Part shown: piece after piece, positions 1-64,000 of the stretch
How positions within the stretch are numbered: the first letter of the stretch is position 1
How the letters are laid out: each line of letters begins with the position of its first letter
Made by a program: the position numbers and the translations under genes
The notes under the pieces: model-generated
Database searches by the model: none
What the model saw: the letters and a program-made list of their open reading frames with translations, nothing else
What the model was told of the DNA's origin: nothing
Source of the DNA: an uncultured Mycoplasmatota bacterium
Lineage (GTDB): Bacteria > Bacillota_I > Bacilli_A > RF39 > UBA660
Length of the DNA stretch: 64,000 bases
Direction: 5' to 3'
Assembly: GCA_900547225.1 (NCBI GenBank)
Contig: URFW01000003.1
Coordinates: 13,054 to 77,053, forward strand

Positions 1-267
1 TTAAGCGGTAAGAAAAACGTTTATAAAGTATTTTTATACAGCTCTTTAGATAATGAAATAAAACGTGCAGTTAAATATTATGGTTTATCTAAAGATAAGG
101 CAGAAAAACAAATTAAAAAGATTAATAAGCAAAGAGAAAAACATTATAAGTATTATACTGAACATAACTGGAGGGATTTTTCTAACTATGATATTTGTTT
201 AAACGTAGATGAAATAGGAGTAGAAAATACTGCAAACATAATAATTGATATGATTAATAAAAGATAA
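1..267 (+). CDS. C-terminal fragment of cytidylate kinase-like family protein (partial, start outside window)
   Basis: Frame 1 is open from position 1 to TAA at 265-267. Translation ...AEKQIKKINKQREKHYKYYTEHNWRDFSNYDICLNVDEIGVENTANIIIDMINKR is typical of the C-terminus of the small AAA/cytidylate-kinase-like proteins of Firmicutes. Confidence 0.45.
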   Translation, partial: LSGKKNVYKVFLYSSLDNEIKRAVKYYGLSKDKAEKQIKKINKQREKHYKYYTEHNWRDFSNYDICLNVDEIGVENTANIIIDMINKR

Positions 268-399
268 TGAGATTTTATATATAAGAAGTCTTTTGAGTAA
301 TGTCTTCTTTTTTAACTATTTTGCATAATTTAAAAGTCTAATTTGACTTTTTTATTTGTTTTTGCTATTATATTCAGCATTAAAAAAGGGGTGTTTTTA

Positions 400-1062
400 A
401 TGGAATTTTCAAGAAATATGGATAAGGAAGATATAGAATATGTTAAGTTTATAATGGAATATGGTGATGGCTATAGTCCACTTCTTTTACAGAATTTATG
501 TATGAGTTTTTCTGATTCTAAGCATAAGAAAGATGACTATGTAGCTTGTGTAAGATCGTTTTTAAATCTTGATTTAGAAGAAGGAGATAGATATAAAGCA
601 TATTTTAAATTTTTAAAGGAGAACTTTGATCTTACTGGTAATATTTTAGAGATAGGAGCAGGTACGTTTCCTACTTTAGCTCACTATATAGATAAAGAAC
701 AGCAAGTAAAAGAAAGTGGAAGTATAGAAATATATGATCCACTACTTGTCACGATGAATTTAGGAAATATAATTGCTAACAAATCATTATTTGAAGATGA
801 TAAAAAGGCAAAAGATAAAGATTTATTAATAGGAATGACACCTAGGGGTGCTACTGAGGTAATAGTTAGAACTGCTAATAAATATAAAATACCATTTAGT
901 ATTTTAATGTGTCCTAATATTAAAAAAAGTAGTAAGTATGATGAAGAATTGGATGCTCTTTTAGAATTGATTAATAGTACTAAAAATGATTCTTATAACG
1001 TAGGTGTTTCATATTTAGATAAAAACTGTTATTATCCTTATCCTATAGTATATAAAAAATAA
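400..1062 (+). CDS. hypothetical protein (start refined to ATG 400 after RBS AAAAAGGGGTG)
   Basis: Six-frame ORF 343-1062. The internal ATG at 400 has a good SD with 6-nt spacing. It contains ILEIGAGTFP, reminiscent of a nucleotide/SAM-binding Gly-loop, but there is no confident family assignment. Confidence 0.55.
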   Translation: MEFSRNMDKEDIEYVKFIMEYGDGYSPLLLQNLCMSFSDSKHKKDDYVACVRSFLNLDLEEGDRYKAYFKFLKENFDLTGNILEIGAGTFPTLAHYIDKEQQVKESGSIEIYDPLLVTMNLGNIIANKSLFEDDKKAKDKDLLIGMTPRGATEVIVRTANKYKIPFSILMCPNIKKSSKYDEELDALLELINSTKNDSYNVGVSYLDKNCYYPYPIVYKK

Positions 1063-1071
1063 TAAATTAAA

Positions 1072-1103
1072 AAAGGAAATAAATTTGCTTATTTATTTCC
1101 TTT
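1072..1103. terminator. bidirectional hairpin terminator between convergent genes (13-bp perfect stem AAAGGAAATAAAT / ATTTATTTCCTTT, 6-nt loop)
   Basis: Read directly from the sequence. Flanked by an A-run and a T-run, and overlaps the murI stop. Confidence 0.6.
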
Positions 1104-1820
1104 TACTATGTCTAAAATTATTTTACTTACATCATCTTTTGTTGATATGATATTTATTTTTCCACCTTTTTTATTTAACTTATCTTTTATAAGGTCATAT
1201 ACTCTGTTTTTAATACCACGACTTCCATCAACAAATGTAACATTACCTAAAACCTTTGTAATAGCATTTTTTGCAAGTGGGAAATGAGTACATCCTAAAA
1301 CCACAACTTCATATCCTTTGTAGTCTTTTAATAAATCATTTAAATAGCTATAAGTATCCTTATTATTTTCTATTAATGAAGCAAGTAGAGGAGCTTCAAC
1401 TAAAACACAGTTTTTTGTTTTATAATTTTTAAATAACTCTTTAAATCTTTTACTTTCTCCAGTACCTTTAGTAGTTAATATAATTGCTTTTTTATCTTTG
1501 TAATGATCATGAACTACTTTAACAGCAGGTTCTGTTCCAACAAAAGTTATGTCCTTATATTTCTTTCTAATATCATTTAATACAACTTCGGTTGTAGTAT
1601 TACAAGCACAAACTATTAGTTTAGGATTATACTTAATTAAATTATCCACAGCACAACATACTATATCAAATAATTCTTTTTTAGTTTTATTACCGTAAGG
1701 ATTATTTTTGCTATCTGCATAATATACGTAATTTTCGTTTGGTAACTTTTTAATTACTTCTTTTAATATTGTAGAGCCACCAATTCCCGAGTCAAAAAAA
1801 CATATTGGTCTATCATCCAT
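1089..1820 (-). CDS. murI: glutamate racemase
   Basis: FDSGIGG near the N-terminus, CNT(A/T) catalytic-Cys motif (VCACNTTT) and GCTHFP second catalytic-Cys motif. Length of 243 aa fits MurI. Confidence 0.9.
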   Translation of the reverse strand: MDDRPICFFDSGIGGSTILKEVIKKLPNENYVYYADSKNNPYGNKTKKELFDIVCCAVDNLIKYNPKLIVCACNTTTEVVLNDIRKKYKDITFVGTEPAVKVVHDHYKDKKAIILTTKGTGESKRFKELFKNYKTKNCVLVEAPLLASLIENNKDTYSYLNDLLKDYKGYEVVVLGCTHFPLAKNAITKVLGNVTFVDGSRGIKNRVYDLIKDKLNKKGGKINIISTKDDVSKIILDIVKGNK

Positions 1821-1916
1821 ATTTACACCTTCATTTATTTGTTAAATTCAAAATATTAATTTATGCTATAATTATAGATGAAAATGAACAATATATCAAT
1901 GTTTTAGGAGGATTAT

Positions 1917-2537
1917 ATGAAAGTATTATTAGTAAATGGAAGTCCACATGAATTTGGTTCTACAAATAGAGCATTAGAAGAAGTTAAAAGTTCTCTTAGT
2001 AAAAATGGCATAGAAACTGAAGTTTTTTGGATAGGAAATGATGCTATAAGAGGATGCTTGGGATGCGGTTCTTGCATTAAAAGTAAAAGATGTTTTATAA
2101 ATGATAAGGTAAATGAGTTTTTAGAAAAAGCTAAGTGCGCAGACGGATTTGTTTTTGCAAGTCCCGTTCATTATGCTGGACCTACTGGTTTTATAAAGTC
2201 ATTTATGGATAGGTGTTTTTATGCTAAAACAGATATCTTTAAGTATAAGCCAGCTGCAGCGGTTGTATCAGCAAGACGCGGTGGGTGTGCTAGTTCTTTT
2301 GATGATTTAAATAAATACTTTCTAATGTCTAACATGATAGTTGTTGGAAGTAATTATTGGAATCAAGTACATGGTAATAATAAAGAAGAGAGTGAAAAAG
2401 ATTTAGAGGGACTTCAGACAATGCGCATTTTAGGAAACAATATGTCTTGGGTGTTAAAGTTAATAGAAAACGGTAAGAAAAACAACATAGATATGCCTCT
2501 TTTGGAAGAAAAAATTAAAACTAACTTTATAAGATAA
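1917..2537 (+). CDS. flavodoxin-fold NAD(P)H-dependent FMN reductase / iron-sulfur flavoprotein family
   Basis: MKVLLVNGSPHEFGSTN flavodoxin-like N-terminus followed by a C-x2-C-x2-C-x5-C cluster (CLGCGSCIKSKRC). RBS AGGAGGATTAT-ATG. Confidence 0.75.
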   Translation: MKVLLVNGSPHEFGSTNRALEEVKSSLSKNGIETEVFWIGNDAIRGCLGCGSCIKSKRCFINDKVNEFLEKAKCADGFVFASPVHYAGPTGFIKSFMDRCFYAKTDIFKYKPAAAVVSARRGGCASSFDDLNKYFLMSNMIVVGSNYWNQVHGNNKEESEKDLEGLQTMRILGNNMSWVLKLIENGKKNNIDMPLLEEKIKTNFIR

Positions 2538-2553
2538 AAGAATTCTAACTATT

Positions 2554-3645
2554 TTAGAATTCTTTTTTGCTTCTTAAAATAAGCTTCTTATTGTTTAGTA
2601 ATCTTTTGTTATTAGGTTCCATCTTTATTGCTATATCAACCCATTTTAAGGATTCATCTATTTCTCCTAAGTAAAACGTACTTATAGAAAGTAAGTCATA
2701 TATTGTGTAATCAAAACTAAAGGGTTCATTTATGTATGTTTTTTCATGAGTCTTAATATCTAGTGCCAAAAGGCAATATTTTTTAACAGCACTAAAGTTA
2801 TTAAGCTCATACTCTAAAAATGCCATTTCAACATATGCATCTCTTAAATAAGGAGCTTCATTAATTGCCTTATTAAGCCACATTTTAGCTTCTTCATATC
2901 TTTTTAAATATTTGTAGCATCTTGCTATAAAACGCATAGAAGCTGCTCTTTCATCTTTCCATGTTGCAGACTTTAGTGAAAGATGATAAATAAGTGTATC
3001 TATTGCTTCATTTAATTTTCCATAATACATATATTCTCTTCCTAAATAATGAACGTTTCTATCATTATAAGGATCTTCTTTTACAGATAATTCTAATAAA
3101 GGAAGATAACTACTTCTTGATTTAGAACTATCTGGATAATGATCAACTATTATGTCATTTGTAGTAGCCCAAACTTCATTGCTTCCAGTATATTTTAAAA
3201 CTTCATGAACCGGATTTATCCATTTAAAATTTTTTCTCGCATGTATTTTCTCATAGTAAAAACTTACCTTAGGGTTCTTATTTTCATCATGACTCCAGTT
3301 ATAAATATATCTTACGTGATTTACTTTTTCATTTTCTAATATTTCTTCTAGTTTTTCTCTCCAATTAGGACTTATTACTTCATCAATATCTATACATACA
3401 CATATATCAGCATCGAGTGGTACTAACTTTAAAGATTCATTTCTTGCAACATCAAACCTCCAAGGTTTTATTTCTTTAGTAGTTACTTTAGCTCCTAATT
3501 CTTTTAATATTTTAACAGTATTATCAGTTGAACCAGTATCTAAAACGTATATGCCGTCAGCACTCTTAACTGACTCATACCATCTTTTAGCAAATTTTTC
3601 TTCATTTTTACTTATGGCATAAACATATATTTTTTTCTTTTTCAT
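2554..3645 (-). CDS. family 2 glycosyltransferase with C-terminal TPR repeats
   Basis: N-terminal GT-A signature (VLDTGSTDNT ... DADICVCIDIDEV, a DxD-like motif) and C-terminal TPR-like Y/A/L-rich helices (KSATWKDERAASMRFIARCYKYLKRYEEAKMWLNKAINEAP...). This is the architecture of SunS-type and spore-surface glycosyltransferases. Confidence 0.8.
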   Translation of the reverse strand: MKKKKIYVYAISKNEEKFAKRWYESVKSADGIYVLDTGSTDNTVKILKELGAKVTTKEIKPWRFDVARNESLKLVPLDADICVCIDIDEVISPNWREKLEEILENEKVNHVRYIYNWSHDENKNPKVSFYYEKIHARKNFKWINPVHEVLKYTGSNEVWATTNDIIVDHYPDSSKSRSSYLPLLELSVKEDPYNDRNVHYLGREYMYYGKLNEAIDTLIYHLSLKSATWKDERAASMRFIARCYKYLKRYEEAKMWLNKAINEAPYLRDAYVEMAFLEYELNNFSAVKKYCLLALDIKTHEKTYINEPFSFDYTIYDLLSISTFYLGEIDESLKWVDIAIKMEPNNKRLLNNKKLILRSKKEF

Positions 3646-3661
3646 AAAAATATCCTTTCTT

Positions 3662-4414
3662 TTATTTTCCTAAATATTCTATGATTAATGTTAAACTAGA
3701 GTTTGTAAAGTAAGAATCAGAATCAATGTTTTGTAAATCTGGTGTATTAAGGTAAATATTTCTTTTTGACAAATTAGATAGTTCATATAAGTCATTAGTA
3801 CTATCTATAGATAAAATTCCTTCGGCGTGAATATGTGAGGTCTCTTCATTTCTATAGAAGCTACTAGCGCCCACATAAATATTATCAGTTCCAACCTTTC
3901 TAAATGCAAGAGTTGCAAAATCTATCTTTGGATCAAATTTTTCGTTAAAATATGGAACTCTTACGTATGCATTAAAAGATATTTTATAATATCCTTCTTT
4001 ATTAAACTTAATGGTATTATTATTAGAATCTAACTCTACTATGTTATTTGTATCAATTTCTTTTCTTTGAAGAGGAAGTCTTTCTCCTTTTAATATTTCA
4101 TATCCATCATCTGGATAATCTTTGTTAAAAGCAACTATGTATGCAGCATTTATTTTATTTGGAATGTTTTCACCATCTAATCCATCTTTTCCTTTTGGAA
4201 TCATAAAGGTTAAAATATGGTTATCATTAACTTTATTATCAATTACTTTTGCACTAGTATTAGAATCTACTGTTATTGTATCTTTAATTGTAATTGTTTC
4301 TGATTTAGCTAGAACGTATCTTGGCCTATTTAATTTATTTTTATTAATTTCGTTAATAGCATTATTTAATATGTTGCTACCACAATTACTTTTTTTTATA
4401 AAATTTTCATTCAT
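3662..4414 (-). CDS. collagen-like motif protein with C1q/BclA-C-like C-terminal domain (putative spore-surface protein)
   Basis: Single short GXY stretch IPKGKDGLDGEN, homologous to the FKIPKGDKGD modules of the divergent neighbour. The C-terminal roughly 130 aa have a jelly-roll pattern (GYYKISFNAYV...). It is divergently arranged with 4593-5729. Confidence 0.6.
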   Translation of the reverse strand: MNENFIKKSNCGSNILNNAINEINKNKLNRPRYVLAKSETITIKDTITVDSNTSAKVIDNKVNDNHILTFMIPKGKDGLDGENIPNKINAAYIVAFNKDYPDDGYEILKGERLPLQRKEIDTNNIVELDSNNNTIKFNKEGYYKISFNAYVRVPYFNEKFDPKIDFATLAFRKVGTDNIYVGASSFYRNEETSHIHAEGILSIDSTNDLYELSNLSKRNIYLNTPDLQNIDSDSYFTNSSLTLIIEYLGK

Positions 4415-4592
4415 ATTAATTATCTCCTTTCTTTAATATATTATTAGTTAACAAAAAAAGTAATAATTTTATATTCCTATATATTGCTTTAATTTAAATA
4501 TAATAGTTTTTTTGTTATAAATTAATTACACTTATACTTAAATAATTAATAAGCTATAATGATTAATTTAAAAAGATAAGGAGGATAATAAT

Positions 4593-5729
4593 ATGTATAA
4601 ATGTAATGATGATTATGAAAACATAAAAAGAAAAATAGAAGAGGAAAGAAAAAAATACAAATTTTGTTATATTAAAGGTCCGACAGGGCCAAAAGGGGAT
4701 AAGGGTGATATTGGACCTAAAGGAGAAAGGGGTCTTCCAGGTCCTACTAGTATTGATGTTGGAATAACAAAAACAGTAGAACCTTACGAACTTGCCAAAG
4801 TAGAAAATGTTGGAACAAAAAAAGATGCTATTTTAAACTTTAAAATACCAAAAGGGGATAAAGGAGATACAGGTCCTAAAGGAGAAAAAGGACTTACCGG
4901 TCCAAAAGGAGATAAAGGTGATACAGGTCCAAAAGGAGATATGGGAGAAAAAGGAGAAAGAGGAGAGCAAGGACCTTCTACTATACAAATTGGAAATATA
5001 AAAACAATAGAACCAGATGATAAAGCAGAAGTTATTAATGTTGGAACACCAGTAGATGTAGTTTTAGATTTTAAGATACCAAAAGGAGATAAGGGTGATA
5101 TGGGTCCTAGGGGACTTCCTGGTGAAATTGGAAGAACAGAACATATTGCAATAGATGAAACAGAAACGTTAGAACCTGGAGAAGATGCAACTGTTATGGA
5201 TACATTTGAAAATTGGGTACATCATCTTTCTTTTTCAATTCCAAAAGGCCAAAAAGGTGATACGGGTCCTAAAGGAGATATAGGTCCAGCAGGCCCGCCA
5301 GGAAAAGATTTTACATCTTCATATGGAATAAGATATTCTAATACAGAAACACAAATAAATTTACCTCAAGCTGTTGATACAGCACTTCCACTACCTGAAA
5401 AAGGAGCAGCATTGTTTACCGAATACATAAATGATAATTCAATTAAAATAAAAGAAAATGGTGTTTATTTAATATCATTTTCACTGTGTGGTGCAACAAA
5501 TGAAGATTGCTCTTTAACTACTTCTGTAAGGGCGAACGGGTTATTACAACCTGCTACTAATATTACTAGTGAATTTCAAGCTCAAATAATTAATTGCATG
5601 AGTGGTTCTACCATTGTATCTCTTAATCAAGATGACCTTATTACGTTAAATATAAAACCATCTATGACTGTTAATATGATATTTAATGGAAGTACAAGTG
5701 CAATGTTAAGTGTTGCAAAAATACATTAA
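4593..5729 (+). CDS. collagen-like triple-helix repeat protein with three internal beta-modules and a C1q/BclA-C-like C-terminal domain
   Basis: GXY runs (GPTGPKGDKGDIGPKGERGLPGP; GDKGDTGPKGEKGLTGPKGDKGDTGPKGDMGEKGERGEQGP; GDKGDMGPRGLPGE; GQKGDTGPKGDIGPAGPPGK). These are interrupted three times by an approximately 38-aa module that ends in ...FKIPKG(D/Q)KGD. The C-terminal domain is GVYLISFSL...ITLNIKP. Strong RBS AAGGAGGATAATAAT-ATG. Confidence 0.75.
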   Translation: MYKCNDDYENIKRKIEEERKKYKFCYIKGPTGPKGDKGDIGPKGERGLPGPTSIDVGITKTVEPYELAKVENVGTKKDAILNFKIPKGDKGDTGPKGEKGLTGPKGDKGDTGPKGDMGEKGERGEQGPSTIQIGNIKTIEPDDKAEVINVGTPVDVVLDFKIPKGDKGDMGPRGLPGEIGRTEHIAIDETETLEPGEDATVMDTFENWVHHLSFSIPKGQKGDTGPKGDIGPAGPPGKDFTSSYGIRYSNTETQINLPQAVDTALPLPEKGAALFTEYINDNSIKIKENGVYLISFSLCGATNEDCSLTTSVRANGLLQPATNITSEFQAQIINCMSGSTIVSLNQDDLITLNIKPSMTVNMIFNGSTSAMLSVAKIH

Positions 5730-5817
5730 GAGTAGATTAATTCTATTCTTTTTTTATGCAAATTAATTATTTTAAAATTCATTTAAAACATAACTTATAA
5801 AGAAGGAGGAAGATAAA

Positions 5818-7674
5818 ATGCAAATTATAGATGATAATACGGTTGTAGTTTATAGTAGCAACGAACTAAAACAGGCTTTAAGTGAAGCAAATAATTATAA
5901 TTATGTTTATTTAGGAAATGATATTAGTCTTGAAAGCGGTTTTACAATAAATGCTAATAAAATAAACATAACAATAGATGGAACTTATAATAATGTTAAG
6001 TATACTTATACTAATTATTTAACTAATGATTCGGATGTTATAAACGTTAGTACCTCAAACAAAAAAATCACTTTAAAAAATATGAATATAATAAGTTCAC
6101 ATACTTATGGAGTAGTTTATGTTCCATCTCATCCAAACTATTCTAACTTAACTGTTTTTTATAAAAACGTTAATTTTAATGGTGTAGAGCTTTCATGCAA
6201 TTATTATGGAATAACTAAGATTGTTGACTCAAATATAACAGGTGAAGATACAAATTCAGTTACCGTAAGAAAAATATGTGATTCTAATAGAATTATAATG
6301 GGGGGAAATACAACAATTACAAGTAGTTCAAATACTAATACTATTTTCTTTTTTAATGATGTTATTCCATCTTATATTAAAATAGTACCTAATAGTAATG
6401 TTAATATTACAACAAATAGGGAACTTATGAATGGTACTAATAGACTTGATTTAATAGTAGGGCATGGCTCAACTTTTCTATTAACTACTGGAAATGGGTT
6501 TGCAATAACAACAACACATGGTGCTAGAAACGTTTTAATAGAAGAGATGGCTAATTTTACCTTTATAGAAAAAAGCCATCAAAGAGTTCCAATGTGGAAT
6601 GTATTTGGGGATTTTAAGGTTTTAGAAGGTGCTAGTGTATCAGTTATAAATACGTATATGAATACACCAACAGATAATTATAATATTTATTTTAAAGGAA
6701 CAAATCAAAAGTTTATATTAGATAATCCAAAATACGTAAATATTTATACTAAAAATGCAAATGTAGTTTATACGAATAATCCGGTTGAGTTTTCATTTAA
6801 ATTTAGCAGGATAAACATGTGGATATATGCTCTTGATTATAATTTGGCATGTACACTTGATGATGCGCCAGCTTTTTCTTGGTTTAAAGAAAATACGCCT
6901 TCAAAAATAACAGGTACATTAAATAAAGATAATACGGTTATTTCATCTCATAATTTTACGGATAGTGAGTTAGCTCTATTACCAGATATAAGTAATTTCT
7001 CATTTCAAAGTAAAAAAATATTAACGATAGGAATGCTAAAGATGAACGTTCATCCACTTACTGCTACTACAAATGCTATATCAGGTCATACAATACCTTA
7101 TTCTAATGTAAAAATAGAGTATGATAATAAGAGTTTAACGCTAGAAGCAGATGAAAATGGTTTATTTGAAACTAATATTAATGATAATATTTTAGATAAT
7201 ACAAGAGTTAAAATAACTGCTTGTTTAAATGCTTGTTTTTCAGAAAAAAAGGTAATAACTCCTTTTAATGGTGAATTAACACTTCTAAACGTAACAGATA
7301 ATATTCCTTTTAGTATGATGCCATCATCTATAAATCCCGTTGTTTTACCTAAAAAAAATAAAACAGTAATAACTGTAGTTGATAGTAGAGTAAATAGTAC
7401 TAGTTGGAAACTTTATATAAATTATATAAATCCTATGATTGAAAAGGAAGGAAAAGTATTAATAGATTCACTGTTATTTAAAAAGTTTGATAATGAAAAA
7501 ATTAATATAAATGCAAATAAAAAAATGATATATCAATCAAATGATAACGGTGGAAATATTTCAGTAAGTAATGTTACTTTTTCTACTGATAAAGGATTGC
7601 TTTTAAAACCTAGTAAAAGTTTGTTAGAAGATGAAGATTATTCTACTTTAATAATTTGGAGTATAGAGGAGTAA
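5818..7674 (+). CDS. large Asn/Thr/Ser-rich secreted or surface protein, predicted parallel beta-helix N-terminal region plus Ig-like C-terminal domains
   Basis: 618-aa ORF with RBS GAAGGAGGAAGATAAA-ATG. Repetitive N-x-(I/V)-x-(N/G) strands (NINITIDGTYNN, NMNIISSHTYGVVYV, NVNFNGVEL, NVNITTNREL, GHGSTFLLTTGNGFAITTT). No recognisable catalytic motif. Confidence 0.55.
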   Translation: MQIIDDNTVVVYSSNELKQALSEANNYNYVYLGNDISLESGFTINANKINITIDGTYNNVKYTYTNYLTNDSDVINVSTSNKKITLKNMNIISSHTYGVVYVPSHPNYSNLTVFYKNVNFNGVELSCNYYGITKIVDSNITGEDTNSVTVRKICDSNRIIMGGNTTITSSSNTNTIFFFNDVIPSYIKIVPNSNVNITTNRELMNGTNRLDLIVGHGSTFLLTTGNGFAITTTHGARNVLIEEMANFTFIEKSHQRVPMWNVFGDFKVLEGASVSVINTYMNTPTDNYNIYFKGTNQKFILDNPKYVNIYTKNANVVYTNNPVEFSFKFSRINMWIYALDYNLACTLDDAPAFSWFKENTPSKITGTLNKDNTVISSHNFTDSELALLPDISNFSFQSKKILTIGMLKMNVHPLTATTNAISGHTIPYSNVKIEYDNKSLTLEADENGLFETNINDNILDNTRVKITACLNACFSEKKVITPFNGELTLLNVTDNIPFSMMPSSINPVVLPKKNKTVITVVDSRVNSTSWKLYINYINPMIEKEGKVLIDSLLFKKFDNEKININANKKMIYQSNDNGGNISVSNVTFSTDKGLLLKPSKSLLEDEDYSTLIIWSIEE

Positions 7675-7728
7675 TGCCTTTACAGAAAGGTATAATTATT
7701 CATAAAATATACCGTGATGAGGTGAATT

Positions 7729-8088
7729 ATGGCAAAAGAATATATTTATGTTAAACTTTATAATAATAATGGTCTAAGTTCAAATAATGTAAGAGTTAAA
7801 TTAAAGAATAAATGTAATAAGATTGTTTTTGATGGAAAAACAAATTATTTTGGAAAGATAAAAATACCAGTATGTAATAATAAAGTATATAAATTAATTG
7901 TCTATTATAATTTAACAAAAAAAGTAATACCTTTAATTGCAAGAGCAAATGAGGTTTATTGTATAAATATTGGTAGTAATAAAAATAAAAAACATCTTAT
8001 TGCAATTTTATTAAAGGATAAGAATTATCCAAATATAAGAATAGAAGGAGGCATGATGACATTATGTCAAGACACACAATCCCTATAA
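7729..8088 (+). CDS. hypothetical small protein
   Basis: 119-aa ORF with RBS GATGAGGTGAATT-ATG. Lys/Asn-rich with no motif. Its 3' end overlaps the next gene by 25 nt. Confidence 0.4.
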   Translation: MAKEYIYVKLYNNNGLSSNNVRVKLKNKCNKIVFDGKTNYFGKIKIPVCNNKVYKLIVYYNLTKKVIPLIARANEVYCINIGSNKNKKHLIAILLKDKNYPNIRIEGGMMTLCQDTQSL

Positions 8089-8609
8089 CGAATGGCAAAG
8101 GAAGTATTGAACTTGTTACTGGAACTTATAATGCACAAGCAGTAGCAGGAGGGTATGACGCTTCAACGTTAGATCCTAAAAGCGTTACCATAATAGATGG
8201 AACTGATACATATGCTTTTACAATAAGTGCAAAAGGTACGTTAACACTTCACGTAACGGATACGGGAGAAGCTAGTACGGGAGTACAAATTGTTGGTGCA
8301 AAGTTCATAAGAACAGATAGTACTGGAACAATAGTAGGAAAAGAAATAACAACTAATGATGATGGTAATGCGGTATTTGAAAATGTTCCGTATGCACAAA
8401 CTGGAAGTAATACAATTTATTATAAACAAATATCTGGAGATGGTGGACATACATTTGATGATACAGTAAAATCAATTACAATGACACAAGAAAATGAAAC
8501 AGTTGAAATTAAAAACCCAGATGCACCAATTAGAAACTTTACTTTAATGGATGCAAGTTTTCCAAACATCCCAGTTATAGATGGGCAAATAATACTTGAT
8601 GATAATTAA
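8064..8609 (+). CDS. Cna-B / prealbumin-fold-like domain protein
   Basis: RBS AGGAGG upstream of ATG 8064. Motif G-AKF-x-R-x-D-x-G...T-x-DDG-x-A-x-F-x-N-V-P-x-(A/G) (VGAKFIRTDSTGTIVGKEITTNDDGNAVFENVPYA) is characteristic of Cna-B/SpaA-type transthyretin-like domains. Confidence 0.5.
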   Translation: MSRHTIPITNGKGSIELVTGTYNAQAVAGGYDASTLDPKSVTIIDGTDTYAFTISAKGTLTLHVTDTGEASTGVQIVGAKFIRTDSTGTIVGKEITTNDDGNAVFENVPYAQTGSNTIYYKQISGDGGHTFDDTVKSITMTQENETVEIKNPDAPIRNFTLMDASFPNIPVIDGQIILDDN

Positions 8610-8652
8610 AAGAAGCATGTTCAAAATGCTTCTTTTAAATGTAAATGTTTAA

Positions 8653-8898
8653 TTAATATGAAATGTTATCCTTAGATACTTCTATTACCGGACGAACACC
8701 AACTAAAACATTAGTTCTTTGTACTTCTATACTATGAACACGCCTTGCTGTTGCATAAATTATCCAACTATGGCTTGACATAGTATTTCTAGGCGTTTCT
8801 AACCAATATCCATCAAATTTAGAATTATCCTTTTTTGAAAAATTAGTATTTTCAACAAGATAAAGATGATCATCTAATTCTCCATTTTTATATCCCAC
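8653..8898 (-). CDS. hypothetical small protein downstream of a TasA-like gene
   Basis: 81-aa ORF with RBS AAGGTGGGATATAAAA-ATG. It lies 35 nt after the stop of 8934-9587, so it is probably co-transcribed. Confidence 0.45.
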   Translation of the reverse strand: MGYKNGELDDHLYLVENTNFSKKDNSKFDGYWLETPRNTMSSHSWIIYATARRVHSIEVQRTNVLVGVRPVIEVSKDNISY

Positions 8899-8933
8899 CT
8901 TATAAATAATGATTATATTACCATTATCATTTC

Positions 8934-9587
8934 TTAATCAGCAGAACTGTAATTTAAAGTAATATTACCAAATGCAACGTTAAAGTCACCATCTGCTCTA
9001 TTTGTACCAGCTTCATATTCTAGAGTAATAACTACTGCTTCGCCATTTTCTTTAGCTAAGGTATGACCAGTTATAGAAGCTTTGCCAGTTGATGTTTCAA
9101 GTTCATTTCCAACTTTTACTTTAACAGAAATCTTTTCACAAGCTTTTTGAACTAATTCATCACTTGTTCCAGCAGATGCAGTACAAACTTTAGTAGCGTT
9201 TTGTCCAGTTATGTTTTCAAATACTATACTTTTTAAGAATGCATTTAACTCACCAGCATTATAAGCATAAAATTTATACACAGCTGTTTGTCCAGGTTCG
9301 GTAAAAGTTGCACTTAAATTTGAAATGGTTGGATCGTTACTATTATCAATTATACCGTTTGTTGCAACAAGGCTGTTTGGTGTAACAACTGGAGTAATTT
9401 CAGTAACTTCAGCTTTTGATTCAGCACTAGAGAAAATAACGTTCATAGTACTATTATCTGGTTTTACATTTGCACTAGATTGAATGTTTAAAACATTAGA
9501 AAATGATGCAAAATCAATAGATAAACCAATAACTCCAACGATTAAAGCAACTATTGCTATTACCTTTGCCTTTTTATTTCTTTCCAT
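8934..9587 (-). CDS. divergent TasA/camelysin-like secreted protein (paralog of the 35.8-39.4 kb family)
   Basis: N-terminal K-rich segment plus hydrophobic helix ending in ...DFASFSN, comparable to the AxFSD SipW-cognate motif. The body and C-terminus align with the other paralogs (EPGQTAVYKFYAYNAGELNAFLKS versus YPGAYVTIPVTITNKGSVSAKLKN, and ITLEYEAG versus ITLEYEQAK). Confidence 0.55.
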   Translation of the reverse strand: MERNKKAKVIAIVALIVGVIGLSIDFASFSNVLNIQSSANVKPDNSTMNVIFSSAESKAEVTEITPVVTPNSLVATNGIIDNSNDPTISNLSATFTEPGQTAVYKFYAYNAGELNAFLKSIVFENITGQNATKVCTASAGTSDELVQKACEKISVKVKVGNELETSTGKASITGHTLAKENGEAVVITLEYEAGTNRADGDFNVAFGNITLNYSSAD

Positions 9588-9729
9588 TTGCCTATCATCC
9601 TATGTTAATAATTGTAGCATAGCTAAAATAATTTACGCTTTAATGACTTTTCGTTATAAATTTGTTACAATATATGTAATGATAGTTTACTAGGTGGTGC
9701 GGTAGTTGCGGAAGGTGGTGAAATTGATA

Positions 9730-10160
9730 ATGTTAGTCAGAGAAAAATTGAGTTATGATTATTATATTAATTGGAAACCAAAAAGCAATATGTATAATAA
9801 AATTGATAAAGATATAACAAATGATTTATTAATAAAAATGTATAATGAATATATAGTAAAATTAAGTGAATTTATTAAAGAACTAAACAAGATTAAAAAA
9901 ATATAAAAAAACTAGAATTCAAACCCAATTATAGGCAAATTGGTGGATATAAAAGATGCGTTGTTAATTATCCAGATAAGGTATGGAACGAAAAATATGA
10001 GCAATATATTCAAGCGTACAAAGAATTAATGGTGGATTTTTTATATTATTCTCCCGATTTGGATTATGATGATTTATCAATCAATGAAATAGATATTTTA
10101 AAAGAAAGGGCTTCATTTTTAGTGACACGGGCAGAAATTAATATTAATGATTTAATGTGA
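9730..10160 (+). pseudogene. possible frameshifted gene: ORF 9730-9906 continues in another frame (9909-10160) after an A-rich run
   Basis: Two consecutive ORFs lie in different frames and are separated only by AAAAAAATATAAAAAAAC. The second, about 84 codons, has no start codon of its own but good coding character (…FKPNYRQIGGYKRCVVNYPDKVWNEKYEQYIQAYKELMVDFLYYSPDLDYDDLSINEIDILKERASF…). RBS AAGGTGGTG precedes ATG 9730. Confidence 0.25.
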
Positions 10161-10203
10161 TTAATTGAACATAGGAAAAAAATTGAAAAGGTGATTATGT
10201 ATT

Positions 10204-10719
10204 ATGAAAGATGAAAGATATTCAATAATTTATAGTAGTAAAACAGGAAACACAAAAAAACTTGCAGAAACAATTTATAAAATTTTACCTCGAAATGAGT
10301 GTGATTATTATTGTGCAGCAGATAAAATTGATTATGAATTAAGTGATGTGATTTATATTGGATTTTGGACAGAAAAAGGAGATGCTGATTCTTTAACAAT
10401 AGAATTTTTAAAGCAATTAAAAAACAAAAAAATATTTTTATTTGGAACAGCAGGATATGGTGAAAGTGAAAAATACTTTAAAAATATTATAAATAATGTA
10501 AAAAGAAACATTGATAGTAGCAATATAATAATAGGAACTTTTATGTGCCAAGGTAAAATGCCTTTGTCAGTTAGAGCAAGGTATGAAAAGATGAAGCAAC
10601 AAAACAACTTATCAATAAACGTAGATAACTTAATTACAAACTTTGATAAAGCTTTATCACACCCAAATGAAAAAGATTTAAAAAAATTAGAAAAAATTAT
10701 AAAAAGTATTTATAGTTAA
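10204..10719 (+). CDS. flavodoxin-domain protein
   Basis: IIYSSKTGNTKKLAE matches the flavodoxin FMN-phosphate loop (T/S-x-T-G-x-T). Length is 171 aa. Confidence 0.75.
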   Translation: MKDERYSIIYSSKTGNTKKLAETIYKILPRNECDYYCAADKIDYELSDVIYIGFWTEKGDADSLTIEFLKQLKNKKIFLFGTAGYGESEKYFKNIINNVKRNIDSSNIIIGTFMCQGKMPLSVRARYEKMKQQNNLSINVDNLITNFDKALSHPNEKDLKKLEKIIKSIYS

Positions 10720-10748
10720 AATTATAATTTTTAAAAAGGAGAATTGAT

Positions 10749-11207
10749 ATGAAAAAGATAGTATTTGTTATTTTACTATGTGGGGTTATGGTTTTAGCAA
10801 TGACAGGTTGCAAGAATGTAAAAAATAAACTTGATATAGGAAATAAGTCTGATATTAAGGTGTCACAAAATGATGTTATAATGACTATTAAAGATGGAAC
10901 ATTAACAAATAAAAGTGTAACTTTAATTTTAACTAATAATAGTGATAGAAAGATTCAATATGGAAGTCCTTACGAAATAGAGATTAAAAAAAATGGAGAA
11001 TGGTATAAAATAAATGCTAAATTAAACTTTACTTTACCATTATTTATTCTTGAGTCTAAAAAGAAGAATGAATTTAAACTTAACTTTGAAGAAGGATACG
11101 GAAAATTACCATCTGGGACTTATAGAGTTATAAAAAAAATTGATAAAGAAAAAGAAGATGGATTATTTGATAGTTTTTATGTATCTACTGAATTTACTAT
11201 TAAATAA
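10749..11207 (+). CDS. putative lipoprotein
   Basis: Signal peptide with lipobox LAMTGC. Confidence 0.6.
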   Translation: MKKIVFVILLCGVMVLAMTGCKNVKNKLDIGNKSDIKVSQNDVIMTIKDGTLTNKSVTLILTNNSDRKIQYGSPYEIEIKKNGEWYKINAKLNFTLPLFILESKKKNEFKLNFEEGYGKLPSGTYRVIKKIDKEKEDGLFDSFYVSTEFTIK

Positions 11208-11260
11208 AGTTACAAACTAGTTAAAAAGTAAATTTAATATTAATTTTGGAGTAATAAATT

Positions 11261-11809
11261 ATGAAAAGATGCACATGGTGTAATTTAAATAATGAAATTT
11301 ATGTTAACTATCATGATAATGAGTGGGGAGTTTTAAATCTTGACGATACTTATTTATTTGAAATGCTTATATTAGAATTATTTCAAGCAGGATTATCTTT
11401 TGAATGCGTTTTAAATAAAAGAGAGTATTTTAAAGTGGCATATGATAATTTTGATGTTAATAAAGTTTCTTTATATAATGAAAATAAGATAAATGAACTT
11501 ATGAATAATAAAAATATAATAAGAAACAAGCTAAAAATAAAAGCTAGTATAAATAATGCTAAAATATTTAATAATATAAAAAATGAATATGGATCATTTC
11601 ATAATTATTTAAAGATGTTTACTAACGATAAAATTATATATGAAAATGATAAAACAACATCAAAATTATCGGATGCTATTTCAACTGATTTAAAAAGAAG
11701 GGGTATGAAATTTATTGGAAGTACAATTATTTATGCTTATTTGCAAGCAGTAGGGATTATAAACTCACATGATGATGGTTGTTATAAACATGCAAAAAAG
11801 GCTTCTTAA
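11261..11809 (+). CDS. tag: DNA-3-methyladenine glycosylase I
   Basis: MKRCTWC...YHDNEWGV N-terminal Zn/substrate motif and C-terminal HDDGCYKH. Length of 182 aa is typical of Tag. Confidence 0.85.
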   Translation: MKRCTWCNLNNEIYVNYHDNEWGVLNLDDTYLFEMLILELFQAGLSFECVLNKREYFKVAYDNFDVNKVSLYNENKINELMNNKNIIRNKLKIKASINNAKIFNNIKNEYGSFHNYLKMFTNDKIIYENDKTTSKLSDAISTDLKRRGMKFIGSTIIYAYLQAVGIINSHDDGCYKHAKKAS

Positions 11810-11821
11810 AAGCCTTTTTAA

Positions 11822-12532
11822 TTATGCTAATTTTACTATGTTTAAATAAGCACTTGTTCCACTTGTTGGAGTTACTGTTGCGTTAGTGCTAGATTCAAGT
11901 GCTAGAGCTATTTCATCACCATTTTGAAGTGTTACAATAATACTTCCTTGAAGTGATTCATCACTATTAGCAGTTACTTCTTTTGTTATTGTAGAACCTG
12001 CTATTTGTGTTGTATTTTTTGTTACGTCAAGTGTTAATGTTGCAGCTGCATTAGATGAGCCTTGGAATAGATAATCTATTTTATAAGTACCATCAGATGT
12101 TATTGTTAATGTATTAGCATTATTACCTGTTATGTTTTTTAATACTCCTGTTGTTGTAAGAGGTACTACAGTTTGTGTACTTGCTGTTAAGTTTATGGTG
12201 TTTTCAGTTGCATCATATTTACTTGCAAATGCATCAAGTGCATTTGATGCAGCAGGCCCAGTAGGACCAGTAGGCCCAGTAGGTCCGGTTTCACCTTGTG
12301 CACCAGTATTACCTGTTAAACCTTGAATGCCCTGAGGTCCAACAGGCCCAGTAGGTCCAGTAGGCCCAGTAGGTCCGGTAGGTCCAGTTGCTCCAGTAGG
12401 TCCAGCGGGACCTCCTGCAGGCCCAGTAGGCCCCGTTGGCCCTGGAATGTATCTTGGACAGCAACATTTGTTTTTTTTCATTTCTAATAAGGCAGCATTT
12501 AAAATATTACCTTCATAACATTCATTATTCAT
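11822..12532 (-). CDS. BclA-like collagen-like exosporium glycoprotein (GPT-repeat) with C1q/TNF-like C-terminal domain
   Basis: N-terminal CCCPRY followed by (GPT)n/GXY for about 70 aa ([63 protein letters not shown]). A Thr/Ser-rich 140-aa C-terminal domain follows. Possible sigma-K-type -10 CATATTATA about 25 nt upstream of the RBS, on the minus strand at 12555-12563. Confidence 0.8.
12250..12455 (-). repeat. in-frame 9-bp periodic GGN-CCN-ACN tandem repeat encoding the GPT collagen-like region
   Basis: Runs of ccagtaggcccagtaggtccggt... are visible directly. This kind of tract typically varies in length between strains. Confidence 0.7.
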
Positions 12533-12661
12533 ATCAATTTTCTCCTTCCAAAGTATAATATGAACTCAAATAAATATTGCTTATTATGTTTGCTTTAGAA
12601 TGTGTTTTACTTTTCTCATATAAGATGTTATATTAATAATAGATTATAGAAGAGGTAGTGT

Positions 12662-13417
12662 ATGAAAAAAGGTAAAAAGATATTCCTAATAATTTTGGCT
12701 ATAATATTTATAATTATGTTTTTAATAGGTGTTATGGTAGTAAAGGACTTAAAAGAAGAAGATAAGTTAAGAGATGATATTTCTAGCATAAATGAACTTA
12801 TAAATAGTGATAATCCTGATGATAAATTAATTAACAAAAAACTAAAAACTTATGTTACAACAGGAGACAACTTATCACTAGAAAAAGCTGTTAAAAGATA
12901 TTATTTAGATTCTTATGACTTGGTTAAAAAATATAATAATATAGTCAATGTAGAAAAAATAAGTAATCTTGTATCAATAAATAATTTTATGTTTGATGGA
13001 AAAGATTTTAATATTTCAAAAAATTATATTAATGATATAAATAATAACTTAGATGAAGTAGTAAATGAGGTTAGTGAACAATTATCAGATAAAAATAGAA
13101 ATAAATATTTTGAAAAATATAAATTAGATTCATATTATAAAGATTTATATAATGAGCTTACTTTATCATTTGACTACTTTGGTTCAGAAAAGAGTTTTAG
13201 AAAAAATGTTAATGAACTAAAAGAACTTGTTGGTTTAATTAGTGATACGTTAAATTATTTATCCGATAATAAAAGTCATTGGTTGATATCAAATGATACA
13301 ATTATTTTTGATTCAAAGGAAAAACTAAGTGAATTTGGAATACTATTATCAAAAATAGAGGATAATAATGAGTATATAAATCAAAAAGAAATCACTAAGC
13401 AAGATGAAACATTATAG
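12662..13417 (+). CDS. hypothetical membrane-anchored protein
   Basis: N-terminal signal-anchor followed by a 220-aa Asn/Lys-rich body with no motif. Confidence 0.5.
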   Translation: MKKGKKIFLIILAIIFIIMFLIGVMVVKDLKEEDKLRDDISSINELINSDNPDDKLINKKLKTYVTTGDNLSLEKAVKRYYLDSYDLVKKYNNIVNVEKISNLVSINNFMFDGKDFNISKNYINDINNNLDEVVNEVSEQLSDKNRNKYFEKYKLDSYYKDLYNELTLSFDYFGSEKSFRKNVNELKELVGLISDTLNYLSDNKSHWLISNDTIIFDSKEKLSEFGILLSKIEDNNEYINQKEITKQDETL

Positions 13418-13503
13418 GCATAAATTAATTGGTTTATGTCTTTTCTTGATATAAAAATAAAATTGTGATATTATCTAGTTGCAATAAAAAGGAATGATTA
13501 TTA

Positions 13504-14352
13504 ATGAAAGATATTATATTAGATACTTTGTTAGATTCTGTTAAATTATTACCATTTTTGTTTATTACATTTTTAATAATGGAGTATATAGAACATAAAT
13601 TTAGTAAGAAAAGTAAAGAAAAAATTTCTAAAGCAGGAAAATATGGGCCTGTTGTAGGAAGCTTTTTAGGAGCTATCCCGCAGTGTGGTTTTTCTGTTAT
13701 GGCAACTAATCTTTATGCTACTAGAATAATAAGTGTTGGAACACTTATTTCTATTTACTTATCAACTTCTGATGAGATGCTTCCTATTTTAATATCGGAA
13801 AAGGCTGACGTGCTTATAATAATTAAGTTTTTAATTATTAAAATAATAATTGGTATGTTATGTGGTGTATTAATAGACTTTATTTTAAGGAAGAAAAAGA
13901 ATTATAAAAAAGATAAAATTAAAGATTTTTGTGAAGAACATCATTGTAATTGTTCACATAGTATAATAAAGTCAGCCTTAAAACATACTGTTAGCATAAC
14001 GTTATTTTTACTTGCTATAACATTTATTTTAAACTTAGGATTTCACTACCTAGGTTATGATAAAATAAGTAAATTATTTTTAAAAGATAATTTGTTTGGA
14101 TCATTTATATCTAGTCTTATTGGCCTTATACCAAATTGCGCATCTAGTGTTATGTTAACTAAACTTTATTTAGAGGGTGTTATTTCTTTTTATTCTTGCT
14201 TAGCTGGACTTCTTACGTCAAGCGGAGTTGCATTACTTTTACTATTTAAGGTAAATGAAAATAAAAAAGAGAACCTTAAAATATTATTAACCGTTTATTT
14301 AATTGGTGCTTTATCAGGTTTTATAATGGAATTGGTATGCTCTTTATTTTAA
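13504..14352 (+). CDS. polytopic permease of the ArsP_2/DUF2899-like putative metal exporter type, with internal duplication
   Basis: Two homologous halves, each carrying an (I/A)IP(Q/N)C(G/A)(F/S)SVM motif (AIPQCGFSVMATNLY and LIPNCASSVMLTKLY). A Cys/His-rich loop EEHHCNCSHS lies between them. Assignment is by motif memory only. Confidence 0.5.
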   Translation: MKDIILDTLLDSVKLLPFLFITFLIMEYIEHKFSKKSKEKISKAGKYGPVVGSFLGAIPQCGFSVMATNLYATRIISVGTLISIYLSTSDEMLPILISEKADVLIIIKFLIIKIIIGMLCGVLIDFILRKKKNYKKDKIKDFCEEHHCNCSHSIIKSALKHTVSITLFLLAITFILNLGFHYLGYDKISKLFLKDNLFGSFISSLIGLIPNCASSVMLTKLYLEGVISFYSCLAGLLTSSGVALLLLFKVNENKKENLKILLTVYLIGALSGFIMELVCSLF

Positions 14353-14406
14353 CTTCTTTATATAAGAAGTTTTTTTATGTTATAATAACTATAGGAGATG
14401 ATACAA

Positions 14407-15090
14407 ATGAAATTAGTATTAGTAAGACATGGTCAAAGTGTTTGGAATTTAGAAAACAGATTTACTGGATGGACTGATGTTGAATTATCGAATAATGGTA
14501 TTAAAGAAGCTAAAGAAGCAGGAAAGTTATTAAAAGAAAATGAATTTACGTTTGATGTAGCCTACACATCCGTTTTAAAAAGAGCAAATGAAACTCTTAA
14601 TATAATACTAAAAGAATTAGGAGAAGAAAACATTCCTATACACTATAGCTGGAAGTTAAACGAAAGGCATTATGGAGCTTTACAAGGGTTAAACAAGGAT
14701 GATACAAGAAAAAAATATGGAGATGAACAGGTTAAAATATGGAGAAGAAGTGCATTTGTGAGGCCACCATTGTTAAACGAAGAAGATGATAGGTATCCAG
14801 GTATGGATGATAAATATAAAGATTTGAAAAAAAGCGAGTTGCCACTTGGAGAATGCTTAATGGATACCTTAAAAAGGGTAATTGACTATTATGAAACAGA
14901 AATAAAAAAATCATTATTAAGTGGTCAAAATGTTATTATAGCAGCACATGGTAATAGTCTTAGAGCTTTAATTAAGTATTTAGAAGACATATCAGACGAT
15001 GATATTATGAACGTTGAAATACCAACTGGGAAACCTTATGTTTATGAATTAGATGATAATCTTAACATTATAAATAAGTACTATTTATAG
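14407..15090 (+). CDS. gpmA: 2,3-bisphosphoglycerate-dependent phosphoglycerate mutase
   Basis: [20 protein letters not shown] catalytic-His motif, and a C-terminal ...[10 protein letters not shown]. Start moved to ATG 14407, which is 11 nt after AGGAG. Confidence 0.9.
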
Positions 15091-15140
15091 TATTTGACAA
15101 ATTACATTTAACTGTTATACTTTAAAAAAGAGGTGGAAAA

Positions 15141-15689
15141 ATGGCTAATCGTAAAAAAAGTAGAAATAAAAAAAATAATAATAATAAAAAAAATATTATA
15201 ATAGTTTTATACATTATATTAATAGTTGTAATTATAATGGTATTATCTGCGGTACTTACTAAAAGCAAAATTACATGTACTAAAAGCGTAAATGGCGATG
15301 TTTCTATAGATAGTAATGCTATATTTTATTTAAAAAAAAATAAAATAAAATATATTGAAGTTAGTAAAAAAATTTCGGTGAAAGATAATAATTCTATTAA
15401 TTATTTAGATGCAATTAAAACATCTTTAGAAAATAATTATAAGAAAGAAGGTATTTCTTATAAAGCTTCAAAGTCTGAAGGCAAGTTAAATGTTAAATTA
15501 AAATATATAAAAGAAAAAGAATATATATTAGATAATTTATTTATAGAAAAATCTAATGATGGAATAAATATTAATTTGCTAAGTGAAGATAAAGAAAATA
15601 ATTATGGCACTATTGATTTATCTAAAGAATATAGTGAGGAAAAAATAATAAAAATATTAAAAAAAGCTGATTATACATGTAAAAAGTGA
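15141..15689 (+). CDS. hypothetical membrane-anchored Lys-rich protein
   Basis: Basic N-terminus, one TM, and a Lys/Asn-rich ectodomain. Confidence 0.45.
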   Translation: MANRKKSRNKKNNNNKKNIIIVLYIILIVVIIMVLSAVLTKSKITCTKSVNGDVSIDSNAIFYLKKNKIKYIEVSKKISVKDNNSINYLDAIKTSLENNYKKEGISYKASKSEGKLNVKLKYIKEKEYILDNLFIEKSNDGININLLSEDKENNYGTIDLSKEYSEEKIIKILKKADYTCKK

Positions 15690-15840
15690 AAAAAAGTTAA
15701 AAACTCGAAAAAAGTCGAAAAAATGCTTGATTTATTGATTAAAATATAGTATCTTATTAGTGGAAGTACTCAATAAGAACTTCCCTTATTGTTTAAAGGA
15801 CACGGATCTTACCCACTGTGTTCTTTTCTATTTGAAAAAA

Positions 15841-15875
15841 ATCATACATTAACTTGTATGATTTCTTTTTCTTTT
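15841..15875. terminator. rho-independent terminator hairpin (ATCATACA-ttaact-TGTATGAT plus T-run), 150 nt after the upstream stop
   Basis: Read directly from the sequence. An A-run precedes it, so it can act on either strand. Confidence 0.6.
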
Positions 15876-16046
15876 ATAAACTTTACCTCCTTTTAAATCA
15901 ATGTTAGACTTCTTTTCTAAAAAGTCAGTTGACGCTTGTTTTAAAATTTCCATACTACTACTTTACCTTTTATACTATTTATAAAATAGAATTGCTATAT
16001 ATTATACGTAATATGTTATAATATTTTTATAGAAAGGAAAATACTT

Positions 16047-16892
16047 ATGAAAAAGATATTTATAGCATTATTAACACTTATAATTACGGTTTTAATATGT
16101 TTATTATCAGTTAGTTTTTGTATTAAAGATATAATAGTTGATACTTTATCTAAAGAAGTTGTTTCTTTAGAAATAAAAGAAAAGGTTACAAGTGAAATAA
16201 AAAAAGAATATACTGATATAGATTATGATACCTTAAGCAAGGTAGGAGACTCCATCCAAACTAGTAGTGAGGTATATAATATAACAGATAAGTATTTTGA
16301 TAACATAATAGAATCTGTTATTAAAGGTGATGATGTAGACGTTCCTAAAACAAAAGAGGAAATATTAAACTTAATAAATGAAAATGAGGGTATACTAACA
16401 AAAAATGGAATAGAAGTTTCTGATTCTAAAAAAGAGGAAATTGCAAGTGAGCTATCTGATGGTGGAAAATTAGATAAGATATATAAAAACGTTAGAAATA
16501 GTGTTAAGAAAAACTTAAGTACTAAGGAAATAGAACTAGTTAAAATGTATGATAGGATGACTAAACCTTTATTTAGATGGATTATCATAAGTATTATCTT
16601 AATTGCAACCATATTAATTGCGTTTTTAAAGAAAACTTATTACAGATGGACTCTTAACCTTGGCGTAAGCTTCCTATTATCAGGGATAGTTTTAGCTCTT
16701 TTAACTCCTTTAATAACGGATGATTTATCTTATCGTATAACTGAAAAAGTAATAGGAAAAGCATCTAGTATAAATGTAAATGCTTTAACTAATATTGGAT
16801 ACGGATTTTTAGCTATATGTGCTTTATTAATAATAATTTATGTTATTGGAAATAAAATAACGGGGTATAAGGAAAGAAAAGAAAATTATTAA
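16047..16892 (+). CDS. hypothetical membrane protein
   Basis: N-terminal TM, an acidic and Lys-rich ectodomain, and three C-terminal TMs. Confidence 0.5.
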   Translation: MKKIFIALLTLIITVLICLLSVSFCIKDIIVDTLSKEVVSLEIKEKVTSEIKKEYTDIDYDTLSKVGDSIQTSSEVYNITDKYFDNIIESVIKGDDVDVPKTKEEILNLINENEGILTKNGIEVSDSKKEEIASELSDGGKLDKIYKNVRNSVKKNLSTKEIELVKMYDRMTKPLFRWIIISIILIATILIAFLKKTYYRWTLNLGVSFLLSGIVLALLTPLITDDLSYRITEKVIGKASSINVNALTNIGYGFLAICALLIIIYVIGNKITGYKERKENY

Positions 16893-16904
16893 ACGAAAAA
16901 GATG

Positions 16905-17648
16905 CTACAGACTAGTTATAGCATCTTTTATTTTTTTAAATACGTTGCCTAATTTATCATAGATTACTATATCTGCTTTATAATCGCTTTTTGTTTCTTC
17001 TTTATTAATTAAGATGATATGTTTTCCATTAAAATAATTAATTAAAGAAGCTGCCGGGTATACCAAAAGACTAGTTCCTCCAATTATCAACGTGTCAGCT
17101 GATTTTATCTCATTTATAGCCTTATCTAATGTTTCATAATCGAGTGGTTCTTCATACAAAACAACATCAGGTTTGATTATGCCACCACAACTGCATAATG
17201 GAATTTCTTTGCTTTCTAAAACGTATTTTAAATCATATTTTTTATGACACTTTGTGCATGTATTTGAGTAAACTGTCCCGTGAAGATTTAAAACGTTTTT
17301 GGAGTGTGCCATCTCATGTAAACCATCTATATTTTGAGTTATTATAGAAGATAGTAATCCCTTTTCTTCCATAAGTGCAAGTGTTTTATGAACTACGTTT
17401 GGCTTATATCCTGTTGGGTTTAGTTTTTCTTTATAAAACTTGTAGAAATATTTTGGATTAGTATAAAAGAAATGATGGGATAAGATTTCTTCTGGAGGAA
17501 ATGCATATTGTTCACTATATAATCCATCCTTACTTCGAAAGTCCTTAATTCCACTTTCTGTTGATACTCCGGCACCACCAAAAAATACCGTTTTTTTAGA
17601 TCCTTTAATTATCTTTATTGTTTTTTCTATATCATTCATAATTATCAC
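16905..17648 (-). CDS. cobB: NAD-dependent protein deacylase (Sir2 family)
   Basis: GAGVSTESGIKDFR, QNIDGLH, and Zn ribbon CTKC...CSCG. The listed start is GTG; ATG 17639 is an alternative. Confidence 0.85.
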   Translation of the reverse strand: MIIMNDIEKTIKIIKGSKKTVFFGGAGVSTESGIKDFRSKDGLYSEQYAFPPEEILSHHFFYTNPKYFYKFYKEKLNPTGYKPNVVHKTLALMEEKGLLSSIITQNIDGLHEMAHSKNVLNLHGTVYSNTCTKCHKKYDLKYVLESKEIPLCSCGGIIKPDVVLYEEPLDYETLDKAINEIKSADTLIIGGTSLLVYPAASLINYFNGKHIILINKEETKSDYKADIVIYDKLGNVFKKIKDAITSL

Positions 17649-17821
17649 TACCTAATTTTATTATATAATTTAATAAATTATAAGTAAAGCGTTTAGATAT
17701 AAGACAAACACCAGGAAATGTTGGTATAAATGAAATGCATAATTTGAATTAATAAATACAAAATTAATTGACTTAAATATTTAAATATGTTAACTTAAAT
17801 TCAGTAAATAAAGAAAGGTGT

Positions 17822-17893
17822 ATGATTAATATGAAAATAAGATTTACTAACAAATTTATATTATGCAAGGTTAATCACGCACTATTTATGTAA
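17822..17893 (+). CDS. candidate 23-aa leader peptide upstream of the ABC exporter (speculative)
   Basis: MINMKIRFTNKFILCKVNHALFM with RBS GAAAGGTG. A 10-bp stem terminator follows at 17921-17949. Confidence 0.2.
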   Translation: MINMKIRFTNKFILCKVNHALFM

Positions 17894-17920
17894 CTTTTTT
17901 ATAAATATGAGTGTTTGTTT

Positions 17921-17955
17921 AATCTTGCTTAGAAAAATAAAGCAAGATTTTTTCT
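17921..17955 (+). terminator. rho-independent terminator or attenuator (AATCTTGCTT-agaaaaata-AAGCAAGATT plus TTTTTT) 25 nt upstream of the ABC exporter start
   Basis: Read directly from the sequence. Confidence 0.6.
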
Positions 17956-17980
17956 TGCCTAAAAAGGGAAGGTGATTTTA

Positions 17981-19729
17981 ATGATGGAAAATAAAGATAA
18001 GAAAAAAAGTATAAAAGAATTTAAAAATATATATAAACTTATAAAAGAAGATAAAGGAAAGCTGATATTTGCATTTATTTGTGTGTTCTTAAGCTCTATG
18101 CTTTCAATAACAAACGGATGGTTGCAAGGTAAAGTAACTGAAGAAATAGTAGCTAAAAACCTAAAAACATCACTTATTTTCTTGCTTATATATTTTATTA
18201 TAGACATATTATTTAATAACTTTTTAAGTAATATAGGTGTTATGATTTCAAGCAAGATAGAAGCTAAACTCTCTAAAAAATTAAGTATCATGGTTTATAA
18301 AAAATCTCTTAACTTGCCAGCTTATGCTTTTGAGGAAAAAACAAGTGGTGAGTTAATAAATCGTATAACATCTGATACAGAAACTTTATCAAATACGTTT
18401 AATAGTATTATTCAAACTCTTATAAATGCATTTGGATGTTTACTTATATTGATTTATATATTCTTTAATTCAATTGTTGTTGGAATGGAAATAGTTATAT
18501 TTTTAATAGTTATTTTTGCAATAACAAAAATATTTAATCCTAAGATTAAAAAAATAAATCAAGAATTAAAGGCTAAAAAAGATGATTATACTGCACTTTC
18601 TGCAGAATCTATAAGAGGTATTAGAGAGATTAAAACTTTAGGTATAAAGAAAAATTTAATAGGTGAAATATCATCTTTAAGAGAGTTGATTTATAAGAAA
18701 GATACTGAAGATATAAATTTACACAGAACTTATTCAATTATTATGTGGGCAATCAAAATATTATTAGAGTCACTTGTATTTGCAACTTGTGTTATTGGTA
18801 TTTACCTAGGTAAAACATCACTTGGATTTTTTATGGCTATGACTTGGTATGTTTACAAATTTACTTGGCTAATTGATAATTTAACTAATATGAATAGAAT
18901 GTATCAAAGATTATTTGTATCAATAAGAAGAATAAATGAGATAATAGATAATACGTTATACGAAGATGATAAATTTGGCACTTTATCTTTAAAAAACATA
19001 AAGGGTGAGATAAGGTTTGATAACGTATCTTTTGGTTATCCTAATGAAGATGCTACTTTAAAGGATTTTTCTGTTTCGTTTGCGCCTAATAAGAAGATAG
19101 CGGTAGTAGGTAAATCTGGACAAGGTAAGTCAACACTATTTAACTTAATAACCAGAATATTTGATGCAACAAGTGGGAATATATACTTAGATGATGTTAA
19201 TTTAAAAGATTTAAGTGAAGAGTCCTTAAGAAGAAACATATCTATAATAAGACAAGAACCATTTTTATTTAATAGAACTATTAAAGAAAATTTTACAATT
19301 GTTAAGCCTGATATTACGCTAAAGGAAATAAAAAAATATTGTAAGATGGCATACTTAGATGATTATATTGAAAGTCTTCCTGATAAATATGATACTAAGT
19401 TAGGTGAAGGTGGTGTTAACCTATCAGGTGGTCAAAAACAAAGGCTTTCAATTGCAAGAGCACTTGCTAAAGAAAGTAAAGTAATCTTATTTGATGAAGC
19501 GACAAGTGCACTAGATAATGAATCACAAGGCTACATAAAGAAAGTTATAGATTCTTTAGTAAAAGATCATACGATAATAATAATTGCACACAGACTATCA
19601 ACAATAATAGATTCAGATATTATATACGTTGTTGATGATGGAAGGGTAAGTTGCTTTGGAACGCATGAAAGTCTTTTAAAAACAAGTAAAATATATAAGA
19701 GTTTATATGAAAGCGAAGATAAAAATTAA
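17981..19729 (+). CDS. ABC transporter, fused permease/ATP-binding protein (type I exporter)
   Basis: Six-TM N-terminal half, Walker A GKSGQGKST, signature LSGGQKQR, Walker B ILFDEATSALD. Start set to ATG 17981, which is 6 nt after GGAAGGTG. Confidence 0.85.
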   Translation: MMENKDKKKSIKEFKNIYKLIKEDKGKLIFAFICVFLSSMLSITNGWLQGKVTEEIVAKNLKTSLIFLLIYFIIDILFNNFLSNIGVMISSKIEAKLSKKLSIMVYKKSLNLPAYAFEEKTSGELINRITSDTETLSNTFNSIIQTLINAFGCLLILIYIFFNSIVVGMEIVIFLIVIFAITKIFNPKIKKINQELKAKKDDYTALSAESIRGIREIKTLGIKKNLIGEISSLRELIYKKDTEDINLHRTYSIIMWAIKILLESLVFATCVIGIYLGKTSLGFFMAMTWYVYKFTWLIDNLTNMNRMYQRLFVSIRRINEIIDNTLYEDDKFGTLSLKNIKGEIRFDNVSFGYPNEDATLKDFSVSFAPNKKIAVVGKSGQGKSTLFNLITRIFDATSGNIYLDDVNLKDLSEESLRRNISIIRQEPFLFNRTIKENFTIVKPDITLKEIKKYCKMAYLDDYIESLPDKYDTKLGEGGVNLSGGQKQRLSIARALAKESKVILFDEATSALDNESQGYIKKVIDSLVKDHTIIIIAHRLSTIIDSDIIYVVDDGRVSCFGTHESLLKTSKIYKSLYESEDKN

Positions 19730-19788
19730 TCTTCGTTTTTTTGTATATTTACGCTTTATTTTACATAAAATAAAATGTATAAATATTT

Positions 19789-19815
19789 TTAGCACTCTTA
19801 CTTGACAAGTGCTAA
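19789..19815. promoter_or_regulatory. CIRCE-like inverted repeat (TTAGCACTC-N9-AAGTGCTAA) overlapping a sigma-A promoter (TTGACA-17-TATAAC) upstream of hsp20
   Basis: Matches the HrcA operator consensus TTAGCACTC-N9-GAGTGCTAA at 17 of 18 positions. The -35 TTGACA is at 19802-19807 and the -10 at 19825-19830. Confidence 0.65.
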
Positions 19816-19855
19816 AAATAGTGGTATAACATAATTAGAAAGGAAGATGAGATAT

Positions 19856-20248
19856 ATGAGTTTAATCCCAAGAAATTATTTCGGTGATATTTTTGAAGAC
19901 TTTATGCCAAGTACAAAGGAAGATAATATGAAGTGCGATATTTATGAAAAGGACGGTGCTTACAATATTGAAATGGACGTTCCAGGATTTAATAAGGATG
20001 AAATAAAAATCGAAGCTAAGAAGGATTATTTAACTATAACTGCTGAGAAATCTGATGAAGTAAATGATGAAGATAAGGACAGAAACTACATTCATCGTGA
20101 AAGAAGTTATGGTAAGTATCAAAGATCTTTCTACTTACACGACTTAGATTCTGATAAAGTTGATGCAGAATTTACTAACGGAGTACTAAAAATTACTGTT
20201 CCTAAAAAAGACGAAGCAACTGAAAAAAAATACATCGAAATTAAATAA
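19856..20248 (+). CDS. Hsp20/alpha-crystallin family small heat-shock protein
   Basis: Alpha-crystallin domain (YNIEMDVPGFNKDEIKIE...GVLKITVPK). Start taken at ATG 19856 (MSLIPR...), which is 12 nt after GAAAGGAAG. Confidence 0.85.
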   Translation: MSLIPRNYFGDIFEDFMPSTKEDNMKCDIYEKDGAYNIEMDVPGFNKDEIKIEAKKDYLTITAEKSDEVNDEDKDRNYIHRERSYGKYQRSFYLHDLDSDKVDAEFTNGVLKITVPKKDEATEKKYIEIK

Positions 20249-20389
20249 TAACATGAAGGTGCTAGAGGTAGCATCTTTTTTTGTTGTAATTTGATAAAAA
20301 CTATGCTAGAATATGTAGCTGGTGTAGTATTAAGTAGTAAAAATAAAAAATATTTTAGATGAAGTTATATATGGAGATATGGGGGAATT

Positions 20390-21550
20390 ATGGCAAAAAA
20401 AGAAAAAATAAATAAGGAACAAGAAGAGCTAAAGCAAAGAAGGCAGTATAATATAGATCACAATTTACCTTCTGAAGAATTAAAAGACATAAGAAAGAAT
20501 TTGTGGTTACACAATACTTTGTATAAAATAATGAGTCTTTTTAACACAATTAGTGGATTTGAAAAAGATTTTGAAAGATATAAATTTAATTTTAATGGTA
20601 GACCAATTATTTTTGCTTTTAATCATGTTAGAATGCAAGATATAGCAATTGAAATGGAGGCCATAAAAAATCATATGGTATTATTATCTGGTGATTTTAA
20701 AAACGTCCATCCGGATATTTCAGGTAAATTATTAGAAAAAAATGGTGTAATTTATTTTGATATGAAAAATCCATATGATAGCTCTGAATTAAAAGAACAA
20801 AGAAAATATTTAGAAGAGATAGAAAGCTATTTAAATGATGATTTAAGTGGAGTACTAAAAGAAGAATATAATAGGGCAAAAGGTGAATATGAAACCAATT
20901 TGAAATCACTTATAAACGATAGACATAATGTTAAAAAGGTTATAAATGATGTATTACAATCTGGGTATAATATGCTATGGTTTTATGAGGGATCTTGGAA
21001 TTTATCTGAAAATAAACCATATTATGAAGGTTATAATTACATGGTAGAAGCTGCATTAAAAAACAATGCAATAGTAATTCCTGGAGCATTTGAAATAATA
21101 GATATACCAGGTAAGAGAAAAAGACGAGCAATAGTAAGATTAGGAAAACCAATTGACTATACCAAAATGTATGATATTAATACTCTTACTAAAGAAGAGA
21201 AAAATGAAGGATTAGATTTAATAAAAGGCCAAATAGGAGGATTGTTATTTGATATATGGGATAAGTACTCAAATGTTTCAAGAGAAAATTTAGAAGAAAA
21301 ATATGTCAAAACTCTAACAACTAAAGATTATTTTGTGCCTGATTATAAAAGAAAAAGCCCACTTATAAAATGTTTTGAAGAATATATGAACAAGGTATTA
21401 AGTGAGTGGAAATTTAGTCTGGAAGATATAGAAGAAAAACATTTTGTTGATAAAAACATAGTAGAACAAAGCAAGGCTTTTGAACACCTTGATAACTTAA
21501 ATTTAAATAAAAATAATGCATTTTTATTATCAAAGAGAAATCATCATTAA
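20390..21550 (+). CDS. putative acyltransferase (PlsC-like HxxxxD motif) family protein
   Basis: FAFNHVRMQD matches acyltransferase motif I (H-x4-D). The rest is unassigned. RBS GGGGGAATT-ATG. Confidence 0.45.
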   Translation: MAKKEKINKEQEELKQRRQYNIDHNLPSEELKDIRKNLWLHNTLYKIMSLFNTISGFEKDFERYKFNFNGRPIIFAFNHVRMQDIAIEMEAIKNHMVLLSGDFKNVHPDISGKLLEKNGVIYFDMKNPYDSSELKEQRKYLEEIESYLNDDLSGVLKEEYNRAKGEYETNLKSLINDRHNVKKVINDVLQSGYNMLWFYEGSWNLSENKPYYEGYNYMVEAALKNNAIVIPGAFEIIDIPGKRKRRAIVRLGKPIDYTKMYDINTLTKEEKNEGLDLIKGQIGGLLFDIWDKYSNVSRENLEEKYVKTLTTKDYFVPDYKRKSPLIKCFEEYMNKVLSEWKFSLEDIEEKHFVDKNIVEQSKAFEHLDNLNLNKNNAFLLSKRNHH

Positions 21551-21620
21551 TTTGATGATTTTTTATTTGCAAAGAAGCTTATTTTCATGTTATACTCTAG
21601 TTATAAAATAGGAGGCTTTT

Positions 21621-23411
21621 ATGAATAACTTATATTTTCCAATATGTGCAGTACTTATAAACATTTTAATTGTAGTAGTATTTTTTAGTAAAAAAAGAAT
21701 TCATAGTGATGAAACAAGAGCATATTCTAACCTTATAATAATTGCGTTGTTAGAATCCTCTTTAGCGTGCCTTTTAGTGGTATTAATGAACCTATATGGA
21801 ATTCCTAAGTATATCTATAACATCCACAGAATAGATTATATTTTAATATTGTTTTGGGTATGGGCGTTATTTAACTATGTACTTATAGTTTCTGTTTATA
21901 ATAATAAAAAGTTAAGAGGGGTAATTCAAAAGTCTACTTTTATAGTAAATATTTTAGTTTCAATTTGCTTTTTCTTTTTAAACGTTAATGTTATAAACAA
22001 AGATGGAATAATTGATACTAATGGTAGTGCGATGAACTTACTTGTAAGCATGTTAGGAATTTACGTGATATTAATCTTGCTTCTAGTATTTAAATCATTA
22101 ATTAAAAATATTAAAAGTTCTAATAACAAAAAATTTATACCATTATTTTTTCTGGCATTATTAGGAATATTATCTCTTGTAATTAGAAGGTTTGCACCGG
22201 AAATATTATTAATTTCATTAGTTGCAGCATACGCTGATTTAATAATGTTTTTTACAATAGAAAATCCCGATGTAAAAATGATATATGAGCTTAACAGAAA
22301 TAAAAAATTATTAGAAAGCATGAGTGAAGAAAAATCTAACTTTTTATTTAGTATGACTCAAGATACTAAAAAGCCTATTGATAATATTTTGGAAGTAAGC
22401 AAAATACTTTTAGACGATAAAAATAAGGAAGATATGAAAACAGGTATTAAAGTTATAGAAAATAATGCTAGAGGACTTAAAAACATCATTAATAACGTAT
22501 TAGATATTTCAAATATATCATCTAGTAAGTTAGTTGTTTCAAACGAAACTTATAATGCTATTTCACTTTTAAATGAATGTATAAAGAAAATAGAAAAAGA
22601 TGTTAATAAGAACGTTACAATAGAAACAGAAATAAGTAAGAACATACCAGATGAGTTATATGGTGATAGCGTTAAGCTAAAACAAGTAATAATGAGTATT
22701 TTAATTAATGCTTCTAAGTATACTAAAGAGGGCTATATAAAGGTAAGTGCTAATGAAATAGTTAAGTATGATGTATGCCGTTTAATTATTGAGATAGAAG
22801 ATACCGGATGCGGAATGAGCGTTGATAAATTAAATGAACTTTTAAAAACTAATACTGATTTAGAAGATACTGACCTTTTAAAACTTAATAGTTTGGATGT
22901 AGATTTAAAACTTGCTTTTAAAATAATTAGAAAATTAGGTGGTTTTATAAATATTAGAAGTGAAAAAGAAAAGGGAAGTACGTTTACTATAATTTTAGAC
23001 CAAAAAATAAAAGTTAGTAAAGATTATTATAGTGAGTACATCTTTAATAAGAAAAAGGTAATGGTTGTAAGTGATAAATTGCAAACTTTAAAAGATATAA
23101 ATACTTTAGCTAGCAAGTATGACATAGAACTTTTAACTACAATGCATAGTAGTGATATTATAGAAAGAGTAAAAGATGGTGAGAGTTTTGACTTAATTCT
23201 TTTAGAAGATGATATGAAGCCTATAAGCGGTTTTGGTACGCTTGGAAAACTTCAAGAAGCAAAAGAAGGATTTAATGTTCCAACCGTTATAATGCTAAAC
23301 AAGAACAAAGAATCAATAAAGGATCATTATGTTGAGGATGGATTTAGTAATTACATAAGAAAACAAAATCTAGAAGAAGACTTCGATAAAGTAATAAAAA
23401 AATATATATAA
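21621..23411 (+). CDS. membrane histidine-kinase-like protein with degenerate H-box (His replaced by Gln) and C-terminal receiver-like domain
   Basis: Six to seven N-terminal TM helices. A DHp-like region SNFLFSMTQDTKKPI sits where kinases have S-x-F-L-A-x-M-S-H-E-L-R-T-P-L. An intact HATPase_c follows (N-box ILINASKYT, G1 EDTGCGM, G2 GGFINIRSEKEKGSTFTI), then a roughly 120-aa CheY-like domain (DLILLEDDMKP). Confidence 0.65.
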   Translation: MNNLYFPICAVLINILIVVVFFSKKRIHSDETRAYSNLIIIALLESSLACLLVVLMNLYGIPKYIYNIHRIDYILILFWVWALFNYVLIVSVYNNKKLRGVIQKSTFIVNILVSICFFFLNVNVINKDGIIDTNGSAMNLLVSMLGIYVILILLLVFKSLIKNIKSSNNKKFIPLFFLALLGILSLVIRRFAPEILLISLVAAYADLIMFFTIENPDVKMIYELNRNKKLLESMSEEKSNFLFSMTQDTKKPIDNILEVSKILLDDKNKEDMKTGIKVIENNARGLKNIINNVLDISNISSSKLVVSNETYNAISLLNECIKKIEKDVNKNVTIETEISKNIPDELYGDSVKLKQVIMSILINASKYTKEGYIKVSANEIVKYDVCRLIIEIEDTGCGMSVDKLNELLKTNTDLEDTDLLKLNSLDVDLKLAFKIIRKLGGFINIRSEKEKGSTFTIILDQKIKVSKDYYSEYIFNKKKVMVVSDKLQTLKDINTLASKYDIELLTTMHSSDIIERVKDGESFDLILLEDDMKPISGFGTLGKLQEAKEGFNVPTVIMLNKNKESIKDHYVEDGFSNYIRKQNLEEDFDKVIKKYI

Positions 23412-23486
23412 ATAAGGTGCTTTTAGTATCTTATTTTTTCTTTTGTTATGATATAATCATTATAGAATAGGAAAAGAGGTTAGGTT

Positions 23487-25796
23487 ATGACAGAACTAGA
23501 AAGATTAGATGGCTATTTTAGAGCGGCTAATTATATATCGGCTTGTCAACTTTATTTGCTTGATAATCCACTTTTAAAAAGACCACTTAAAGCATCAGAC
23601 ATTAAAAAGAAAATAGTAGGTCACTGGGGAACTGTTCCAGGACAAAACTTTATTTATACTCATCTAGACAGGGTAATTAATAAATATGATTTAGATATGA
23701 TTTATATATCAGGCCCAGGTCATGGTGGTAACTTTATGATTGCTAATACCTACTTAGAAGGTAGTTATACCGAAAAGTATCCTAATATTACTCAGGATGA
23801 AGCAGGTTTGCAAAAGTTATTTAAACAATTTTCATTTCCAGGTGGTGTTCCAAGTCATGTTGCACCAGAAACTCCGGGTTCAATTCATGAAGGAGGAGAA
23901 TTAGGTTATTCACTTAGTCATGCTTTTGGAGCAGTTTTTGATAATCCAAATTTAATTGCAGCGTGCATAGTAGGAGATGGAGAAGCAGAAACAGGGCCAC
24001 TTGCAACAAGTTGGCATGGAATAAAATTTTTAAATAAGAAGACTGATGGTGCAGTACTTCCTATACTTCATTTAAATGGTTATAAAATAAGTAATCCAAC
24101 TATTTTCTCTAGAATGAGCAACGAAGAACTTGCTAGTTTCTTTTATGGATGTGGATATAAAGCTTATTTAGTAGAAGGCTCTGACGAACTTTTAATGCAT
24201 AAAAAAATGGCATCAACAATGGATGCGGTAATTAATGATATTAAAGAAATCAAGAAATCAAATGATGATGAAAAGCCAAGGTGGCCAATGATTATTTTAA
24301 GAACTCCTAAAGGTTGGACGGGTCCAAAAAAAGTTGATGGTAAAAATATAGAAGGCTCTTTTAGAGCACATCAAGTTCCTGTTTCTATGGACAAAAAAGA
24401 ACATATTAAAATACTTGAAGATTGGCTTAGAAGTTATAAACCAGAAGAATTGTTTGATTCTAATGGAAAATTAAAAAAAGAGTATGAAAGTGTTTGTCCA
24501 AAAGGTGATAAACGCATGGGTTCAAGTTTATATACTAATGGAGGTTACTTAAGAAAAGATTTAATTATGCCTGACTTTAGAAATTATAAAGTTGATGTTC
24601 CTTATCCAGGTAGTGTTAAAAATCAAGATATGCTTGTATTAAGTTCATTTATAAAAGATATATTTTCTCTTAATAATGAAAACAAAAACTTTAGAATTTT
24701 TGGACCAGATGAAACCATGTCAAACAGGTTATATGATGTTTTTGATGTAACTAATAGAGATTGGCAACTAGACATAAAAGAAAATGATGAATATTTATCT
24801 AAAGATGGTAGGGTAATGGATTCAATGCTTTCAGAACATATGTGTGAGGGAATGCTAGAAGGTTACCTTTTAACTGGTAGACACGGATTTTTTGCTAGCT
24901 ACGAAGCGTTTATAAGAATTGTTGATTCAATGGCAGCACAACATGCTAAATGGCTTAAAGTATGTAATGAAATTTCTTGGAGAAAACCTATTTCATCACT
25001 TAACTTTTTGTTAGCATCAAACGTATGGCAACAAGATCATAATGGTTTTACTCACCAAGATCCAGGCTTTATGGATCATATTGCAAATAAAAAGGTAGAT
25101 GTTATTAGAATATATTTACCACCAGATGCTAACTGTTTGTTATCTTGTATGGACCACTGTTTAAAAAGTAAGAATTACGTAAACGTTGTAATAGCATCAA
25201 AACATCCATCTTATCAGTGGCTTAATATGGATGATGCCGTAAGACATTGTACTAATGGTATTGGTATATGGAATTTTGTTAGCAACGACGCTAATCCAGA
25301 TTTAATAATGGCTTGTGCAGGTGATACGCCAACTATTGAAGCAATCGCAGCAACAAAGATACTAAAGTCTTATTTACCAGATTTAAAAATAAGATTTATA
25401 AATGTTGTTGACTTAATGAAGTTAGATTCTACAACTAATCATCCACATGCTTTAAATGATATAGCATACGATTATTTATTTACTAAAGATAAACCAATTA
25501 TTTTTGCATTTCATGGTTACCCAACATTAATTCATGAATTAACTTACTTTAGACATAATCATAATATACATGTTCATGGATATGTTGAAGAAGGAACTAT
25601 TACAACTGCATTTGATATGAGAGTTAAAAATAAGATAGATAGGTTTAACTTAGTAATAGATGCTGTAAATAACCTAGATTTAGGTAATATAGGTGAAAAA
25701 ATAATTAGTGATATGAATAAAAAACTAGAAGAACATAATAATTATATTAAAGAATATGGAGAAGATTTAGAGGAAATAAGAAATTGGAGGTTTTAA
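23487..25796 (+). CDS. xfp: xylulose-5-phosphate/fructose-6-phosphate phosphoketolase
   Basis: GHWGTxPG and ISGPGHGG thiamine-diphosphate motifs, 769 aa. Confidence 0.9.
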
Positions 25797-25912
25797 CACA
25801 AATGTTAAAATAAATTGACAAAATTCCACCTTAAATTGCTAGACTTAAATAAGACTAAATGGTAATCTATTGTCATCAAATTTAAATTTGAAAAAAGGAG
25901 AAAGTATTTTAT

Positions 25913-26656
25913 ATGAAATTTTATGAAAAGTTAATTATATTAAGAAAGAAAGCTTTGTTATCTCAAGAAGAACTTGCTGAAAAACTTGATGTTACAAGGC
26001 AAACCATTTCAAAATGGGAACTTGGTCAATCAAAACCTGATATTGATAAATTACAAATGATGAGTAAGTTATTTGAAGTTGATGTTAATACACTTACTAA
26101 TGAAGAAATATCTTTAGAAGATAAGGTTGAAACAAAAGAACATAAAAATAATAAAAAAGAAGATGGTGATAGAAAGTTTATTCTATATATATTAATAATT
26201 ATTTTTATAGCATCACTAGCATTTTTAACATATAGAGTAGGAACTGATATAAAAGCTAAAAAAGATGAAATAAAAGAAGAATTAAGAAAAGAAAAAGAAA
26301 AGGCCGAAAAAGATGAAAAAGAATTTAAAGATAAATTTAATAAAGATATGGAAGAATCAGATTTAAAATTTGATAAAAATAGTTTTAATAGTAATTATAC
26401 TTTTTATTCGGGAACTCAGCCAGGACAAAGTGTATCAATGTTAATCGATAATATAATAAATAAAAATAAAACTGAGAAAGATCATTTAGTCGAACTTACA
26501 TTTGATAATACATCATATGGAACTGATTCAGATAATATTAAACAGACAAAAAATATGATTCAAACCTTTAAAGGTTATGATATTCAGTATTATGAGGTAT
26601 CTATGGATTATGATGATAATGGTTATGTAAATAAAGTAACCATAGAAACTAGATAG
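25913..26656 (+). CDS. XRE-family HTH transcriptional regulator, membrane-anchored
   Basis: N-terminal LSQEELAEKLDVTRQTISKWELGQSKP HTH_3, a single TM, and a Lys/Glu-rich C-terminal extracytoplasmic domain. Confidence 0.7.
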   Translation: MKFYEKLIILRKKALLSQEELAEKLDVTRQTISKWELGQSKPDIDKLQMMSKLFEVDVNTLTNEEISLEDKVETKEHKNNKKEDGDRKFILYILIIIFIASLAFLTYRVGTDIKAKKDEIKEELRKEKEKAEKDEKEFKDKFNKDMEESDLKFDKNSFNSNYTFYSGTQPGQSVSMLIDNIINKNKTEKDHLVELTFDNTSYGTDSDNIKQTKNMIQTFKGYDIQYYEVSMDYDDNGYVNKVTIETR

Positions 26657-26671
26657 CGAGGTGGAATAGCA

Positions 26672-27211
26672 ATGATAATAAATATATGTTTAATAATAGT
26701 TATAATAATAACAGGAATTCTACTAATAGATTATAACCGTTTTGTAAGAAAAAATAATAAGGTTAAAGAAAGACAGTCACATATTGATGTTTTACTTAAT
26801 CAAAGATTTGATTTAATACCAAACATAGTAGAAACAGTAAAGGGCTATGCAAAACACGAATCAAGTACTTTAGAAGAATTAGTTAACTTAAGATCATCGT
26901 ATAACAATAAAGGATTTAGTATTGAAGAGACAGAAAAAGTAGATAAAAAATTTAATAACATAATGATGCTGGCAGAAAGTTATCCTGATTTAAAGGCTAA
27001 TACTCAGTTTCTAAGTCTTCAAAATAGTTTAAATGATATAGAAAATAAGCTTAATTATGCTAGAACTAGTTACAATGATGCGGTAACTTCATACAATAAC
27101 TTGGTTGAATCTGTGCCATCTAATATAATAGCTAAAATGTTTTCTTTTAAAAGAAAAGAATTATTTAAAATTGATGAAGAAAAAAAGGCTAATGTAAAGG
27201 TTAATTTTTAA
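26672..27211 (+). CDS. lemA: LemA family protein
   Basis: N-terminal TM plus the conserved LemA core (NQRFDLIPNIVETVKGYAKHE...AESYPDLKAN). Confidence 0.8.
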   Translation: MIINICLIIVIIITGILLIDYNRFVRKNNKVKERQSHIDVLLNQRFDLIPNIVETVKGYAKHESSTLEELVNLRSSYNNKGFSIEETEKVDKKFNNIMMLAESYPDLKANTQFLSLQNSLNDIENKLNYARTSYNDAVTSYNNLVESVPSNIIAKMFSFKRKELFKIDEEKKANVKVNF

Positions 27212-27298
27212 AAATGAAAGTTAAGTTTGGGCTTAACTTTTTTTATGTAGTTTAATTTTAGTGTTAATTATATAATATGTAGTGTAGGAGATGATGTT

Positions 27299-27958
27299 AT
27301 GAATAGTATTTTTAAATCTAATTTTGTGAAATTATTGATAAGTATTTTAGCCATTGTTACAACTGGTACTTTAATTTTTATATCTATTAATAATAAAGAT
27401 AAGAAAACAGATTGGAAAGATAAGTATGTTATGTATTTAAAACAAAAGATATTTAACAATAATAATGAAACGTACGTGTGGCTTAATAACTTAAGTAGGG
27501 AAAATATTCCAAGTTTAATTGTTAAAACTAAAAATGATATACACGTTGTTCAAATAAGTAATGGTTATGCCATAGAACCATTTACATATAATGATGCAAG
27601 TTTATGCTATATTTATTCTAAAGAAAGAAAAGGTTATAATTGGTATGTAAGACATATGGAAGATGGTTATGTTACGTATACTGATATTTCTTATATGTAT
27701 AATCCAAACAAGCCAAATTATAGTTTCGTAGATTATAATAACTTTGATAATAACTATGTGTTAGATAAAAAAGAAGTTTCATACTACAAATTAGAAAAAT
27801 CAAATTTTGAAGAAGAATTTATTCGTTATGCAGATAATTATAAACCTGAAAAAAATGTAACTAATTCTATAGATACTAGCAAAACGACAAGTACTACTAC
27901 GAAAAATAGTACTTCAAAAGTTAAAGAAAGTACCCAAAAAATAATAAATTACAGGTAG
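27299..27958 (+). CDS. hypothetical secreted or membrane-anchored protein
   Basis: Signal-anchor, Tyr/Asn-rich body, and a C-terminal Thr/Ser-rich tail. Confidence 0.45.
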   Translation: MNSIFKSNFVKLLISILAIVTTGTLIFISINNKDKKTDWKDKYVMYLKQKIFNNNNETYVWLNNLSRENIPSLIVKTKNDIHVVQISNGYAIEPFTYNDASLCYIYSKERKGYNWYVRHMEDGYVTYTDISYMYNPNKPNYSFVDYNNFDNNYVLDKKEVSYYKLEKSNFEEEFIRYADNYKPEKNVTNSIDTSKTTSTTTKNSTSKVKESTQKIINYR

Positions 27959-27969
27959 GAAGTTATAGT

Positions 27970-28269
27970 TTGCAATACGGAACGTATAAGGGTATTGATT
28001 ATTATTACACGGATGATGTTAATTCAAAGTATGAAATAACTATTAAAATTAAAAGTGATAACACTTATGAGATTTTATCAAGTAACTCTAATGCTATAAC
28101 AAACTCTAACGGCAAAATAGAAATAATTAATAATACTTTTGGAGGAAGTAATAATAAGGCTATTAGATTAGGTGATAAATCATTTATCGTAGATAGTAAT
28201 AATACAATTACTTTTTCAGCAGGTAGTGGCTCATCATTGTTTTTCCTTCTTTTTTTTATAATTAGATAG
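27970..28269 (+). CDS. hypothetical small protein with C-terminal hydrophobic tail
   Basis: 99-aa ORF 11 nt after the previous stop. Confidence 0.35.
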   Translation: MQYGTYKGIDYYYTDDVNSKYEITIKIKSDNTYEILSSNSNAITNSNGKIEIINNTFGGSNNKAIRLGDKSFIVDSNNTITFSAGSGSSLFFLLFFIIR

Positions 28270-28559
28270 GCATTATATCATTATTATTAACATTATAAAT
28301 TAACGTTTACAAGAGTCTGAAAATAGTCATTTTTTTAAACTTTCCTTTTTTGCTTGTAATTCTACAATTCAAAAAACTTTTCTCATTATGATGTTCAGAT
28401 TACAAGCATTTATCAAAAAATAATTAACATAATAAAAAAGCTCGGAATATCCGAACGTCTTTATTTTTATAAAAGTTTTTCTGTCATATTGTATTTGAAA
28501 AGTCAACTGTTATTTGTTGAAAATTATGATTTTTTCTTATTATGTTGTCTTTACTTTAT

Positions 28560-29099
28560 CTATTTTATTTCTTTAATATTATTTAAAATTCCATTATAAT
28601 AATAGTCTTCTTGTTTGAAAATAAAAAGTGGCGTAGTATCATTATTTATAAAAATCAGATAAACAAAATCTCCTTTTTCAACCTTTCTAAAAAAATCTGA
28701 ATAAACAGGAAAATCTTTATTATATACTTTAGAATATTCTTTTAATGTTAGATAATGTTCTTTATCTGGATATTCATTGTCTTTGCTTAATGTTACCTCA
28801 ATGTTAGTTATTTGATCTAAAACTACTTTATAATTCCTATTTCTTATTTTTTTTATAATTTGCTTTTTTTTATTCAATTTAATCAAAGGTAATAAATTAA
28901 ACATTAAAGAAAATAAAATACAGAATATAAAATCACAGATTAAATTAAAAGTACTTAATTTATTAATATATATAAACGGTGATAATACTATTATTATTGA
29001 TGCTATAACAAAGATTACTGTAAAAATAACATCTGTTTTATATCCTGTTTCACTTTCCAATAATTTTTCGTTAATTTCTATTTTTTCTTTTTCTCTCAT
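28560..29099 (-). CDS. hypothetical membrane protein (2 TM N-terminal), second gene of a two-gene operon
   Basis: Follows 29107-29730 after an 8-nt gap. No motif. Confidence 0.45.
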   Translation of the reverse strand: MREKEKIEINEKLLESETGYKTDVIFTVIFVIASIIIVLSPFIYINKLSTFNLICDFIFCILFSLMFNLLPLIKLNKKKQIIKKIRNRNYKVVLDQITNIEVTLSKDNEYPDKEHYLTLKEYSKVYNKDFPVYSDFFRKVEKGDFVYLIFINNDTTPLFIFKQEDYYYNGILNNIKEIK

Positions 29100-29106
29100 A
29101 TTTACC

Positions 29107-29730
29107 TCACTTTATTTCATTAATCCAATTAGGATTATATTTCAAATTTAATTCTTTATTAGTAGTTTTATTATAATACTTAGTAACAGATTCTTTAACT
29201 TCAACACCTGGTTTAAAACCAGCATTAATATACATATAACAAGCAATTATAATTGATATTAAAGAATAATTATCATTTTTTACATATATCTTATAATTAT
29301 GTAAATCGTTATATATAATTTGCTCTGTATCTATTTGAGCTACTTGAATATCATTCATATAAATTGGACATTTAGATTCAGTTCCTAATCCAATACCATA
29401 TTCTTTATAAATCTCATTATTGTAAATTAATTCGGTATATTCATAATTACCAAATAAACCGGTTTTTTTATTTGTTTGGTATATTTCTCCAACGTTCTTT
29501 TCAGATACAATTATTTGATATGGTCTGAACTTTTTATTTTTTGTTTTTGTAAATAAACCACCCGTATATTTTAATTCAAATGGTATATTATTAAAATTAC
29601 CAATTAAAGAAGATTCCATTGAAGCTAACTTTCCTTTAACGTTAATTGAACCTAATATATTACCATTAGAAATTATTTCAAAATCTGCTTCATACATTTC
29701 TTTATTTTTTTGTCTTATATCTATCATCAT
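29107..29730 (-). CDS. hypothetical protein with C-terminal TM
   Basis: 207-aa ORF with RBS GGAGGTTATAATTT-ATG. No motif. Confidence 0.45.
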   Translation of the reverse strand: MMIDIRQKNKEMYEADFEIISNGNILGSINVKGKLASMESSLIGNFNNIPFELKYTGGLFTKTKNKKFRPYQIIVSEKNVGEIYQTNKKTGLFGNYEYTELIYNNEIYKEYGIGLGTESKCPIYMNDIQVAQIDTEQIIYNDLHNYKIYVKNDNYSLISIIIACYMYINAGFKPGVEVKESVTKYYNKTTNKELNLKYNPNWINEIK

Positions 29731-29936
29731 AAATTATAACCTCCAATTTTTAAATTTTAATCCATCATCCGATAACATAAAATCTGTAAATACTGAAAAA
29801 CTATCTTTTTTTATTTTACACTCATTTTTATTCTCCTAATATAATTTTATTATACATTATAAATAGGATGTAAATCAATTTAAAAATATATGTTAAAGTT
29901 AATTCCTTTGTTATATAATATTAATAGGAGAATGTT

Positions 29937-31043
29937 ATGGAAAAGATATTTGATTATGTTAATAAATATGGAAATTATGATTTTGATGAAAAAGTACTTG
30001 GTGAACTTGATATGCTTATATTTTCTCATCTTTCTTACCTTGACTTATCAAACTTTAAGGATGGATTAATCTATGATATAGGATCAAGTTTAAAAAATTA
30101 TGATGCAAATAATTTAGGCGATTCAGTAAAGACAGCCTATAAGTTGTTATCCTTAATATATGATAAAAAAAGATATAAAAACATAACCATGTTTAACTAT
30201 AAATACATATTAACAGATGATGTTCAAGTTGGCATATTATCTTTAAGACTTTTAAATAATGATATTATAATAAGTTTTGAAGGAACTGATAACACATTTA
30301 TAGGTTGGAAGGAAGACTTTGCACTATCTTATGAATATCCAACTAAGTCACATCTAATCGCAAGCAAATACGTAAGTGATACATTAAATAAAAATAATTG
30401 TAACATTTATTTATGTGGACATTCTAAAGGCGGGAATTTAGCATTGGTATCAGCACTTAGACTTCTTCCGTCTAAAAAGGGTAAGGTAAAGAAAATATAT
30501 TCATTTGATGGACCAGGGATCCCAGATGACATATTTAAATCCATGGATTACAATATGATTAAAGATAGACTTATTAACATAATACCTAATTATAGCATAG
30601 TTGGAGTTTTATTAAATCAGGAAAACTTAAATGTAATAAAAAGTGATGCAATAGGAATTATGCAACATGAAATATCAAGTTGGAAAGTAGAAGATGACCA
30701 CTTACTAAGATGTGAAGAATCTAGCTTGAGCAAGGAACTTGATGTTTCAATAAAAGTTTGGCTTATAAAAACAACTCGTGAAGAGCGAAGACAAATAATT
30801 GATGAAGTATTTGATATCTTTGTTAAGTCTGGTATAAAAACAACTGATGATATAAAAGAAAATAAGATAAAATCTGTAAACATGCTTTTAAAAAATTTAA
30901 ATGGTTTTTCAAAGGAAACAAGAACTTTATTTAATAATTATATGAAGATGTTAATTGGTGAAATGGGTACGAATATAATAAATGATAAAAAGAAAGTTAT
31001 TAAAGAAAAAATAAGTGAGTTAAAAGATAAATACGATACTTAA
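29937..31043 (+). CDS. alpha/beta-hydrolase, lipase class 3-like (Mbeg1/DUF2974-type)
   Basis: Nucleophile elbow LCGHSKGGNLA (G-H-S-x-G). Promoter has an extended -10 TGTTATATAAT. Confidence 0.6.
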   Translation: MEKIFDYVNKYGNYDFDEKVLGELDMLIFSHLSYLDLSNFKDGLIYDIGSSLKNYDANNLGDSVKTAYKLLSLIYDKKRYKNITMFNYKYILTDDVQVGILSLRLLNNDIIISFEGTDNTFIGWKEDFALSYEYPTKSHLIASKYVSDTLNKNNCNIYLCGHSKGGNLALVSALRLLPSKKGKVKKIYSFDGPGIPDDIFKSMDYNMIKDRLINIIPNYSIVGVLLNQENLNVIKSDAIGIMQHEISSWKVEDDHLLRCEESSLSKELDVSIKVWLIKTTREERRQIIDEVFDIFVKSGIKTTDDIKENKIKSVNMLLKNLNGFSKETRTLFNNYMKMLIGEMGTNIINDKKKVIKEKISELKDKYDT

Positions 31044-31113
31044 TATAAATGATTTAAATGGTAAATACACTTGTAAATAGTGTATTTTTTTTCTATAATA
31101 TCATTGAGATGAG

Positions 31114-31863
31114 GTGTTAACTTTGAAAAAAACGGTACTTATAACAGGAGGTTCTAGAGGAATAGGTAAGGAAACTAGCATAGAATTTGCAAAAAACGGA
31201 TATAACGTTGTAATAAATTATGTGAGTGACGAAAAGTCTGCGCTTTCCTTAAAAGAAGAATTAGAAGAAAAATATGATTCTGATGTTATGCTATGTAAGT
31301 GTGATGTATCAAATGAGATAGACATAAAAAAAATGGTAAATGATGTAATTAATTATTATGGAAGGATAGATGTACTTATTAACAATGCTGCTATTGCTTT
31401 AGATTGTGTGTTTGAAGATAAAAAGGTAAGTGATTTTAAAAAAGTATTAGATATTAATTTAATTGGCCCATTTACTTTATCAAGAGAAGTTGGGAAAAAC
31501 ATGCTTGAACATAAAAGTGGTGTAATTATAAACGTATCTTCTACCAACGCGATTGATACATATTATGAATATGGCTTAGATTATGATGCATCAAAGGCAG
31601 CACTTATTTCTCTTACTCATAATCTATCTAAGCATTTTGCTCCTTACGTAAGAGTAAATGCAGTGGCACCTGGCTGGGTTAACACTGATATGAATAGAAA
31701 CCTAGATGAAGACTACATAAAAGAAGAGGAAAAAAACATTTACTTAAAGAGATTTGCAGAAACTAAAGAAATAGCTAAAGTTATATACTTTTTAGCAAGT
31801 GATGATGCAAGTTATATAACAAACGAAGTAATAAGGGTAGATGGCGGATATAATCACGGGTAA
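31114..31863 (+). CDS. SDR-family oxidoreductase (FabG-like); start may be TTG 31123
   Basis: TGGSRGIGK Rossmann motif, NNAA, and catalytic Y-x3-K (YDASKAA). Confidence 0.85.
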   Translation: MLTLKKTVLITGGSRGIGKETSIEFAKNGYNVVINYVSDEKSALSLKEELEEKYDSDVMLCKCDVSNEIDIKKMVNDVINYYGRIDVLINNAAIALDCVFEDKKVSDFKKVLDINLIGPFTLSREVGKNMLEHKSGVIINVSSTNAIDTYYEYGLDYDASKAALISLTHNLSKHFAPYVRVNAVAPGWVNTDMNRNLDEDYIKEEEKNIYLKRFAETKEIAKVIYFLASDDASYITNEVIRVDGGYNHG

Positions 31864-31891
31864 ATTATATAAAAATAGGAGTTGATATAAT

Positions 31892-33145
31892 ATGTATAAT
31901 GAATTTGGTATAAGTGATAAAGCAAAAAACTTGGTATTAAAAGCAGAAAAAAGCCTAACTGAAGAATTTAAAAAAATAGATGATATGTGTGATATAAATA
32001 GTTTGAAAGTTTTAAAAGCATTTAGTGATAATAAGATATCAGAAGCACATTTTGGAAGTACAACAGGGTATGGTTATGATGATATAGGCCGTGATGCAAT
32101 AGAGCGTGTTTTTTCGTCCGTATTAGAATCAGAAGATGCCATTGTTAGAAGTCAGTTTATCTCTGGGTCACATGCACTATGCGTTTGTTTATTCGCGTTT
32201 TTAAGGCCTGGTGACTTAATGCTAAGTATAACAGGTACTCCATATGACACTCTTCATGAGGTAATAGGAATAAAAGAAAATAAAAGTTCTTTAAAATCAT
32301 TTGGCATTAAATATGATGAAATAGATTTATTAGATAATGACTTTGATTATGAAAAAATAGAAAATTATATCAAGAATAATAAAGTAAAATTAATAGAAAT
32401 TCAAAGAAGTAAGGGATATTCTACTAGAAAAAGTATCGTTATAGAAAAACTTGAAAAAGTAATTAAATTAATAAAAAAAATAGATGATGACATAATAATA
32501 ATGGTTGATAATTGTTATTGTGAGTTTGTTGGTGATAAAACGCCAACAAAAGTTGGAGCGGACATAATAGTTGGTTCGTTAATTAAAAACTTAGGTGGCG
32601 GAATAGCTCCTAATGGAGCTTACGTAGCAGGAAAAAGGAAACTTATTGATTTGGTAGGCGAAAGACTAACACTTCCTGGTGAGGGAAGAGAAGTTGGCCC
32701 AACTCTTGGAATAAATAAACAAATATTACAAGGTATTTTTATGTCTCCTTCTGTTGTTGCATCAGCTCTTAAAACGGCTGTTTTAACAAGTAAAGTACTA
32801 GAAGATTTAGGTTACAACGTGGAACCTAAATACAATGAAGAAAGAGCAGACATTGTTCAAAATATAGTATTTAATAACGAAGAAGACTTAGTTAAATATT
32901 GTGCGGGTATTCAAAGCGCTTCTCCAATTGATTCATTTTCAAAACCTCTACCTTGGGATATGCCAGGATACGATGATAAAGTAGTTATGGCAGCGGGCAC
33001 TTTTACGCAAGGCTCTTCAATAGAACTTTCTTGTGACGGACCTATAAGACCTCCTTTTATAGCATATCAACAAGGAAGTCTTACTTATCCATATGGTAAA
33101 TTAGCAGTAATGCGTGCGGTTACAGAATTATTAAATAAAAAATAA
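31892..33145 (+). CDS. PLP-dependent methionine-gamma-lyase-like 'aluminium resistance' family protein (YnbB-like)
   Basis: Diagnostic N-terminus of this family (EAHFGSTTGYGYDDIGRDAIERVF...SGSHAL), 417 aa. Confidence 0.75.
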   Translation: MYNEFGISDKAKNLVLKAEKSLTEEFKKIDDMCDINSLKVLKAFSDNKISEAHFGSTTGYGYDDIGRDAIERVFSSVLESEDAIVRSQFISGSHALCVCLFAFLRPGDLMLSITGTPYDTLHEVIGIKENKSSLKSFGIKYDEIDLLDNDFDYEKIENYIKNNKVKLIEIQRSKGYSTRKSIVIEKLEKVIKLIKKIDDDIIIMVDNCYCEFVGDKTPTKVGADIIVGSLIKNLGGGIAPNGAYVAGKRKLIDLVGERLTLPGEGREVGPTLGINKQILQGIFMSPSVVASALKTAVLTSKVLEDLGYNVEPKYNEERADIVQNIVFNNEEDLVKYCAGIQSASPIDSFSKPLPWDMPGYDDKVVMAAGTFTQGSSIELSCDGPIRPPFIAYQQGSLTYPYGKLAVMRAVTELLNKK

Positions 33146-33210
33146 TTTATTTTACGCTTTTATTTATAGTTTCAAAAACACGTGTTATAATAAATTGTAA
33201 GGAGTAAGAA

Positions 33211-34647
33211 ATGAAAAATAAAAATGATATTATAAAAAACAAGGGATTAATCTTAATAATTATTTTTTCTTTTTCTTTGATATTTTCACTTGTATACGTA
33301 AACTTTTACGCAAGTAATATTTATGTTAAAGACTTTAAAAGTACCGAGAAAATAGAAGTGTTTAAAAAATATAAAAACAGTAAGATAACCGCTTGTTATG
33401 GAACTAGAATAAGATGCAAGAAAATTACTTACAAAATAAAGGGGAGCGTTAATACTAAAAGAATTGGTACTTATAACGTAACTTATAAGATTGATTATAA
33501 AGATAAGCACGTATCTAAAATTAAAAAAGTTACCGTAGTTGATACTAAAAAGCCAGAATTAGTAATTGAAGGTTCCTTTTTAAACGTTTGTCCAAACGGA
33601 AAAACAAGTGATGTTAAGATAAGTGCAACTGATAATTATGATGGTGACATAACAAAAAATGTAAAATATAAAATAGAAAAAAATAAAATTAAATATAGAG
33701 TATCAGATTCATCTGGTAATATGGCAAGAAAAGAGTTTGATGTTAATATTATGGATAATGAAAAACCTAGTTTAATTTTAAATGACGAATCTATTATATA
33801 TTTAAGTGTGGGTGCAAAATACGTAGAACCAGGCTATGTTGCAATTGATAATTGTGATGGAAACATAACGGATCAAGTTTTAGTAAGTGGTGCAGTAGAT
33901 ACTAAAAAGCCTGGAACTTACGTTTTGACATACAGCGTAAAAGATGAAGAAGGAAATTTAAGTGAAGCAAAAAGAACCATAAAAATTTTCCCTAAAAATA
34001 ACTATAAACCAGGAGTTAATACCGCTAAAACAATTTATTTAACGTTTGATGATGGACCTGGAGCACATACGGCAAGACTACTTGACATACTTAAAAATTA
34101 TAATGTTAAGGCAACCTTTTTCGTAACGGGATATAATAACAATTACAATGATTTATTAAAAAGGGAAAAAGAAGAAGGTCACACGATTGGTCTTCATAGT
34201 TATTCACATAATTATAGTCTTATTTATACATCAATTGATGCTTATATGGAAGATTTATTAAGTATACAAAATAAAGTTAAGGAGTATACTGGCGAGGAAT
34301 CCAAAATAATAAGATTTCCAGGAGGTAGTTCTAATACGATAAGTAGAAAATATAGGGCCCATATAATGAGTGATTTAACAAGTAAGGTAGAATCCCTTGG
34401 ATTTAGATACTTTGATTGGACAATTGTATCAGGTGATGCTGGAGATACTAAGGATTCAAATAAGATAGTGTCAAACGTAACTGGTGGGATTACGGAAGAT
34501 GGGTTAAACGTTGTTTTAATGCACGACATAAAACCTTATACGGTAGATGCTATTGAAAGAATAATTACGTTTGGTCTTTCTAATGGATATACGTTTGCAC
34601 CTCTTACGATGGATAGTCCGGTTGTGCATCAAAAGGTTAATAACTAA
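33211..34647 (+). CDS. polysaccharide deacetylase (NodB domain) with N-terminal Ig-like (DUF5011/HYR-type) repeats
   Basis: TFDDGP, H-S-x-S-H (GLHSYSHNY) and the other NodB motifs in the C-terminal half. Two repeats of roughly 60 aa (…DNYDGDITKNV… / …DNCDGNITDQV…) lie upstream. Signal-anchor at the N-terminus. Confidence 0.85.
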   Translation: MKNKNDIIKNKGLILIIIFSFSLIFSLVYVNFYASNIYVKDFKSTEKIEVFKKYKNSKITACYGTRIRCKKITYKIKGSVNTKRIGTYNVTYKIDYKDKHVSKIKKVTVVDTKKPELVIEGSFLNVCPNGKTSDVKISATDNYDGDITKNVKYKIEKNKIKYRVSDSSGNMARKEFDVNIMDNEKPSLILNDESIIYLSVGAKYVEPGYVAIDNCDGNITDQVLVSGAVDTKKPGTYVLTYSVKDEEGNLSEAKRTIKIFPKNNYKPGVNTAKTIYLTFDDGPGAHTARLLDILKNYNVKATFFVTGYNNNYNDLLKREKEEGHTIGLHSYSHNYSLIYTSIDAYMEDLLSIQNKVKEYTGEESKIIRFPGGSSNTISRKYRAHIMSDLTSKVESLGFRYFDWTIVSGDAGDTKDSNKIVSNVTGGITEDGLNVVLMHDIKPYTVDAIERIITFGLSNGYTFAPLTMDSPVVHQKVNN

Positions 34648-34740
34648 GAGAATTTATTTTATTCTCTTTTTTTGTAGTTTAAAGTTTATTCATAAAATGA
34701 TTAATTGCATTAAATATTAGTGAAATAAGGGGGAAAATTT

Positions 34741-35688
34741 ATGCAAAAAAAAGGAATTGACATAAGTCACCATCAAGGAGACATCGACTTTGACAAATTA
34801 AAAGGAAACATAGATTTTGCAATGGTAAGAACAAGTTATGGTTCGTTTTATGAAGATAAAAAATATAAAAGAAACATAAAAGAGTTAGAAAGAGTAAAAA
34901 TTCCGTACGGATTATATCACTTTTCTTATGCAACAAATGTAGAGTCTGCAAAAAAGGAGGCTACAGGTTTTATAAACATAATAAAAAAATATAATCCTTT
35001 ATATCCAGTTGTAATTGATATAGAAAGCTCAAGCAGAACGTCTAACGTTAGGAATGATACATTAGTTGATATAACATCTACCATATGCTCTATGATAGAA
35101 AGTGCCGGATATTACGTAATGATATATGCTAATAAGGATTATTTAACTGGTAAATTAAATAGTTCAAAACTAGATAGATATGATAAGTGGCTTGCCGAAT
35201 GGAGTAGTAAACCTACGTATAATAAAAACTTTGGTATCTGGCAGTATTCATCTAAGGGAAGCTTGCCTGGAATAGTAGGGAACGTTGATTTAAACATCGC
35301 TTATAAAGATTATCCTAGTATAATTAACAATAAAAAACCAGATGCATCATCTAGTGATAGAAAAAAAGAAAGTAATTCCGTTATAAATTACGTGGTTAAA
35401 AAAGGAGATACGCTAAGCGCTATTGCAAGTAAATATAACACCAATTATAAATCTTTAGCAGAGTATAACAACATTAAAAATCCTAATAAAATTTATCCTG
35501 GACAAATAATAAAAATACCAAATAAAGAGGCTTCTGCTCCAACAACTTACATTGTAAAAAAGAAAGATACATTAAGTGCTATTGCAAGTAAATATAATAC
35601 TACTTGGAAAAAACTATATGAAAAAAATAAAAACGTAATTGGTAAAAATCCTAATAAAATATATCCAGGAATGGTATTAAAAATATGA
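34741..35688 (+). CDS. GH25 muramidase (lysozyme) with two C-terminal LysM domains
   Basis: GIDISHHQG...DFAMVRTSYG GH25 N-terminus. Two LysM repeats (YVVKKGDTLSAIASKYNT..., YIVKKKDTLSAIASKYNT...). Confidence 0.85.
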   Translation: MQKKGIDISHHQGDIDFDKLKGNIDFAMVRTSYGSFYEDKKYKRNIKELERVKIPYGLYHFSYATNVESAKKEATGFINIIKKYNPLYPVVIDIESSSRTSNVRNDTLVDITSTICSMIESAGYYVMIYANKDYLTGKLNSSKLDRYDKWLAEWSSKPTYNKNFGIWQYSSKGSLPGIVGNVDLNIAYKDYPSIINNKKPDASSSDRKKESNSVINYVVKKGDTLSAIASKYNTNYKSLAEYNNIKNPNKIYPGQIIKIPNKEASAPTTYIVKKKDTLSAIASKYNTTWKKLYEKNKNVIGKNPNKIYPGMVLKI

Positions 35689-35789
35689 TTTTGGTTAACA
35701 CTACATAGTGTTAACCTTTTTAGTTACTATTGACTTTGAAATAAAATAAATGTATTCTATATTTAGATAATAAAGGAGAGAAGATTATA

Positions 35790-36302
35790 ATGAAGAAACA
35801 AAGTATAGCAATTATTGGCGTTATAGCATTCGTTTTAGCAGTTGTAGTTGGATATGCATTATTTAGTGATAATTTAACTGTTAGTGGTAGTGCAACCGCA
35901 ACCGGAGATTTTGATGTTGAGTTTACTAGTGTAGGAGAAATTACTAAGGTAGGTTATACAGCAGTTGATGCAACTGAAATAGCAAAAATTTCTGAAGATA
36001 AAAACACGTTAACGGTAACTGTTAATAAGCTTGATTATCCAGGTGCTTATGTAACAATTCCTGTTACTATAACTAATAAAGGTTCAGTTTCAGCCAAATT
36101 AAAAAACATTAATGAAACCGGGTTAACACAAGATAATAGAGCAATAAAAGTTACATATACAGGTGTTGCAGCAAGTGATACGGTAATAAAAACTAATGAT
36201 ACTCAAGCAATGAATATTAAGGTAGAATGGGATCCATCTATAAATACCGGATCATCAGACGTAACTTTCCAAATCACTTTGGAATACGAACAAGCAAAGT
36301 AA
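35790..36302 (+). CDS. TasA/camelysin-like secreted protein with SipW-cognate signal peptide (paralog 1)
   Basis: MKKQSIAIIGVIAFVLAVVVGYALFSDNL fits the SipW-cognate class signal (hydrophobic helix followed by G-Y-A-x-F-S-D). Roughly 140-aa beta-rich body. RBS AAAGGAGAGAAGATTATA-ATG. Confidence 0.65.
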   Translation: MKKQSIAIIGVIAFVLAVVVGYALFSDNLTVSGSATATGDFDVEFTSVGEITKVGYTAVDATEIAKISEDKNTLTVTVNKLDYPGAYVTIPVTITNKGSVSAKLKNINETGLTQDNRAIKVTYTGVAASDTVIKTNDTQAMNIKVEWDPSINTGSSDVTFQITLEYEQAK

Positions 36303-36345
36303 AAATAGGTCATCCTATTTTTTTTAATATGTGAGGTGGATAAAA

Positions 36346-36864
36346 ATGAAAAAACAAAACATGATAATAATAGTCGTGGTTGCTTTTTTGCTTACGATAA
36401 CAATTGGTTACGCATTATTTAGTGAAAGTTTGAGCATCAATGGAACAGCTTTAGCAGAAGGAACTTTTGATGTTGAATTTACTTCTGTTGGAACACCTAC
36501 GTGTATAGGTTTTACCGGAACATGTGATTCTAATACATTAACTGGTATTTCATCTGATAAAAATACGTTAAACGTGACCGTTAATAAATTGGAATTTCCA
36601 GGTGCTTATGTTGAATTTCCTGTTACCGTAACTAGTAAAGGTACTATTCCTGCGGTTTTGGAAAGTATTTCAGAAACAGGACTTGAAACTGATGATACCA
36701 TAAAGGTAACATACACCGGTATATCCGAATTAAAGGGCCAAAAATTAGAACAAAACGGGACTCAAACTTTTAGTATTAAAGTTAAATGGGATGAAAATTC
36801 TAATAAATCTTCTGAAAACGTGCAATTTTCAATAAAAATGAATTATAAACAAATTGCAGAATAG
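36346..36864 (+). CDS. TasA/camelysin-like secreted protein (paralog 2)
   Basis: …IGYALFSESL signal and a body collinear with paralog 1 (KLEFPGAYVEFPVTVTSKGTIPAVLESI). Start set to ATG 36346 after RBS GTGAGGTGG. Confidence 0.65.
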   Translation: MKKQNMIIIVVVAFLLTITIGYALFSESLSINGTALAEGTFDVEFTSVGTPTCIGFTGTCDSNTLTGISSDKNTLNVTVNKLEFPGAYVEFPVTVTSKGTIPAVLESISETGLETDDTIKVTYTGISELKGQKLEQNGTQTFSIKVKWDENSNKSSENVQFSIKMNYKQIAE

Positions 36865-36981
36865 TTATTGCTTAGAGGTGGAAGTAAATTCCGCCTTTTA
36901 AATTGAAAAAAACTGCTATTTATGATAGTATTTATATGTAAAAATAGAGATAAATATGATATGACATAGAAGGGGTAATTT

Positions 36982-37587
36982 ATGGAAACACATTCAAAAA
37001 ATAAAAAAAGTTTAAAAATTATTAGTGTTATAGTTGCAATATTGGTGTGTTTAATGAGTGTTGGTTACGCCTTTTTTAGTGATTCTTTATCTATTAATGG
37101 AGTTGCATCAACCGTTGATTACTATAGTGGTACAATGCTTCCAACAAACCCTATTATGTTAAAACCTGAAGATAATTTATATAGTACCTATGATACGTCT
37201 AGAAGTAAACTTTCTTTAAGGGAAGAACACTGGGTTGGAGACACTTTTATAGTAATTTGGAACAAGGGAGTAGGTATTTCAATATCAAGAAAGACAATTA
37301 CTTATACAATTTCATTTTCTAATCCAACTGAACTTCCATATACGAATGGACAAGTTACTACTAAAATAGAAAATAATGGTTTAGGTTATATAAAAAGTGC
37401 AACAGGATCACTTTCTAAAACTACATTACAGCCCGGTGAGGCAGTAGAAGTTAAACTAACTATTACATCTAATTTTTTATCAAGACTAGATGATCAAGAT
37501 ATAACTGCTACAATTTCATATGAACTTCAAGGGGAGACAAAGTATTTTTACTTTGTAGTTAAGTATCGCGGTTGGGATAATGATTAG
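36982..37587 (+). CDS. TasA/camelysin-like secreted protein (paralog 3, divergent body)
   Basis: …VGYAFFSDSL signal. The body is more divergent and Thr/Ser-rich. Confidence 0.6.
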   Translation: METHSKNKKSLKIISVIVAILVCLMSVGYAFFSDSLSINGVASTVDYYSGTMLPTNPIMLKPEDNLYSTYDTSRSKLSLREEHWVGDTFIVIWNKGVGISISRKTITYTISFSNPTELPYTNGQVTTKIENNGLGYIKSATGSLSKTTLQPGEAVEVKLTITSNFLSRLDDQDITATISYELQGETKYFYFVVKYRGWDND

Positions 37588-37615
37588 TATATTTAGGAAT
37601 AAGGGTGGTGAAAGA

Positions 37616-38812
37616 GTGAAAAGAAGATTAAAAATAATTTTATTGTCGATATTAATTTTAATATCGGCAGCACTTGAGTTTGCGGGCTTATCAGCTCATT
37701 TTGGATCTTCTTATTCTTATGTTATAAAACCAATTATTTGGGTGTTTATTGGCATAATAACGTATTTTTTCTTTAATGACGATGTTATTCCAAATCTAAA
37801 GCATAAAAAAGAAGTAGAGTTTTATACAATAGTAACAACACTTATATACTTTGTAATATATTTTGGTTTAGGTTATATAAAAGGTTTTGCACATAATCCA
37901 TATGACTACACGCTAAAGGGAGTATTAAATAATTTATGGGTGTTTGTTCCTGTTGTAATTGTAAAAGAATACGTAAGATATTACATGATTAATAATACTG
38001 GTACAAAAAATATATTATTACATGCATTATTAATTTCTATTTTACTTACTATGATAGATTTAAATATATACAAGCTTAACTCTTATTTTTCAACGTCACT
38101 AAGTGTTTTTGAATTTATAATTCAAAACTTTATCCCGAAATTGATAACAAATTTATATTTAACATACATATCATACTATGCTGGATATAAAACTACAATT
38201 ATTTATGCTTTCATACCACAATTTTTGTTGTATGTTTTACCAATACTTCCAGATTTGGATATGGCAACAATGTCTATTCTAAATTCATCTATTCCATTTT
38301 TCTCTTATGTTTATATAAATTATATTATAAATAAGCTAGAGAAAACGTTGGATAGGAAAAGAAATAAAGTGGTGGGTATAAAAGGATATGTATTAATGAT
38401 TTTATTTGTTATCATCATGATTTTATTTGGGCTTGGTATATTTAGTGTTCAACCGCTTGTTATTGCAAGTAATAGCATGTTACCTAGCATAAGAAAGGGA
38501 GATATTGTAATAATAACAAATAAGAACACCAAAAAAATAAAAAAAGGAGAAATAATAAGATATAGGATTGATAATTATTATGTTGTCCATAGAGTTGTTT
38601 TAATAAAAAAAGATGAAAGAGGAAACAGAACGTTTATAACTAAGGGAGATAACAATAGCAACATTGATCTTTTTGCGGTAAAAGAATCTCAAGTAGATGG
38701 GGTTGTTAAAGTGGATATTCCTTATTTAGGTTACCCGACTTTATTGTTTAATAAACTACTAAATACTGGAGTAGATAAAAGGGTTATAATTGATAAAGGA
38801 AGAATAAATTAA
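37616..38812 (+). CDS. sipW: SipW-type (archaeal/ER-type) signal peptidase I fused to a ~260-aa polytopic N-terminal membrane domain
   Basis: The C-terminal roughly 130 aa carry the SPase boxes (IASNSMLPSIRKGD with the catalytic Ser in SM-x-P, YYVVHRVV with His, and TKGDNN). The N-terminal about 260 aa are highly hydrophobic with at least 7 predicted TM helices and no recognisable motif. Start set to GTG 37616, which is 5 nt after AAGGGTGGTG; the six-frame ORF begins at 37580. Confidence 0.75.
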   Translation: MKRRLKIILLSILILISAALEFAGLSAHFGSSYSYVIKPIIWVFIGIITYFFFNDDVIPNLKHKKEVEFYTIVTTLIYFVIYFGLGYIKGFAHNPYDYTLKGVLNNLWVFVPVVIVKEYVRYYMINNTGTKNILLHALLISILLTMIDLNIYKLNSYFSTSLSVFEFIIQNFIPKLITNLYLTYISYYAGYKTTIIYAFIPQFLLYVLPILPDLDMATMSILNSSIPFFSYVYINYIINKLEKTLDRKRNKVVGIKGYVLMILFVIIMILFGLGIFSVQPLVIASNSMLPSIRKGDIVIITNKNTKKIKKGEIIRYRIDNYYVVHRVVLIKKDERGNRTFITKGDNNSNIDLFAVKESQVDGVVKVDIPYLGYPTLLFNKLLNTGVDKRVIIDKGRIN

Positions 38813-38920
38813 TTGTAAAATAATGACAAATAATATCATAAATAAACATAGTTTGTCTGATATCATTGAAGTTTATATTAATTGTTGTTATAATTTTTTA
38901 ATAGGAGCATATGAAAATAT

Positions 38921-39415
38921 ATGAAAAAACAAAATCTGTTAATTATATTGATTATTTTTTCTTTGCTTGTTATACTTATTGGATATTCGGTTTTTAAAAT
39001 GAGTGCTAATATAAGGAATGTAATGACATCTAATAGTGATATAAACGTAGAGTTTAAAAGCATCGGAAAAATATATGAAAGTGGAAGTGTTGGTGCTGAT
39101 GCAGTTATATCAAAAGATAGAAAAATAATTTTTATAAACATTCCTAAATTAACTTATCAAGGAGCTTACGTAATTATACCAATAATGGTAGAAAACGTTG
39201 GTACAACACCTGTAAGATTAAGTTCTATTTATGAATATGATACAAAAGATAGTGACACAATAAAGGTGTACTATGATGGTATTGCAATAACTGATAAGGT
39301 TTTAAATCCAGGTGATGTTGAGGAATTTAGAGTCAAAGTGATATGGGAAAATAAACAGGATAATAAACCAATTAAAATGAATTTTTACTTAAAATTAAAT
39401 TACGTTCAAGAATAG
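38921..39415 (+). CDS. TasA/camelysin-like secreted protein (paralog 4)
   Basis: …IGYSVFKMSAN degenerate signal. The body aligns with the other paralogs (KLTYQGAYVIIPIMVENVGTTPVRLSSI). Confidence 0.6.
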   Translation: MKKQNLLIILIIFSLLVILIGYSVFKMSANIRNVMTSNSDINVEFKSIGKIYESGSVGADAVISKDRKIIFINIPKLTYQGAYVIIPIMVENVGTTPVRLSSIYEYDTKDSDTIKVYYDGIAITDKVLNPGDVEEFRVKVIWENKQDNKPIKMNFYLKLNYVQE

Positions 39416-39427
39416 GAGGTATATGAC

Positions 39428-40522
39428 ATGAAAAAGCAGAGACTTCATGGTAAAACTATAAAAAAAATCGTTGTATCTATTTTATTAGTTTTTGCTTTGG
39501 TTGTACAGTTTGCTTTTTTAAGCTATTTATTTAAGGCAATATCTCCAAATAATGATAAAAGTAATGTAATTATGGATTATACATCAAGTGGAAATTTAGA
39601 TTATAAGGTATATTTGAAGCAAAATGATTTTATTGATAGTACTTATCTGAACGCTGGTGAAGCTTATGTTTTGGATTTGATTGATCACATAAAAATAATT
39701 TCACTTTATGATTTTAAATCAACAAATAAGACAAGCGTGACAGGAACTAATAAACTAATTTCAAAATTAAAAGTATATTATAAAGAATCAACCGACAAAA
39801 GTAGTAATCCTGAAGTTATGACTAAGGAAAAAACATTAGATGAAAAAGTAATGAGTTTTAATGACAATAAGTTTATTTCTTCGGGTGAATATGATTTATA
39901 CTTGGATGAATATATAAATATAATTAAGGAATTTCAAAATAAAGTTAAGATAGCAGTAGATGGATATTTAGAAGTATCTGAAGTAAATAGCTTTTCTGGC
40001 AAAGTAGGTGGTGCATCTTATGGGGATACATATTCTAATACAATAAAGATACCTTTATCATCTTCGGTTGTTAAAATAGAAAGTGATGCATCAAATCCAA
40101 AAACAAAATCCGTATACGAAAGTGACCTAGTTAAAACTAATAAAATAGTTTTGAACTATATCGTAATAGCAAACATAGTTACTTTCATAATAATTTGTTT
40201 CTTACTTAGAAAGTTATTTACGTTTACTAATAAAACTGAGTATGAAAGAGAACTTAATAAGATACTTAAGAATTATGATGATATAATTGTAAATACTAGA
40301 ACAATGGTTGATGTATCTGATTATAAGTTAATCAAAATAGAGGATTTTAAAGAAATTCTTAATTTATCTAGGGAACTTTTATTACCAATTATGAATTATG
40401 AAATAGAAAAAGGAAAGGCAACGTGTTTTTATGTTATTAAAGATGATATACTATACACTCACTTAATTTATGATAAAAATGCGGAAGAATATAAAAATAA
40501 AATATATAAAGAGGGCTATTAG
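39428..40522 (+). CDS. two-TM accessory membrane protein of the TasA/SipW cluster (TapA-like role is speculative)
   Basis: N-terminal signal-anchor, roughly 200-aa extracytoplasmic domain, a second TM (IVLNYIVIANIVTFIIICFLL), and a 100-aa cytoplasmic tail. It starts 10 nt after paralog 4. Confidence 0.5.
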   Translation: MKKQRLHGKTIKKIVVSILLVFALVVQFAFLSYLFKAISPNNDKSNVIMDYTSSGNLDYKVYLKQNDFIDSTYLNAGEAYVLDLIDHIKIISLYDFKSTNKTSVTGTNKLISKLKVYYKESTDKSSNPEVMTKEKTLDEKVMSFNDNKFISSGEYDLYLDEYINIIKEFQNKVKIAVDGYLEVSEVNSFSGKVGGASYGDTYSNTIKIPLSSSVVKIESDASNPKTKSVYESDLVKTNKIVLNYIVIANIVTFIIICFLLRKLFTFTNKTEYERELNKILKNYDDIIVNTRTMVDVSDYKLIKIEDFKEILNLSRELLLPIMNYEIEKGKATCFYVIKDDILYTHLIYDKNAEEYKNKIYKEGY

Positions 40523-40585
40523 CCTTCTTTTTTATAAATTATATTGTTAAATATAAAAAAATGTATTATAATTATTTTTGTAAAT

Positions 40586-40660
40586 TGCCCTGTAGCCAAG
40601 TGGTAAGGCATCTGACTCTGAATCAGACATGCACTGGTTCGAATCCAGTCAGGGCAACCA
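40586..40660 (+). tRNA. tRNA-Gln (anticodon CUG)
   Basis: Cloverleaf folded by hand: acceptor TGCCCTG/CAGGGCA, anticodon stem TCTGA/TCAGA, loop CTCTGAA, T-arm ACTGG-TTCGAAT-CCAGT, and 3' ACCA. Confidence 0.85.
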
Positions 40661-40669
40661 ATTATGTAT

Positions 40670-40746
40670 GGCCCGTTGGTGAAGGGGTTTAACACATCGC
40701 CCTCTCAAGGCGACATTCACGAGTTCAAATCTCGTACGGGTCACCA
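40670..40746 (+). tRNA. tRNA-Glu (anticodon CUC)
   Basis: GGCCCGTTGGT...acceptor, anticodon stem TCGCC/GGCGA, loop CTCTCAA, T-arm ACGAG-TTCAAAT-CTCGT, and 3' ACCA. Near-identical to the B. subtilis tRNA-Glu backbone. Confidence 0.85.
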
Positions 40747-40838
40747 AATTTGAATTTTAAAGGTTAGTTTTATTGACTAGCCTTTTATTTATCTTAAATT
40801 TTTGATATAATTTAAATGTTTAAGAAAGGAATGATTTT

Positions 40839-42500
40839 ATGACTAATAAAGATTTAGCAAACTTGATATTTCCTAATATTACAAAAACAATAGAAGATTA
40901 TGAAAAAATGTATCCGGAAAGAAACTTACCAGATGATGCGATAGTAACTCGTGCTGCTCCATCTCCAACAGGATATACCCATATGGGAACGTTATTTCAG
41001 GCCTTTGTTGCAAGGAAAGCTGCAAAAGATACAAATGGTGTATTTTATATAAGAATAGAAGATACTGATAGAGAAAGATTGGTTAGTGATGCGGTTGATG
41101 TTATCACAACTGACTTAAAATACTTTGAGGTAACTCCAGATGAAGGAGTAATATCAGGTAGTGAAGAAAAAGGTGCATATGGTCCTTACACGCAAAGTAA
41201 GAGGAAAGAAATTTACCAAACATTTATGAAATATTTAGTTGAACAAGGTCTTGCATATCCATGCTTTTGTACTAAAGAAGAAAAAGAAGAGATGACATCA
41301 TCTCAGGAAAAAAGAAAAGATAGAATAGGATATTATGGAAGATATGCTAAATGTCGTAAGATTCCTGTAAGTGATGCATATGAAAGAATAAAAAATAAAG
41401 AAGCTTTTACTTTAAGATTAAAATCTCCTGGTGATTTTAATAAGAAAATAATCGTTAATGATTTAATAAAAGGAAAAATATCTTTCCCAGAAAATGATAT
41501 GGATATTGTAATAATGAAACAAGATGGACTTCCAACTTATCATTTTGCACACTTAGTAGATGATCATTTAATGCGTACAACCCATATTATAAGGGGAGAT
41601 GAATGGTTATCATCACTTCCAACCCATATACAATTATTCCAAGTATTTGGTTTTAAGCCTCCTAAGTATGCTCACATATCTCCAATTTTAAAGGAAGATA
41701 ACGGAGTTAAAAGAAAGCTTTCTAAGAGAAAAGATCCGGAAGCACAAATGAGTTACTATAGGGAAAAGGGAATTCCAGTAAAAGCTGTTGAGTTATATTT
41801 AATGACACTTGCTAACACTAACTTTGAACAGTGGTGGGATGCTAATAAAGATAAATCATTAGATGATTTTAAATATGATTTTAAGAAGACTAGTAAGTCT
41901 GGAGGTTTGTTTGACGTCGAAAAATTGCATAACATTTCAAAGAATTATTTAGCAAGGATAAAAGCAACAGAATTTTATGATATGTTAGTTAAATATTCTA
42001 AGGAATATGATAAAGATTTTTATGAATTGATAACTAAGTATAAAGATTTTACAATAGGGCTTTTAAACATTGAAAGAGAACAAAAAAAGCCAAGAAAAGA
42101 TTATGCTTCATTTAGTGAAGTAAAACATCTTGTTTGGTATATGTATGATGAATTATTTGAAAAAAAGGAAAAGGATTATGAGTTTAATGGTATAACTGAT
42201 AAAGATGAAATACTAAAAATAATGAATACATACGTAAATGAGTATTATAATGAAGAAGATGAACAACAAGAATGGTTTGAAAAAATAAAAGATTTATCTG
42301 AGGCTTTAGGTTATGCAAGAGAAGTTAAAGAATATAAAGTAAATCCTGATAAATATAAGGGACACGTAGGAGATATTTCAATGGTAATTAGAGTCTCTCT
42401 TACAACAAAGAGCATGACACCTAATCTTTATGATATTATGAAGCTACTTGGAAAGAAAAGAATATTAAATAGAGTAAAAGAATTAGAAAAAAACATCTAA
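40839..42500 (+). CDS. gltX: glutamyl-tRNA synthetase-like class I aaRS (long form, atypical HIGH region)
   Basis: RAAPSPTGYTHMG, where GluRS normally has PSPTG(Y/F)LH(I/V)G. KMSKS-like KLSKRK. 553 aa. Confidence 0.75.
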   Translation: MTNKDLANLIFPNITKTIEDYEKMYPERNLPDDAIVTRAAPSPTGYTHMGTLFQAFVARKAAKDTNGVFYIRIEDTDRERLVSDAVDVITTDLKYFEVTPDEGVISGSEEKGAYGPYTQSKRKEIYQTFMKYLVEQGLAYPCFCTKEEKEEMTSSQEKRKDRIGYYGRYAKCRKIPVSDAYERIKNKEAFTLRLKSPGDFNKKIIVNDLIKGKISFPENDMDIVIMKQDGLPTYHFAHLVDDHLMRTTHIIRGDEWLSSLPTHIQLFQVFGFKPPKYAHISPILKEDNGVKRKLSKRKDPEAQMSYYREKGIPVKAVELYLMTLANTNFEQWWDANKDKSLDDFKYDFKKTSKSGGLFDVEKLHNISKNYLARIKATEFYDMLVKYSKEYDKDFYELITKYKDFTIGLLNIEREQKKPRKDYASFSEVKHLVWYMYDELFEKKEKDYEFNGITDKDEILKIMNTYVNEYYNEEDEQQEWFEKIKDLSEALGYAREVKEYKVNPDKYKGHVGDISMVIRVSLTTKSMTPNLYDIMKLLGKKRILNRVKELEKNI

Positions 42501-42662
42501 TTCTTTTTAATTTTTAAAATTTTATAATTTTTTTAGGGATTTTTATTTTTTTTAGGGGGTATTTTAAAAAAGTGTCTAACTATAGATATGAGAGGACCTA
42601 ATAGTTTGGGTAGTTATGCTTTCCACTTTTTATTTTTCTAAATAGAAAGTGGGGTGATAATT

Positions 42663-42743
42663 ATGAAGAAAGAAAATAAATTTCTTAAGATAATTATTGT
42701 TCTTTTAATTTTTCTATTAGTGCTACTAATATTTAAAATATAA
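42663..42743 (+). CDS. candidate 26-aa hydrophobic peptide [26 protein letters not shown]
   Basis: RBS AGTGGGGTGATAATT-ATG. A single TM-like helix, followed by a long hairpin AAACAGCATAT-(19-nt loop)-ATATGCTGTTT. Confidence 0.3.
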   Translation: MKKENKFLKIIIVLLIFLLVLLIFKI

Positions 42744-42893
42744 AAGAAACAGCATATACCCAAATAGTTAAGGGGGATATGCTGTTTCCATGACAAACTT
42801 ATGGAAAGCAAACTAACCTTTATTGTTAGGTTCTTTCACTAATTAAATTATACATAATTAGTTTATTTATGTAAATAAGAAAGTGTGCAATAT

Positions 42894-44249
42894 ATGAAAA
42901 AAATAAATTTAAAAAAATTTGAAAAATTGGATAAATATCAATTCAAAGCGGTAACTTCTAAGAGAAATGTTACTCTTGTTTTAGCGGGTGCAGGTTGTGG
43001 TAAAACATATACAATAACATCCAGGGTAAGATATTTAATAGATTATTTAAATGTTAATCCAAAAGACATTTTATGTATTTCATTTACTAATGATGCGGTT
43101 AATAAACTAAAAGATGACTTAAATCATGAAATAGATGTATTAACATTTCATAAACTAGCACTTAAAATAATAGGAAGAAAAAAAGAAGTTTTGTCAGAAG
43201 ATATGTTAACTGACATAATAATTAATACTTTTTCTAATGATAAATTATTTGGATTATATAATATGGGTAAACAAGATATGTATACTTTAATTAAAACCTT
43301 TATTAATCTTTTTAAATCAAATAATTATAAACTAGATAAATTTTATACATTTATAAATAAATCTAATGCGAAAGATAAGATTTTGTTAAAAGAAATAATG
43401 AAGTGTTATATATGTTATGAGTCATATTTAAATAAAGAAAACTTAGTGGACTTTAATGATATGATAAATCTTGCAATAGAAGGGTTAGAAAACTCAAACT
43501 TAAGATATAAACACATTATAGTAGATGAATATCAAGACACATCCTACACCAAATTCTTATTGTTAAGAAAACTAATAAAACTATCTCATGCTTCTTTTTT
43601 TGCGGTTGGAGATGATTTTCAATCAATCTATATGTTTGCAGGTTCTAACATAAAGATGATTACGAATTTTAGAAGATATTTTCCGTTTTCTAAAATAATA
43701 AAACTAAAAAATACTTATCGTAATTCTAGTGAATTAATTAAAATAGCAGGAAGATTTATTATGAAAAATCCATTTCAAATAAAAAAGAAGTTAAAATCTT
43801 CTATAAGTGTTAAAAATCCGGTACAAATAGTTTATTATGATAACTTGAATAATTCTTTAGAAAATGTAATTTCAGAAGATAAAATAGATGATTTATATAT
43901 TTTGTCTAGAAATAATAAAGATTTAGATAATATTAAATTAGATAATGTTAATTGTAAAAAAATTAGTGTACATAAATCTAAAGGCTTAGAATCTGAAAAT
44001 GTTTTTTTAGTTAACGTAAGCTCATCTAACAATGGTTTTCCTAATAAATATGTAGATCATAATATACTAAAATACGTTAATAACTATAGGGAATACTATC
44101 CTTATGAAGAAGAGAGAAGACTTTTTTATGTTGCACTTACAAGATGTAAAAATAAGGTGTATTTATTTGTTCCAATACATAAAGAATCTATTTTTATTAA
44201 AGAAATAAAAAAATATAAAGGCGTTACCATAAGACAATCATGTGTTTAA
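42894..44249 (+). CDS. short UvrD/Rep-family helicase-like protein
   Basis: Walker A AGAGCGKTYT, motif II VDEYQD, and motif VI-like YVALTRCK. Only about 450 aa, so the accessory 1B/2B domains appear reduced. Start taken at ATG 42894. Confidence 0.7.
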   Translation: MKKINLKKFEKLDKYQFKAVTSKRNVTLVLAGAGCGKTYTITSRVRYLIDYLNVNPKDILCISFTNDAVNKLKDDLNHEIDVLTFHKLALKIIGRKKEVLSEDMLTDIIINTFSNDKLFGLYNMGKQDMYTLIKTFINLFKSNNYKLDKFYTFINKSNAKDKILLKEIMKCYICYESYLNKENLVDFNDMINLAIEGLENSNLRYKHIIVDEYQDTSYTKFLLLRKLIKLSHASFFAVGDDFQSIYMFAGSNIKMITNFRRYFPFSKIIKLKNTYRNSSELIKIAGRFIMKNPFQIKKKLKSSISVKNPVQIVYYDNLNNSLENVISEDKIDDLYILSRNNKDLDNIKLDNVNCKKISVHKSKGLESENVFLVNVSSSNNGFPNKYVDHNILKYVNNYREYYPYEEERRLFYVALTRCKNKVYLFVPIHKESIFIKEIKKYKGVTIRQSCV

Positions 44250-44322
44250 AAAGTAAAATATTGTCACACGAAAAAAATTATATTTATTAAACATACTTAC
44301 TACTATTTATTAGGAGGTTATT

Positions 44323-46935
44323 ATGAATAAATATAATAAAAACGGACTAAGTGATAAAGAAGTTATTAAAAGTAAGGAAAAATATGGTACTAATGAAATT
44401 AAAAAAGGCAAAACTAATAGCTTTCTATCTTTATTAATAGAGTCTTTAGGAGACCCTATAATTAAAATATTGTTAATTGCACTTGCGATAAAAGTGGTTT
44501 TCTTATTTAGAGACTTTGATTGGTTTGAAACACTTGGAATTTTAATAGCAATCTTTTTAGCCTCTTTTATATCAACTATTTCAGAGTATGGAAGTGAAAA
44601 AGCCTTTGAAAAACTAAAAGAAGAATCATTAAAGTTAAAATGTAAAGTTAAAAGAAATGGGAAAACAACAGAAATTTCATTTGATGAAGTTGTTGTAGGG
44701 GACGTTGTTTTATTAGAATCAGGTGATAAAATACCTGCAGATGGTGTTGTTATAGATGGTTTTTTATATGTTAATGAATCATCCATAAACGGTGAATCAA
44801 AAGAGGTACATAAAGAAAAATATTCATATGGAAACATAAAAGATGAAAACAAGTTATATAGAGGTTGTGTCGTATGTGAAGGTGCCGCATTATCAGTTAT
44901 AACGGATGTTGGTGATAATACTTTCTATGGCAAGATTGCTAGGGAGCTTCAAGAAAAAAAGAACGAAAGTCCTCTTAAAATAAGGCTTAGATCACTTGCT
45001 AAAGTAATTAGTACGTTTGGTTATATAGGAGCTTTTTTAGCATCTGTTTCATATCTTTTTTCCAATATAATCGTTAGAAATAATTTTAATTTAGGATTAA
45101 TAATGGATACCATAACAAACATTCCGCTTATGATGAATTATGTTATATATGCTCTTACGCTTGCGGTTACCATCATAATTGTTTCTGTACCAGAAGGGCT
45201 TCCAATGATGATAACCCTTGTTTTATCATCAAATATGAAAAGAATGCTTAAGAATAATGTTTTGGTAAGAAAAATGGTAGGTATAGAAACAGCGGGATGT
45301 ATAAATATATTATTTAGTGATAAGACAGGTACAATAACAACTGGTAATTTATCTTGTGAAAGTATATTAGATGGTAACTTAAGTGTATATAAAAAAGAAA
45401 ATGAACTTAAAGATAACACATACTCAAAAATATTAAAAACATCTATGGTAGTAAACAATATGTCATCATACGATAATGATAAGGTAATAGGAGGAAACAT
45501 AACTGATAGATGCTTATTATCGTTTTATAAGCCATTTAAAATAGATGGTATAAAAATAATTAAACAGATACCATTTAATAGTAAAAATAAATATATGATT
45601 ACCGTTATAGATGATAAAATGATTAGAAACTTAATAAAAGGTGCACCAGAAGTATTATTAGATAAATGTAAATATTATTATGATAAAAATGGTAGAAAAG
45701 AATTATTCTTAAATAAAAGTAAGATAGAAGAAAAAATAAAAAACGCTACATCAAATGGAGTTAGGGTAATTGTTTTAGCAAGTAGTGATAACATAAATGC
45801 TACTATTTTTAATGACTTAGTTTTTGTAGGGGCAATATTTATTAAAGATCCGGTAAGAAAGGAAGCAAAAGAAGGAATTAGGTTAGTTAGTAATGCTTCT
45901 ATTAAAACGGTTATGATAACTGGTGATAATAAAAATACGGCAGAGGCTATCGCAAGGGAAGTAGGGCTTGTAACTGATAGTAGTGATGTTATTATTACGT
46001 CAGAAGAGTTAAACGCTTTAAGTGATAGTGAAGTAAAAAGAATGCTTCCTAAATTAAAAGTTGTATCACGAAGTCTTCCACAAGATAAATCAAGACTAGT
46101 TAGACTATCAAATGAAATGGGACTTGTAACTGGCATGACAGGGGATGGGGTAAATGATGCACCAGCACTTAAAAGAGCGGATGTAGGTTTTGCCTTTGGC
46201 TCTGGTAGTGAAGTTGCAAAAGAAGCAAGTGACATAGTAATACTTGATAATAACTTTTTATCAATTGCTAAGGCGGTTTTGTTTGGCAGAACCATATTTA
46301 AAAGCATTAGAAAGTTTATTATATTTCAGTTAACCGTTAACTTATGTGCACTTAGTATATCAATAATAGGCCCTTTTATCGGTGTTGAAACTCCTGTTAC
46401 GGTAATACAAATGCTGTGGATAAATATGGTTATGGATACGCTTGCAGCCCTTGCATTTGCATTTGAACCTCCTTTGCTAGAATACATGAATGAAAAATCT
46501 AAGAAAAAGGATGAAAGTATAATTAATTCTTATATGGTAAGTGAAATAGTTATAACCGGAATTTATACTACATTACTTTGTATTTTGTTTTTAAAACTCC
46601 CATTTATTAAAGAATTATTTTTAAGTGATAAATCATTTATGACAGCATTTTTTGGCCTTTTCATATTCGCGGGCATATTTAATTGTTTTAATGCTCATAC
46701 AAGTAGAATTAACATACTTGCTCATTTATATAAGAATAAGATGTTTATAATTGTTATTTCCTTTATTGTAATAGTTCAAATAATTCTTATGTATTATGGT
46801 GGTGATATGTTTAGAACAAGTCCTCTTACGTTAAAAGAATTTATAATTATGATATTAATATCACTTTCGGTAATACCAGTTGATGTGCTAAGAAAGATTG
46901 TTTCTAAGAAATATGGTAAAACTGGAAGCGTGTGA
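44323..46935 (+). CDS. calcium-translocating P-type ATPase (P2A/PMCA-SERCA type)
   Basis: DKTGTIT phosphorylation site, TGD, MITGDN, MTGDGVNDAPAL hinge, 870 aa with about 10 TM. Confidence 0.9.
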   Translation: MNKYNKNGLSDKEVIKSKEKYGTNEIKKGKTNSFLSLLIESLGDPIIKILLIALAIKVVFLFRDFDWFETLGILIAIFLASFISTISEYGSEKAFEKLKEESLKLKCKVKRNGKTTEISFDEVVVGDVVLLESGDKIPADGVVIDGFLYVNESSINGESKEVHKEKYSYGNIKDENKLYRGCVVCEGAALSVITDVGDNTFYGKIARELQEKKNESPLKIRLRSLAKVISTFGYIGAFLASVSYLFSNIIVRNNFNLGLIMDTITNIPLMMNYVIYALTLAVTIIIVSVPEGLPMMITLVLSSNMKRMLKNNVLVRKMVGIETAGCINILFSDKTGTITTGNLSCESILDGNLSVYKKENELKDNTYSKILKTSMVVNNMSSYDNDKVIGGNITDRCLLSFYKPFKIDGIKIIKQIPFNSKNKYMITVIDDKMIRNLIKGAPEVLLDKCKYYYDKNGRKELFLNKSKIEEKIKNATSNGVRVIVLASSDNINATIFNDLVFVGAIFIKDPVRKEAKEGIRLVSNASIKTVMITGDNKNTAEAIAREVGLVTDSSDVIITSEELNALSDSEVKRMLPKLKVVSRSLPQDKSRLVRLSNEMGLVTGMTGDGVNDAPALKRADVGFAFGSGSEVAKEASDIVILDNNFLSIAKAVLFGRTIFKSIRKFIIFQLTVNLCALSISIIGPFIGVETPVTVIQMLWINMVMDTLAALAFAFEPPLLEYMNEKSKKKDESIINSYMVSEIVITGIYTTLLCILFLKLPFIKELFLSDKSFMTAFFGLFIFAGIFNCFNAHTSRINILAHLYKNKMFIIVISFIVIVQIILMYYGGDMFRTSPLTLKEFIIMILISLSVIPVDVLRKIVSKKYGKTGSV

Positions 46936-46979
46936 TTTTGACTAAAACAAGAAAAAATGATAATATATGCACGTAAGAG

Positions 46980-47861
46980 GTGATATATGTGAATCCTGAT
47001 GTTGATTTAAATGATGTAGAAGCAAGAGAATATATAGCTTTATTATTTGATGGATATGAAAAAAGAAAAAAAGAAAAAAAGCTATATAAACATGATAATG
47101 TTCCTGAAATTATAATAAAGACATATTATACTTATGTAAAAAAACCCTCATTTGACAGACTTCTTTATAATTTTAAGAGACGATATTTATATAATGAGAA
47201 CAAAATGGAACAGGTTCATAGCATAGAGGAACAAAAAGGGTTATCTTGCGTGTATGATTATGTTAATAAAAGAAAGGATGTAGAAAATATTTCGATATAT
47301 GATTTATCATATATTCATGAAGCACTTTATTCAAAAGCAAAACACCCAGAGTTTGGAGGAAGGTATAGAAACCAAGATATTTATTTATTAAGTGAGGATG
47401 ATGGCATTATTAATGGTGGTAACGTTGAACTTTGTCCTTACTGGAATATAACACATGAAATGAATCTTTTAAGACCAGAAGTTGATGAATTAGTTAAAAG
47501 TGGTATTAGATTGGGACAAAATTCTGATCCAAATGAAATATTAAAGTATATAAATGATTGTGTTATATTAAAGTGCAAATTAATAAAAATACATCCGTTT
47601 AGAGATGGCAATGGAAGAAGTATTAGAGCATTTATTAATCTTTTATTTAAACTAGCTAATATACCACCCGTATATATAGAAAATAAAGAAAAATATAAAT
47701 ACCAAGAAGCAATGAATAACGCACTTGTATTAAATGATTATACCGATATTTTTGATTTTTATAATTTTAAGATTTGTGATTCTATAATGGCTTTAGATCT
47801 TGCAGTGAAAAATGATATATCATTCAATGATTATGAAGAATCAAAGAATAAGGTGAAATAA
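46980..47861 (+). CDS. Fic/Doc (Fido) family protein
   Basis: HPFRDGNGRSIRAF matches the Fic motif HPFx(D/E)GNGR. The start is more likely GTG 46989, which is 6 nt after AGAGGTG. Confidence 0.85.
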   Translation: MIYVNPDVDLNDVEAREYIALLFDGYEKRKKEKKLYKHDNVPEIIIKTYYTYVKKPSFDRLLYNFKRRYLYNENKMEQVHSIEEQKGLSCVYDYVNKRKDVENISIYDLSYIHEALYSKAKHPEFGGRYRNQDIYLLSEDDGIINGGNVELCPYWNITHEMNLLRPEVDELVKSGIRLGQNSDPNEILKYINDCVILKCKLIKIHPFRDGNGRSIRAFINLLFKLANIPPVYIENKEKYKYQEAMNNALVLNDYTDIFDFYNFKICDSIMALDLAVKNDISFNDYEESKNKVK

Positions 47862-47863
47862 TA

Positions 47864-48430
47864 ATGAAATTATTATTACATACGTGTTGTGCACCTTGTA
47901 GTGTGTACTGCATAGAAGAATTAAAAAAAGAAAATATTGATATAACAAGCTTTTGGTATAATCCAAACATTCATCCATATAAGGAATATGAAGCAAGGCT
48001 TGAAACGTTAAAAAACTATGACGAAAAAATAGGTATACCATTAATAATTGATGATTATTATGGCCTTAGAGAGTTTTGCAAAAACGTAGTAGATAAGTTG
48101 GATAATAGATGTGGTTATTGCTATTTATGTAGATTAGAAAAGACTGCTAAATATGCTAAGGAAAATGGCTTTGATGCTTTTTCAACAACCCTTTTAATTA
48201 GTCCATACCAAGACCACGAATTATTAAAAAAGACAGGAGATATGTTATCTAAAAAGTATGGTATAGAATTCTTATACAAAGACTTTAGACCGGGATTTAG
48301 ATATGGTCAAAATAAGGCTAGAGAATTAGGACTTTATATGCAAAAATACTGTGGATGTGTATTTAGTGAAGAAGAAAGGTACGAAAAATTAATAAATAAA
48401 AATAAAAAAATAAACGATAGTTATAAATAA
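47864..48430 (+). CDS. queH: epoxyqueuosine reductase QueH (DUF208)
   Basis: LLLHTCCAPCS N-terminal Cys cluster and C-terminal CGCVFSE. It starts 2 nt after the Fic stop. Confidence 0.85.
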   Translation: MKLLLHTCCAPCSVYCIEELKKENIDITSFWYNPNIHPYKEYEARLETLKNYDEKIGIPLIIDDYYGLREFCKNVVDKLDNRCGYCYLCRLEKTAKYAKENGFDAFSTTLLISPYQDHELLKKTGDMLSKKYGIEFLYKDFRPGFRYGQNKARELGLYMQKYCGCVFSEEERYEKLINKNKKINDSYK

Positions 48431-48433
48431 CCC

Positions 48434-48462
48434 TTAACTAAAAATAAAATATTTGTTATAAT
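48434..48462 (+). promoter_or_regulatory. sigma-A-type promoter TTAACT-17-TGtTATAAT driving the prs-like leader region
   Basis: Read directly from the sequence. Confidence 0.45.
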
Positions 48463-48483
48463 TAAATTGTAAGAGGTATTAAT

Positions 48484-48570
48484 ATGATAGTAAATGAAAC
48501 ATTTAAAAATTATTTTGTTATGAATTTATTATCTAATACTATTACTATATATTTTGATTTAAAGAACTAA
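48484..48570 (+). CDS. candidate 28-aa leader peptide MIVNETFKNYFVMNLLSNTITIYFDLKN whose stop codon lies inside a terminator stem
   Basis: RBS GTAAGAGGTATTAAT-ATG. Stop TAA at 48568-48570 overlaps the 9-bp stem AACTAACAC-ttttttt-GTGTTAGTT (48565-48589), which is followed by a T-run, about 25 nt upstream of the prs-like start. Confidence 0.3.
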   Translation: MIVNETFKNYFVMNLLSNTITIYFDLKN

Positions 48571-48600
48571 CACTTTTTTTGTGTTAGTTTTTTATATTTT
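48565..48600 (+). terminator. attenuator/terminator hairpin in the prs-like leader
   Basis: AACTAACAC-TTTTTTT-GTGTTAGTT plus TTTTATATTTT. Confidence 0.6.
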
Positions 48601-48614
48601 GGAGGGAGTAAAAT

Positions 48615-49721
48615 ATGAGCAGTAAGTACGAAGATGAACTAGGTCTTATCGTAATGGATAATTGTAAGGAACTTGGCAATAAAATAGACCAAAATATTAT
48701 GCAAAGAAGGAGTAAAAAGGATAGTTTTATAATACCTACAAACTTAGTTAGGTTTAATAATGGTGAAGGTAAAGCAGTTATAGAAGATTCTGTAAGAGAT
48801 AAGGATTTATACATTATATCTGATATAGGGAATCATAGCATGACATACAAAATGTATGGGTACATAAATCATATGGGCCCTGATGAACATTTTATGGACA
48901 TTAAAAGGGTTATATCTGCAGTTAGAGGACAAGCAGATAGGGTAACTGTTGTTATGCCACTTTTATATGAATCAAGGCAACATAGAAGAAAGGGAAGAGA
49001 ATCACTTGATTGTGCACTTGCACTTCAAGAATTACAAAATTTAGGAGTAAGTACAATAGTTACTTTTGATGTTCATGATCCAAATATTCAAAATGCCGTA
49101 CCAACTAGTATGTCATTCGAAAATTTTTATCCAACAAATACCATTTTAAAGGAGTTTATAAAAAATGAAGAGTTTGATCCAGAAACAGTAAAATTTATAA
49201 GTCCGGATACAGGAGCGATGGATAGAGCTAAATATTATGCTAATATGTTCCAGGCGGATGTTGGTATGTTTCACAAAAGAAGGGATTATAGCAAAATAGT
49301 AGATGGTAAAAACCCAATAGTTGCGCATAACTATTTAGGAGGTAATTTAGAAGGTGAAACAGCGATAGTGGTAGATGATATGATTGCATCTGGTACATCT
49401 ATGTTGGAAGTTGCAGTGGATTTAAAGAAAAGAGGGGCTAGAAAGGTGTTTTTAATATCAACTTTTTCTATGTTTACTAATGGGCTTGAATGCTTTAACA
49501 AAGCTTTTGAAGAAGGCTTATTTGAAAAACTTTATTCTACTAATTTGACATACGTAGATAAAGATGCTCTAACAAAACCTTGGTATGAACAGATAGATTG
49601 TTCTAATTACGCATCAGATATAATTAATACTTTAAATACAAGTGGTTCTATTTCAGAACTTAAAAATGGTAAACAAAAAATACTTACTATGTTAGAGAAT
49701 AAGAAAAATGGAGAATTATAA
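48615..49721 (+). CDS. ribose-phosphate pyrophosphokinase family protein (atypical long paralog)
   Basis: PRPP-binding loop VVDDMIASGTS and divalent-cation site FDVHDPNIQN (compare DLHADQIQGFF in Prs), but 368 aa with a non-canonical N-terminus. Confidence 0.7.
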   Translation: MSSKYEDELGLIVMDNCKELGNKIDQNIMQRRSKKDSFIIPTNLVRFNNGEGKAVIEDSVRDKDLYIISDIGNHSMTYKMYGYINHMGPDEHFMDIKRVISAVRGQADRVTVVMPLLYESRQHRRKGRESLDCALALQELQNLGVSTIVTFDVHDPNIQNAVPTSMSFENFYPTNTILKEFIKNEEFDPETVKFISPDTGAMDRAKYYANMFQADVGMFHKRRDYSKIVDGKNPIVAHNYLGGNLEGETAIVVDDMIASGTSMLEVAVDLKKRGARKVFLISTFSMFTNGLECFNKAFEEGLFEKLYSTNLTYVDKDALTKPWYEQIDCSNYASDIINTLNTSGSISELKNGKQKILTMLENKKNGEL

Positions 49722-49770
49722 TTTAAATTCTTCATTTTTTGTAGTATAATTAAGTGGTAGGAGGGATATT

Positions 49771-50385
49771 ATGACATTATTTTTATTAATTTTAATTGCA
49801 GTAATGACATTAGTTACTATGGTATGCTCAATAATTGTTACCATCATAGAAGTAAAAGATAAAAAGGCTCAAGATCTTGTAAAAAAAGCACTTGGAATAA
49901 CTAGTATTGTACTTTTAGTAGCTTTGGTTATAGGTGCTTCTGTTGGAGTTTCACATATGGATAAGACGAAAAGTAACAATAAAACAACTACTACCGAATC
50001 ATCATCAGATTCTAGTCAAACCGCTTTAGAACAAGCAGGATTTAACAAGGTTAGTATTGATGAATATTTAAATCTAATTAAGAGTAGTGATAAGCAAATT
50101 ATCTTAATTGCAAGACCTACTTGTGGATATTGTGAAAAATTTACCCCAATATTAAAACAAGCTATGGAAGATATGAATTTAACTATTAACTATGTTAATA
50201 CTGATAATTTCTCTAGTGATGATTGGTCTAAATTTCAAAATTCATTTGATTATTTAGCGTCTAATGAATGGGGTACACCACTTACTTTAATAGTACAAAA
50301 TGGTGAAATTGTGGATAAAAACAATGGTTATGTTGAATTAGATGCAATTAAAGAATTTTTTACTAAAAATGGTTTAGGTAAATAA
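49771..50385 (+). CDS. membrane-anchored thioredoxin-fold protein
   Basis: N-terminal TM. Thioredoxin domain with active site CGYC (ARPTCGYCEKF). Confidence 0.7.
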   Translation: MTLFLLILIAVMTLVTMVCSIIVTIIEVKDKKAQDLVKKALGITSIVLLVALVIGASVGVSHMDKTKSNNKTTTTESSSDSSQTALEQAGFNKVSIDEYLNLIKSSDKQIILIARPTCGYCEKFTPILKQAMEDMNLTINYVNTDNFSSDDWSKFQNSFDYLASNEWGTPLTLIVQNGEIVDKNNGYVELDAIKEFFTKNGLGK

Positions 50386-50387
50386 TT

Positions 50388-50828
50388 ATGAAACAAGAAG
50401 TTTATGAAAGTTGCAGAAATTTTATAAAAAAATATCCTAGAACAGTTGCTTTTAGAATAAAAAAACATTCATCTGTTGTAGAACAACATATAAATGATGA
50501 TGAAGTTGTTTTGTATAGTTTTGTAGGTCAAAAAAACTCTAATTTATTGCAACCATTTTTTACAACAGTAGTGGTTTTTACTAATAAAAGAATGCTGCTT
50601 GGTCAAAAAAAATATTTGGGAAGATATTATTATACTTCTATAACACCTGATATGTTAAATGATTTTGAACTTAAAACCAGTTTGTTTTTTGGTTCTGTAG
50701 AAATAGACACGGTGAAGGAACATTTTTTTATAAATTGCTTAGATAAAAGATCACTTCCATCAATTGAAGATGCTTTATCTAAATATATGGTTAATGAAAA
50801 GTTGAAATATTTAAAAAAGAACTTATAA
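50388..50828 (+). CDS. hypothetical protein (bacterial PH-domain-like)
   Basis: 146-aa ORF 2 nt after the previous stop. Weak resemblance to YdbT/bPH_2-type small proteins. Confidence 0.4.
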   Translation: MKQEVYESCRNFIKKYPRTVAFRIKKHSSVVEQHINDDEVVLYSFVGQKNSNLLQPFFTTVVVFTNKRMLLGQKKYLGRYYYTSITPDMLNDFELKTSLFFGSVEIDTVKEHFFINCLDKRSLPSIEDALSKYMVNEKLKYLKKNL

Positions 50829-50889
50829 GAAGTTCTTTTAATTTACAAAAATTTAGTTATAATATATAATTAATGTGAGGTGGTTAAAC

Positions 50890-51324
50890 GTGATACGAAA
50901 AAGAAAACAAGAAGAGGAATTTTTAGAAAAAAGTAATAGAGCCTTAAAAATATTAAGTGTCATAACAGGGCTAATCTTGACATTATTTTATTGCATTAAT
51001 GGTGGTTTTTATTCTTTATTATTTGATCTTAAAGAATCTAAAACCGTAATTGTCTATGCTGTGGTTATAATATTGCTTTTGGTGTTATTAATATTATGCA
51101 ATATGACTGACGAATCTGAGAATTTAACTGAAAAACAAAAGGATAAAAATAGTTATATTACTGTTGGTATCATTATTTTGATATTATTCTTTGCAATATT
51201 ATTGATATTTACTTTGATTGATTTTTTCTTGCCATTAATAGTTTTATCTATAATTTTAATAGTAGCTTATTTTCTAGTTACTAAATTAATTAAATTTTTA
51301 GTAAAAAAGTATGGTGTTAAATAA
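50890..51324 (+). CDS. hypothetical membrane protein (3-4 TM)
   Basis: Start placed at GTG 50890, which is 6 nt after GAGGTGG. The six-frame ORF begins at 50875. Confidence 0.45.
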   Translation: MIRKRKQEEEFLEKSNRALKILSVITGLILTLFYCINGGFYSLLFDLKESKTVIVYAVVIILLLVLLILCNMTDESENLTEKQKDKNSYITVGIIILILFFAILLIFTLIDFFLPLIVLSIILIVAYFLVTKLIKFLVKKYGVK

Positions 51325-51936
51325 ACTTATAAAGATTATAGAAAAATAGAGAAAATCGCAGAACTGTTTAGAGTTGAGGAACAATTAGTAAGGTGCAGAA
51401 TAAATGAAGAGATAAGAAGTGAAAATAATAAAAAAGAAATATATATAGATGAATCAACTGTAAAACCAAAACCTGATGTGAAAATTAAAAAATAAATTAA
51501 TTTAAGAAAAGAATAATATAATTAGATTATAAATTTTTTCTATCTAGAGGGGATTAAATTGCTAAAAATATAAAAAATACAAAAAGAAAATTAAATTATT
51601 TTAGTAATTTTTTCTTTTTTTGTATAAAAATAAAAACTTACGAACTTTTAAGTCCGTAAGTTGATTTCAAATGGAGCCCTTATGGTTCTGGTAAAACAAC
51701 CATTAAAAGCAACAATTTATAGGTAGTAATAACTACTAACTAAAATTAGTATAACATGGTTTTAGTAAAATTAACCAACATTTTAATATTTTAAGTAAAT
51801 AAAATGATATAATAGGAACTGAAAGACAAATAGTAATTTGTATAAGAAATTATATTAGTAAATGAAATAAATTTAATAAAAAATTAATTGTTTTTGTATA
51901 TATATATGTTATAATATGCTAAAGGAGAATTTATAA

Positions 51937-52890
51937 ATGAGAGGTTGTAATAAAAAGAAAAAAGCAAAGTATATAGTAATAGTTTTTTTTGCAATAATAA
52001 TACTTGGAAGATTTTTTATACCTTGGGCGATTGAACCAGAAAATTTTAGAGATACAAAAAATAAAATAAATAGTTTTATAAACAGATATACTATACCAGA
52101 TTCATATAATGCAAAATCATTGATAGCGGTTGATCTTTCAAATAATAACGATTTTGTTTCTAAAAGAGCAAATGAACAACAAACTCCTGCAAGTTTAGCT
52201 AAATTATTTGTTATTGACTATGCAACAACACTCGTTGATTTAGATGATGTAGTTTTGGCAAAAAATGAAGCAATTTCATTAACAAAACAAGGTTCATCTG
52301 TTGCAAACATTAAAGAAAAGAAATATTATGTTAAAAATTTATTTGCTGCAATGTTAGTACCATCAGGGAATGATGCAGCCTATGTATTAGCTGATTATTG
52401 TGGAGGCATTATATCTCCTAAAGCTACTACTAGCAAAGAGCGAATAGAAGTCTTTATGAAAAACTTGAATGAATATTTAAAACAAAATGATTATAAGGAT
52501 ACTATTTTATATGATCCAAGTGGATTTGATACAGAAGCCCATACAACTGTATTAGACTTAAAAGAAGTTGTAATGGATTTATTAAAGAATGAATGGTTTA
52601 AGGATATAGTTTCTCAAACTTCATATACAGCAACTTTACCAGATGGTAGCATGCAGACTTGGAAAAATACAAATACATTCCTTGATCCTACATCAGAATA
52701 TTATAACAAAAATGTAATTGGTGTAAAAACAGGTTCTTTATCTGATGATTTTAATTTAGTAGTATTATATAAAAAGCATGGAAAAGAATTTTTGATATGT
52801 AGTTTAGGTTCACAATCTAATTATTCACGATATGATGATGTTAATTATGTTTTAAAAACAATAGATGAATCAGATTATTTGAAAAAGTAA
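51937..52890 (+). CDS. D-alanyl-D-alanine carboxypeptidase (peptidase S11 / PBP5-like, low molecular weight)
   Basis: SxxK (PASLAKLF), SGN (PSGNDAA) and KTG (VKTGSL) active-site triad. Signal-anchor present. Confidence 0.8.
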   Translation: MRGCNKKKKAKYIVIVFFAIIILGRFFIPWAIEPENFRDTKNKINSFINRYTIPDSYNAKSLIAVDLSNNNDFVSKRANEQQTPASLAKLFVIDYATTLVDLDDVVLAKNEAISLTKQGSSVANIKEKKYYVKNLFAAMLVPSGNDAAYVLADYCGGIISPKATTSKERIEVFMKNLNEYLKQNDYKDTILYDPSGFDTEAHTTVLDLKEVVMDLLKNEWFKDIVSQTSYTATLPDGSMQTWKNTNTFLDPTSEYYNKNVIGVKTGSLSDDFNLVVLYKKHGKEFLICSLGSQSNYSRYDDVNYVLKTIDESDYLKK

Positions 52891-52905
52891 GTTAAAATAA
52901 AGGAG

Positions 52906-53526
52906 ATGATTATTATAGAAGTGATATATAGCATTTTATGTGCTGTTTTACCGTGTACTATTTACTTTACAGCAAGAAAAAGGAAAGGGTATCATTTATC
53001 AATTTTAGCAATGCTAATTTTCGTTTTATATCTTTGGAAAGTATATGATTTAACTGGTGCAGGAGGTTTAACAAATATATTTTATGCACCAAAAGGTGGA
53101 GATAATACATCAATTATTCAAGCTAATATTAATCTCATCCCTTTTAACATCATAGAGAAAACTTTTTACTTAAATATTTTAATGCTTGTTCCTTTTGGAT
53201 TTTTAGTTCCTTTTATTTGGAAGAACTATCGTAAATTTTATAAAACATTATTTTTAGGGGCAGGTTTTTCATTAATGATAGAAATATCTCAATTAATCAC
53301 GAACCGTACAACTGATGTCAATGATTTAATTGCTAATACAATGGGTGCATTAATCGGATATATTATTTGGCAAATAGTTTCATTATGTTTTGGAGAGCAT
53401 TTAAAAAAGCCTGTAAAAGGTAAGAGTGATGTAATATGGTATATACTTTTAAGCTTTTTGGGTATGTTTTTCTTATATTATCCTTTTTGGTTTGCTTGGA
53501 ATATTGAACCGCTTATTTTTCAATAA
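52906..53526 (+). CDS. VanZ-family membrane protein
   Basis: The VanZ-like core (NLIPFN...MLVPFGFL...LMIEISQL...DVNDLIANTMGALIGY), about 5 TM. Confidence 0.75.
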   Translation: MIIIEVIYSILCAVLPCTIYFTARKRKGYHLSILAMLIFVLYLWKVYDLTGAGGLTNIFYAPKGGDNTSIIQANINLIPFNIIEKTFYLNILMLVPFGFLVPFIWKNYRKFYKTLFLGAGFSLMIEISQLITNRTTDVNDLIANTMGALIGYIIWQIVSLCFGEHLKKPVKGKSDVIWYILLSFLGMFFLYYPFWFAWNIEPLIFQ

Positions 53527-53565
53527 AATAAATTTTCAAAACATATAAATTACAATTTATCGTTG

Positions 53566-53595
53566 AGATCAACTTTAATAGTTGATCTTTTTTAC
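53566..53595 (+). terminator. rho-independent terminator after vanZ-like gene (AGATCAACT-ttaat-AGTTGATCT plus T-run)
   Basis: Read directly from the sequence. Confidence 0.6.
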
Positions 53596-53856
53596 TTTTT
53601 ATAAATAGGATGATTTCATATATAAATATTAGTATATGTGAAAAAGCAGGATAAGAAACTTGTGCAACTATACTAAACTTTTCCTTATTTCATAAGGGTT
53701 TAGTGTTACACAATACTGATTTCGTACTTACGAAATTCAACCTACGAGGTAGGTTGATATTAGGTTGATATGAAAGTTAAACCTTATAAAATAAAGCATT
53801 TAATATTTATTAAATCATCCTACTTGATTATTTTTTGTAAAATTTATAGGATGATT

Positions 53857-55763
<1,907 letters not shown>

Positions 55764-55904
55764 ATATCTTTAACTTCCTATAAAATTCAATATAATATTT
55801 TGTTTGCTTTTTCATGTAGTACCTCACTTTCTAATAAAAGACTAGATACTGCTTCCTTTATTGGTTTTATATTGTATCATTTATTTTTAGTTTGTCAAAC
55901 CATA

Positions 55905-56174
55905 TTAGTTCATTTTTAAGTATTGTTCTAAATCTTTAAACTTAATTTTGTTATTATAACCGTTTATAAAGACATTTTCACTATCTTCAAATATTAAGTA
56001 GTCATTGCCTTTAACTTTCAAAATATGGGGTTTTACATAGGCTATATTAGTATTTTTAAGATTTATAATATATCCATTAGTAAAGGAATATTCCACATAA
56101 GCAAACTTACATATCATTTCAATCTTTCTTTTTAATTCTTCACTTATTACAAGTTTTTTAGTTTCTATTGTCAT
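55905..56174 (-). CDS. hypothetical small protein between recombinase and tRNAs
   Basis: 89-aa ORF with no motif. Confidence 0.4.
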   Translation of the reverse strand: MTIETKKLVISEELKRKIEMICKFAYVEYSFTNGYIINLKNTNIAYVKPHILKVKGNDYLIFEDSENVFINGYNNKIKFKDLEQYLKMN

Positions 56175-56270
56175 AACTCATCACTTTCCTTTCTTAAATA
56201 ACAAAAAAACTAACTATTTCTAGTTAGCATTTATTACTTAAACTCGAAAAGTTCGAGTTTCCTATCAATC

Positions 56271-56345
56271 TGGAGCAAGTGAGGAGAATCGAACTCCCGT
56301 CTCAGCCTTGGCAAGGCCGCGTACTAGCCGTTGTACTACACCTGC
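56271..56345 (-). tRNA. tRNA-Gly (anticodon GCC)
   Basis: Reverse-complement folds as acceptor GCAGGTG/CACTTGC, D-arm GTAC-AACGGCTA-GTAC, anticodon stem CGGCC/GGCTG with loop TTGCCAA, T-arm GGGAG-TTCGATT-CTCCT, and 3' TCCA. Confidence 0.85.
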
Positions 56346-56353
56346 AAATAAAT

Positions 56354-56428
56354 TGGAGGGGCCAGCCGGATTTGAACCGGCGATCGTGGAGTTGCAGTCC
56401 AATGCCTTACCAGCTTGGCTATAGCCCC
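56354..56428 (-). tRNA. tRNA-Cys (anticodon GCA)
   Basis: Reverse-complement: acceptor GGGGCTA/TGGCCCC, anticodon loop CTGCAAC, T-arm GCCGG-TTCAAAT-CCGGC, and 3' TCCA. Confidence 0.8.
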
Positions 56429-56588
56429 ATTTCTTTTCGTGCAACCAAATTATAACATATAATACCAGTAAATAGCAATAGTAATTTTTTATATTTTATG
56501 CAAAAAAATATAACAAGTTGCTATTTTTTCTAATAAAAAATTCATATTTTGTAAATAATATTACTAATAATGAGCCTATATAATCAAT

Positions 56589-56606
56589 TTAACCTTGCAA
56601 GGTTAA
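56589..56606. promoter_or_regulatory. perfect 18-bp palindrome TTAACCTTGCAAGGTTAA upstream of the first small HTH gene (candidate operator that includes a -35-like TTGCAA)
   Basis: Read directly from the sequence. A near-identical copy lies at 56951-56968. Confidence 0.6.
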
Positions 56607-56652
56607 TAGTTTTTGGCCTATTAAAGATAAAATTGTAATAGGTGGTACAATT

Positions 56653-56907
56653 ATGAAAAAAAGAAAGGTAATAGAAGCTATTGCAGAGAAAATTAATAAT
56701 ATAGTAAATGAAAGTAACGGAAAACTTACGGTAAATAAGATAGCATCTAAAAGTTGTCTTACCCAAAGTACTGTTCAACATATAATGGATAAAAGTTACA
56801 AGGATGTTAAACTATTAACCATTGTAAGATTATGTGATGGATTGGGACTTACTTTAAAAGAATTTTTCTCTGATGAACTTTTTGATAATATAGATAGAGA
56901 TGACTAA
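56653..56907 (+). CDS. small HTH DNA-binding protein
   Basis: 84-aa ORF with RBS AGGTGGTACAATT-ATG. Central LTVNKIASKSCLTQSTVQHI HTH-like segment. Confidence 0.55.
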   Translation: MKKRKVIEAIAEKINNIVNESNGKLTVNKIASKSCLTQSTVQHIMDKSYKDVKLLTIVRLCDGLGLTLKEFFSDELFDNIDRDD

Positions 56908-56950
56908 GTTAAAAGACTTAGTTTTTTTTTATTAGAAGAATATGATATAA

Positions 56951-56968
56951 TTAACCTTGTAAGGTTAA
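56951..56968. promoter_or_regulatory. second copy of the palindromic operator (TTAACCTTGTAAGGTTAA, 17/18 symmetric) upstream of the second HTH gene
   Basis: Read directly from the sequence. Confidence 0.6.
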
Positions 56969-56985
56969 CTTTTTGGAGGTAAGTT

Positions 56986-57207
56986 ATGTCAACAGAGTTT
57001 AAACTATATAACGTAAATGACGAAGATTTATATAGAAATAAGTCACCAAAGGAAAAATTTGAGATACGAAAACAAATGATTGTTATGGCAAAAGAAAGGG
57101 GAATTAAACCAACAGCTAGATATTTTAATACTTATCCTGCAACTGTTAGGAGAATAATTAGGTTATATAATGAAAAGGGAGAAGAAGGACTTATTACTAA
57201 AAGATAG
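56986..57207 (+). CDS. small HTH protein resembling the N-terminal HTH of IS630/Tc1-type transposases
   Basis: AKERGIKPTARYFNTYPATVRRIIRLYNEKGEEGL has the same pattern as transposase orfA HTH domains (…G-x-S…A…F-x-V-S…V-x-RW-x-x-RY-x-E-x-G…GL). RBS GGAGGTAAGTT-ATG. No transposase catalytic ORF follows. Confidence 0.55.
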   Translation: MSTEFKLYNVNDEDLYRNKSPKEKFEIRKQMIVMAKERGIKPTARYFNTYPATVRRIIRLYNEKGEEGLITKR

Positions 57208-57304
57208 TAAGTTTTTTTATTTGACATTCATTTTAAAAATGTGTAACTAAATATTTGAAAAATTCATAATAAATAATATAATAATATTATAGGAGATGAA
57301 ACTT

Positions 57305-58207
57305 ATGAAATATATTATAGATACAGATCCAGGGGTTGATGATGCAATTGCAATTATGTTAGGTATAAAAAATAAATTAGACGTAATAGCATTTACTTTA
57401 GCAAGTGGTAATATTCCAGCTTCTAAGTCGGAAAAAAACATAAAAATAATTCAAGAATTTTTAGGAACTAATATAAAAATGTATAGAGGCAAAAAAGAAA
57501 ATAAATGTAATCATGAAACAGCTGAGTATGCACATGGTAAGGATGGATTAGGATATGCTGTTTTTACTGATTCTATGATAAGGGGCAAGTTTTCTAAAAT
57601 GAAAGCTGAAGATTTGATAATCAAAGCATCTAAAAAGTATAAAGATGATTTAACGATTATTTGTCTTGGACCTTTAACAAACATAGCAAATGCCTTAAAA
57701 AAAGATCCTAAATTAGCTTATAGAGTAAAACACTTAGTTATAATGGGAACGACTTATGATCCAGAAGTTAAAAAGCCATACTTAGAATTTAATGTTAACG
57801 TGGATCCAGAGGCTGCAAAAAGTGTTTTAAAGGCACCTTTTGATGATATAAAACTAGTTACTCATGAGATAGGAGTTAAGTCATTTATAGAAAAAGACTA
57901 TGTTTTAAATTTACGTAATTCCGATAATCTTTTATCAAGATTTGTTGGTTTGATATCGGAAAAATACATAGAATTTAGTTATGAACATTATGAAACTATA
58001 GGTCTTGGTACACCTGACCCTACAACGATAGCTAGCGTAATAGATCCAAGTATTGTTACGTTTAAGCCTTGTAATGTAAAAATTATATCTAATGGAAATG
58101 GAAAAGGAGAGTGCTTTATAACGCTTGCTGATAATAGTAACGTTAAGGTATCAACCGATTTTGATTTAGAAAAATTTAGAAAACTATTTAAAGAAACATT
58201 TAACTAA
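57305..58207 (+). CDS. inosine-uridine-preferring nucleoside hydrolase family protein
   Basis: N-terminal DTDPGVDDAIAI aspartate cluster, about 300 aa. Start taken at ATG 57305, which is 9 nt after AGGAG. Confidence 0.85.
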   Translation: MKYIIDTDPGVDDAIAIMLGIKNKLDVIAFTLASGNIPASKSEKNIKIIQEFLGTNIKMYRGKKENKCNHETAEYAHGKDGLGYAVFTDSMIRGKFSKMKAEDLIIKASKKYKDDLTIICLGPLTNIANALKKDPKLAYRVKHLVIMGTTYDPEVKKPYLEFNVNVDPEAAKSVLKAPFDDIKLVTHEIGVKSFIEKDYVLNLRNSDNLLSRFVGLISEKYIEFSYEHYETIGLGTPDPTTIASVIDPSIVTFKPCNVKIISNGNGKGECFITLADNSNVKVSTDFDLEKFRKLFKETFN

Positions 58208-58244
58208 GACATTTTTTAATGTCTTTTTAAATATACTTAATTAG

Positions 58245-58700
58245 GTGATTTTTTTGACTGATGAAAATATTTATTTAACCGCATATATAAAAGGTGATAT
58301 ATCTTCACCTAATTTAAATGGAATAGCATATTTTAAACCTTTTAAAGATGGGGTAATGGTAGAAGTAGAAGTGTCTAATCTTCCTGGATATAAATCATAT
58401 GAACTTTTTCCAATTCATATTCATGATGGTAAAAACTGTGACTTATCAAGTGATGGTACGTTTTTAAACGTAGGAAAGCATTATAATCCAACCAATACTA
58501 GTCATCCTTATCATGCTGGAGATATGCCTTTATTATTTTCTAATAGTGGTTATGCATATATGAAGTTTTATACAACCAGATTTAAAATTTATGATATAGA
58601 AGGCAAACTAGTTATAATTCATGAAGCTACAAGTGATAATAATGCTAAAACTTTTGGAAGAAAAATAGGGTGTGGAAAAATAGTTAGGCATCATATATAA
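58245..58700 (+). CDS. Cu/Zn superoxide dismutase-like protein without signal peptide
   Basis: Cu ligands HIH and IIHE, bridging-His and Zn-ligand region GKHYNP...SHPYHAGDMP. No N-terminal signal. The real start may be TTG 58254. Confidence 0.7.
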   Translation: MIFLTDENIYLTAYIKGDISSPNLNGIAYFKPFKDGVMVEVEVSNLPGYKSYELFPIHIHDGKNCDLSSDGTFLNVGKHYNPTNTSHPYHAGDMPLLFSNSGYAYMKFYTTRFKIYDIEGKLVIIHEATSDNNAKTFGRKIGCGKIVRHHI

Positions 58701-58707
58701 AAAAATA

Positions 58708-59814
58708 TCAATTTGTATTTGATATTTTCTTTTCTTTTAAACACTTTATAAAAATAATTGTTAAAATTATAAATATAGGAATAGCAATAAAAGGAACATA
58801 ATAATTTTTTATAATCATAATAGAGTGTGGGATGTTTCCGAATAATGTATTAGCACTTATAATTGATATTATACTTATTAAAATAATTAAAATATAGTTA
58901 GTTTTTTTAGAAATTTTAAAAGTTTTTAAATATGTATTAATTCCAAAAAAGGATGTGTAACAAAGAGCAAGTATATAAAATAACCATCTAAATGCTAGTA
59001 AGTTTTCTATGTGCAGTCCAGATGATGTTATTCCAATTTTTTTAAGTAAAATATATTCTGGATATCTAAATAAAGTAGCCATATTAAATCCAAAACACGA
59101 AACTACATAAAACATTACAACAAGTAAAGCTATTTGAGATATTAAATAGAAAATTAAAAATGTTTTATTAAATCTTTTTTTATCTATTATTTTATCTTTG
59201 TTAATTGTTAAAAGTAAAATAGATAATAAAGCTGAGGAACAAGCTTCATATATAGCGGCATCTATTATTTTAAATACATATTTTTTATTTATTATAATAG
59301 GTAGTATATTATCTATTTCTATATAATGAAAAAGTAGAACTTCTATTATAATTACTAAGATTAAACTTATTATAAATGAGATTTGTGATATTCTAGATAT
59401 TACTTCTATGCCCTTTAAGCTGATTATAAAAACGGTTATTAAAATAAGTATTCCAACAAAATAAAAAGGTGTGTTTTGTAGGTATTTACTTGTTACAAAT
59501 ATAACTGATGCTCTAATTGATACGATAAATAAAAACAAGTAAAATAAAAATATTAATGCATTAAATATATTTGCTATTGGTTTTTTAAAAAGTTTTTTAT
59601 TTTTTTCAAATATATTAAGATTTGTATGTGTATTATTTATTTTTAAATACATTAGTATGGGAATAAGTCCTATTATAGCACCAATTATAACTCCTATTAA
59701 AACGCCATTATTAGCTTTTCTAAGCAATATTACATCACTTAGACCTATATACATACTTAAACATATTAAAGTTAAAAGCATGCTTATTTGAGTACTTGAT
59801 ACTTTATTATTCAT
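58708..59814 (-). CDS. spore germination protein, GerAB/GerKB family (amino-acid-permease-like B subunit)
   Basis: 368 aa with about 10 TM. Third gene of the ger operon, overlapping the upstream gene by 8 nt. Confidence 0.8.
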   Translation of the reverse strand: MNNKVSSTQISMLLTLICLSMYIGLSDVILLRKANNGVLIGVIIGAIIGLIPILMYLKINNTHTNLNIFEKNKKLFKKPIANIFNALIFLFYLFLFIVSIRASVIFVTSKYLQNTPFYFVGILILITVFIISLKGIEVISRISQISFIISLILVIIIEVLLFHYIEIDNILPIIINKKYVFKIIDAAIYEACSSALLSILLLTINKDKIIDKKRFNKTFLIFYLISQIALLVVMFYVVSCFGFNMATLFRYPEYILLKKIGITSSGLHIENLLAFRWLFYILALCYTSFFGINTYLKTFKISKKTNYILIILISIISIISANTLFGNIPHSIMIIKNYYVPFIAIPIFIILTIIFIKCLKEKKISNTN

Positions 59815-61015
59815 AACTATTTTCCTTTCTAACTGATTTTATAGAAAGCTCAGTTGATTTTATTTGTACATTAGTATTAAATTTAAAACTTATTTTATTT
59901 AATATATCTTTATTTTTATACCCTAATTTTTTAGTTTCTTTGTATTTTTTACTATAGAATTTTTCTGCATATTTAAGTACATCAGCTTTTTCTTTAACAT
60001 ATAGTTTATCTATTGTTTTATTCATTAAGGTATTAATTCTATTTTTTGCTTTAATCTCTAATTTTTTTATTACTTTATCATTATTTAAAAAGTCTGATTT
60101 ACAATTATATTCTAAAAGATCAGCATCAATTTTTGTTTTAATATTTACTATTGGATTATTATTTTCATAATAAAGATTTTCTTTAAAATTGCTGTTATTA
60201 AGTCTTAATGTTGCGTAATTTTTACTGTCGCATTTAACATTTACGTAAGTCTCTTTAGCAACATTAGCTAAAAAATTATATCCAACACTTTCATTAGTAG
60301 TTAAATATCCTTTAAGTTTATTATTTTTAAAGTATCCAAGGGTATCAAATGTTAATTTGGTATTAGGATTACTTTCTTTTATATTGTCCATCTTTTCACC
60401 ATTATTTATCTTTCCTTTTATTTTTACAGATGGAATAATTGCTTCTGTTTTTGAATTTGATAAATCAGATATAAATTCATCTATTGTAACAACTGTTAAA
60501 ATACCACTAAAGTTATCTGCAACCGACAAAGTTGATCTTAGGTTTTTAGAAGGTAATGTTTCAAGTGGCGTTATTACCTTTAAAATGCTAGATGCATCTT
60601 TTTCTTTTGAAACCATAACTGCAGAATCTTTTTCGGACCCTGGGTCTCTCATAAAGTAATCTAGATAATTAAGGGGATTTTCTTTTTTTAATAATTCTTC
60701 ACTTATTACAACAACTTCATTATGACCTAAGTATAATTCTTTTGGAGAATCAAGCATTATTTTTTCAAGGGCATCATATATTGTTTTTCCACTAGCTTCA
60801 TAAAATGTTATTAAACTACTATCTGATTCTTCATCTTTTTTAGCATTCATTATTTGTATTCCTACTTTATATTTATTTACACTTTTTCCTTTATTTTCAT
60901 CAATTGATATACCTGATACTATTGCATAATCATTTATTTCTTTGTAATTAAAACAACCACTTAAGGTAAATAGGATAATTATAAAAACTATTGAATTAAA
61001 TATCTTTTTCATCAT
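59807..61015 (-). CDS. spore germination lipoprotein, Ger(x)C family
   Basis: Signal peptide with lipobox LSGC, then ...YAIVSGISIDEN typical of GerAC-family proteins. Confidence 0.8.
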   Translation of the reverse strand: MMKKIFNSIVFIIILFTLSGCFNYKEINDYAIVSGISIDENKGKSVNKYKVGIQIMNAKKDEESDSSLITFYEASGKTIYDALEKIMLDSPKELYLGHNEVVVISEELLKKENPLNYLDYFMRDPGSEKDSAVMVSKEKDASSILKVITPLETLPSKNLRSTLSVADNFSGILTVVTIDEFISDLSNSKTEAIIPSVKIKGKINNGEKMDNIKESNPNTKLTFDTLGYFKNNKLKGYLTTNESVGYNFLANVAKETYVNVKCDSKNYATLRLNNSNFKENLYYENNNPIVNIKTKIDADLLEYNCKSDFLNNDKVIKKLEIKAKNRINTLMNKTIDKLYVKEKADVLKYAEKFYSKKYKETKKLGYKNKDILNKISFKFNTNVQIKSTELSIKSVRKENSYE

Positions 61016-62444
61016 AATCCTCCTTAGTGTATATGTTTTTAGGATTTAGTTTAACATCTTTAAACTCTAGTATTGCATCTTTTTGTGCTTCTTTATTAAA
61101 TGGTTCAAAAGGAGAGAGGTAAGGCTTTCCACAAGATTTTTGTGATGCTAGTATTGCAATCATTATAATAAGACCAAACATCACGCCAATAAAACCAAAT
61201 AGGGATGCTAAAATAATTAATATAAGTTGCCACCATCTAATTGAATTTATTAATTCTATTGATGAAAAGGCAAGGGATGCAACTGATGAAATACCAACTA
61301 TTATAATCGTAATAGGTGAAACTATTCCAGCTTCAACAGCAGCTTGACCTAAAACTAAAGCACCAACTATTGAAATAGAACTTCCACCTTTACCAGGAAA
61401 TCTTAAATCACTTTCTCTTAATACTTGAAACATAAAACTCATAACTAATATTTCAAATACCGTGGTAAATGGAACGCCATCTCTTTGAATTGAAAAATTA
61501 ATTAAAAGACCACTTGGTATAGCTTCTAGATTGTAAGCCATAAGAGAAATGTAAATAGCGGGCGTTAGAAGACTTAATAACATAGATACAATTCTTATTA
61601 CTCTGCTTGCAAATGCGTTAAGACTTTTTTCGTAATAATCATCTGGTGTTTTAAAAAAATCAATAAAGGTGCAAGGTAATATTATAACTTCATTTGAGTT
61701 TTCACACATAAGAACGCATCTTCCCTGAAGAAGCATTTGACACGCTAAATCAGGTCTTTCAGTTGGAAGTGTAATAGGAAATATCGCTCTATTAGAATTA
61801 CTTATGGCATCAATTATATAATTAGAATTTCCTACGTAATCGATTTTTATATTTTTAATTTTTTTATATATTTTATCAACTAATTTTTTATCACATACAC
61901 CATTTAAATAAAAAAGAGCAACTTTTGTTTTACTTTTTTCACCAACAGTTACTTCCTTAATCCATAAATCTTCCGTTTTTAGTCTTCTTCTTATCATTCC
62001 GATGTTTGATTGATAATTTTCGGTAAAGGCATCAAGCGGTCCTTTAAGACTTTTTTCATTTTCACTTCTTTGAACACTACTTGTTAGATTAGCTTTATTT
62101 TCAAATGCAATAATTTTCTTCTCATCATCGAATAAAACTAGTGTAAAACCATTAAAAAGATAATATAAAGCATCTTTTATTGTGCTTATTAAGATAGCAG
62201 TATTATTTGGAATATAATTTTTAATGTATGAAAAGATATCTTTATCTAAAAGTTTATTTCCTTCTTCATCTAATCTTCTTAAGATAAAATCATTTATATC
62301 ATTTTGACTACTTACACTATTTGAATATATAAGTGTAATTATTTTATCCCCAATTGGGTAATTTTTGTATGTTACATCAGGTGCGTTTCCAGTTCTTTTT
62401 TTTATTTCTTCAATTATTTTTTCTTTTGTTTTTGGTATTGTCAT
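60996..62444 (-). CDS. spore germination protein, GerAA/GerKA family (A subunit)
   Basis: 482 aa with an N-terminal soluble domain plus a C-terminal 5-TM region. Overlaps the C-subunit gene by 20 nt. RBS AGAGGGATAAT-ATG. Confidence 0.85.
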   Translation of the reverse strand: MTIPKTKEKIIEEIKKRTGNAPDVTYKNYPIGDKIITLIYSNSVSSQNDINDFILRRLDEEGNKLLDKDIFSYIKNYIPNNTAILISTIKDALYYLFNGFTLVLFDDEKKIIAFENKANLTSSVQRSENEKSLKGPLDAFTENYQSNIGMIRRRLKTEDLWIKEVTVGEKSKTKVALFYLNGVCDKKLVDKIYKKIKNIKIDYVGNSNYIIDAISNSNRAIFPITLPTERPDLACQMLLQGRCVLMCENSNEVIILPCTFIDFFKTPDDYYEKSLNAFASRVIRIVSMLLSLLTPAIYISLMAYNLEAIPSGLLINFSIQRDGVPFTTVFEILVMSFMFQVLRESDLRFPGKGGSSISIVGALVLGQAAVEAGIVSPITIIIVGISSVASLAFSSIELINSIRWWQLILIILASLFGFIGVMFGLIIMIAILASQKSCGKPYLSPFEPFNKEAQKDAILEFKDVKLNPKNIYTKEDYDEKDI

Positions 62445-62670
62445 ATTATCCCTCTTTTTTAAATAGTATTAACTAAATTTTAAAAAAAATTCAAAAAAAA
62501 GGAGATCACACGGTTTCCCATGCAATCTCAAAAAGAATAAAAAGGGGTTGGCTAGTTGTGATACTAGCGCCAGCTATGGTTTTTCCAGAGCTGGTGCCAT
62601 TTATACTAATCGAAAAGGGTGTAAAAGTCAACCTTTTTTTATTATTTTTTTAAAAAAGTTTAACGCATGA

Positions 62671-62700
62671 TTGATTTTTCAAACATTCGTTTGTTATAAT
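62671..62700 (+). promoter_or_regulatory. sigma-A promoter with extended -10 (TTGATT-18-TGtTATAAT) for recG
   Basis: Read directly from the sequence. Confidence 0.5.
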
Positions 62701-62728
62701 TGTATTAGAAAGAAAAAATGGTGATATC

Positions 62729-64000
62729 ATGGAACTTGAAAAACTAGATAAGATAGGGCCTAAAACTGCTAAAACATTGAATAATTTAGGAATATATAGC
62801 CCAGAAGATTTAATAAGAAATTACCCTTATCGTTTTTTAATTTTTGCAAAAAGAGACATTAATAATCCTAAGTATTATGATGAATTTGTAAGTGATGGGA
62901 TAGTAGAGTCTATGCCAACTTTAAATTTTTTTAGAGGTAAAATGAATAGGTTAACTTTTAGGTGTAATGTTCAAAATAAAATAGTTAAAGTTGTAATATT
63001 TAATAGAGCCTTTTTAAAACCGAATATTTACCCGGGACGTGAAATTACCGTAATAGGTAAGTATGATCCTAAAAAGGAACTAATAACCGCTTCAAATGTA
63101 AAAATAGGTGCTTTAAAAGATGGATTTGAGATAGAGCCAGTTTATCACTTATGTAAAGGTATTACATCTAAACAGATGAATGTGTTTATTAAGAAAGCTT
63201 TAAATGTAATTAAAGAAAATAATAATATCCCAGAAAAATTAATTAGTAAATATAATTTAATTAGCGAAGATGAGGCAGTTAGAATAATTCATAATCCAAA
63301 GGATGAAAATAGTTTAAAGACCGCACTTAAAACGCTTAAGTATGAAGAGATATTTACCTATATGAAAAATATTAAATTGTTAAAGAAAAAAAATGAGATT
63401 CATAAAGACGTTTATAAAAAAGAAGTATCTTTAAATATGGTTCATGACTTTATTAATTCTTTGCCATTTAAATTAACTATTGACCAAGAAAAGATAGCTT
63501 TTAAAATGCTTGATGAAATTTGTGGTGACACATTAATGAACAGACTATTACAAGGAGATGTTGGTTCTGGTAAAACAATTGTAGCATTTATCATTTCTTA
63601 TGCTTTATATACCGGTGGATACCAAACTGCTTTTATGGCACCTACTGAGGTTTTAGCACGTCAGCATTATAAGAATGCTTGTGATTTATTTAAAGATACA
63701 AACTTTAAGGTAGGCCTTTTAACAGGTAAAATGACTTTAAAAGAAAAAAGGAAAGTATATGAAAAGATAGAAAAAAATGAAATAGATATGTTAATTGGAA
63801 CGCACGCACTAATAAGTGATAAGGTGGTGTGGAATAATTTGGGTCTTGTCATAACAGATGAGCAGCATAGATTTGGAGTTAATCAGCGCCAGACTTTAAA
63901 AAACAAAGGTTTAAACGTAGAGGTTTTAATGATGAGTGCAACACCAATTCCAAGAACTTATGCTTTAACTATTTATGGAGACACTGATACGTCAAGTATT
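62729..64000 (+). CDS. recG: ATP-dependent DNA helicase RecG (5' portion, runs off the window)
   Basis: Open frame to the end of the window. N-terminus MELEKLDKIGPKTAKTLNNLGIYSPEDLIRNYPYRF, then the wedge domain, Walker A GDVGSGKT, and DEQHRFGV. Confidence 0.85.
   Translation, partial: MELEKLDKIGPKTAKTLNNLGIYSPEDLIRNYPYRFLIFAKRDINNPKYYDEFVSDGIVESMPTLNFFRGKMNRLTFRCNVQNKIVKVVIFNRAFLKPNIYPGREITVIGKYDPKKELITASNVKIGALKDGFEIEPVYHLCKGITSKQMNVFIKKALNVIKENNNIPEKLISKYNLISEDEAVRIIHNPKDENSLKTALKTLKYEEIFTYMKNIKLLKKKNEIHKDVYKKEVSLNMVHDFINSLPFKLTIDQEKIAFKMLDEICGDTLMNRLLQGDVGSGKTIVAFIISYALYTGGYQTAFMAPTEVLARQHYKNACDLFKDTNFKVGLLTGKMTLKEKRKVYEKIEKNEIDMLIGTHALISDKVVWNNLGLVITDEQHRFGVNQRQTLKNKGLNVEVLMMSATPIPRTYALTIYGDTDTSSI

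Follow-up and report, generated by a model that had tools for sequence, protein, structure and literature searches.

The window analysed here, a 64,000-nucleotide stretch of DNA from an uncultured RF39 bacterium, carries genes for collagen-like and beta-rich proteins, a glycosyltransferase and a germinant receptor (Table 1). All six open reading frames of the initial annotation (6/6) were found where it had placed them. The ORF encoding s119 and a third BclA-type gene had been overlooked and were added.

Table 1. Genes and putative regulatory features of the locus, in window positions
Feature	Position	Strand	Basis or remark
GT, GT2 (GT-A) with C-terminal TPR, 363 aa	2554..3645	-	Pfam, PHROG and PDB matches
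O2, BclA-family relative, 250 aa	3662..4414	-	N-terminal motif, one beta-module, weak BclA_C-like C-terminus
GT-upstream motif, strict sigma-K-type AC-N17-CATAGAATA	3675..3702	-	within 3' end of O2
O2-upstream variant promoter-like motif AC-N17-AATATATTA	4434..4461	-	A for C at first -10 position
P1, putative COL promoter, variant AC-N16-AATAAGCTA	4530..4556	+	motif comparison among related loci
COL, collagen-like protein, 378 aa	4593..5729	+	Pfam Collagen, BclA_C
Intrinsic-terminator-like hairpin with T-run	5730..5755	+	directly 3' of COL
Conserved AATTAATTAT box upstream of P2 -10	5761-5771	+	
P2 -10 box CATAACTTA	5789..5797	+	29 nt upstream of B618 start; no AC at -35
B618, large-WxL homolog without signal peptide, 618 aa	5818..7674	+	profile alignment, AlphaFold2
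P3, strict sigma-K-type AC-N17-CATAAAATA	7682..7709	+	54-nt gap before s119
s119, orphan protein with Cys, 119 aa	7729..8088	+	ORF; 3' end overlaps s181 by 25 nt
s181, all-beta protein, possibly prealbumin/SpaA-like, 181 aa	8064..8609	+	sub-threshold SpaA; AlphaFold2
Third BclA-type gene, 236 aa	11822..12532	-	GPT-rich collagen region and BclA_C
GerAA/GerAC/GerAB germinant-receptor operon	58.7-62.4 kb		Pfam GerA 1.6e-137

The comparison extended to 70 related loci of uncultured RF39 Bacilli from the gut, and these loci cover at least two RF39 families. The conserved unit consists of COL, B618, s119 and s181, and this order is kept in 54 of the 63 complete loci. A BclA-family gene lies upstream of B618 in nearly all of these complete loci. 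GT and O2 fall outside the unit, and GT adjoins it in only 5 of the 70 loci. The initial annotation had drawn a cassette of the glycosyltransferase, the collagen-like genes, the beta-helix protein and a Cna-B protein. That outline proved wrong with regard to GT and O2, while COL, B618 and s181 do belong together. Housekeeping genes (murI, FMN reductase, SecA, PrfB, Lgt and others) flank the unit, and they vary from species to species. B618 and s181 diverge less than SecA or PrfB when the same genome pairs are compared, and by this measure both are under strong purifying selection.

COL matches the Pfam Collagen family (E=1.1e-15) and contains 35 GXY triplets in four runs, which are separated by three beta-modules of about 40 aa. 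Its head is BclA_C/C1q-like, with an E-value of 3.7e-8 across the whole domain and a score of 33.7 bits, below the cutoff of 38. The N-terminus (MYKCNDDYENIKRKIEEERKKYKFCYIK) is charged and contains Cys, and reading of this sequence revealed no Bacillus-type Pro-rich exosporium-targeting motif. The Pro-rich N-terminal exosporium-targeting motif is specific to Bacillus. COL also matches many PHROG tail-fibre families (e.g. phrog_5073, 2.6e-26) and the fibre gp68 of phage 80alpha in the PDB. COL resembles the exosporium nap proteins BclA/BclB (Bacillus cereus group) and BclA1-3 (Clostridioides difficile) in its GXY region, its BclA_C-like (C1q/TNF-like) head and the lack of a signal peptide. As in those systems, there are several paralogs per genome, and the promoter motif has the same form as that of bclA in B. 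thuringiensis. Unlike BclA, however, COL has a collagen region broken up by beta-modules known also from phage fibres, a head scoring under the Pfam cutoff, the N-terminus described above, and a fixed place in an operon with three non-BclA partners.

O2 contains only three GXY triplets (GKDGLDGEN), and its BclA_C match is weak (E=0.003, 17.8 bits). Even so, a 44-aa beta-module is common to O2 and COL (E=3e-6), and O2 and the third BclA-like gene have the same N-terminal motif (E=5e-5). Judged by these shared segments, O2 is a BclA-family relative almost without collagen. Of the two divergent collagen-like/BclA_C genes described at first, COL stands, with a sub-cutoff head, and O2 is essentially collagen-less. 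The third BclA-type protein has 21 collagen triplets that are GPT-rich and include 14 Thr, and its BclA_C match is above the cutoff (3.9e-13, 49.8 bits).

B618 had been described as a giant Asn/Thr-rich beta-helix protein. The composition agrees (Asn 13.6%, Thr 9.7%), and in the AlphaFold2 model (mean pLDDT 59) residues 1-330 form a beta-solenoid, with a poor prediction for the C-terminal half. The layout comprises an N-terminal pectate-lyase-like beta-solenoid, an Ig-like middle and a WxL-type C-terminal domain with the motifs W530-K-L and W614-S-I. The Pfam WxL model gave no match to B618 at E<=0.1; it does match relatives of B618 (P0283, 4e-7). Using hhalign, B618 was aligned to WxL proteins that bear a signal peptide and carry Pectate_lyase_5, Big_6 and WxL. 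The alignment extends over 612 columns and reaches the last residues (probability 100%, E=9e-132). This profile comparison shows B618 to be homologous along its whole length to the secreted "large WxL" cell-wall adhesins, minus the signal peptide. Its start aligns to column 88 of the profile, and the ORF opens at the first beta-solenoid strand with no start codon further upstream. The N-terminal Kyte-Doolittle value over 12 residues is 0.62. In fact, none of the proteins of the locus has a hydrophobic N-terminus or a TM segment (maximum Kyte-Doolittle over 19 residues <=1.32), which bears out the earlier statement that all lack a classical signal peptide.

The best 150 matches to B618 include 97 full-length clusters, and these relatives were compared next. 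A signal peptide together with the canonical WxL 'xAP' end is present in 40 of the 97. The signal peptide is absent from 57, and 52 of these 57 are also without the canonical 'xAP' end, as is B618 itself. B618 differs in these two features from the large WxL proteins (Lwp / CscC) of Lactobacillales and Bacillales, and also in its putative sporulation-type promoter. Small WxL and DUF916/DUF3324 (WxLIP) proteins define the WxL cluster (PMC9772566), whereas B618 is accompanied by a BclA-like collagen protein and two orphan beta proteins. The best structural match to the N-terminal beta-solenoid is the SRRP adhesin of Limosilactobacillus reuteri (PDB 5nxk/5ny0, Foldseek E=3.4e-4). The identity to the SRRP binding region is only 15-16%, with a TM-score of 0.5-0.57 by target length. 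Unlike B618, SRRP is exported by SecA2/Y2 and LPXTG-anchored, and it is a different protein overall. WxL domains are able to attach to peptidoglycan from outside (PMC9772566). Peptidoglycan, their supposed ligand, is not exposed on a spore surface, which counts against placing B618 there.

The most conserved member of the unit is s181, with about 77-88% identity across species. A SpaA/prealbumin match was obtained in 18 of 18 orthologs, but all scores are below the cutoff of 23.1 bits (best E=0.0012). The AlphaFold2 model of s181 is all-beta (pLDDT 65.6), and Foldseek gave no significant structural neighbour for it. The Cna-B fold assigned to this protein at first is therefore reduced to a sub-threshold SpaA match (E about 1e-3) and an all-beta model. 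For s119, per-ortholog scans gave no Pfam match, and no informative homologs were found for either protein. As candidate WxL-interacting proteins (DUF916/DUF3324), s119 and s181 were rejected, with hhalign probabilities <0.1% and no Pfam matches.

Upstream sequences of the related loci revealed a common motif. The -10 box CATANNNTA is conserved in all three transcription units (3/3), and AC at -35 in two of them. Upstream of COL, the strict form AC-N16/17-CATANNNTA occurs in 32 of 67 loci, against a background rate of 0.067 per 700 nt. The information content in this region peaks at ACA and TCATAAAtTA, with a spacer that varies. In most related loci P1 reads TATACA-N15-CATAAATTA; in the window, both P1 and the O2 promoter have A where the first -10 position is otherwise a conserved C. 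CATANNNTA stands at a fixed distance of 28-30 nt from the B618 start in 60 of 67 loci. P3 is strict in 39 of 62 loci, where again the boxes are conserved and the spacer is variable. The strict motif upstream of GT is kept in loci L001 and L002, and the third BclA gene has the -10 sequence CATATTATA near its RBS. Overall, 70% of BclA-family genes have CATANNNTA in the 150 nt upstream, versus 11% of other genes. The RF39 spoVIF gene carries AC-N16-CATATAATA, and SpoVIF itself was detected at the related locus L038 (1.3e-22). The bclA gene of B. thuringiensis has a motif of the same form, CAC-N16-CATATGTTA, and is proven to be sigK-dependent (PMC4750369). In C. difficile, sigK controls bclA1-3 (PMC3789822). 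P1 and P3 are thus predicted to have the form of sigma-K (mother-cell) promoters. Over the whole window the strict sigK pattern gave 8 matches with 4.1 expected, which is not significant alone. A reading of P1 and P3 as moderate sigma-A promoters is also possible, and P2 has no AC at -35; these points, like the A at the first -10 position of P1 and of the O2 promoter, count against a mother-cell, spore-surface role.

The terminator hairpin behind COL shows compensatory changes in 4 of 8 pairs (18 loci). A simple terminator scan returned zero terminators and thus missed this weak, AU-rich but covariation-supported one. A generic sigma-70 scan found fewer promoter-like sites than in shuffled sequences and is uninformative in such AT-rich DNA. 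A 5'-UTR stem-loop downstream of P1 (AGAATT...AATTCT), seen by eye, was discarded as RNAalifold gave no consensus structure.

The description of GT as a GT2 glycosyltransferase with a TPR tail was confirmed by Pfam, with Glycos_transf_2 above the cutoff (E=1.1e-11) and TPR_2 at 27.1 bits against a cutoff of 27. GT also matches phrog_13126 over its full length (7e-106) and the GT2 enzyme GmaR in the PDB (8e-7), and its DxD motif is 'DID' within 'IDIDE'. In all five loci that carry GT (5/5), it lies directly downstream of a BclA-family gene, which is GPT-rich in L039 and L069. SgtA, the O-GlcNAc transferase of C. difficile BclA3, consists of GT-A and 4 TPR and has 358 aa, so that the likeness to GT is one of size and architecture. 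Here too, as in the sgtA-bclA3 pair, the glycosyltransferase is located beside BclA-family genes, with a GPT-rich BclA nearby. It differs from that pair in being restricted to few loci and, in the window, in following a nearly collagen-less family member. From its distribution and domains, GT is an accessory gene, SgtA-like in architecture, and its most likely substrate is the third BclA protein. GT is missing from most loci and hence gives no reason to assume that the core proteins are glycosylated.

The GerA operon lies within the window, and thus the host looks like a spore former. Sporulation of RF39 has been predicted (PMC10868615). No sigK gene was seen within the 64-kb window, and an NCBIfam scan of the window genes at 14-53 kb detected no hallmark sporulation gene. 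We also considered a split sigK gene near the serine recombinase at 53.9-55.8 kb. None was found, and the recombinase adjoins tRNA genes like an ordinary integrated element.

On balance, we lean towards a locus for a mother-cell-made spore-surface nap and adhesin, with an accessory SgtA-like glycosyltransferase. The spore-surface assignment of the initial annotation is supported in this respect by the GerA operon, the predicted sporulation of RF39, the sigma-K-type boxes, the missing signal peptides and the SgtA-like size and architecture of GT, though not in the outline of the cassette. The RF39 gene set would probably build a hairy, sticky outer spore layer. We infer that the mother cell transcribes the three core units (P1-COL-terminator, P2-B618 and P3-s119/s181) late in sporulation, with RNA polymerase of the sigma-K type or possibly the sigma-E type. 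From the cytoplasm of the mother cell, the products would be deposited on the forespore and therefore would not need a signal peptide. COL would trimerise into a BclA-like filament with a C1q-like head and so form the hairy nap. B618 would display its pectate-lyase-like beta-solenoid as an adhesin; it may have descended from secreted large-WxL cell-wall adhesins and been re-targeted via loss of the signal peptide and a changed C-terminal end. The translationally coupled s119/s181 pair may act as anchor or adaptor. In the species of the window and in a few more, the SgtA-like GT2-TPR protein probably adds O-linked sugars to Thr of GPT-rich collagen repeats, chiefly in the third BclA protein.

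Alternatively, the proteins could form an adhesin complex of vegetative cells that takes a non-classical route (sibling lysis, a holin-like or a dedicated exporter) to the wall during growth and acts like ordinary WxL or collagen-like adhesins. The full-length homology of B618 to cell-wall adhesins, the ability of WxL domains to bind peptidoglycan from outside, the wall predicted for most RF39 and the sigma-A reading of P1/P3 (TATACA/TTTACA, 17-18 nt, TAAATT/TAAAAT) agree with this. We nevertheless regard it as unlikely, as a signal peptide or TM segment is present in all described WxL cluster proteins (PMC9772566) and in 0 of 4 proteins here. In addition, a small WxL or DUF916 partner is absent, the signal peptide and the canonical C-terminal end tend to be lost together, and the conserved C-A ahead of the -10 TA would have no role in a sigma-A promoter.

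Slightly less probable still is that B618 is a sporulation-linked polysaccharide lyase or hydrolase of pectate-lyase fold, which remodels or lyses the mother-cell envelope or processes spore polysaccharide. Lyases and depolymerases share the right-handed beta-helix fold, a mother-cell-type promoter would be compatible, and a WxL-type domain could bind mother-cell peptidoglycan from inside once the membrane breaks down. However, the closest family, Pectate_lyase_5, is annotated as adhesive, non-catalytic and pectate-lyase-like, the best structural match is the SRRP adhesin, and a shallow check identified no catalytic motif. The tight linkage to a BclA-type fibre gene also favours a structural assembly.

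That the genes are a phage receptor-binding module, domesticated or resident (collagen-like tail fibre, beta-helix tailspike and small adaptors), e.g. from a tailocin or prophage remnant, is very improbable and was rejected as the main explanation: COL has its tail-fibre matches, the B618 beta-solenoid is weakly tailspike-like and the GT family occurs in jumbo phages, but the matches of COL are driven by collagen repeats and a C1q-like head shared with BclA proteins, no relative of B618 was found in IMG/VR, BFVD gave no significant structural match, the housekeeping flanks differ by species, and conservation above that of SecA is unlike phage receptor-binding proteins.

A spore-surface nap and adhesin would matter for RF39, which is among the most prevalent uncultured bacterial orders of the human and animal gut and whose sporulation is so far predicted from gene content only. 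The four-gene unit offers antigens for detecting, enriching and sorting RF39 spores from stool, and its promoters allow tests of sporulation regulation in a reduced-genome lineage. Our results also suggest the re-use of a cell-wall adhesin family on spores, a point relevant to the attachment of non-pathogenic gut spore formers to mucus, dietary fibre or new hosts in transmission. Tentatively, and with less confidence than for the locus itself, B618 may represent an undescribed class of spore-surface adhesins: a large-WxL lineage that lost the signal peptide and canonical end, came under mother-cell sigma control and is displayed on endospores, in RF39 fixed within one operon beside a BclA-like collagen fibre and two orphan anchors. 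The distant relatives without signal peptide in other Firmicutes have no adjoining collagen genes, and the motif is clear in 1 of 3 only. As the subfamily without signal peptide (57 of the 97 full-length clusters) occurs in genomes that differ widely in base composition, 'spore WxL adhesins' could, if real, be a general and overlooked spore-attachment device of gut Firmicutes.

All six ORFs named in the initial annotation are present in the window (~26% G+C), and its call of a GT2 domain with TPR repeats was confirmed for the glycosyltransferase gene GT (Table). GT also has a full-length match to phrog_13126 (7e-106), and its match in the PDB is the GT2 part of Listeria GmaR. The proposed pair of divergent collagen-like genes is well founded for COL but does not really hold for its BclA-family relative O2. 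In COL the GXY runs are split by three beta-modules of ~40 aa, and BclA_C is matched slightly below the Pfam cutoff (E=3.7e-8). O2 shares one copy of this beta-module with COL and the N-terminal motif NILNxAxxExxKNK..PRY with a third BclA-type gene outside the stretch first described. For the 618-aa protein B618, the annotated composition is correct and the beta-helix was borne out as a beta-solenoid over residues 1–330 of an AlphaFold2 model, the remainder of which is unreliable. Between B618 and s181 lies s119, which had been missed. The ORFs of s119 and s181 share 25 nt (8064–8088) in different frames, in the window and in all related loci, with the conserved s119 C-terminus (..LWQDIQSQ) encoded over the invariant s181 N-terminus (M.RHTIPIT), which implies translational coupling. 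The "Cna-B" label of s181 reduces to a SpaA/prealbumin signal that is consistent yet sub-threshold. As had been noted for signal peptides, the seven locus proteins are all free of TM segments and hydrophobic N-termini.

Features of the locus and of the remaining window
Feature	Position	Strand	Content
GT	2554–3645	−	363 aa; GT2 domain (Pfam, 1.1e-11), TPR repeats
O2	3662–4414	−	3 GXY triplets; marginal BclA_C score
COL	4593–5729	+	35 GXY triplets in four runs; BclA_C-like C-terminus
B618	5818–7674	+	618 aa, Asn/Thr-rich
s119	7729–8088	+	119-aa ORF
s181	8064–8609	+	181-aa ORF
217-aa ORF	8934–9587	−	hydrophobic N-terminus, no family
Third BclA-type gene	11822–12532	−	clear BclA type, rich in GPT repeats
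G+C minimum	28001–30000		G+C 0.21, inverted skew
SipW-type region	37580–40522		410-aa protein, 164-aa ORF, DUF5305 protein
Recombinase region	53877–57207		624-aa large serine recombinase (Resolvase, Recombinase, Zn ribbon)
Hydrolase and dismutase genes	57296–58700	+	inosine-uridine nucleoside hydrolase, Cu/Zn superoxide dismutase
GerA-family operon	58708–62444	−	complete GerAA-GerAC-GerAB germinant receptor; Pfam GerA 1.6e-137 for GerAA

Close relatives of B618 number more than 1000 in gut metagenomes, and 70 loci (69–97% identity) were found among GTDB species representatives. Comparison of all ORFs across these 70 loci showed only four common genes, always in the order COL-B618-s119-s181 on a single strand. 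The complete ordered set was present in 54 of the 63 loci with enough flanking sequence, and in six further loci a different GPT-rich BclA-type gene takes the COL slot. The unit is flanked by unrelated housekeeping genes, among them SecA, PrfB, Lgt and TrxB, which vary by species. GT adjoins the unit in only 5 of 70 loci, O2-like genes in about 20, and GT, wherever present, has a BclA-family gene immediately upstream. The outline of a cassette built around the glycosyltransferase was therefore not upheld. In the same genome pairs, the median identity is 82% for B618 and 88% for s181 versus 71% for SecA and 61% for PrfB, a degree of conservation rarely seen in surface proteins and out of keeping with phage receptor-binding proteins.

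Phylogenetic footprinting resolved three transcription units. In most loci P1, the motif upstream of COL, reads TATACA-N15-CATAAATTA; its information content is highest at ACA and TCATAAAtTA, with a variable spacer between them, and this holds in very diverged loci. The strict form AC-N16/17-CATANNNTA precedes COL in 32 of 67 loci, where 0.067 per 700 nt would be expected. A conserved hairpin with a T-run follows COL, with compensatory changes in four of its eight pairs. P2 is a CATANNNTA box at a fixed 28–30 nt before the B618 start (60/67 loci) and lacks the AC at -35. P3, CCTTTACA-N16/17-CATAAAATA, lies inside the 54-nt gap before s119 and is strict in 39 of 62 loci. The window has the strict form at P3 and at the GT promoter; its O2 promoter and P1 carry A where the -10 box has its first C. 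Of the BclA-family genes in the related loci, 70% have CATANNNTA in the 150 nt upstream, versus 11% of other genes. Judged by their motifs, P1 and P3 have the form of sigma-K promoters. The bclA promoter of B. thuringiensis, CAC-N16-CATATGTTA, is sigK-dependent by experiment (PMC4750369); in C. difficile sigK controls bclA1-3, and sigma-E and sigma-K share the -10 but differ at -35 (ATA versus AC) (PMC3789822). The RF39 spoVIF gene served as a positive control and has AC-N16-CATATAATA. An inverted repeat, AGAATT..AATTCT, is conserved just 3′ of P1 in the COL 5′ UTR of related loci, and the segment is lost in the window and its closest relatives. RNAalifold gave no consensus structure for it, and it was rejected as a structured 5′-UTR element.

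An exhaustive phmmer search placed the B618 family in 405 clusters, whose distant full-length members carry Pfam Pectate_lyase_5, Big_6 and a C-terminal WxL cell-wall-binding domain. Among the best 150 matches, 40 of 97 full-length representatives have a signal peptide and linker, 38 of them with the canonical WxL end (...W.L.DAP); the other 57 start directly at the solenoid, like B618, and 52 of these lack the canonical end. The family falls cleanly into two groups. Since these align over 612 columns to the last residues in a profile-profile comparison (probability 100%, E=9e-132), B618 can be assigned at the sequence level as a homolog of "large WxL" adhesins without a signal peptide. In the WxL clusters described so far, signal peptides are always present, and a small WxL protein and a DUF916 protein belong to the set (PMC9772566); both partners are missing at the window locus. 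Our literature search found no paper connecting WxL proteins with spores.

Three contigs of 42–52% G+C (L073–L075) hold distant B618 relatives without signal peptides, as tandem paralog pairs in L073 and L074. All three have a divergently transcribed gene for a small DUF11-domain protein (127–138 aa) and no collagen gene, and in L073 AC-N17-CATACAATA is located 32 nt before the start. One metagenomic ORF (P0387, 1100 aa) joins WxLIP_PGBD, WxLIP_HBD and a TM helix to a large WxL protein resembling B618; this ORF represents either a genuine fusion or two neighbouring genes of a canonical WxL cluster merged through an assembly or frameshift error. In many species (e.g. L003, L006, L010) the B618 ATG position reads ATT (..GGTGATAATTATTCAA..), and gene callers choose a GTG 9 nt upstream, almost within the Shine-Dalgarno sequence, giving a 621-aa B618.

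The 70 loci are labelled as uncultured Bacilli, Tenericutes or Mollicutes, Clostridium sp. CAG:417, Clostridium sp. CAG:433 or Acholeplasma sp. CAG:878, and order RF39 includes GTDB family CAG-433 and genus CAG-878 (PMC8035907). A wall and spore formation have been predicted for RF39 from gene content (PMC10868615). Together with the GerA operon of the window (GerAA 482 aa, GerAC 402 aa, GerAB 368 aa) and spoVIF in one related locus, this prediction makes the host look like an endospore former. By eye, a sigma-G-like GAATT-N17-AATACTA precedes gerAA. Operon contigs of 74–79% identity (L002 and L056) are also filed under Paratractidigestivibacter sp., an actinobacterial genus, and Muribaculaceae, Bacteroidota; most likely these are mis-binned RF39 contigs.

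In C. difficile, sgtA adjoins bclA3, and SgtA (358 aa, a GT-A domain and four TPRs) puts beta-O-GlcNAc on Thr of the collagen repeats (PMC7157674). We liken GT to SgtA on the grounds of architecture and gene context. The likeliest candidate substrate of GT is the product of the third BclA-type gene, with 14 Thr in 21 triplets; COL repeats are Thr-poor.

We lean, with moderate confidence, towards a spore-surface nap and adhesin made by the mother cell; beyond the existence of the motifs and domains, we infer each step. The mother cell would transcribe the three units late in sporulation, the COL terminator and separate promoters possibly giving different product amounts, and the cytoplasmic products would assemble onto the forespore. 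COL trimers would form the nap, B618 would present its adhesive solenoid, and the coupled s119/s181 pair may serve as anchor or adaptor. Conserved Cys of s119, the COL N-terminus and B618 could allow cross-links, and the SgtA-like enzyme, in species that have it, would glycosylate GPT-rich BclA paralogs. P1 and P3 would also fit moderate sigma-A promoters. A vegetative surface complex exported by a non-classical route is unlikely. A sporulation enzyme in place of an adhesin appears quite doubtful: Pectate_lyase_5 denotes a "pectate-lyase-like adhesive domain", and the solenoid has the SRRP adhesin of L. reuteri as its nearest structural neighbour. Phage tailspikes match the solenoid weakly and a BFVD structure search with it gave no significant match, and a phage-derived module is highly improbable. 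Overall, the original observation stands in part and its interpretation gains partial support. The glycoprotein-cassette idea was already known; new are the conserved RF39 operon with its promoter architecture and the pairing of a WxL-type adhesin lacking a signal peptide with a BclA-like fibre.

Elsewhere in the window, the hydrolase and dismutase genes adjoin the GerA operon. The inosine hydrolase gene iunH of B. thuringiensis is an exosporium gene under sigK control (PMC4750369); the window pair lacks a clear CATANNNTA motif upstream. The serine recombinase has tRNA-Gly and tRNA-Cys (56271–56428, −) and a pair of small HTH ORFs beside it. With GC skew flipping at 54–56 kb, the region resembles the border of an integrated element; a search around it revealed no split sigK gene. 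Minus-strand ORFs at 28560–29099 and 29107–29730 gave no NCBIfam match. The 410-aa protein has a C-terminal SipW/archaeal-type signal peptidase I domain and is followed two genes later by the DUF5305 protein, with the 164-aa ORF between them. The 217-aa ORF right downstream of the operon, on the opposite strand, could be a SipW-type substrate.

Follow-up and report, generated by a model that had tools for sequence, protein, structure and literature searches.

A BclA-architecture collagen-like protein with three phage-type beta modules in its stalk heads a conserved four-gene cassette in an uncultured gut Bacilli lineage

The gene at positions 4593–5729 (+ strand, stop codon at 5727–5729) of the window, by which we mean the whole 64,000-nucleotide stretch of DNA analyzed here, encodes a 378-residue collagen-like protein, CLP378. 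It is a protein of BclA architecture with an acquired phage-type stalk module, not a tail fibre, and as such a genuine, neat variation on a familiar protein type, not a novel sort of system. The reading we prefer, with modest confidence, is that CLP378 forms a homotrimeric spore-surface fibre that is produced by the mother cell and carries the modules as nodes along its stalk. Its most likely producer is the mother cell during sporulation of an uncultured gut bacterium of the Bacilli, and its most likely location the spore surface, which it would share with the proteins encoded by the next three genes.

The open reading frame begins with ATG, preceded by AGGAGG 7 nt upstream, and its product consists of an N-terminal helix, four Gly-X-Y tracts that alternate with three modules (M1–M3), and a C-terminal head. 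The N-terminal region (aa 1–28, 4593–4676) is hydrophilic and comprises a charged helix, predicted at aa 5–21, followed by KFCYIK; at least 90% of orthologues retain Cys4 and Cys25, the latter lying four residues ahead of the first Gly-X-Y triplet. Reading onward on the + strand, tract 1 (8 triplets, aa 29–52, 4677–4748, matched by Pfam Collagen) leads into M1 (aa 53–87, SIDVGITKTVEPYELAKVENVGTKKDAILNFKIPK, 4749–4853), tract 2 (14 triplets, aa 88–129, 4854–4979, rich in KGD and KGE) into M2 (aa 130–164, TIQIGNIKTIEPDDKAEVINVGTPVDVVLDFKIPK, 4980–5084), and tract 3 (6 triplets, aa 165–182, 5085–5138), which contains a nearly invariant lead-in, GPRGLPGEIGRT, into M3 (aa 183–218, EHIAIDETETLEPGEDATVMDTFENWVHHLSFSIPK, 5139–5246). 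Tract 4 (7 triplets, aa 219–239, 5247–5309) connects M3 to the head (aa 240–378, 5310–5726). The collagen region as a whole, 35 triplets with three interruptions, scores 57.5 bits against Pfam Collagen (cut-off 27.2). Its triplets had been predicted to be rich in Lys and Asp, and residue counts agree: position X is Pro in 12 triplets, Asp in 11 and Glu in 6, position Y is Lys in 13 and Thr in 7, there are nine KGD and three KGE, and KG[DQ]KGD follows every module.

The three-fold alternation of modules and Gly-X-Y runs proposed in the original prediction is real, as judged from this layout and from pairwise z-scores of 6–17 among the modules. M1 and M2 are identical at 19 of 35 positions, with a BLOSUM62 score of 97 vs. 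20.9 ± 4.5 for shuffled sequences (z = 16.9; 0 of 2000 shuffles reach the real score), while M1 vs. M3 and M2 vs. M3 give z = 6.5 and 6.2 (0 of 2000 each). The repeat is also visible in the DNA, where positions 4701–4883 and 4932–5114 form a direct repeat of 183 nt with 71% identity and a spacing of 231 nt, and three copies of a repeat family, at 4766, 4997 and 5159, lie in register within the modules; the internal periodicity therefore extends past the Gly-X-Y tracts. The modules are 35–36 residues long, the approximately 38 given earlier having counted the first triplet that follows.

A fourth copy is found in the divergently transcribed neighbour N250 (3662–4414, − strand), which had been said to retain one module and does so at aa 40–75 (TITIKDTITVDSNTSAKVIDNKVNDNHILTFMIPKG, 4190–4297, − strand). 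N250 consists of an N-terminal helix, this module, three triplets (GKD GLD GEN) and a BclA/C1q-type head. Its module aligns with M1, M2 and M3 at z = 5.7, 5.4 and 10.2, with 2, 2 and 0 of 2000 shuffles reaching the real score. Scores of these four copies against a module profile (68–74 bits) are circular, the profile having been seeded with the same copies, so that the pairwise z-scores are the independent support for their kinship; homologues of N250 and orthologues score 30–57 bits against broader module profiles. The module consensus, about 36 residues long, reads T-I-x-V-G-x-T-x-T-x-x-P-G-x-x-A-x-V-x-[ND]-x-G-T-...-L-[DN]-F-x-I-P-x-G, and in its F-x-I-P-x-G exit the F, P and G are invariant. 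The beta character assigned to the modules is consistent with AF2 models of CLP378 and N250, in which each copy is predicted to contain three strands (monomer AlphaFold; pLDDT 87–90 in N250 and 40–52 in CLP378); those of M1, at 53–62, 69–72 and 78–86, are of low confidence. The module-plus-Gly-X-Y unit behaves as a copy-number-variable cassette, with alleles that have two (P0003, P0004, P0017), three or four modules (P0005, P0018), where the two- and four-module alleles come from metagenome assemblies and could in part be repeat-collapse artefacts.

The head places CLP378 in known company. By its AF2 model (pLDDT 75–91) it is a jelly roll of the BclA/ExsF/TNF-C1q type. Superposition on the C-terminal domain (CTD) of BclA (1wck, 2r6q) gives a TM-score of 0.76 and an rmsd of 2.6 Å (Foldseek), and the top Foldseek matches are BxpB (8d02) and ExsFA (7r5i), at E of about 1e-6, 19–21% identity and TM 0.52–0.58. 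The Pfam BclA_C model matches at 33.7 bits, under its cut-off of 38. The head is also homologous, at a profile E-value of 3e-18, to that of BclA236, a 236-residue BclA-like paralogue encoded at 11822–12532 (− strand), whose own BclA_C match (49.8 bits) is above the cut-off. These head relationships, together with a chromosomal, non-phage context, adjoining BclA-like genes and a gerA operon in the genome, speak against the earlier suggestion that CLP378 represents a distinct fibre type. The difference that had been drawn between CLP378 and BclA236 stands in so far as the latter has a GPT-type stalk free of globular inserts, but this stalk is not strictly uninterrupted, as it contains one extra Gly. 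No NCBIfam model of a Bacillus-type exosporium leader matched any of the three BclA-like proteins of the window at E ≤ 0.1, but HMMER filters can lose short leader models, and the N termini of BclA proteins outside Bacillus may differ.

In total, three BclA-architecture genes lie within 9 kb. On its other side N250 is adjoined by a gene for a family-2 glycosyltransferase with TPR repeats (2554–3645, − strand), which is found beside the cassette described below in only 4 of the 63 orthologous loci. An open reading frame at 4122–4436 (+ strand) overlaps N250 on the opposite strand and was treated as spurious.

CLP378 is the first gene of a cassette, CLP378-p618-p119-p181 (378, 618, 119 and 181 aa), that is kept, between differing flanks, in 55–59 of 63 orthologous loci. 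In the window, p618 (5818–7674), p119 (7729–8088) and p181 (8064–8609) all follow on the + strand, and p181 overlaps the p119 gene by 25 nt. Neither p618 nor p119 belongs to a family: p618 has only a weak Big_6 match (E = 0.005) and no PHROG match. For p181 there is a weak prealbumin-like (SpaA) match (E = 0.0026), and PDB sequence searches with p618 and p181 returned nothing significant. The four cassette proteins have no signal peptide or hydrophobic N-terminal segment, their maximal 15-residue hydropathy being ≤0.72, compared with 2.98 and 3.37 for a pair of window proteins that do have a hydrophobic N-terminal segment. BclA is likewise made without such a segment.

The retention of the cassette also fits a second reading, possible in our view although distinctly less probable than a BclA-type surface fibre, in which CLP378 would not belong to a general hairy nap but, with p618, p119 and p181, would make up a separate appendage or adhesive complex of the spore, serving there as tip fibrillum, anchor or stalk, with the highly conserved M3 or the N terminus as its docking site. 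Consistent with this, a BclA-like gene and a p618 paralogue occur as a duplicated pair in one locus (L033), and M3 with its lead-in is more conserved among orthologues than the head (entropy 0.16 vs. 0.43 bits), M3 being the most conserved segment of CLP378. Such strong conservation suggests a specific function, which the idea of the modules as clamps leaves unexplained. In addition, the best fold match of the N250 head is F-BclA, the tip fibrillum of the spore appendages called F-ENA (9h38, TM 0.81–0.84), and both the anchor and the tip of F-ENA are collagen-like proteins (PMC12357932). Against an appendage, no Ena-type subunit family (DUF4183, DUF3992) was found in the cassette, and the cassette partners are without any family assignment. 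Moreover, distant homologues in two loci (L064, L066) have M3-type modules although about 8 kb around them contain no homologue of p618, and M3 as a docking site for p618 is unsupported on this ground.

The upstream regions of orthologues bear on whether CLP378 is made in the mother cell. AC-N16/17-CATAnnnTA, a motif of the sigmaK/sigmaE (mother-cell) type, is present in 31 of 64 such regions vs. 0.5 expected from mononucleotide shuffles (maximum 4). The window's own region upstream of CLP378, the divergent intergenic region shared with N250 (4415–4592), has no strict match to this motif, and its aligned sequence is ACTTAAATAATTAATAAGCTATAATGA. No sigmaK-type promoter was found for any of the window's own genes. 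CATAnnnTA by itself is about as frequent in the window as chance predicts (93 matches vs. 92 expected); sites of this kind near p618 (5789) and BclA236 (12554) were rejected as sigmaK promoters, as a −35 element with the correct spacing is absent. A scan for sigma-70 promoters and terminators was uninformative in this AT-rich window (46 promoter-like sites vs. 50 expected, and no terminators). Expression in the mother cell would resemble that of C. difficile bclA1-3, which are under sigmaK control (PMC3789822) and with which the orthologues share a sigmaK-type motif. The window also contains a gerA germination operon (GerA at 459 bits, GerAC and Spore_permease), and uncultured Bacilli of the RF39/RFN20/ML615J-28 type are predicted to include sporulators (PMC10868615). 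The host belongs to an abundant, uncultured low-GC lineage of gut Bacilli.

The original prediction held interrupted triple helices with repeated globular inserts to be more typical of phage tail fibres than of exosporium proteins, and annotated tail fibres do combine this module with Gly-X-Y tracts. A module profile search at E ≤ 1e-3 matched representatives of 9,684 protein clusters, and a single protein can contain as many as 25 copies; most of the matches are phage-tail-fibre-like, and the module usually alternates with Gly-X-Y. Among the top 150 module proteins, 464 of 770 inter-module linkers (median 15 aa) are mostly Gly-X-Y. The "putative tail fiber protein 1" of Eggerthella phage LE2-3 has about a dozen copies, further copies occur in annotated tail fibres of Gordonia, Microbacterium, Stenotrophomonas and Pseudomonas phages, and the Pfam domains that co-occur in 68 multi-copy module proteins are of tail-fibre type, namely Peptidase_S74, Phage_fiber_rpt, Phage_T7_tail and BppU_N. 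Through the module-plus-Gly-X-Y unit, CLP378 shares with annotated tail fibres a fibrous shaft of repeated modules, presumably trimeric. No Pfam or NCBIfam model covers the module in isolated modules, whole CLP378, the Eggerthella phage fibre or six multi-copy proteins, and PDB sequence searches with CLP378, single modules and a 23-sequence module profile matched only collagen peptides or, spuriously, antibodies. FibU of phage 80alpha (6v8i) was considered as a solved example of the module and rejected, as the match depends on its collagen part, a region not modelled in that structure (PMC7048315).

This abundance in annotated tail fibres speaks for a third reading, that CLP378 serves as receptor-binding tail fibre to a prophage, a tailocin or another particle of phage origin. 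Its best PHROG matches are to tail-fibre families (phrog_5073, 10972, 4440 and 819) and reach E-values of 1e-18 to 1e-26, and in BFVD its fold matches collagen-like proteins of phages and giant viruses, although that fold search yielded only non-rigid collagen-protein matches with huge rmsd and was set aside. We nevertheless consider a tail fibre improbable. No capsid, tail, terminase, lysis or integrase genes occur near CLP378, no phage genes were recognized among the window ORFs flanking the cassette, and the neighbours, identified from translations and partly by Pfam, are murI, flavodoxin-type genes, a glycosyltransferase and a DNA glycosylase-like gene. The cassette lies in varied chromosomal flanks in about 60 species-level genomes, again with no phage genes recognized there, and GC content is uniform. 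The protein itself has no N-terminal tail-attachment domain: its N terminus is 28 residues long, and Pfam and PHROG alignments span the Gly-X-Y and module region only. Least likely of all, and very doubtful, is a vegetative-cell collagen-like adhesin of the Scl/Lcl type, exported and wall-anchored, to which weak NCBIfam matches (Lcl, SclB and SclA, 50–56 bits) might point, as these lie far under the cut-offs of 325–500 and are due to Gly-X-Y only, the head is BclA/ExsF-like, and CLP378, unlike Scl1, Scl2 and Lcl, has no signal peptide, LPXTG or other cell-wall anchor.

For CLP378 as a BclA-type spore-surface fibre, assembly may proceed as follows. The TNF/C1q-type jelly roll would trimerize the chains and nucleate the collagen helix, whose folding would then proceed toward the N terminus; there the conserved Cys just ahead of the first triplet may staple the end. 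The stalk would be a triple helix of about 30 nm without hydroxyproline, in segments of about 7, 12, 5 and 6 nm, probably held together by many interchain Lys-Gly-Asp/Glu salt bridges; KGD and KGE salt bridges are reported to stabilize triple helices and to flank interruptions (PMC11923368). Going by the monomer models, each chain would contribute a three-stranded beta meander to a compact trimeric node of beta structure, which would be continuous with the helices on both sides, entered through ..GP[ST] and left through ..F-x-I-P-K-G-D-K-G-D. Such nodes could act as internal registration and re-nucleation clamps, and might appear as thickened or hinge points.

As they lack hydroxyproline, bacterial collagens must nucleate long triple helices, keep them in register and stabilize them by other routes. 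If the proposal is correct, a small, autonomous trimeric node, insertable between Gly-X-Y tracts, would provide one of these, and could serve as a building block for designed collagen materials. We raise only tentatively the broader idea that the module of about 36 residues represents a very large, uncurated and structurally unsolved class of trimeric collagen-interrupting nodes in phage and spore fibres, that the cassette is an undescribed spore-surface fibre system of uncultured gut Bacilli with reduced genomes, and that the near-invariant M3 is a docking site or the main folding nucleus. A structure of the module would allow thousands of proteins of tail fibres and spore fibres to be annotated in one step, because at least 9,684 clusters match it and it has neither a Pfam or NCBIfam model nor a detectable solved structure. 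The conserved cassette is a candidate for a structure of the spore surface, and therefore for a part in transmission or adhesion in the gut, in a lineage whose sporulation has so far been predicted from genomes only.

Among the closest known systems are collagen-like phage tail fibres. LE2-3 tail fiber protein 1 has the same module family alternating with Gly-X-Y tracts, but phage collagen fibres end in other C-terminal receptor-binding or chaperone domains, and CLP378 lacks both the phage context and the tail-attachment domain of tail fibres. EPclB of an E. coli prophage (Col-Pf2-Col) likewise has a small internal non-collagen module between Gly-X-Y tracts, seen by EM as an internal globule between two collagen stalks (PMC3368898); its insert, however, is Phage_fiber_2 (PF03406), which neither the modules nor whole CLP378 match. 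The head shares its TNF-like trimeric jelly roll with BxpB and ExsFA of the B. cereus group exosporium basal layer, which are without a collagen stalk and superpose on it at lower TM than the BclA CTD. With the BclA family (B. anthracis BclA, C. difficile BclA1-3 and B. thuringiensis F-BclA), CLP378 has in common the order of N-terminal region, Gly-X-Y stalk and TNF/C1q-type head, the lack of a signal peptide, several paralogues per genome and a spore-former context. Published diagrams show BclA proteins as NTD-CLR-CTD, their collagen-like region unbroken (PMC13188886), whereas the stalk of CLP378 is broken by three beta modules of 35–36 residues, its triplets are rich in KGD, KGE and GPK rather than GPT, and its gene sits in a conserved four-gene cassette.

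The 378-aa collagen-like protein CLP378 (4593..5729, + strand; ATG start, preceded by AGGAGG) is a BclA-architecture protein, and hence of a known kind; its stalk is unusual in being segmented. A mechanical parse of its Gly-X-Y (GXY) runs cuts it into nine segments: an N-terminal region (aa 1–28, MYKCNDDYENIKRKIEEERKKYKFCYIK), eight triplets (aa 29–52), module M1 (aa 53–87), 14 triplets (aa 88–129), M2 (aa 130–164), six triplets (aa 165–182), M3 (aa 183–218), seven triplets (aa 219–239), and a 139-aa C-terminal domain, the head (aa 240–378). The modules are 35–36 aa long, are entered directly from ..GP[ST], and are left via F-x-I-P-K-G, every one exiting into KGDKGD or KGQKGD. The triplets are rich in Lys, Asp, Glu, and Pro (nine KGD and three KGE in 35 triplets). 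M1 and M2 are identical at 19 of 35 positions (z 16.9), with z-scores of 6.5 for M1/M3 and 6.2 for M2/M3; none of 2000 shuffles reached the observed scores, and the resemblance among the three is well above chance. DNA repeat detection found a 183-nt repeat in the gene (spacing 231 nt, 71% identical) and a three-copy family in register within the modules, separate from the periodicity of the GXY tracts (9 and 27 nt). Because these repeats lie beyond the GXY periodicity, the three-fold module-plus-GXY build of the original prediction stands on the parse, the pairwise scores, and the DNA repeats alike.

Pfam recognizes Collagen in CLP378, together with BclA_C at 33.7 bits, below the gathering score of 38. 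An AlphaFold2 model of the monomer, based on 59 orthologues, shows a confident beta sandwich at aa 250–378 (pLDDT 75–91); the stalk scores low, which is no surprise when one chain of an obligate trimer is modelled alone. Among PDB structures, Foldseek matched the head to BxpB (8d02) and ExsFA (7r5i), exosporium proteins of the B. cereus group (E about 1e-6); the best superposition was with the BclA C-terminal domain (1wck, 2r6q, 2z5w; TM 0.76 on target, rmsd 2.6 Å), and TNF and C1q family members ranked below these. A profile of the head also matches that of BclA236, a 236-aa BclA-like paralogue (11822–12532, − strand; E 3e-18), which itself passes Pfam BclA_C. The N-terminal region is predicted to be a charged helix and contains two conserved cysteines, the second of which precedes the first triplet by four residues; by hydropathy, no segment there comes close to signal-peptide strength.

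The GPT-type stem of BclA236, originally described as uninterrupted, carries one extra glycine within aa 31–45, which calls to mind the lone G-G break reported for collagens of E. coli prophages. The neighbouring 250-aa protein N250 (3662–4414, − strand) does contain one module, as had been proposed, at aa 40–75 (z 5.7 vs. M1, 5.4 vs. M2, and 10.2 vs. M3), after which come just three triplets and a C-terminal domain of 165 aa; its homologues have zero, one, or two modules each. The AlphaFold2 model of N250 (48 homologues, mean pLDDT 83) is the best evidence in this analysis for the secondary structure of the module, predicting three strands (40–49, 56–62, and 65–73; pLDDT 87–90). Its head is modelled as a BclA/C1q/TNF jelly roll that best matches BclA (3tyj) and F-BclA (9h38; TM 0.81–0.84), the latter being the tip fibrillum of F-ENA spore appendages. 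Antisense to the N250 gene is a 104-aa ORF (4122–4436, + strand) with a hydrophobic, low-complexity translation, most likely spurious in this AT-rich DNA.

The closest genome record is a human-gut “Bacilli bacterium” MAG (99% identity). About 60 species-representative genomes encode orthologues of CLP378 at 56–78% identity; they are titled uncultured Bacilli, Tenericutes, or Mollicutes, Clostridium sp. CAG:433 and CAG:417, Mycoplasma sp. CAG:611, and Acholeplasma sp. CAG:878, which we take to be names of the RF39/RFN20/ML615J-28 group. Both sporulating and non-sporulating species are predicted in that group (PMC10868615). The window contains a complete gerA-type germination operon (58708–62444, − strand; GerA at 459 bits, GerAC, Spore_permease), indicating that this uncultured host, formerly labelled “Tenericutes,” is equipped for spore germination.

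Two further loci in the window merit mention. A 624-aa large serine recombinase (Resolvase, Recombinase, and Zn ribbon; 53877–55751, − strand) is separated by about 500 nt from a tRNA-Gly/tRNA-Cys pair (56271–56428, − strand), and the site may mark the edge of an integrated or a developmentally excised element. At 35790–40522 (+ strand), four paralogous proteins of 164–201 aa, each bearing one hydrophobic segment at the N terminus (35790–36302, 36331–36864, 36982–37587, and 38921–39415), accompany a 410-aa polytopic protein with a C-terminal Peptidase_S26 signal-peptidase domain (37580–38812) and a DUF5305 protein (39428–40522); this looks like a dedicated signal peptidase with a secreted fibre or matrix-subunit system. 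A fifth small protein of this sort (8934–9587, − strand) adjoins the CLP378 cassette. No Pfam family was found in the three small proteins scanned (8934–9587, 35790–36302, and 36982–37587).

Alignment of the 200 nt ahead of 64 CLP genes revealed a conserved block, TTATACATTTTAAAAATATTTTCATAAATTAAAATAG, and 31 of these regions contain the pattern AC-N16/17-CATAnnnTA (expected from mononucleotide shuffles, 0.5; maximum, 4). The sigmaE and sigmaK promoters of C. difficile, where bclA1-3 are sigmaK-controlled, have the same −10 but a different −35 (ATA versus AC; PMC3789822). Since the block fits either sigmaE or sigmaK spacing, “mother-cell type” is the safe label. The region upstream of CLP378 itself and its two closest relatives in the alignment (..ACTTAAATAATTAATAAGCTATAATGA..) falls outside the strict pattern, so that only orthology points to mother-cell expression of the gene in the window. 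We infer that CLP378 is located on the spore surface because it is built like BclA, lacks export signals, lies in a spore-former context, and has orthologues with the promoter motif.

CLP378 belongs to a conserved, uncharacterized four-gene cassette of an uncultured gut lineage. Among 63 orthologous loci, homologues of three proteins of 618, 119, and 181 aa (p618, p119, and p181; 5818–8609, + strand) lie downstream of it in 59, 56, and 55, respectively, with order and strand preserved. The other flanks are not conserved; a glycosyltransferase is nearby in only 4/63 loci and N250 in only 11/63. A second set, in tandem, is present at one of the loci, L033, where a BclA-like protein is accompanied by paralogues of p618 and CLP. 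Export signals are absent from all four cassette proteins, and searches of Pfam, NCBIfam, PHROG, and PDB sequences gave no convincing match for p618, p119, or p181. That CLP378 and these partners build a separate spore appendage or adhesive complex is a serious alternative to a spore-surface filament of the BclA kind, although we consider it rather unlikely.

The stalk module is common in phage fibres, yet it has no curated family or structure: no Pfam or NCBIfam model covers it, whether in the proteins of the window, a phage tail fibre with a dozen copies, or multi-copy representatives, and no PDB chain matched a module profile. A profile of 22 sequences and 36 positions, searched against 1.84 billion cluster representatives, matched 9,684 proteins at E ≤ 1e-3, 2,560 at E ≤ 1e-10, and 421 at E ≤ 1e-30, with up to 25 copies per protein. 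Among the best 150, 145 have GXY runs, and 464 of 770 inter-module linkers (median 15 aa) are mostly GXY, making alternation of module and short collagen a common design. In the 68 of them scanned with Pfam, the co-occurring domains were Collagen (29), CBM_5_12 (4), Peptidase_S74, Phage_fiber_rpt, and BclA_C (2 each), and Phage_T7_tail, BppU_N, and PTR (1 each); heads like those of the window proteins occur in five of the 150. With tblastn, M2–M3 matched 15 phage records, some annotated as tail-fibre or minor-tail proteins (Eggerthella, Gordonia, and Stenotrophomonas phages) and others as hypothetical (Microbacterium, Pseudomonas, and other records). Between its GXY tracts, the Eggerthella LE2-3 protein has the canonical form, ATIAVGTVTTGDPGTAAQVTNSGDTTNAVFNFTIPQG, and the PHROG families matching CLP378 are tail-fibre families. 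The proposed phage link thus holds for the stalk module; for the whole protein it is not supported, nor is the idea of a distinct fibre type, given the BclA architecture and the lack of phage context. No phage structural genes were recognized among the window's ORF translations, GC is uniform (0.21–0.32) across the first 16 kb, which includes the locus, and an attachment domain is absent, making a phage or tailocin fibre very improbable. Slimmer still is the chance of a vegetative Scl/Lcl-type adhesin, a collagen-like protein that would be at odds with the absent export and anchoring signals.

Some N250 homologues (P0160, P0165, P0200, P0225, L071:6551-7522, and L081:3772-7542) have a second small inter-collagen module, ..ILGSY....EL...HP.G..GD.YLV..DLYVW......W..VG.I.GP.G., which is also present in the LE2-3 tail fibre; more than one stalk insert is therefore common to spore-type and phage-type collagen fibres.

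Close relatives of CLP378 (84–99% identity) include alleles without M1 or M2, some more distant ones have M1 or M2 duplicated, and species-level orthologues have two or three modules. Five metagenome-derived alleles (P0003, P0004, P0017, P0005, and P0018) have two or four, and their breakpoints fall within GXY tracts, as would be expected if collagen-coding repeats had recombined or assembly had collapsed them. Module plus GXY thus behaves as a copy-number-variable unit, assembly collapse being possible for some alleles. Among 59 orthologues, M3 has a mean entropy of 0.16 bits and 91% identity to CLP378, compared to 0.52 bits and 74% for M1, 0.41 bits and 81% for M2, 0.43 bits and 74% for the head, and 0.39 bits and 55% for tract GXY2. 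M3 and its lead-in, GPRGLPGEIGRTEH (5085–5246, + strand), are nearly invariant and exceed the head in conservation. The M3 type and its lead-in, G-x-R-G-x-P-G-E-I-G-x-x-E-H-I, remain recognizable at 32–34% identity in Clostridia MAGs (L064 and L066), where no p618 neighbour was found within the flanks. The role of M3 is probably intrinsic to it, such as that of a head-adjacent node that carries folding onward; a docking role specific to the cassette is less likely. The lead-in is similar, though not identical, to the GLPGER integrin-binding motif of streptococcal Scl1.

In BclA and C1q/TNF-headed collagens, the head trimerizes and nucleates a triple helix that zips toward the N terminus. The CLP378 head would likewise trimerize the chains, the helix propagating from it to the N terminus; with 0.286 nm of rise per residue, its 105 GXY residues would span about 30 nm, split into lengths of 6.9, 12.0, 5.1, and 6.0 nm. 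Stability without hydroxyproline would come from interchain KGD/KGE salt bridges, which one recent analysis describes as over-represented in collagens and as flanking interruptions (PMC11923368). The beta meanders of the three chains may form a three-fold node that locks chain register, restarts the helix past the interruption, and adds a bead or hinge. A precedent for a module between collagen segments is EPclB of an E. coli prophage, in which two such segments are split by Pf2, an internal globule by EM (PMC3368898) that differs from the CLP378 module.

Follow-up and report, generated by a model that had tools for sequence, protein, structure and literature searches.

A predicted seven-helix pseudo-hybrid histidine kinase paired with an acyl-lipid enzyme gene in an uncultured gut Bacilli lineage

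The locus described here lies in a 64-kb stretch of DNA, hereafter the window. The open reading frame singled out by the first-pass annotation is a real gene, and its features and those of its surroundings are collected in Table 1. The gene stands directly downstream of an acyltransferase gene in an interval bounded by an HSP20 gene and the phosphoketolase gene xfp, with intergenic gaps of about 140 and 70 nt. Neither the gap separating the acyltransferase gene from the kinase-like gene nor the one separating the latter from xfp contains a terminator-like site, and the acyltransferase and kinase-like genes are probably co-transcribed. Sites resembling the putative promoter upstream of them are no commoner in this region than in shuffled sequence. 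A signal-precursor gene was also looked for, and no open reading frame of at least 60 aa is listed between the genes of the cassette region.

Table 1. Features of the locus, in window coordinates
Feature	Position	Strand	Remarks
Terminator-like hairpin	20255..20278	+	3' of HSP20 gene; upstream end of transcription unit
Promoter-like site	20284..20312	+	TTGTAA-17-TAGAAT, upstream TG; consensus match only
Variable cassette	20353..22234	+	Acyltransferase gene plus codons 1 to ~205 (7TM) of kinase-like gene
Acyltransferase gene, PlsC/LPLAT-type	20390..21550	+	386 aa; partner enzyme, upstream of kinase-like gene
Pseudo-hybrid histidine kinase gene	21621..23411	+	596 aa; order 7TM, DHp, CA, pseudo-receiver
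Seven-helix membrane sensor domain (7TM), predicted	21621..22262	+	Residues 1-214
T-I-E-N-P-D junction motif	22254..22271	+	Residues 212-217
DHp helical hairpin	22266..22499	+	Residues 216-293; zero His
Gln247 codon (CAA)	22359..22361	+	Phospho-acceptor His position
CA (HATPase_c) domain	22557..23009	+	Residues 313-463; PF02518 E = 3.5e-13
Degenerate G2 position	22890..22910	+	S-L-D-V-D-L-K (424-430) vs canonical G-T-G-L-G-L-A
Pseudo-receiver domain	23052..23405	+	Residues 478-595
Glu529 codon	23205..23207	+	Phospho-acceptor Asp position, ungapped alignments

The acyltransferase is apparently active, judging from its HX4D (NHVRMQD) and E-G-x-W-N (YEGSWN) motifs, which are intact; across 36 copies their H, D, E, W and N never change. 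The window protein scores 15.6 bits against PF01553 (E 0.015; cut-off 23 bits), the alleles of L005, L009 and L010 reach 34-47 bits (3e-8 to 3e-12), and the family HMM matches the window protein with E = 2.4e-119; matches to TIGR00530 are sub-threshold.

The sensor domain of the kinase-like protein is predicted to have its N-terminus outside and a beta-hairpin (residues 123-134) between helices 4 and 5. Its model is a seven-helix bundle that can be superimposed on GPCR structures, a predicted fold built from 14 sequences. The junction motif that follows is nearly invariant throughout the family, being 93-100% conserved in members with and without the acceptor His alike. Both DHp and CA folds are present in the AF2 model, for which Foldseek returns HK853, GacS, ShkA, DivL and RetS, and AF2 confidence is low over the ATP-lid region. 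The HisKA profile scores 24.5 bits, under its cut-off of 26.9, and the C-terminal receiver scores 30.6 bits against PF00072 (cut-off 30.2), its fold being kept in the AF2 model as well.

Replacement of the phospho-acceptor His by Gln, as first proposed from inspection of the H box, is upheld by three independent alignments, all of which place Gln247 at the His position: a phmmer alignment to the solved kinases GacS, RetS and HK853 (KSnFLfsMtQdtkkPi against KSeFLanMSHEiRTPl), a MAFFT alignment to a canonical hybrid kinase, and an alignment to 28-29 canonical family members (FLSSMSHEIRTPL). An acceptor His elsewhere in the DHp helix is ruled out, the only His residues of the protein being 28, 69, 509 and 569; none occurs between residues 70 and 508, and neither DHp nor CA contains any. 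The accompanying change of Arg to Lys is likewise real (K250, at His+3). The ATP-binding N, G1 and G2 boxes had all been reported intact, which holds for the N box (INASKYT, N363) and the G1 box (DTGCG; D394, G396, G398) but not for G2; the earlier reader probably took the downstream GG/GST (G3) region for it. The F box is lost too, the protein reading LLKTNTD in place of LFDEFMQ. In HisKA proteins the phosphatase motif E/D-x-x-T/N directly follows the His position (as cited in PMC12963549). Here that position reads D248-T-K-K251, with the acidic residue kept and the T/N replaced by Lys, and T/N is not conserved across the members that have lost the His (the His-less clade), L010 keeping E-D-I-K-T; the suggestion that the protein might be a receiver-phosphatase is accordingly disfavoured. 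Orthologs as distant as ~70% identity all share Gln247, Glu529 and the altered G2 box, and for this reason we do not regard these changes as chance. His-less domains make up ~0.9% of the HisKA domains sampled in one survey (PMC12632262).

The C-terminal domain is indeed a fused CheY-like receiver, but the Asp pair offered as its phospho-acceptor is not one: the DD of DLILLEDDM lies off the acceptor site, and Glu529 occupies the acceptor column when the domain is aligned without gaps to RR468, a second solved receiver and the canonical family members (ILMDDM). S484-D485 stands for the acidic pair of beta1, L559 takes the place of the conserved Thr, and K581 is kept, so that, among the active site's five residues, three are replaced, D485 and K581 remaining. 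The case for a pseudokinase rather than a conventional sensor is thus stronger than when it was first put forward, since the His, the F and G2 boxes, the phosphatase T/N and these three receiver residues have all been replaced.

Clustered at 50% identity, the family comprises over 150 clusters that can be aligned along their whole length. Among the best 150 of these, the His position is Q in 84, H in 29, N in 12 and E in 7; 117 are His-less, the 84 with Gln included. The G2 and F boxes are gone in all His-less members. In a tree computed with the catalytic columns masked, all 110 His-less sequences, together with two that keep the His without G2, form one clade of 112, and all 26 full-length canonical members included (His and G2 present) fall outside it. 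The loss of phosphoryl chemistry probably goes back to one ancient event, and the His-less clade derives from a canonical 7TM hybrid-kinase family with an Hpt-REC partner. Canonical members share with the window protein the 7TM signature residues, the TIENPD junction, the domain order and an upstream acyltransferase or acyl-CoA ligase gene; they differ in keeping SMSHEIRTPL, GTGLGL and the receiver residues D-D, D, T and K-P, along with Hpt relay partners, either as an Hpt domain or as an adjacent Hpt-REC gene. No Hpt was found in the window protein or anywhere in the 64-kb window. These canonical relatives appear to be uncharacterised as well.

Purifying selection acts strongly on each of the three cytoplasmic domains. 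Against a same-species allele the cytoplasmic part gives a dN/dS of 0.043 (20 synonymous and 4 nonsynonymous changes), and between species values are 0.11-0.17, with DHp, CA and REC each below 0.2; the TM domain gives 0.15-0.2 between species. Near-identical copies from metagenomes number well over a hundred, and in these the reading frame is unbroken. His-less members have clade-specific conserved residues (E223, F243, Q355, R387 and D460), and N363, D394, G396 and G398 are 87-93% conserved among them. With its catalytic residues lost and selection retained, the protein is a pseudo-histidine kinase.

Around 90% of family genes lie directly 3' of a gene for a PlsC-type acyltransferase or a FadD-like acyl-CoA ligase. 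Counting non-redundant genes, with enzyme identities confirmed by Pfam and NCBIfam, such an upstream neighbour is present for 52 of 57 His-less members, 27 of 30 canonical members and 9 of 10 with His but no G2; half of the family has the ligase instead of the acyltransferase. Where sensor genes are arrayed in tandem, every one has its own enzyme gene in 12 of 15 arrays. A literature search on kinase/acyl-CoA-ligase pairs found nothing relevant.

Within the species, the enzyme and the sensor domain vary as a unit. The flanks of the same-species sequence L005 are 97-98% identical to the window at the nucleotide level up to 20352 and again from 22235, and between these points there is no nucleotide match. 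At the protein level the N-terminal 212 aa of the kinase-like alleles are 34% identical and the C-terminal 384 aa 99%, and the acyltransferases 20%. This dimorphism (types A and B) occurs in at least four lineages, the species itself and at least three related ones, with TM domains 33-39% identical and cytoplasmic modules 94-99% identical. The reverse is also seen: between L001 and L007 the acyltransferase is 97% and the TM domain 100% identical, and the cytoplasmic part 80%. Recombination breakpoints recur at the TIENPD junction. For this species, paralogs masquerading as alleles are rejected, since type B in L005 and L006 occupies the same slot between HSP20 and xfp, although the genome may carry a further copy at some other site. 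Strains and species exchange the acyltransferase gene and the 7TM domain as one. Part of this co-exchange may follow from adjacency: recombination requires conserved flanking sequence, and HSP20 and the cytoplasmic module are the closest such stretches. An anti-phage defence locus was also considered for the polymorphic cassette and dropped, with zero PADLOC matches. Phosphoketolase yields acetyl-phosphate, which is able to phosphorylate receivers; a link of this kind through the downstream gene was rejected as well, the receiver being without its Asp, and uvrB, not xfp, lying downstream in L010, where the Asp is retained.

The host belongs to an uncultured gut Bacilli lineage whose members are labelled Clostridium sp. 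CAG:594, Mollicutes or Bacilli. A true Clostridium is rejected, since source names and NCBI taxonomy put the relatives in uncultured Bacilli or 'Mollicutes'. The latter label would suggest a non-sporulating organism, which we reject in turn because the window carries GerA and GerAC germination genes and a gene for a BclA-like protein; the host is probably spore-forming. The clostridial Spo0A setting in which the first-pass annotation placed the protein as a possible sporulation brake is nevertheless weak, given this lineage. No pointer to sporulation was found in the locus or the family, where the genes conserved in association encode acyl-lipid enzymes.

We favour, as the account that probably holds though with considerable room for error, a membrane-anchored pseudo-hybrid kinase in which enzyme-coupled 7TM sensing would lead to output by contact and not by phosphotransfer. 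We infer that the 7TM domain would recognise an acyl or lipid compound, the substrate or product of the partner enzyme, or would bind the enzyme itself. The resulting conformational change may be relayed through the TIENPD junction to a dimeric DHp-CA-pseudo-receiver module, which would act by protein-protein contact as an allosteric regulator or scaffold; the scaffold role raised at the outset would fit. The CA domain may still bind nucleotide as a ligand, as the N and G1 boxes are kept, although such binding with no G2 lid is uncertain. A functional link between sensor and enzyme is suggested by gene order and co-exchange.

A different role for the dead module is conceivable although on balance unlikely, namely that its DHp-CA part heterodimerises with or otherwise controls a true kinase or regulator such as Spo0A, in the manner of RetS or DivL, for example as a sporulation brake. 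These two non-canonical proteins are among the solved ones nearest to it in sequence and fold, canonical paralogs of the family exist in other organisms, and the probable sporulation of the host would supply a process to act on. The brake itself has a precedent in C. difficile PtpB, whose His is dispensable for its repression of sporulation and which possibly works as a hetero-oligomer (PMC11210211). However, the 64-kb window contains no gene for a partner of the cytoplasmic module, be it a kinase, a receiver or an Hpt protein, in no examined locus is a His-less member paired with a canonical one, and the sole conserved neighbour is an acyl enzyme, sporulation genes being linked in no locus. 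Moreover, the broken phosphatase motif makes conventional dephosphorylation of Spo0A~P unlikely. Very improbable, in our judgement, is a residual non-canonical activity by which CA would hydrolyse ATP or phosphorylate Ser/Thr/Tyr like other GHKL-type kinases. The conservation of the N- and G1-box residues in the His-less clade and a Ser or Thr at position 246, adjoining Gln247, could be read in its favour, but the ATP-lid F and G2 boxes are absent in every His-less member, S246 is ancestral (100% conserved in canonical relatives) and so not a new acceptor, and the analogous hybrid pseudokinase PsmA displayed no autokinase activity (PMC12963549). As for a decaying gene that has lost all function, the many missing catalytic residues are what such a gene might display; the intact metagenome copies, dN/dS values of 0.04-0.17 in every domain, the conserved residues peculiar to the His-less clade and the conserved gene order effectively refute it.

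The remaining alternative starts from the cassette. The comQ-comX-comP pherotypes have, within a species, a hypervariable segment that covers both the modifying enzyme and the receptor's sensor domain, whereas the receptor's cytoplasmic module is conserved. The agr (agrB-agrD-agrC) specificity groups are laid out alike (PMC10482373). By analogy, each acyltransferase allele might make a distinct acylated signal, recognised by the co-inherited 7TM allele alone, with a phosphorylation-independent output, and the system might form a lipid-based channel for kin or strain recognition in gut Bacilli, its A and B types kept across species by balancing selection; we regard both the reading and this extension of it as doubtful. 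The joint replacement of enzyme and sensor domain on a nearly unchanged cytoplasmic module, the recurrence of the A/B dimorphism in at least four lineages, the reverse case of L001 and L007, and the provision of one enzyme per sensor in tandem arrays, as well as the likeness to the agr layout, count in favour of this reading. Unlike those systems, the window cassette has no peptide precursor gene, uses an acyltransferase as its enzyme and feeds a receptor incapable of phosphorylation, and signal production by it is entirely hypothetical. Nor does it hold an exporter or a secretion signal, the acyltransferase having no evident membrane or export features. Adjacency alone may explain the co-exchange, the TM dN/dS between species gives no sign of rapid diversification, and the acyl-CoA ligase found in half of the family suits metabolism better than signal synthesis.

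To our knowledge, only a few pseudo-histidine kinases have been described (DivL, RetS and PsmA). In Caulobacter DivL and Pseudomonas RetS, two of the proteins that match the window protein best in structure and sequence, DHp-CA has been turned into a module for conformational change or for binding, and the G2 region of RetS also seems degenerate on inspection of the phmmer alignment. DivL differs in that Tyr replaces the His, that it has several PAS domains and that it controls CckA; RetS differs in keeping its His and in blocking GacS through DHp heterodimerisation, whereas for the window protein a partner kinase is not evident. PsmA of Streptomyces venezuelae, in which the H-box His is replaced by Glu (by Gln in S. 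avermitilis), offers a further parallel, being a conserved protein of hybrid architecture with a receiver and a lost phosphatase motif (PMC12963549). It acts by protein-protein contact, and its receiver Asp is dispensable for function (PMC12963549). PsmA differs in its cytoplasmic location, its binding to DivIVA at the tips of hyphae and the presence of that Asp (PMC12963549), while the window protein has a 7TM sensor, Glu in place of Asp and an acyl-enzyme partner gene, and comes from an unrelated gut Bacilli lineage. The pseudo-receiver in turn resembles plant pseudo-response regulators (PRRs) and bacterial pseudo-receivers, in which the receiver fold is kept and the Asp is replaced, in plant PRRs typically by Glu; ~2% of receiver domains are without the Asp (PMC12632262). 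Unlike these, it shares a single membrane protein with a pseudokinase, which leaves both halves of the relay dead.

Pseudo-histidine kinases as such are thus already known, and it is the enzyme pairing and the cassette polymorphism that appear to be new. The His-less clade is large, with at least 110 clusters at 50% identity, and surveys based on the HisKA profile mostly miss it because its H box scores below threshold. With the chemistry gone yet selection strong, it amounts to a clean natural experiment on the role of a kinase scaffold once phosphotransfer is lost. The polymorphism of an enzyme-plus-sensor cassette across species is a signature otherwise known from quorum-sensing specificity groups, and the near-obligate pairing of a GPCR-like 7TM domain with a fatty-acyl enzyme suggests that gut Firmicutes possess a module for sensing or handling lipids that is as yet unstudied.

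Three independent alignments place Gln247 of the sensor protein at the phospho-acceptor His, as the first-pass annotation had read it. With phmmer against solved kinases, KSnFLfsMtQdtkkPi in the sensor pairs with KSeFLanMSHEiRTPl in GacS, and RetS and HK853 agree; MAFFT against a canonical hybrid kinase from a relative's locus (L011) and an alignment of the sensor's own family, in which 28-29 canonical members read FLSSMSHEIRTPL, put the same residue in the His column. A His elsewhere in the helix would have refuted that annotation, but the protein's only His are residues 28, 69, 509 and 569, so DHp and CA have none. Its reading of Lys for Arg beside the H box (K250) and of intact N and G1 boxes also holds. 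The G2 box, which it took to be intact, reads S-L-D-V-D-L-K where relatives have G-T-G-L-G-L, and the F box is lost as well. Nor is the Asp pair D530-D531 that it noted the receiver acceptor: ungapped alignments place Glu529 at the phospho-acceptor Asp, the acidic pair reads S484-D485, the conserved Thr is L559, and K581 is, apart from D485, the only active-site receiver residue kept. The HisKA phosphatase motif, E/D-x-x-T/N (PMC12963549), is D-T-K-K here, its T/N residue lost. Top partial NCBIfam matches are to the hybrid kinases BarA, ArcB, TorS and LuxQ. Because the acceptor His is absent, the encoded protein is, at the level of sequence, incapable of His autophosphorylation; it also lacks the ATP lid, the phosphatase T/N residue and the receiver's acceptor Asp.

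The full-length AlphaFold2 model has a mean pLDDT of 74.9, and Foldseek matched its cytoplasmic part to ShkA, HK853, WalK, GacS, DivL and RetS. The GPCR-like character of the modelled 7TM domain is a resemblance of fold, one that is not new in kind because a large-scale report already describes prokaryotic histidine kinases with GPCR-like 7TM sensors (PMC13581589). Well over 100 near-identical metagenome copies of the sensor protein exist, and Gln247, Glu529 and the G2 replacement are without variation in relatives as distant as ~70% identity. By the Nei-Gojobori method, comparison with same-species alleles gives a cytoplasmic dN/dS of 0.043 (4 nonsynonymous and 20 synonymous changes) and 0.048; between species it is 0.11-0.17, and DHp, CA and REC are each <0.2. 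The protein is under purifying selection. Gene decay was rejected by the data.

HMMER, run exhaustively against 1.84 billion cluster representatives, returned >150 clusters aligned to the sensor over all 596 residues at 29-42% identity. Among the top 150, the His position holds Gln in 84, His in 29, Asn in 12 and Glu in 7, and every His-less member has lost G2 too. Members with His are canonical throughout (SMSHEIRTPL, GTGLGLA, VDD, D, T, KP); frequently they include Hpt domains or an additional receiver, and others have a 260-aa Hpt-REC gene immediately 3'. At four loci with His-type sensors (L053, L084, L055, L079) the downstream ~260-aa Hpt-REC lacks an output domain, although in L079 its ORF runs on into a SAM-dependent methyltransferase domain; no transcription-factor output is evident for the canonical relay either.

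In a neighbour-joining tree with catalytic columns masked, the 26 full-length canonical sequences (His and G2) included fall outside one clade of 112, which comprises 110 of the 110 His-less sequences and two with His but without G2; a third sequence of the latter kind clusters with the canonical members. Since the masked tree unites all His-less sequences in a single clade, it argues for one ancient loss. Both types share a membrane-domain signature (K24, E31, Y86, G135, P174, P193) and a T-I-E-N-P-D junction that hardly varies, while the His-less clade has conserved residues of its own (E223, F243, Q355, R387, D460) and keeps N363, D394, G396 and G398. The Gln codons, CAA or CAG, lie one step from CAT, the His codon used, so inheritance of a single H-to-Q change, under moderate constraint afterwards, largely accounts for the prevalence of Gln. 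At the distant locus L010 (40% identity) Glu occupies the His site, yet the receiver is canonical; receiver decay came later, within the window's lineage. A subclade (L025, L027, L029, L033) keeps His (FELSHEVREP) but not G2 (KINVGIK), and Phe takes the place of the receiver Asp; it shows tandem ligase-sensor-ligase-sensor duplications (e.g. L025 4145-11517) and could represent either an intermediate stage on the route to the His-less state or a reversal.

Across the family the sensor is linked to an acyl enzyme. We surveyed 80 metagenome loci of distant relatives, scoring the immediate upstream same-strand gene of non-redundant family genes with a visible neighbour. Upstream of 57 His-less sensors stood 25 acyltransferases, 27 acyl-CoA ligases and 5 other genes; the corresponding counts were 7, 20 and 3 for canonical His and G2 sensors (n = 30), and 0, 9 and 1 where His was kept and G2 lost (n = 10). 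The ~600-aa ligase is an AMP-binding protein (PF00501 and PF13193, E = 4e-72) whose top NCBIfam match is long-chain-fatty-acid--CoA ligase. The window's acyltransferase matches PF01553 weakly (E = 0.015; other alleles 3e-8 to 3e-12), and the HX4D and E-[GA]-x-W-N acyltransferase motifs do not vary in 36 copies. Enzyme-sensor gaps are typically 16-100 nt, the window has no terminator-like site between the two genes, and in 12 of 15 non-redundant tandem arrays no sensor gene lacks an enzyme gene of its own. The 64 kb hold no further kinase, receiver, Hpt or ligase genes. In L010 a 783-aa protein built from a ~34-aa repeat (SEEFKxHPxLFTSxVLAQGNLKEIKDIL) in ~20 tandem copies is encoded just 5' of the acyltransferase-sensor pair (6455-8806, +).

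A phosphoketolase gene comes next on the 3' side of the sensor gene, and no terminator-like site separates the two; close relatives keep this order, L010 does not. The enzyme makes acetyl-phosphate, which can serve receivers as phosphodonor, but the sensor's receiver has no Asp.

Against the same-species locus L005, the window is 97-98% identical in nucleotides to 20352 and again from 22235, with no nucleotide match between; the unmatched segment is the acyltransferase gene and the first ~205 sensor codons. Protein identity is 20% for the acyltransferase, 34% for the 7TM domain and 99% for the cytoplasmic part. Two relatives' loci, L001 and L009, repeat the pattern (21%, 25%, 90%), and L001 and L007 reverse it (97%, 100%, 80%), their nucleotide identity being 95-99% as far as the junction and 65-80% from precisely that point on. 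Among 190 full-length proteins whose cytoplasmic parts share 68% or more identity with the window's, the 7TM domain is of one of two main types, A in 145 and B in 44, with L009 as type C; in four different lineages the cytoplasmic modules that carry types A and B are 99%, 97%, 96% and 94% identical. Because these swaps recur on near-identical modules in four lineages, recombination has, by these comparisons, occurred repeatedly at the junction, and enzyme plus sensor domain act as one allele that can be exchanged and is common to several species. Against the L005 allele, dS in DHp (22257-22535) is 0.23, ~4x that in CA or REC (~0.05), so the tract may fade out within DHp and not end sharply at the junction.

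Relatives were found in MAGs of uncultured gut 'Bacilli', 'Mollicutes' or 'Mycoplasmatota', in Candidatus Aphodocola (Bacilli incertae sedis) and in Clostridium sp. CAG:594; the flanks of the CAG:594 locus match the window at 97-98% identity, which makes it the same species. The host is not Clostridium in the strict sense, database labels being Mollicutes or Bacilli. It probably forms spores, because GerA, GerAC and a BclA-like protein are encoded in the window. GC skew inverts over 54001-56000, at the serine recombinase, and this stretch may mark the border of an integrated element. A separate ~2.7-kb segment is a strain-variable insertion, absent from same-species L005 and L012 and present in L014, with very low GC (0.21) and reversed GC skew; its three ORFs have no Pfam hits on record.

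Features of the window and, by residue, of the sensor protein
Feature	Position	Strand	Evidence or remark
Glycosyltransferase-TPR gene	2554-3645	-	near BclA-like gene
BclA-like protein	4593-5729	+	collagen-triple-helix repeats, BclA C-terminal domain; exosporium-filament-like
618-aa ORF	5818-7674	+	no Pfam match at E <= 1e-5
Terminator-like hairpin	20255-20278		after HSP20
PlsC-type acyltransferase gene	20390-21550		directly upstream of sensor gene
Sensor ORF	21621..23411	+	596 aa
Seven membrane helices	residues 2-214		AlphaFold2 model
Beta-hairpin in membrane domain	residues 123-134		AlphaFold2 model
DHp hairpin	residues 216-293		AlphaFold2 model
HisKA	residues 238-300		Pfam 24.5 bits, under 26.9 cut-off
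CA domain	residues 313-463		AlphaFold2 model, lid at low confidence
HATPase_c	residues 348-461		Pfam E = 3.5e-13
Receiver	residues 478-595		AlphaFold2 model
Receiver domain	residues 480-591		Pfam 30.6 bits, barely above 30.2 cut-off
Phosphoketolase gene	23487-25796	+	XFP_N/XFP/XFP_C
Strain-variable segment	27244-29910		
ORF in segment	27299-27958	+	
ORF in segment	28560-29099	-	
ORF in segment	29107-29730	-	
Large serine recombinase with two adjoining tRNA genes	53877-55751, 56274-56428	-	Resolvase and Recombinase domains in the recombinase
Spore germination receptor operon	58708-62444	-	GerA, GerAC and 368-aa ORF
368-aa ORF	58708-59814	-	where GerAB expected
GerAC	59807-61015	-	
GerA	60996-62444	-	E = 1.6e-137

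Pseudo-histidine kinases as such are already recognised: the His is missing from ~0.9% of HisKA domains and the Asp from ~2% of receivers (PMC12632262). The closest described analogue is PsmA, a hybrid pseudokinase in which Glu or Gln replaces the His; it has no autokinase activity and works by binding DivIVA (PMC12963549). In the literature we found no description of the large Gln-type clade, of its near-obligate association with genes for an acyltransferase or an acyl-CoA ligase, or of a trans-specific enzyme-plus-7TM cassette polymorphism; HisKA-based surveys mostly miss the clade because its scores fall under threshold.

The co-exchange of enzyme and 7TM domain could be partly a by-product of adjacency alone, as recombination needs conserved flanks. 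Defence-system profiles gave no match to the cassette locus. The cassette is laid out like agrB-agrD-agrC, the agr hypervariable region (PMC10482373); that acyltransferase and 7TM domain together form a lipid pherotype system is quite improbable. The sensor might instead be a RetS/DivL-like modulator of a real relay, Spo0A included, a reading with precedent in the His-independent PtpB (PMC11210211) that we consider rather unlikely, and residual non-canonical enzymatic activity in a protein with these replacements seems very improbable indeed. We favour a sensor whose 7TM domain would detect a lipid or acyl compound related to the partner enzyme, or bind the enzyme itself. The resulting conformational change would pass via TIENPD to a dimeric DHp-CA-pseudo-receiver module, whose CA domain may retain nucleotide binding and which would work through protein contacts.

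Follow-up and report, generated by a model that had tools for sequence, protein, structure and literature searches.

The tapA-sipW-tasA operon of Bacillus subtilis, calY/tasA of B. cereus and sipW-bsaA of Clostridium perfringens all place a dedicated signal peptidase of the ER/archaeal type among its fibre substrates. The TasA junction is TWA|AFND; in loci of the tapA-sipW-tasA type a minor subunit is present, and the fibre is thought to be assembled by N-terminal strand donation. One study states that the Phe at P2' of TasA makes for poor cleavage by the housekeeping peptidase LepB and that SipW is needed (PMC10269814). The haloarchaeal Tat-fimbriae (Tafi) loci, tafA-G, have a similar set of genes, with major and minor subunits, the dedicated peptidase TafD and the DUF5305 protein TafG, and deletion of the adjacent peptidase gene blocks both subunit processing and fibre formation (PMC11821415, PMC12337348).

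The most recently described system is AbpX of Pyrodictium abyssi, for which cryoEM revealed fibrils held together by donor strands (bioRxiv 10.64898/2026.01.04.697558; PDB 9sj2, 9rhp). According to the same preprint, the AbpX fold is a jelly-roll beta-sandwich completed by the strand of a neighbour, polymerisation is triggered by Ca2+, and the protein is strongly acidic (pI ~4.0, ~15% D+E). The donor strand carries an aromatic residue at +2 and an acidic one at +4, in the register W2-E4-L6-L8, and the N-terminal stretch is unstructured in the monomer. It was not until early 2026 that fibres of this type were defined, on the basis of a single hyperthermophilic archaeon. For bacteria, the preprint reports loci that combine AbpX-like minor subunits with a tip protein, a signal peptidase I of ten transmembrane (TM) helices and a DUF5305 protein termed the "SPI accessory". 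The initial annotation of the cluster analysed here knew of no such locus characterised in the botulinum/sporogenes lineage, a statement now overtaken by that preprint.

Gene layout and boundaries of the cluster

The cluster lies in a window of 64,000 nucleotides, the whole stretch of DNA that was analysed, and probably belongs, as a locus of AbpX type, to the TasA superfamily; its product would be a thin, non-covalent protein fibre outside the cell. The cluster encodes four pre-proteins (P1 to P4) with Sec-type signal anchors ending in G-Y-A or G-Y-S, next to a signal peptidase and a DUF5305 protein (Table 1). Five genes had been counted before; we found six co-directional ORFs (35790-40522). 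As annotated initially, the substrates surround the peptidase gene, P1 to P3 preceding it and P4 following it, and the 2-TM protein comes last. The peptidase ORF begins at 37580 or 37616 (410 or 398 aa) and ends at 38812. The most likely start, judged from the sequence, is the GTG at 37616, since the ribosome-binding site GGGTGGTGA lies upstream of it and nearly every homolog has a length of 398 aa. For the six genes, gene calling done independently on metagenome contigs yields 170, 172, 201, 398, 164 and 364 aa. For P2, the 172-aa form was chosen over the longer product of 177 aa from the GTG start favoured earlier. P1, the first gene, has the best ribosome-binding site (AAAGGAGAG).

Table 1. 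Predicted features of the cluster and their positions in the window.
Feature	Position	Strand	Details
Intrinsic terminator of upstream GH25/LysM gene	35693..35716	+	10-bp stem then T-run; 5' cluster boundary
Promoter-like region 5' of the P1 gene	35730..35791	+	Three sigma-70-like matches, 9-10/12; consensus match only
P1, AbpX-like subunit, 170 aa, candidate major subunit	35790..36302	+	Predicted cleavage after GYA23, giving mature LFSDNLTVSGSATA...
Weak hairpin and U-run after P1, possible leaky attenuator	36301..36322	+	-7.4 kcal/mol, z -1.4, not significant
P2, AbpX-like subunit, 172 aa	36346..36864	+	52% identity to P1, BLASTP 3e-58; predicted mature N-terminus LFSESLSINGTALA
Hairpin after P2, possible attenuator/terminator	36874..36898	+	-13.3 kcal/mol, z -2.8, 3/200 shuffles as stable
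P3, 201 aa, candidate tip or minor subunit	36982..37587	+	Shares signal peptide and donor strand (FFSDSLSINGVASTVDY) with paralogs
Signal peptidase, N-terminal 8-helix membrane domain, aa 1-250	37616..38365	+	Predicted CPBP/Rce1-like fold
Signal peptidase, TM anchor and ER/archaeal-type Ser/His catalytic domain, aa 255-398	38378..38812	+	
P4, full-length paralog, 164 aa	38921..39415	+	BLASTP vs P1 3e-27; putative role as base, anchor or initiator
DUF5305 accessory membrane protein, 364 aa	39428..40522	+	PF17231 7.6e-15, 55.4 bits vs cut-off 29

Sequence signals mark the cluster off as a transcription unit of its own, with a terminator upstream of it and tRNAs and a terminator downstream. The upstream terminator folds at -13.1 kcal/mol (z -3.8), and none of 200 shuffled sequences was equally stable. 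The hairpin behind P2 has a weak U-tail and was not flagged by the terminator scan. The promoter scan was uninformative in this AT-rich DNA, with 38 sites seen against 38 expected from shuffles, and an Rfam search of the cluster and the region before it returned tRNAs only and no riboswitch or other RNA element. The upstream gene, previously read as cortex-lytic, encodes a muramidase of family GH25 that carries two LysM domains and is not recognisable as cortex-lytic; the flanking ORFs also include a polysaccharide deacetylase.

Subunits and their relation to AbpX

All four small proteins have the Lys-rich N-terminus and hydrophobic helix that had been noted for them, the helix being 16-20 residues long and ending in G-Y-A/S, and a regex scan of the 64-kb window found this signature in P1 to P4 only. 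The motif G-Y-A-(L/F)-F-S-(D/E), once ascribed to all of them, is present in P1 to P3, whereas P4 reads G-Y-S-V-F-K-M. Likewise, the description as four paralogs stands over the full length for P1, P2 and P4 (BLASTP 3e-58, 3e-27 and 4e-24), whereas P3 is related at its N-terminus only. The supposed common C-terminal ITLEYE motif reduces to a single invariant Tyr in that region.

The predicted mature proteins start with L-F-S-D (P1), L-F-S-E (P2) and F-F-S-D (P3) and have hydrophobic residues at +6 and +8; the aromatic +2 and acidic +4 are conserved in the orthologs of all three. P4 differs at the junction and in the putative donor strand (GYS|VFKMSANIR), with a basic residue at +3 and no acid at +4, and most P4 orthologs with a readable junction keep the altered (V/I)F(R/K)(T/I/M) N-terminus. 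Mature P1, P2, P3 and P4 have pI values of 4.47, 4.53, 5.02 and 6.53 and D+E contents of 12.9%, 12.8%, 11.1% and 12.8%, respectively. The AlphaFold2 (AF2) model of P1 (pLDDT 82) has a beta-sandwich body and leaves mature residues 1-19 unstructured, like the N-terminal stretch of the AbpX monomer. Taken together, secreted, beta-rich subunits with TasA-like signal peptides and cleavage junctions are supported.

Among PDB entries, the P1-family profile matched AbpX 9sj2_C, at E=0.015 at first and 7e-5 with a deeper alignment of 24 sequences, and 9rhp_A at 7e-4. Comparison of the P1 family with AbpX by hhalign gave 94.9% (E 4.7e-8) at 32% identity over 73 columns. The sequence link is modest, at 73-93 aligned columns and ~32% identity, and applies to the P1/P2/P4 family, the body of P3 not being included. 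A homolog search with a stretch of 100 aa of AbpX, as given in the HMMER alignment, retrieved no matches.

P3 resembles the P1 family over 33-36 N-terminal columns (BLASTP 2e-6; hhalign 97% over 33 columns). Homology of its body to the paralogs was undetectable, also by profile-profile comparison, and the P3-family profile had no meaningful match in the PDB. In related loci this class occurs in one or two copies of 195-332 aa.

The locus is like the AbpX loci in subunit homology, donor-strand register, a multi-TM peptidase of the TIGR02228 family, a DUF5305 protein, putative minor subunits and a divergent candidate tip protein. It differs in a conserved fourth subunit class, P4 with its basic, non-acidic donor strand, and in subunits that are less acidic than AbpX (pI 4.5-6.5 and 11-13% D+E vs ~4.0 and ~15%). 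The examples in the preprint are C. amylolyticum, Natronincola, Ammonifex and Thermacetogenium; the mesophilic, gut-associated, uncultured Bacilli lineage that hosts the present cluster is not among them. Many bacterial AbpX loci are anchored via LPXTG or SLH, whereas a regex scan of the window found no LPXTG protein and no SLH or sortase anchor. A histidine kinase and a c-di-GMP gene, known from AbpX loci, are absent inside the cluster.

The signal peptidase and its DUF5305 partner

The signal peptidase gene recognised in the initial annotation was recovered with TIGR02228 (88 bits vs a cut-off of 51.85), and the SipW equivalog NF046067 stayed below its cut-off (49.4 bits vs 190). Across 111 diverse sequences, S287, H325-R326, G344-D345 and D351 are invariant; the catalytic pair is Ser/His rather than Ser/Lys, with the conserved Asp of GDNN. 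The best PDB matches by sequence are SEC11A/C (1e-24), so that the catalytic domain is closest to that of the eukaryotic signal peptidase complex (PDB 7p2p/7p2q), which also has a membrane accessory with domains on both sides. In contrast to that complex, the present enzyme is bacterial and substrate-dedicated, and its accessory is DUF5305, with no demonstrated homology to the SPC subunits.

The AF2 model of the peptidase places nine long helices before the catalytic domain, and about nine TM helices are predicted, compared with the "ten TM" of the peptidases in AbpX loci; no hydrophobic TM segment was found at the C-terminus. In the model, which is of medium confidence in this part (pLDDT 70-89), the N-terminal domain looks like the eight-helix CPBP (CAAX-protease) fold. 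At the sequence level, PF02517 gave no match at E<=1 in the window peptidase or in the 111 family members, and hhalign against a verified CPBP protein reached 24% probability only. The CPBP motifs EExxxR, FxxxH and HxxxN/D were not found in the N-domain, the histidines of motifs 2 and 3 being absent. Only the E118-x-x-R121 pair is conserved (97-100% of the 111 sequences) and no N-domain histidine is, which suggests a putative pseudo-protease, as in SpdC. The enzyme was compared with the CPBP folds of SpdC/LyrA (PDB 6u0o, an inactive scaffold) and Rce1 (4cad); unlike in either, a covalent link joins the CPBP-like domain to signal peptidase I, and we found no other case of this fusion in the literature searched. 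TafD, by comparison, has four TM helices and a C-terminal extra domain.

The accessory protein was correctly described as having two TM segments (8-39 and 237-268), and between these lies an extracellular domain of ~200 aa, with ~95 aa of cytoplasmic domain behind TM2. The P4 gene always lies between the peptidase and DUF5305 genes, here with a spacer of 12 nt before the latter.

Alternative readings, a possible assembly route and distribution

One alternative is a genuine TasA/camelysin (Peptidase_M73) operon, equivalent to tapA-sipW-tasA or sipW-bsaA in expanded form, which would follow the same logic of a SipW-type peptidase flanked by substrates. The junction GYA|LFSD resembles that of TasA, Phe at P2', presumed strand donation and a minor subunit are shared, the TasA fibre 8aur is among the weak Foldseek matches, and there are faint profile matches. 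However, PF12389 had no match at E<=1 in the four window proteins or 24 family members, TIGR04088 reached 13.1 bits on P1 only (cut-off 19) and the TapA profile TIGR04087 15.8 bits on P3 (cut-off 80). Because these profiles and the SipW equivalog are absent or below cut-off, we rejected membership in the TasA family proper, and the profile matches AbpX in the PDB rather than TasA. The ~390-aa peptidase, with its extra 8-TM domain, contrasts with the ~190 aa of SipW; neither those helices nor a DUF5305 partner occurs in the Bacillus operon, and the present cluster has no TapA. Such an operon is therefore quite improbable. Tafi is similar in gene content, but its subunits use the Tat pathway, whereas the n-regions here are Lys-rich and Sec-type, with no twin arginine. 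Unlikely, if somewhat less so than a TasA operon, are monomeric secreted or surface beta-sandwich proteins (adhesins, binding modules) that need a dedicated peptidase and form no polymer. Fold searches with the subunits did return only generic Ig-like or PapD-like sandwiches, with weak DUF4352 and Ig-like Pfam hints; against this, the conserved amphipathic N-terminal strand fits the AbpX register and is unstructured in the P1 monomer model, P3 keeps only that strand, which is sensible if the strand is an assembly module, and the homology is to a protein that forms donor-strand fibrils by cryoEM.

Spore-appendage, type IV pilin and sortase-pilus readings were also considered and rejected. The appendage proposed in the initial annotation, which we consider very improbable, drew on position beside peptidoglycan-modifying genes, but the GH25 muramidase/LysM protein and the deacetylase are not spore-specific and no sporulation genes were seen among the 15 flanking ORFs scanned. 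Moreover, the relatives are uncultured gut Bacilli and MAGs labelled "Mollicutes", and none of the searches linked the small proteins to known subunits of the Ena type. Short N-terminal hydrophobic helices and tandem small subunits recall type IV pilins, pseudopilins or sortase-assembled pilins; the chance of these is negligible, as the cluster has neither the G|F-T-L-x-E prepilin motif nor a prepilin peptidase, LPXTG motifs and sortases are missing from the window, and the enzyme encoded with the subunits is a type I signal peptidase.

The best reading remains a polymer with major and minor subunits, as suggested initially, here of the AbpX type. Its precursors would be exported by Sec and kept in the membrane by their signal helices until the dedicated peptidase cuts after G-Y-A. 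Cleavage would free an amphipathic N-terminal strand (F2, D/E4, L6, V/I8; the AbpX W2-E4-L6-L8 register), which would enter the open beta-sandwich of the neighbouring subunit by donor-strand complementation, with Ca2+ bound to the +4 acid probably helping insertion. The shaft may consist of P1, or of P1 with P2. P3 may cap the groove end as tip or adhesin, because it has the donor strand on an unrelated body, and P4 may act as base, anchor or initiator, because its body is homologous and its donor strand non-acidic and basic. The CPBP-like domain, having no catalytic histidines, most likely docks the signal helix within the membrane without proteolysis or serves as an assembly platform, and DUF5305 would be an accessory subunit of the peptidase. 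A bolder version, which is conceivable although doubtful, makes the ~390-aa enzyme a two-module assembly machine, in which the CPBP-fold pseudo-protease captures signal-anchor helices and the Sec11-type domain cuts them and passes the donor strand directly to whichever precursor is next in the membrane. Growth would accordingly proceed from the base of the fibre, with P3 first and distal and P4 last and membrane-proximal. If so, peptidase-coupled pilus assembly would differ from the pathways known for sortase, chaperone-usher and type IV pili, and hundreds of species of Bacillota and Chloroflexota, as well as archaea, would have it.

To our knowledge, no bacterial member of the AbpX type has been studied experimentally. 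The present cluster would provide a compact, complete locus conserved in an uncultured, gut-associated Bacilli lineage, with subunit classes to which roles can be assigned (P1 and P2 as candidate shaft, P3 as tip candidate, P4 as basic-strand paralog). Where the preprint had only "ten TM helices", the CPBP-like fold offers a hypothesis and a mutagenesis target, E118/R121.

The order subunit(s)-signal peptidase-DUF5305 recurs across 80 loci, with the peptidase in all and DUF5305 downstream of it in about 70, usually directly (phmmer). The exact order P1-P2-P3-peptidase-P4-DUF5305 is kept in close loci with small variations, and P2 forms a separate orthologous group kept in 14 of 14 of these. 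The botulinum/sporogenes lineage suggested at the outset gives way to "Clostridium sp. CAG:594" as the nearest genome locus (75% peptidase identity), followed by uncultured Bacilli/"Mollicutes" MAGs and Candidatus Aphodocola. Within the metagenome assembly collection, hundreds of blocks contain the exact P1 sequence, and the putative fibre is therefore a concrete candidate for a matrix or adhesion fibre of organisms not yet cultivable.

Organization of the cluster and its neighbourhood

The fibre cluster consists of six co-directional ORFs lying between a strong terminator and two tRNA genes. They encode four small secreted subunit proteins (P1 to P4, numbered in gene order), a dedicated signal peptidase between P3 and P4, and a protein of the DUF5305 family. 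The coordinates in the initial annotation are correct and its count of five genes is not, since genes called independently on four metagenome contigs with an identical locus have the same lengths (170/172/201/398/164/364 aa). The longest ORF of the peptidase opens at an ATG (37580), so that its first 8 nt are shared with the end of P3. The GTG at 37616 is almost certainly the true start: homologs are with few exceptions 397-398 aa long, a ribosome-binding site (GGGTGGTGA) precedes it by 5 nt, and the independent gene calls give the same length.

Features of the fibre cluster and its surroundings (positions in the window)
Feature	Position	Strand	Length or match
Hybrid sensor histidine kinase/response regulator	21621-23411	+	
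Terminator	35693-35716		
P1	35790-36302	+	170 aa
P2	36346-36864	+	172 aa
P3	36982-37587	+	201 aa
Signal peptidase	from GTG 37616 (favoured start)	+	398 aa
P4	38921-39415	+	164 aa
DUF5305 protein	39428-40522	+	364 aa
tRNA-Gln (downstream border)	40586		
tRNA-Glu (downstream border)	40670		
PMCA-type calcium-translocating P-type ATPase	44323-46935	+	TIGR01517, 4.6e-186
Large serine recombinase, XisF/Ccr-like, with two tRNA genes beside it	53877-55751 and 56274-56428	-	7.5e-41

The genes flanking the cluster have ordinary functions in housekeeping or the cell wall. They encode a methionine gamma-lyase-like protein, a polysaccharide deacetylase, a LysM-containing GH25 muramidase, GltX and a UvrD-like helicase, and no sporulation gene was seen among the neighbours scanned. 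The serine recombinase adjoins two tRNA genes and may mark the boundary of an integrated element.

Subunits and family assignment

All four subunits begin with a Lys-rich n-region followed by a hydrophobic helix, which ends in G-Y-A in P1-P3 and G-Y-S in P4; no further ORF in the 64-kb window carries this signature. The four proteins had been described as paralogs, which holds for P1, P2 and P4 over their full length (BLASTP, P1-P2 3e-58, P1-P4 3e-27, P2-P4 4e-24). The BLASTP likeness of P3 to the others ends after about 35 residues, a stretch made up of the signal peptide and 13 residues behind it; profile-profile comparison with the P1 family aligned 33 columns only (hhalign, 97%), and the P3 body has no sequence relative in the PDB. 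The C-terminal ITLEYE motif said to be shared is not common to the subunits, among which one Tyr alone is invariant. If cut after G-Y-A, the mature proteins would start with LFSDNLTV (P1), LFSESLSI (P2) and FFSDSLSI (P3) and be acidic (pI 4.5-5.0, 11-13% D+E).

The locus had been likened to the tapA-sipW-tasA operon. The likeness stands at the level of the TasA superfamily; the TasA family proper was rejected, since every membership test was negative. The TasA/camelysin profile PF12389 gave no match at E<=1 for P1-P4 or 24 P1-family members, TIGR04088 (SipW-cognate signal peptide) scored well below cut-off, and so did the TapA and SipW equivalog profiles against the cluster proteins.

A closer relative is AbpX, the biomatrix protein of Pyrodictium abyssi, which polymerizes by donor-strand complementation with Ca2+ at the strand-groove interface and defines a TasA-superfamily clade in Thermoproteota, Bacillota and Chloroflexota (bioRxiv 10.64898/2026.01.04.697558, January 2026). 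According to this preprint, the hallmarks of the clade are acidic subunits, AbpX-like minor subunits, a structurally variable tip protein, a dedicated ten-TM TIGR02228 signal peptidase and a DUF5305 'SPase accessory', and its donor strand is amphipathic, aromatic at mature position 2 and acidic at 4. Searched against the PDB, the paralog profile matched AbpX (9sj2_C) with E=0.015 when built from 4 sequences and 7e-5 when built from 24, and 9rhp_A also scored; hhalign of the subunit family with the aligned AbpX segment gave a probability of 94.9%. The predicted mature N-termini of P1-P3 share register with AbpX xWSETLSL. The last cluster protein belongs to DUF5305 (PF17231, 55.4 bits), with TM segments at 8-39 and 237-268; TafG of haloarchaeal Tat-fimbria loci is of the same family (PMC11821415, PMC12337348), which is sometimes fused to signal peptidases (bioRxiv 10.64898/2026.01.04.697558; PMC11821415, PMC12337348). 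Judged from sequence, the AbpX-clade features that we looked for are found here, acidity apart: the subunits are acidic, though less so than AbpX. AF2 models P1 as a beta-sandwich (pLDDT 82) and leaves mature residues 1-19 unstructured, as is the case for the N-terminus of the AbpX monomer (bioRxiv 10.64898/2026.01.04.697558). Fold searches started from this model of the P1 monomer did not discriminate, so structural support for the AbpX assignment is weak, and the assignment draws on sequence, motif and gene context.

The signal peptidase and its extra membrane domain

The C-terminal 140 residues of the peptidase form a signal peptidase I of the ER/archaeal type (TIGR02228, 5.8e-25), and in the PDB its profile reached 1e-24 with human SEC11A/C and only about 0.01 with LepB-type enzymes of bacteria. 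Across 111 diverse sequences, Ser287, His325-Arg326, Gly344-Asp345 and Asp351 never vary. Because of a Phe at P2', the TasA site is poorly cleaved by LepB and depends on SipW (PMC10269814); the predicted cleavage sites of the subunits also carry Phe at P2', which would explain the need for a dedicated peptidase.

The catalytic domain is preceded by an eight-helix membrane domain (aa 1-250). Searching the full library with this domain returned 804 cluster representatives, nearly all 375-405 aa long and matching at residues 1-245, so it is essentially always fused ahead of the peptidase. In the 80 analysed loci, and separately in 111 cluster representatives, its only strongly conserved polar residues are N106, E118 and R121, and no histidine is conserved. 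No peptidase family member matched PF02517, the profile of the CPBP (CAAX-protease/Rce1-like) intramembrane family, directly. A weak local hhalign alignment (24%) with a verified PF02517 protein places E118/R121 on CPBP motif 1 (EExxxR) and a non-His residue at motif 2. Our reading is a putative CPBP-fold domain that has lost its catalytic histidines, as has the scaffold protein SpdC. The terms CPBP, CAAX, Rce1 and SpdC are absent from the AbpX preprint, and our literature search found no paper connecting CPBP with SipW-type peptidases. Two of the 80 relatives have a canonical stand-alone CPBP gene, with all three catalytic motifs, that precedes the fibre locus by 1-1.2 kb: L034 (5948-6691, +; PF02517 4.6e-17) and L002 (4742-5815, +; 4e-16). 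Two cases do not suffice to claim linkage.

Distribution and proposed assembly

A one-genome-per-species scan yielded at least 432 loci with a relative of the peptidase. Among the best 80, which were analysed, the recurring order is one or more subunits, a peptidase of about 390 aa (80/80) and DUF5305 (downstream in about 70, by phmmer), and the host taxa comprise Bacilli, Clostridia, Tissierellia, Lachnospiraceae, Oscillospiraceae and Chloroflexota. In the 14 closest loci the order P1-P2-P3-peptidase-P4-DUF5305 recurs with small variations: P3 (195-332 aa) is present in one or two copies, absent in three and shifted in one, and P4 is undetected in two. Their N-termini are class-specific, being LFSETLTINGTATA for P1/P2, FFSESLTINGVASTVDY for P3, and (V/I)F(R/K)(T/I/M) for P4, with a basic residue at +3 and never an acid at +4. 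In some relatives (L074, 2197-7282; L015, 5390-7904; L040, 4969-7676), four to seven tandem subunit paralogs precede the peptidase, and many of them carry Gln, Ser or Thr, not acid, at mature position 4, so that Ca2+ dependence may not be general. Seven loci of Lachnospiraceae, Oscillospiraceae and other Clostridia (L044, L046, L050, L053, L056, L060, L072) represent a different layout of the same module: their recognisable subunit (about 305-347 aa, junction GTGYA/YWTDTLNVTT) lies in most cases downstream of DUF5305, not upstream of the peptidase.

Of the named genomes, 'Clostridium sp. CAG:594' comes nearest, with a peptidase identity of 75%, the best in this set; uncultured Bacilli/'Mollicutes' MAGs and Candidatus Aphodocola follow, with samples labelled faecal, caecal or rumen. 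The earlier attribution to the botulinum/sporogenes lineage is therefore wrong. The source species itself seems absent from the set; proteins 94-99% identical are confined to metagenome assemblies from ENA and Logan. The exact P1 protein recurs in the metagenome collection (396 blocks, contigs of up to >1 Mb).

Beyond gene content, motifs, homologies and synteny, which the sequence shows directly, we propose a probable mode of assembly. The precursors would be exported by Sec and cleaved after G-Y-A by the Ser/His peptidase, whose CPBP-like domain could plausibly receive the signal helix within the membrane and bring the junction to the active site, with DUF5305 as a putative accessory subunit. 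The released amphipathic strand (F2, D/E4, L6, V/I8) would complete the sandwich of a neighbouring subunit, its +4 acid probably binding Ca2+. Such a locus would work like tapA-sipW-tasA. P1, possibly with P2, may form the shaft, because its gene is the first, with the best ribosome-binding site and a weak hairpin behind it. P3 bears a donor strand on an unrelated, variable body and could fill a terminal groove without needing to offer one, making it a tip candidate. P4 could be the base, anchor or initiator subunit, given its groove-bearing body, its conserved non-acidic, basic N-terminus and the 12-nt gap to DUF5305. A bolder and doubtful reading is a peptidase-coupled assembly pathway in which the fibre grows from its base.

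Loci of the AbpX type are already described in the 2026 preprint, for bacteria only bioinformatically, and the present lineage is not listed there (bioRxiv 10.64898/2026.01.04.697558). The proposed CPBP fold, the conserved P4 class and a P3 sharing only its N-terminal module with the other subunits go beyond it. In its bacterial examples wall anchors and regulators are common and a kinase often lies inside the cluster, whereas our locus has neither anchors nor regulators and its cluster has no kinase; no LPXTG protein occurs in the 64-kb window. The hybrid sensor kinase lies 12 kb upstream of the cluster. The calcium ATPase lies about 3.8 kb downstream, separated from the cluster by gltX and the helicase gene. 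AbpX, the nearest characterised relative, requires Ca2+ for polymerisation, but this proximity is probably a coincidence.
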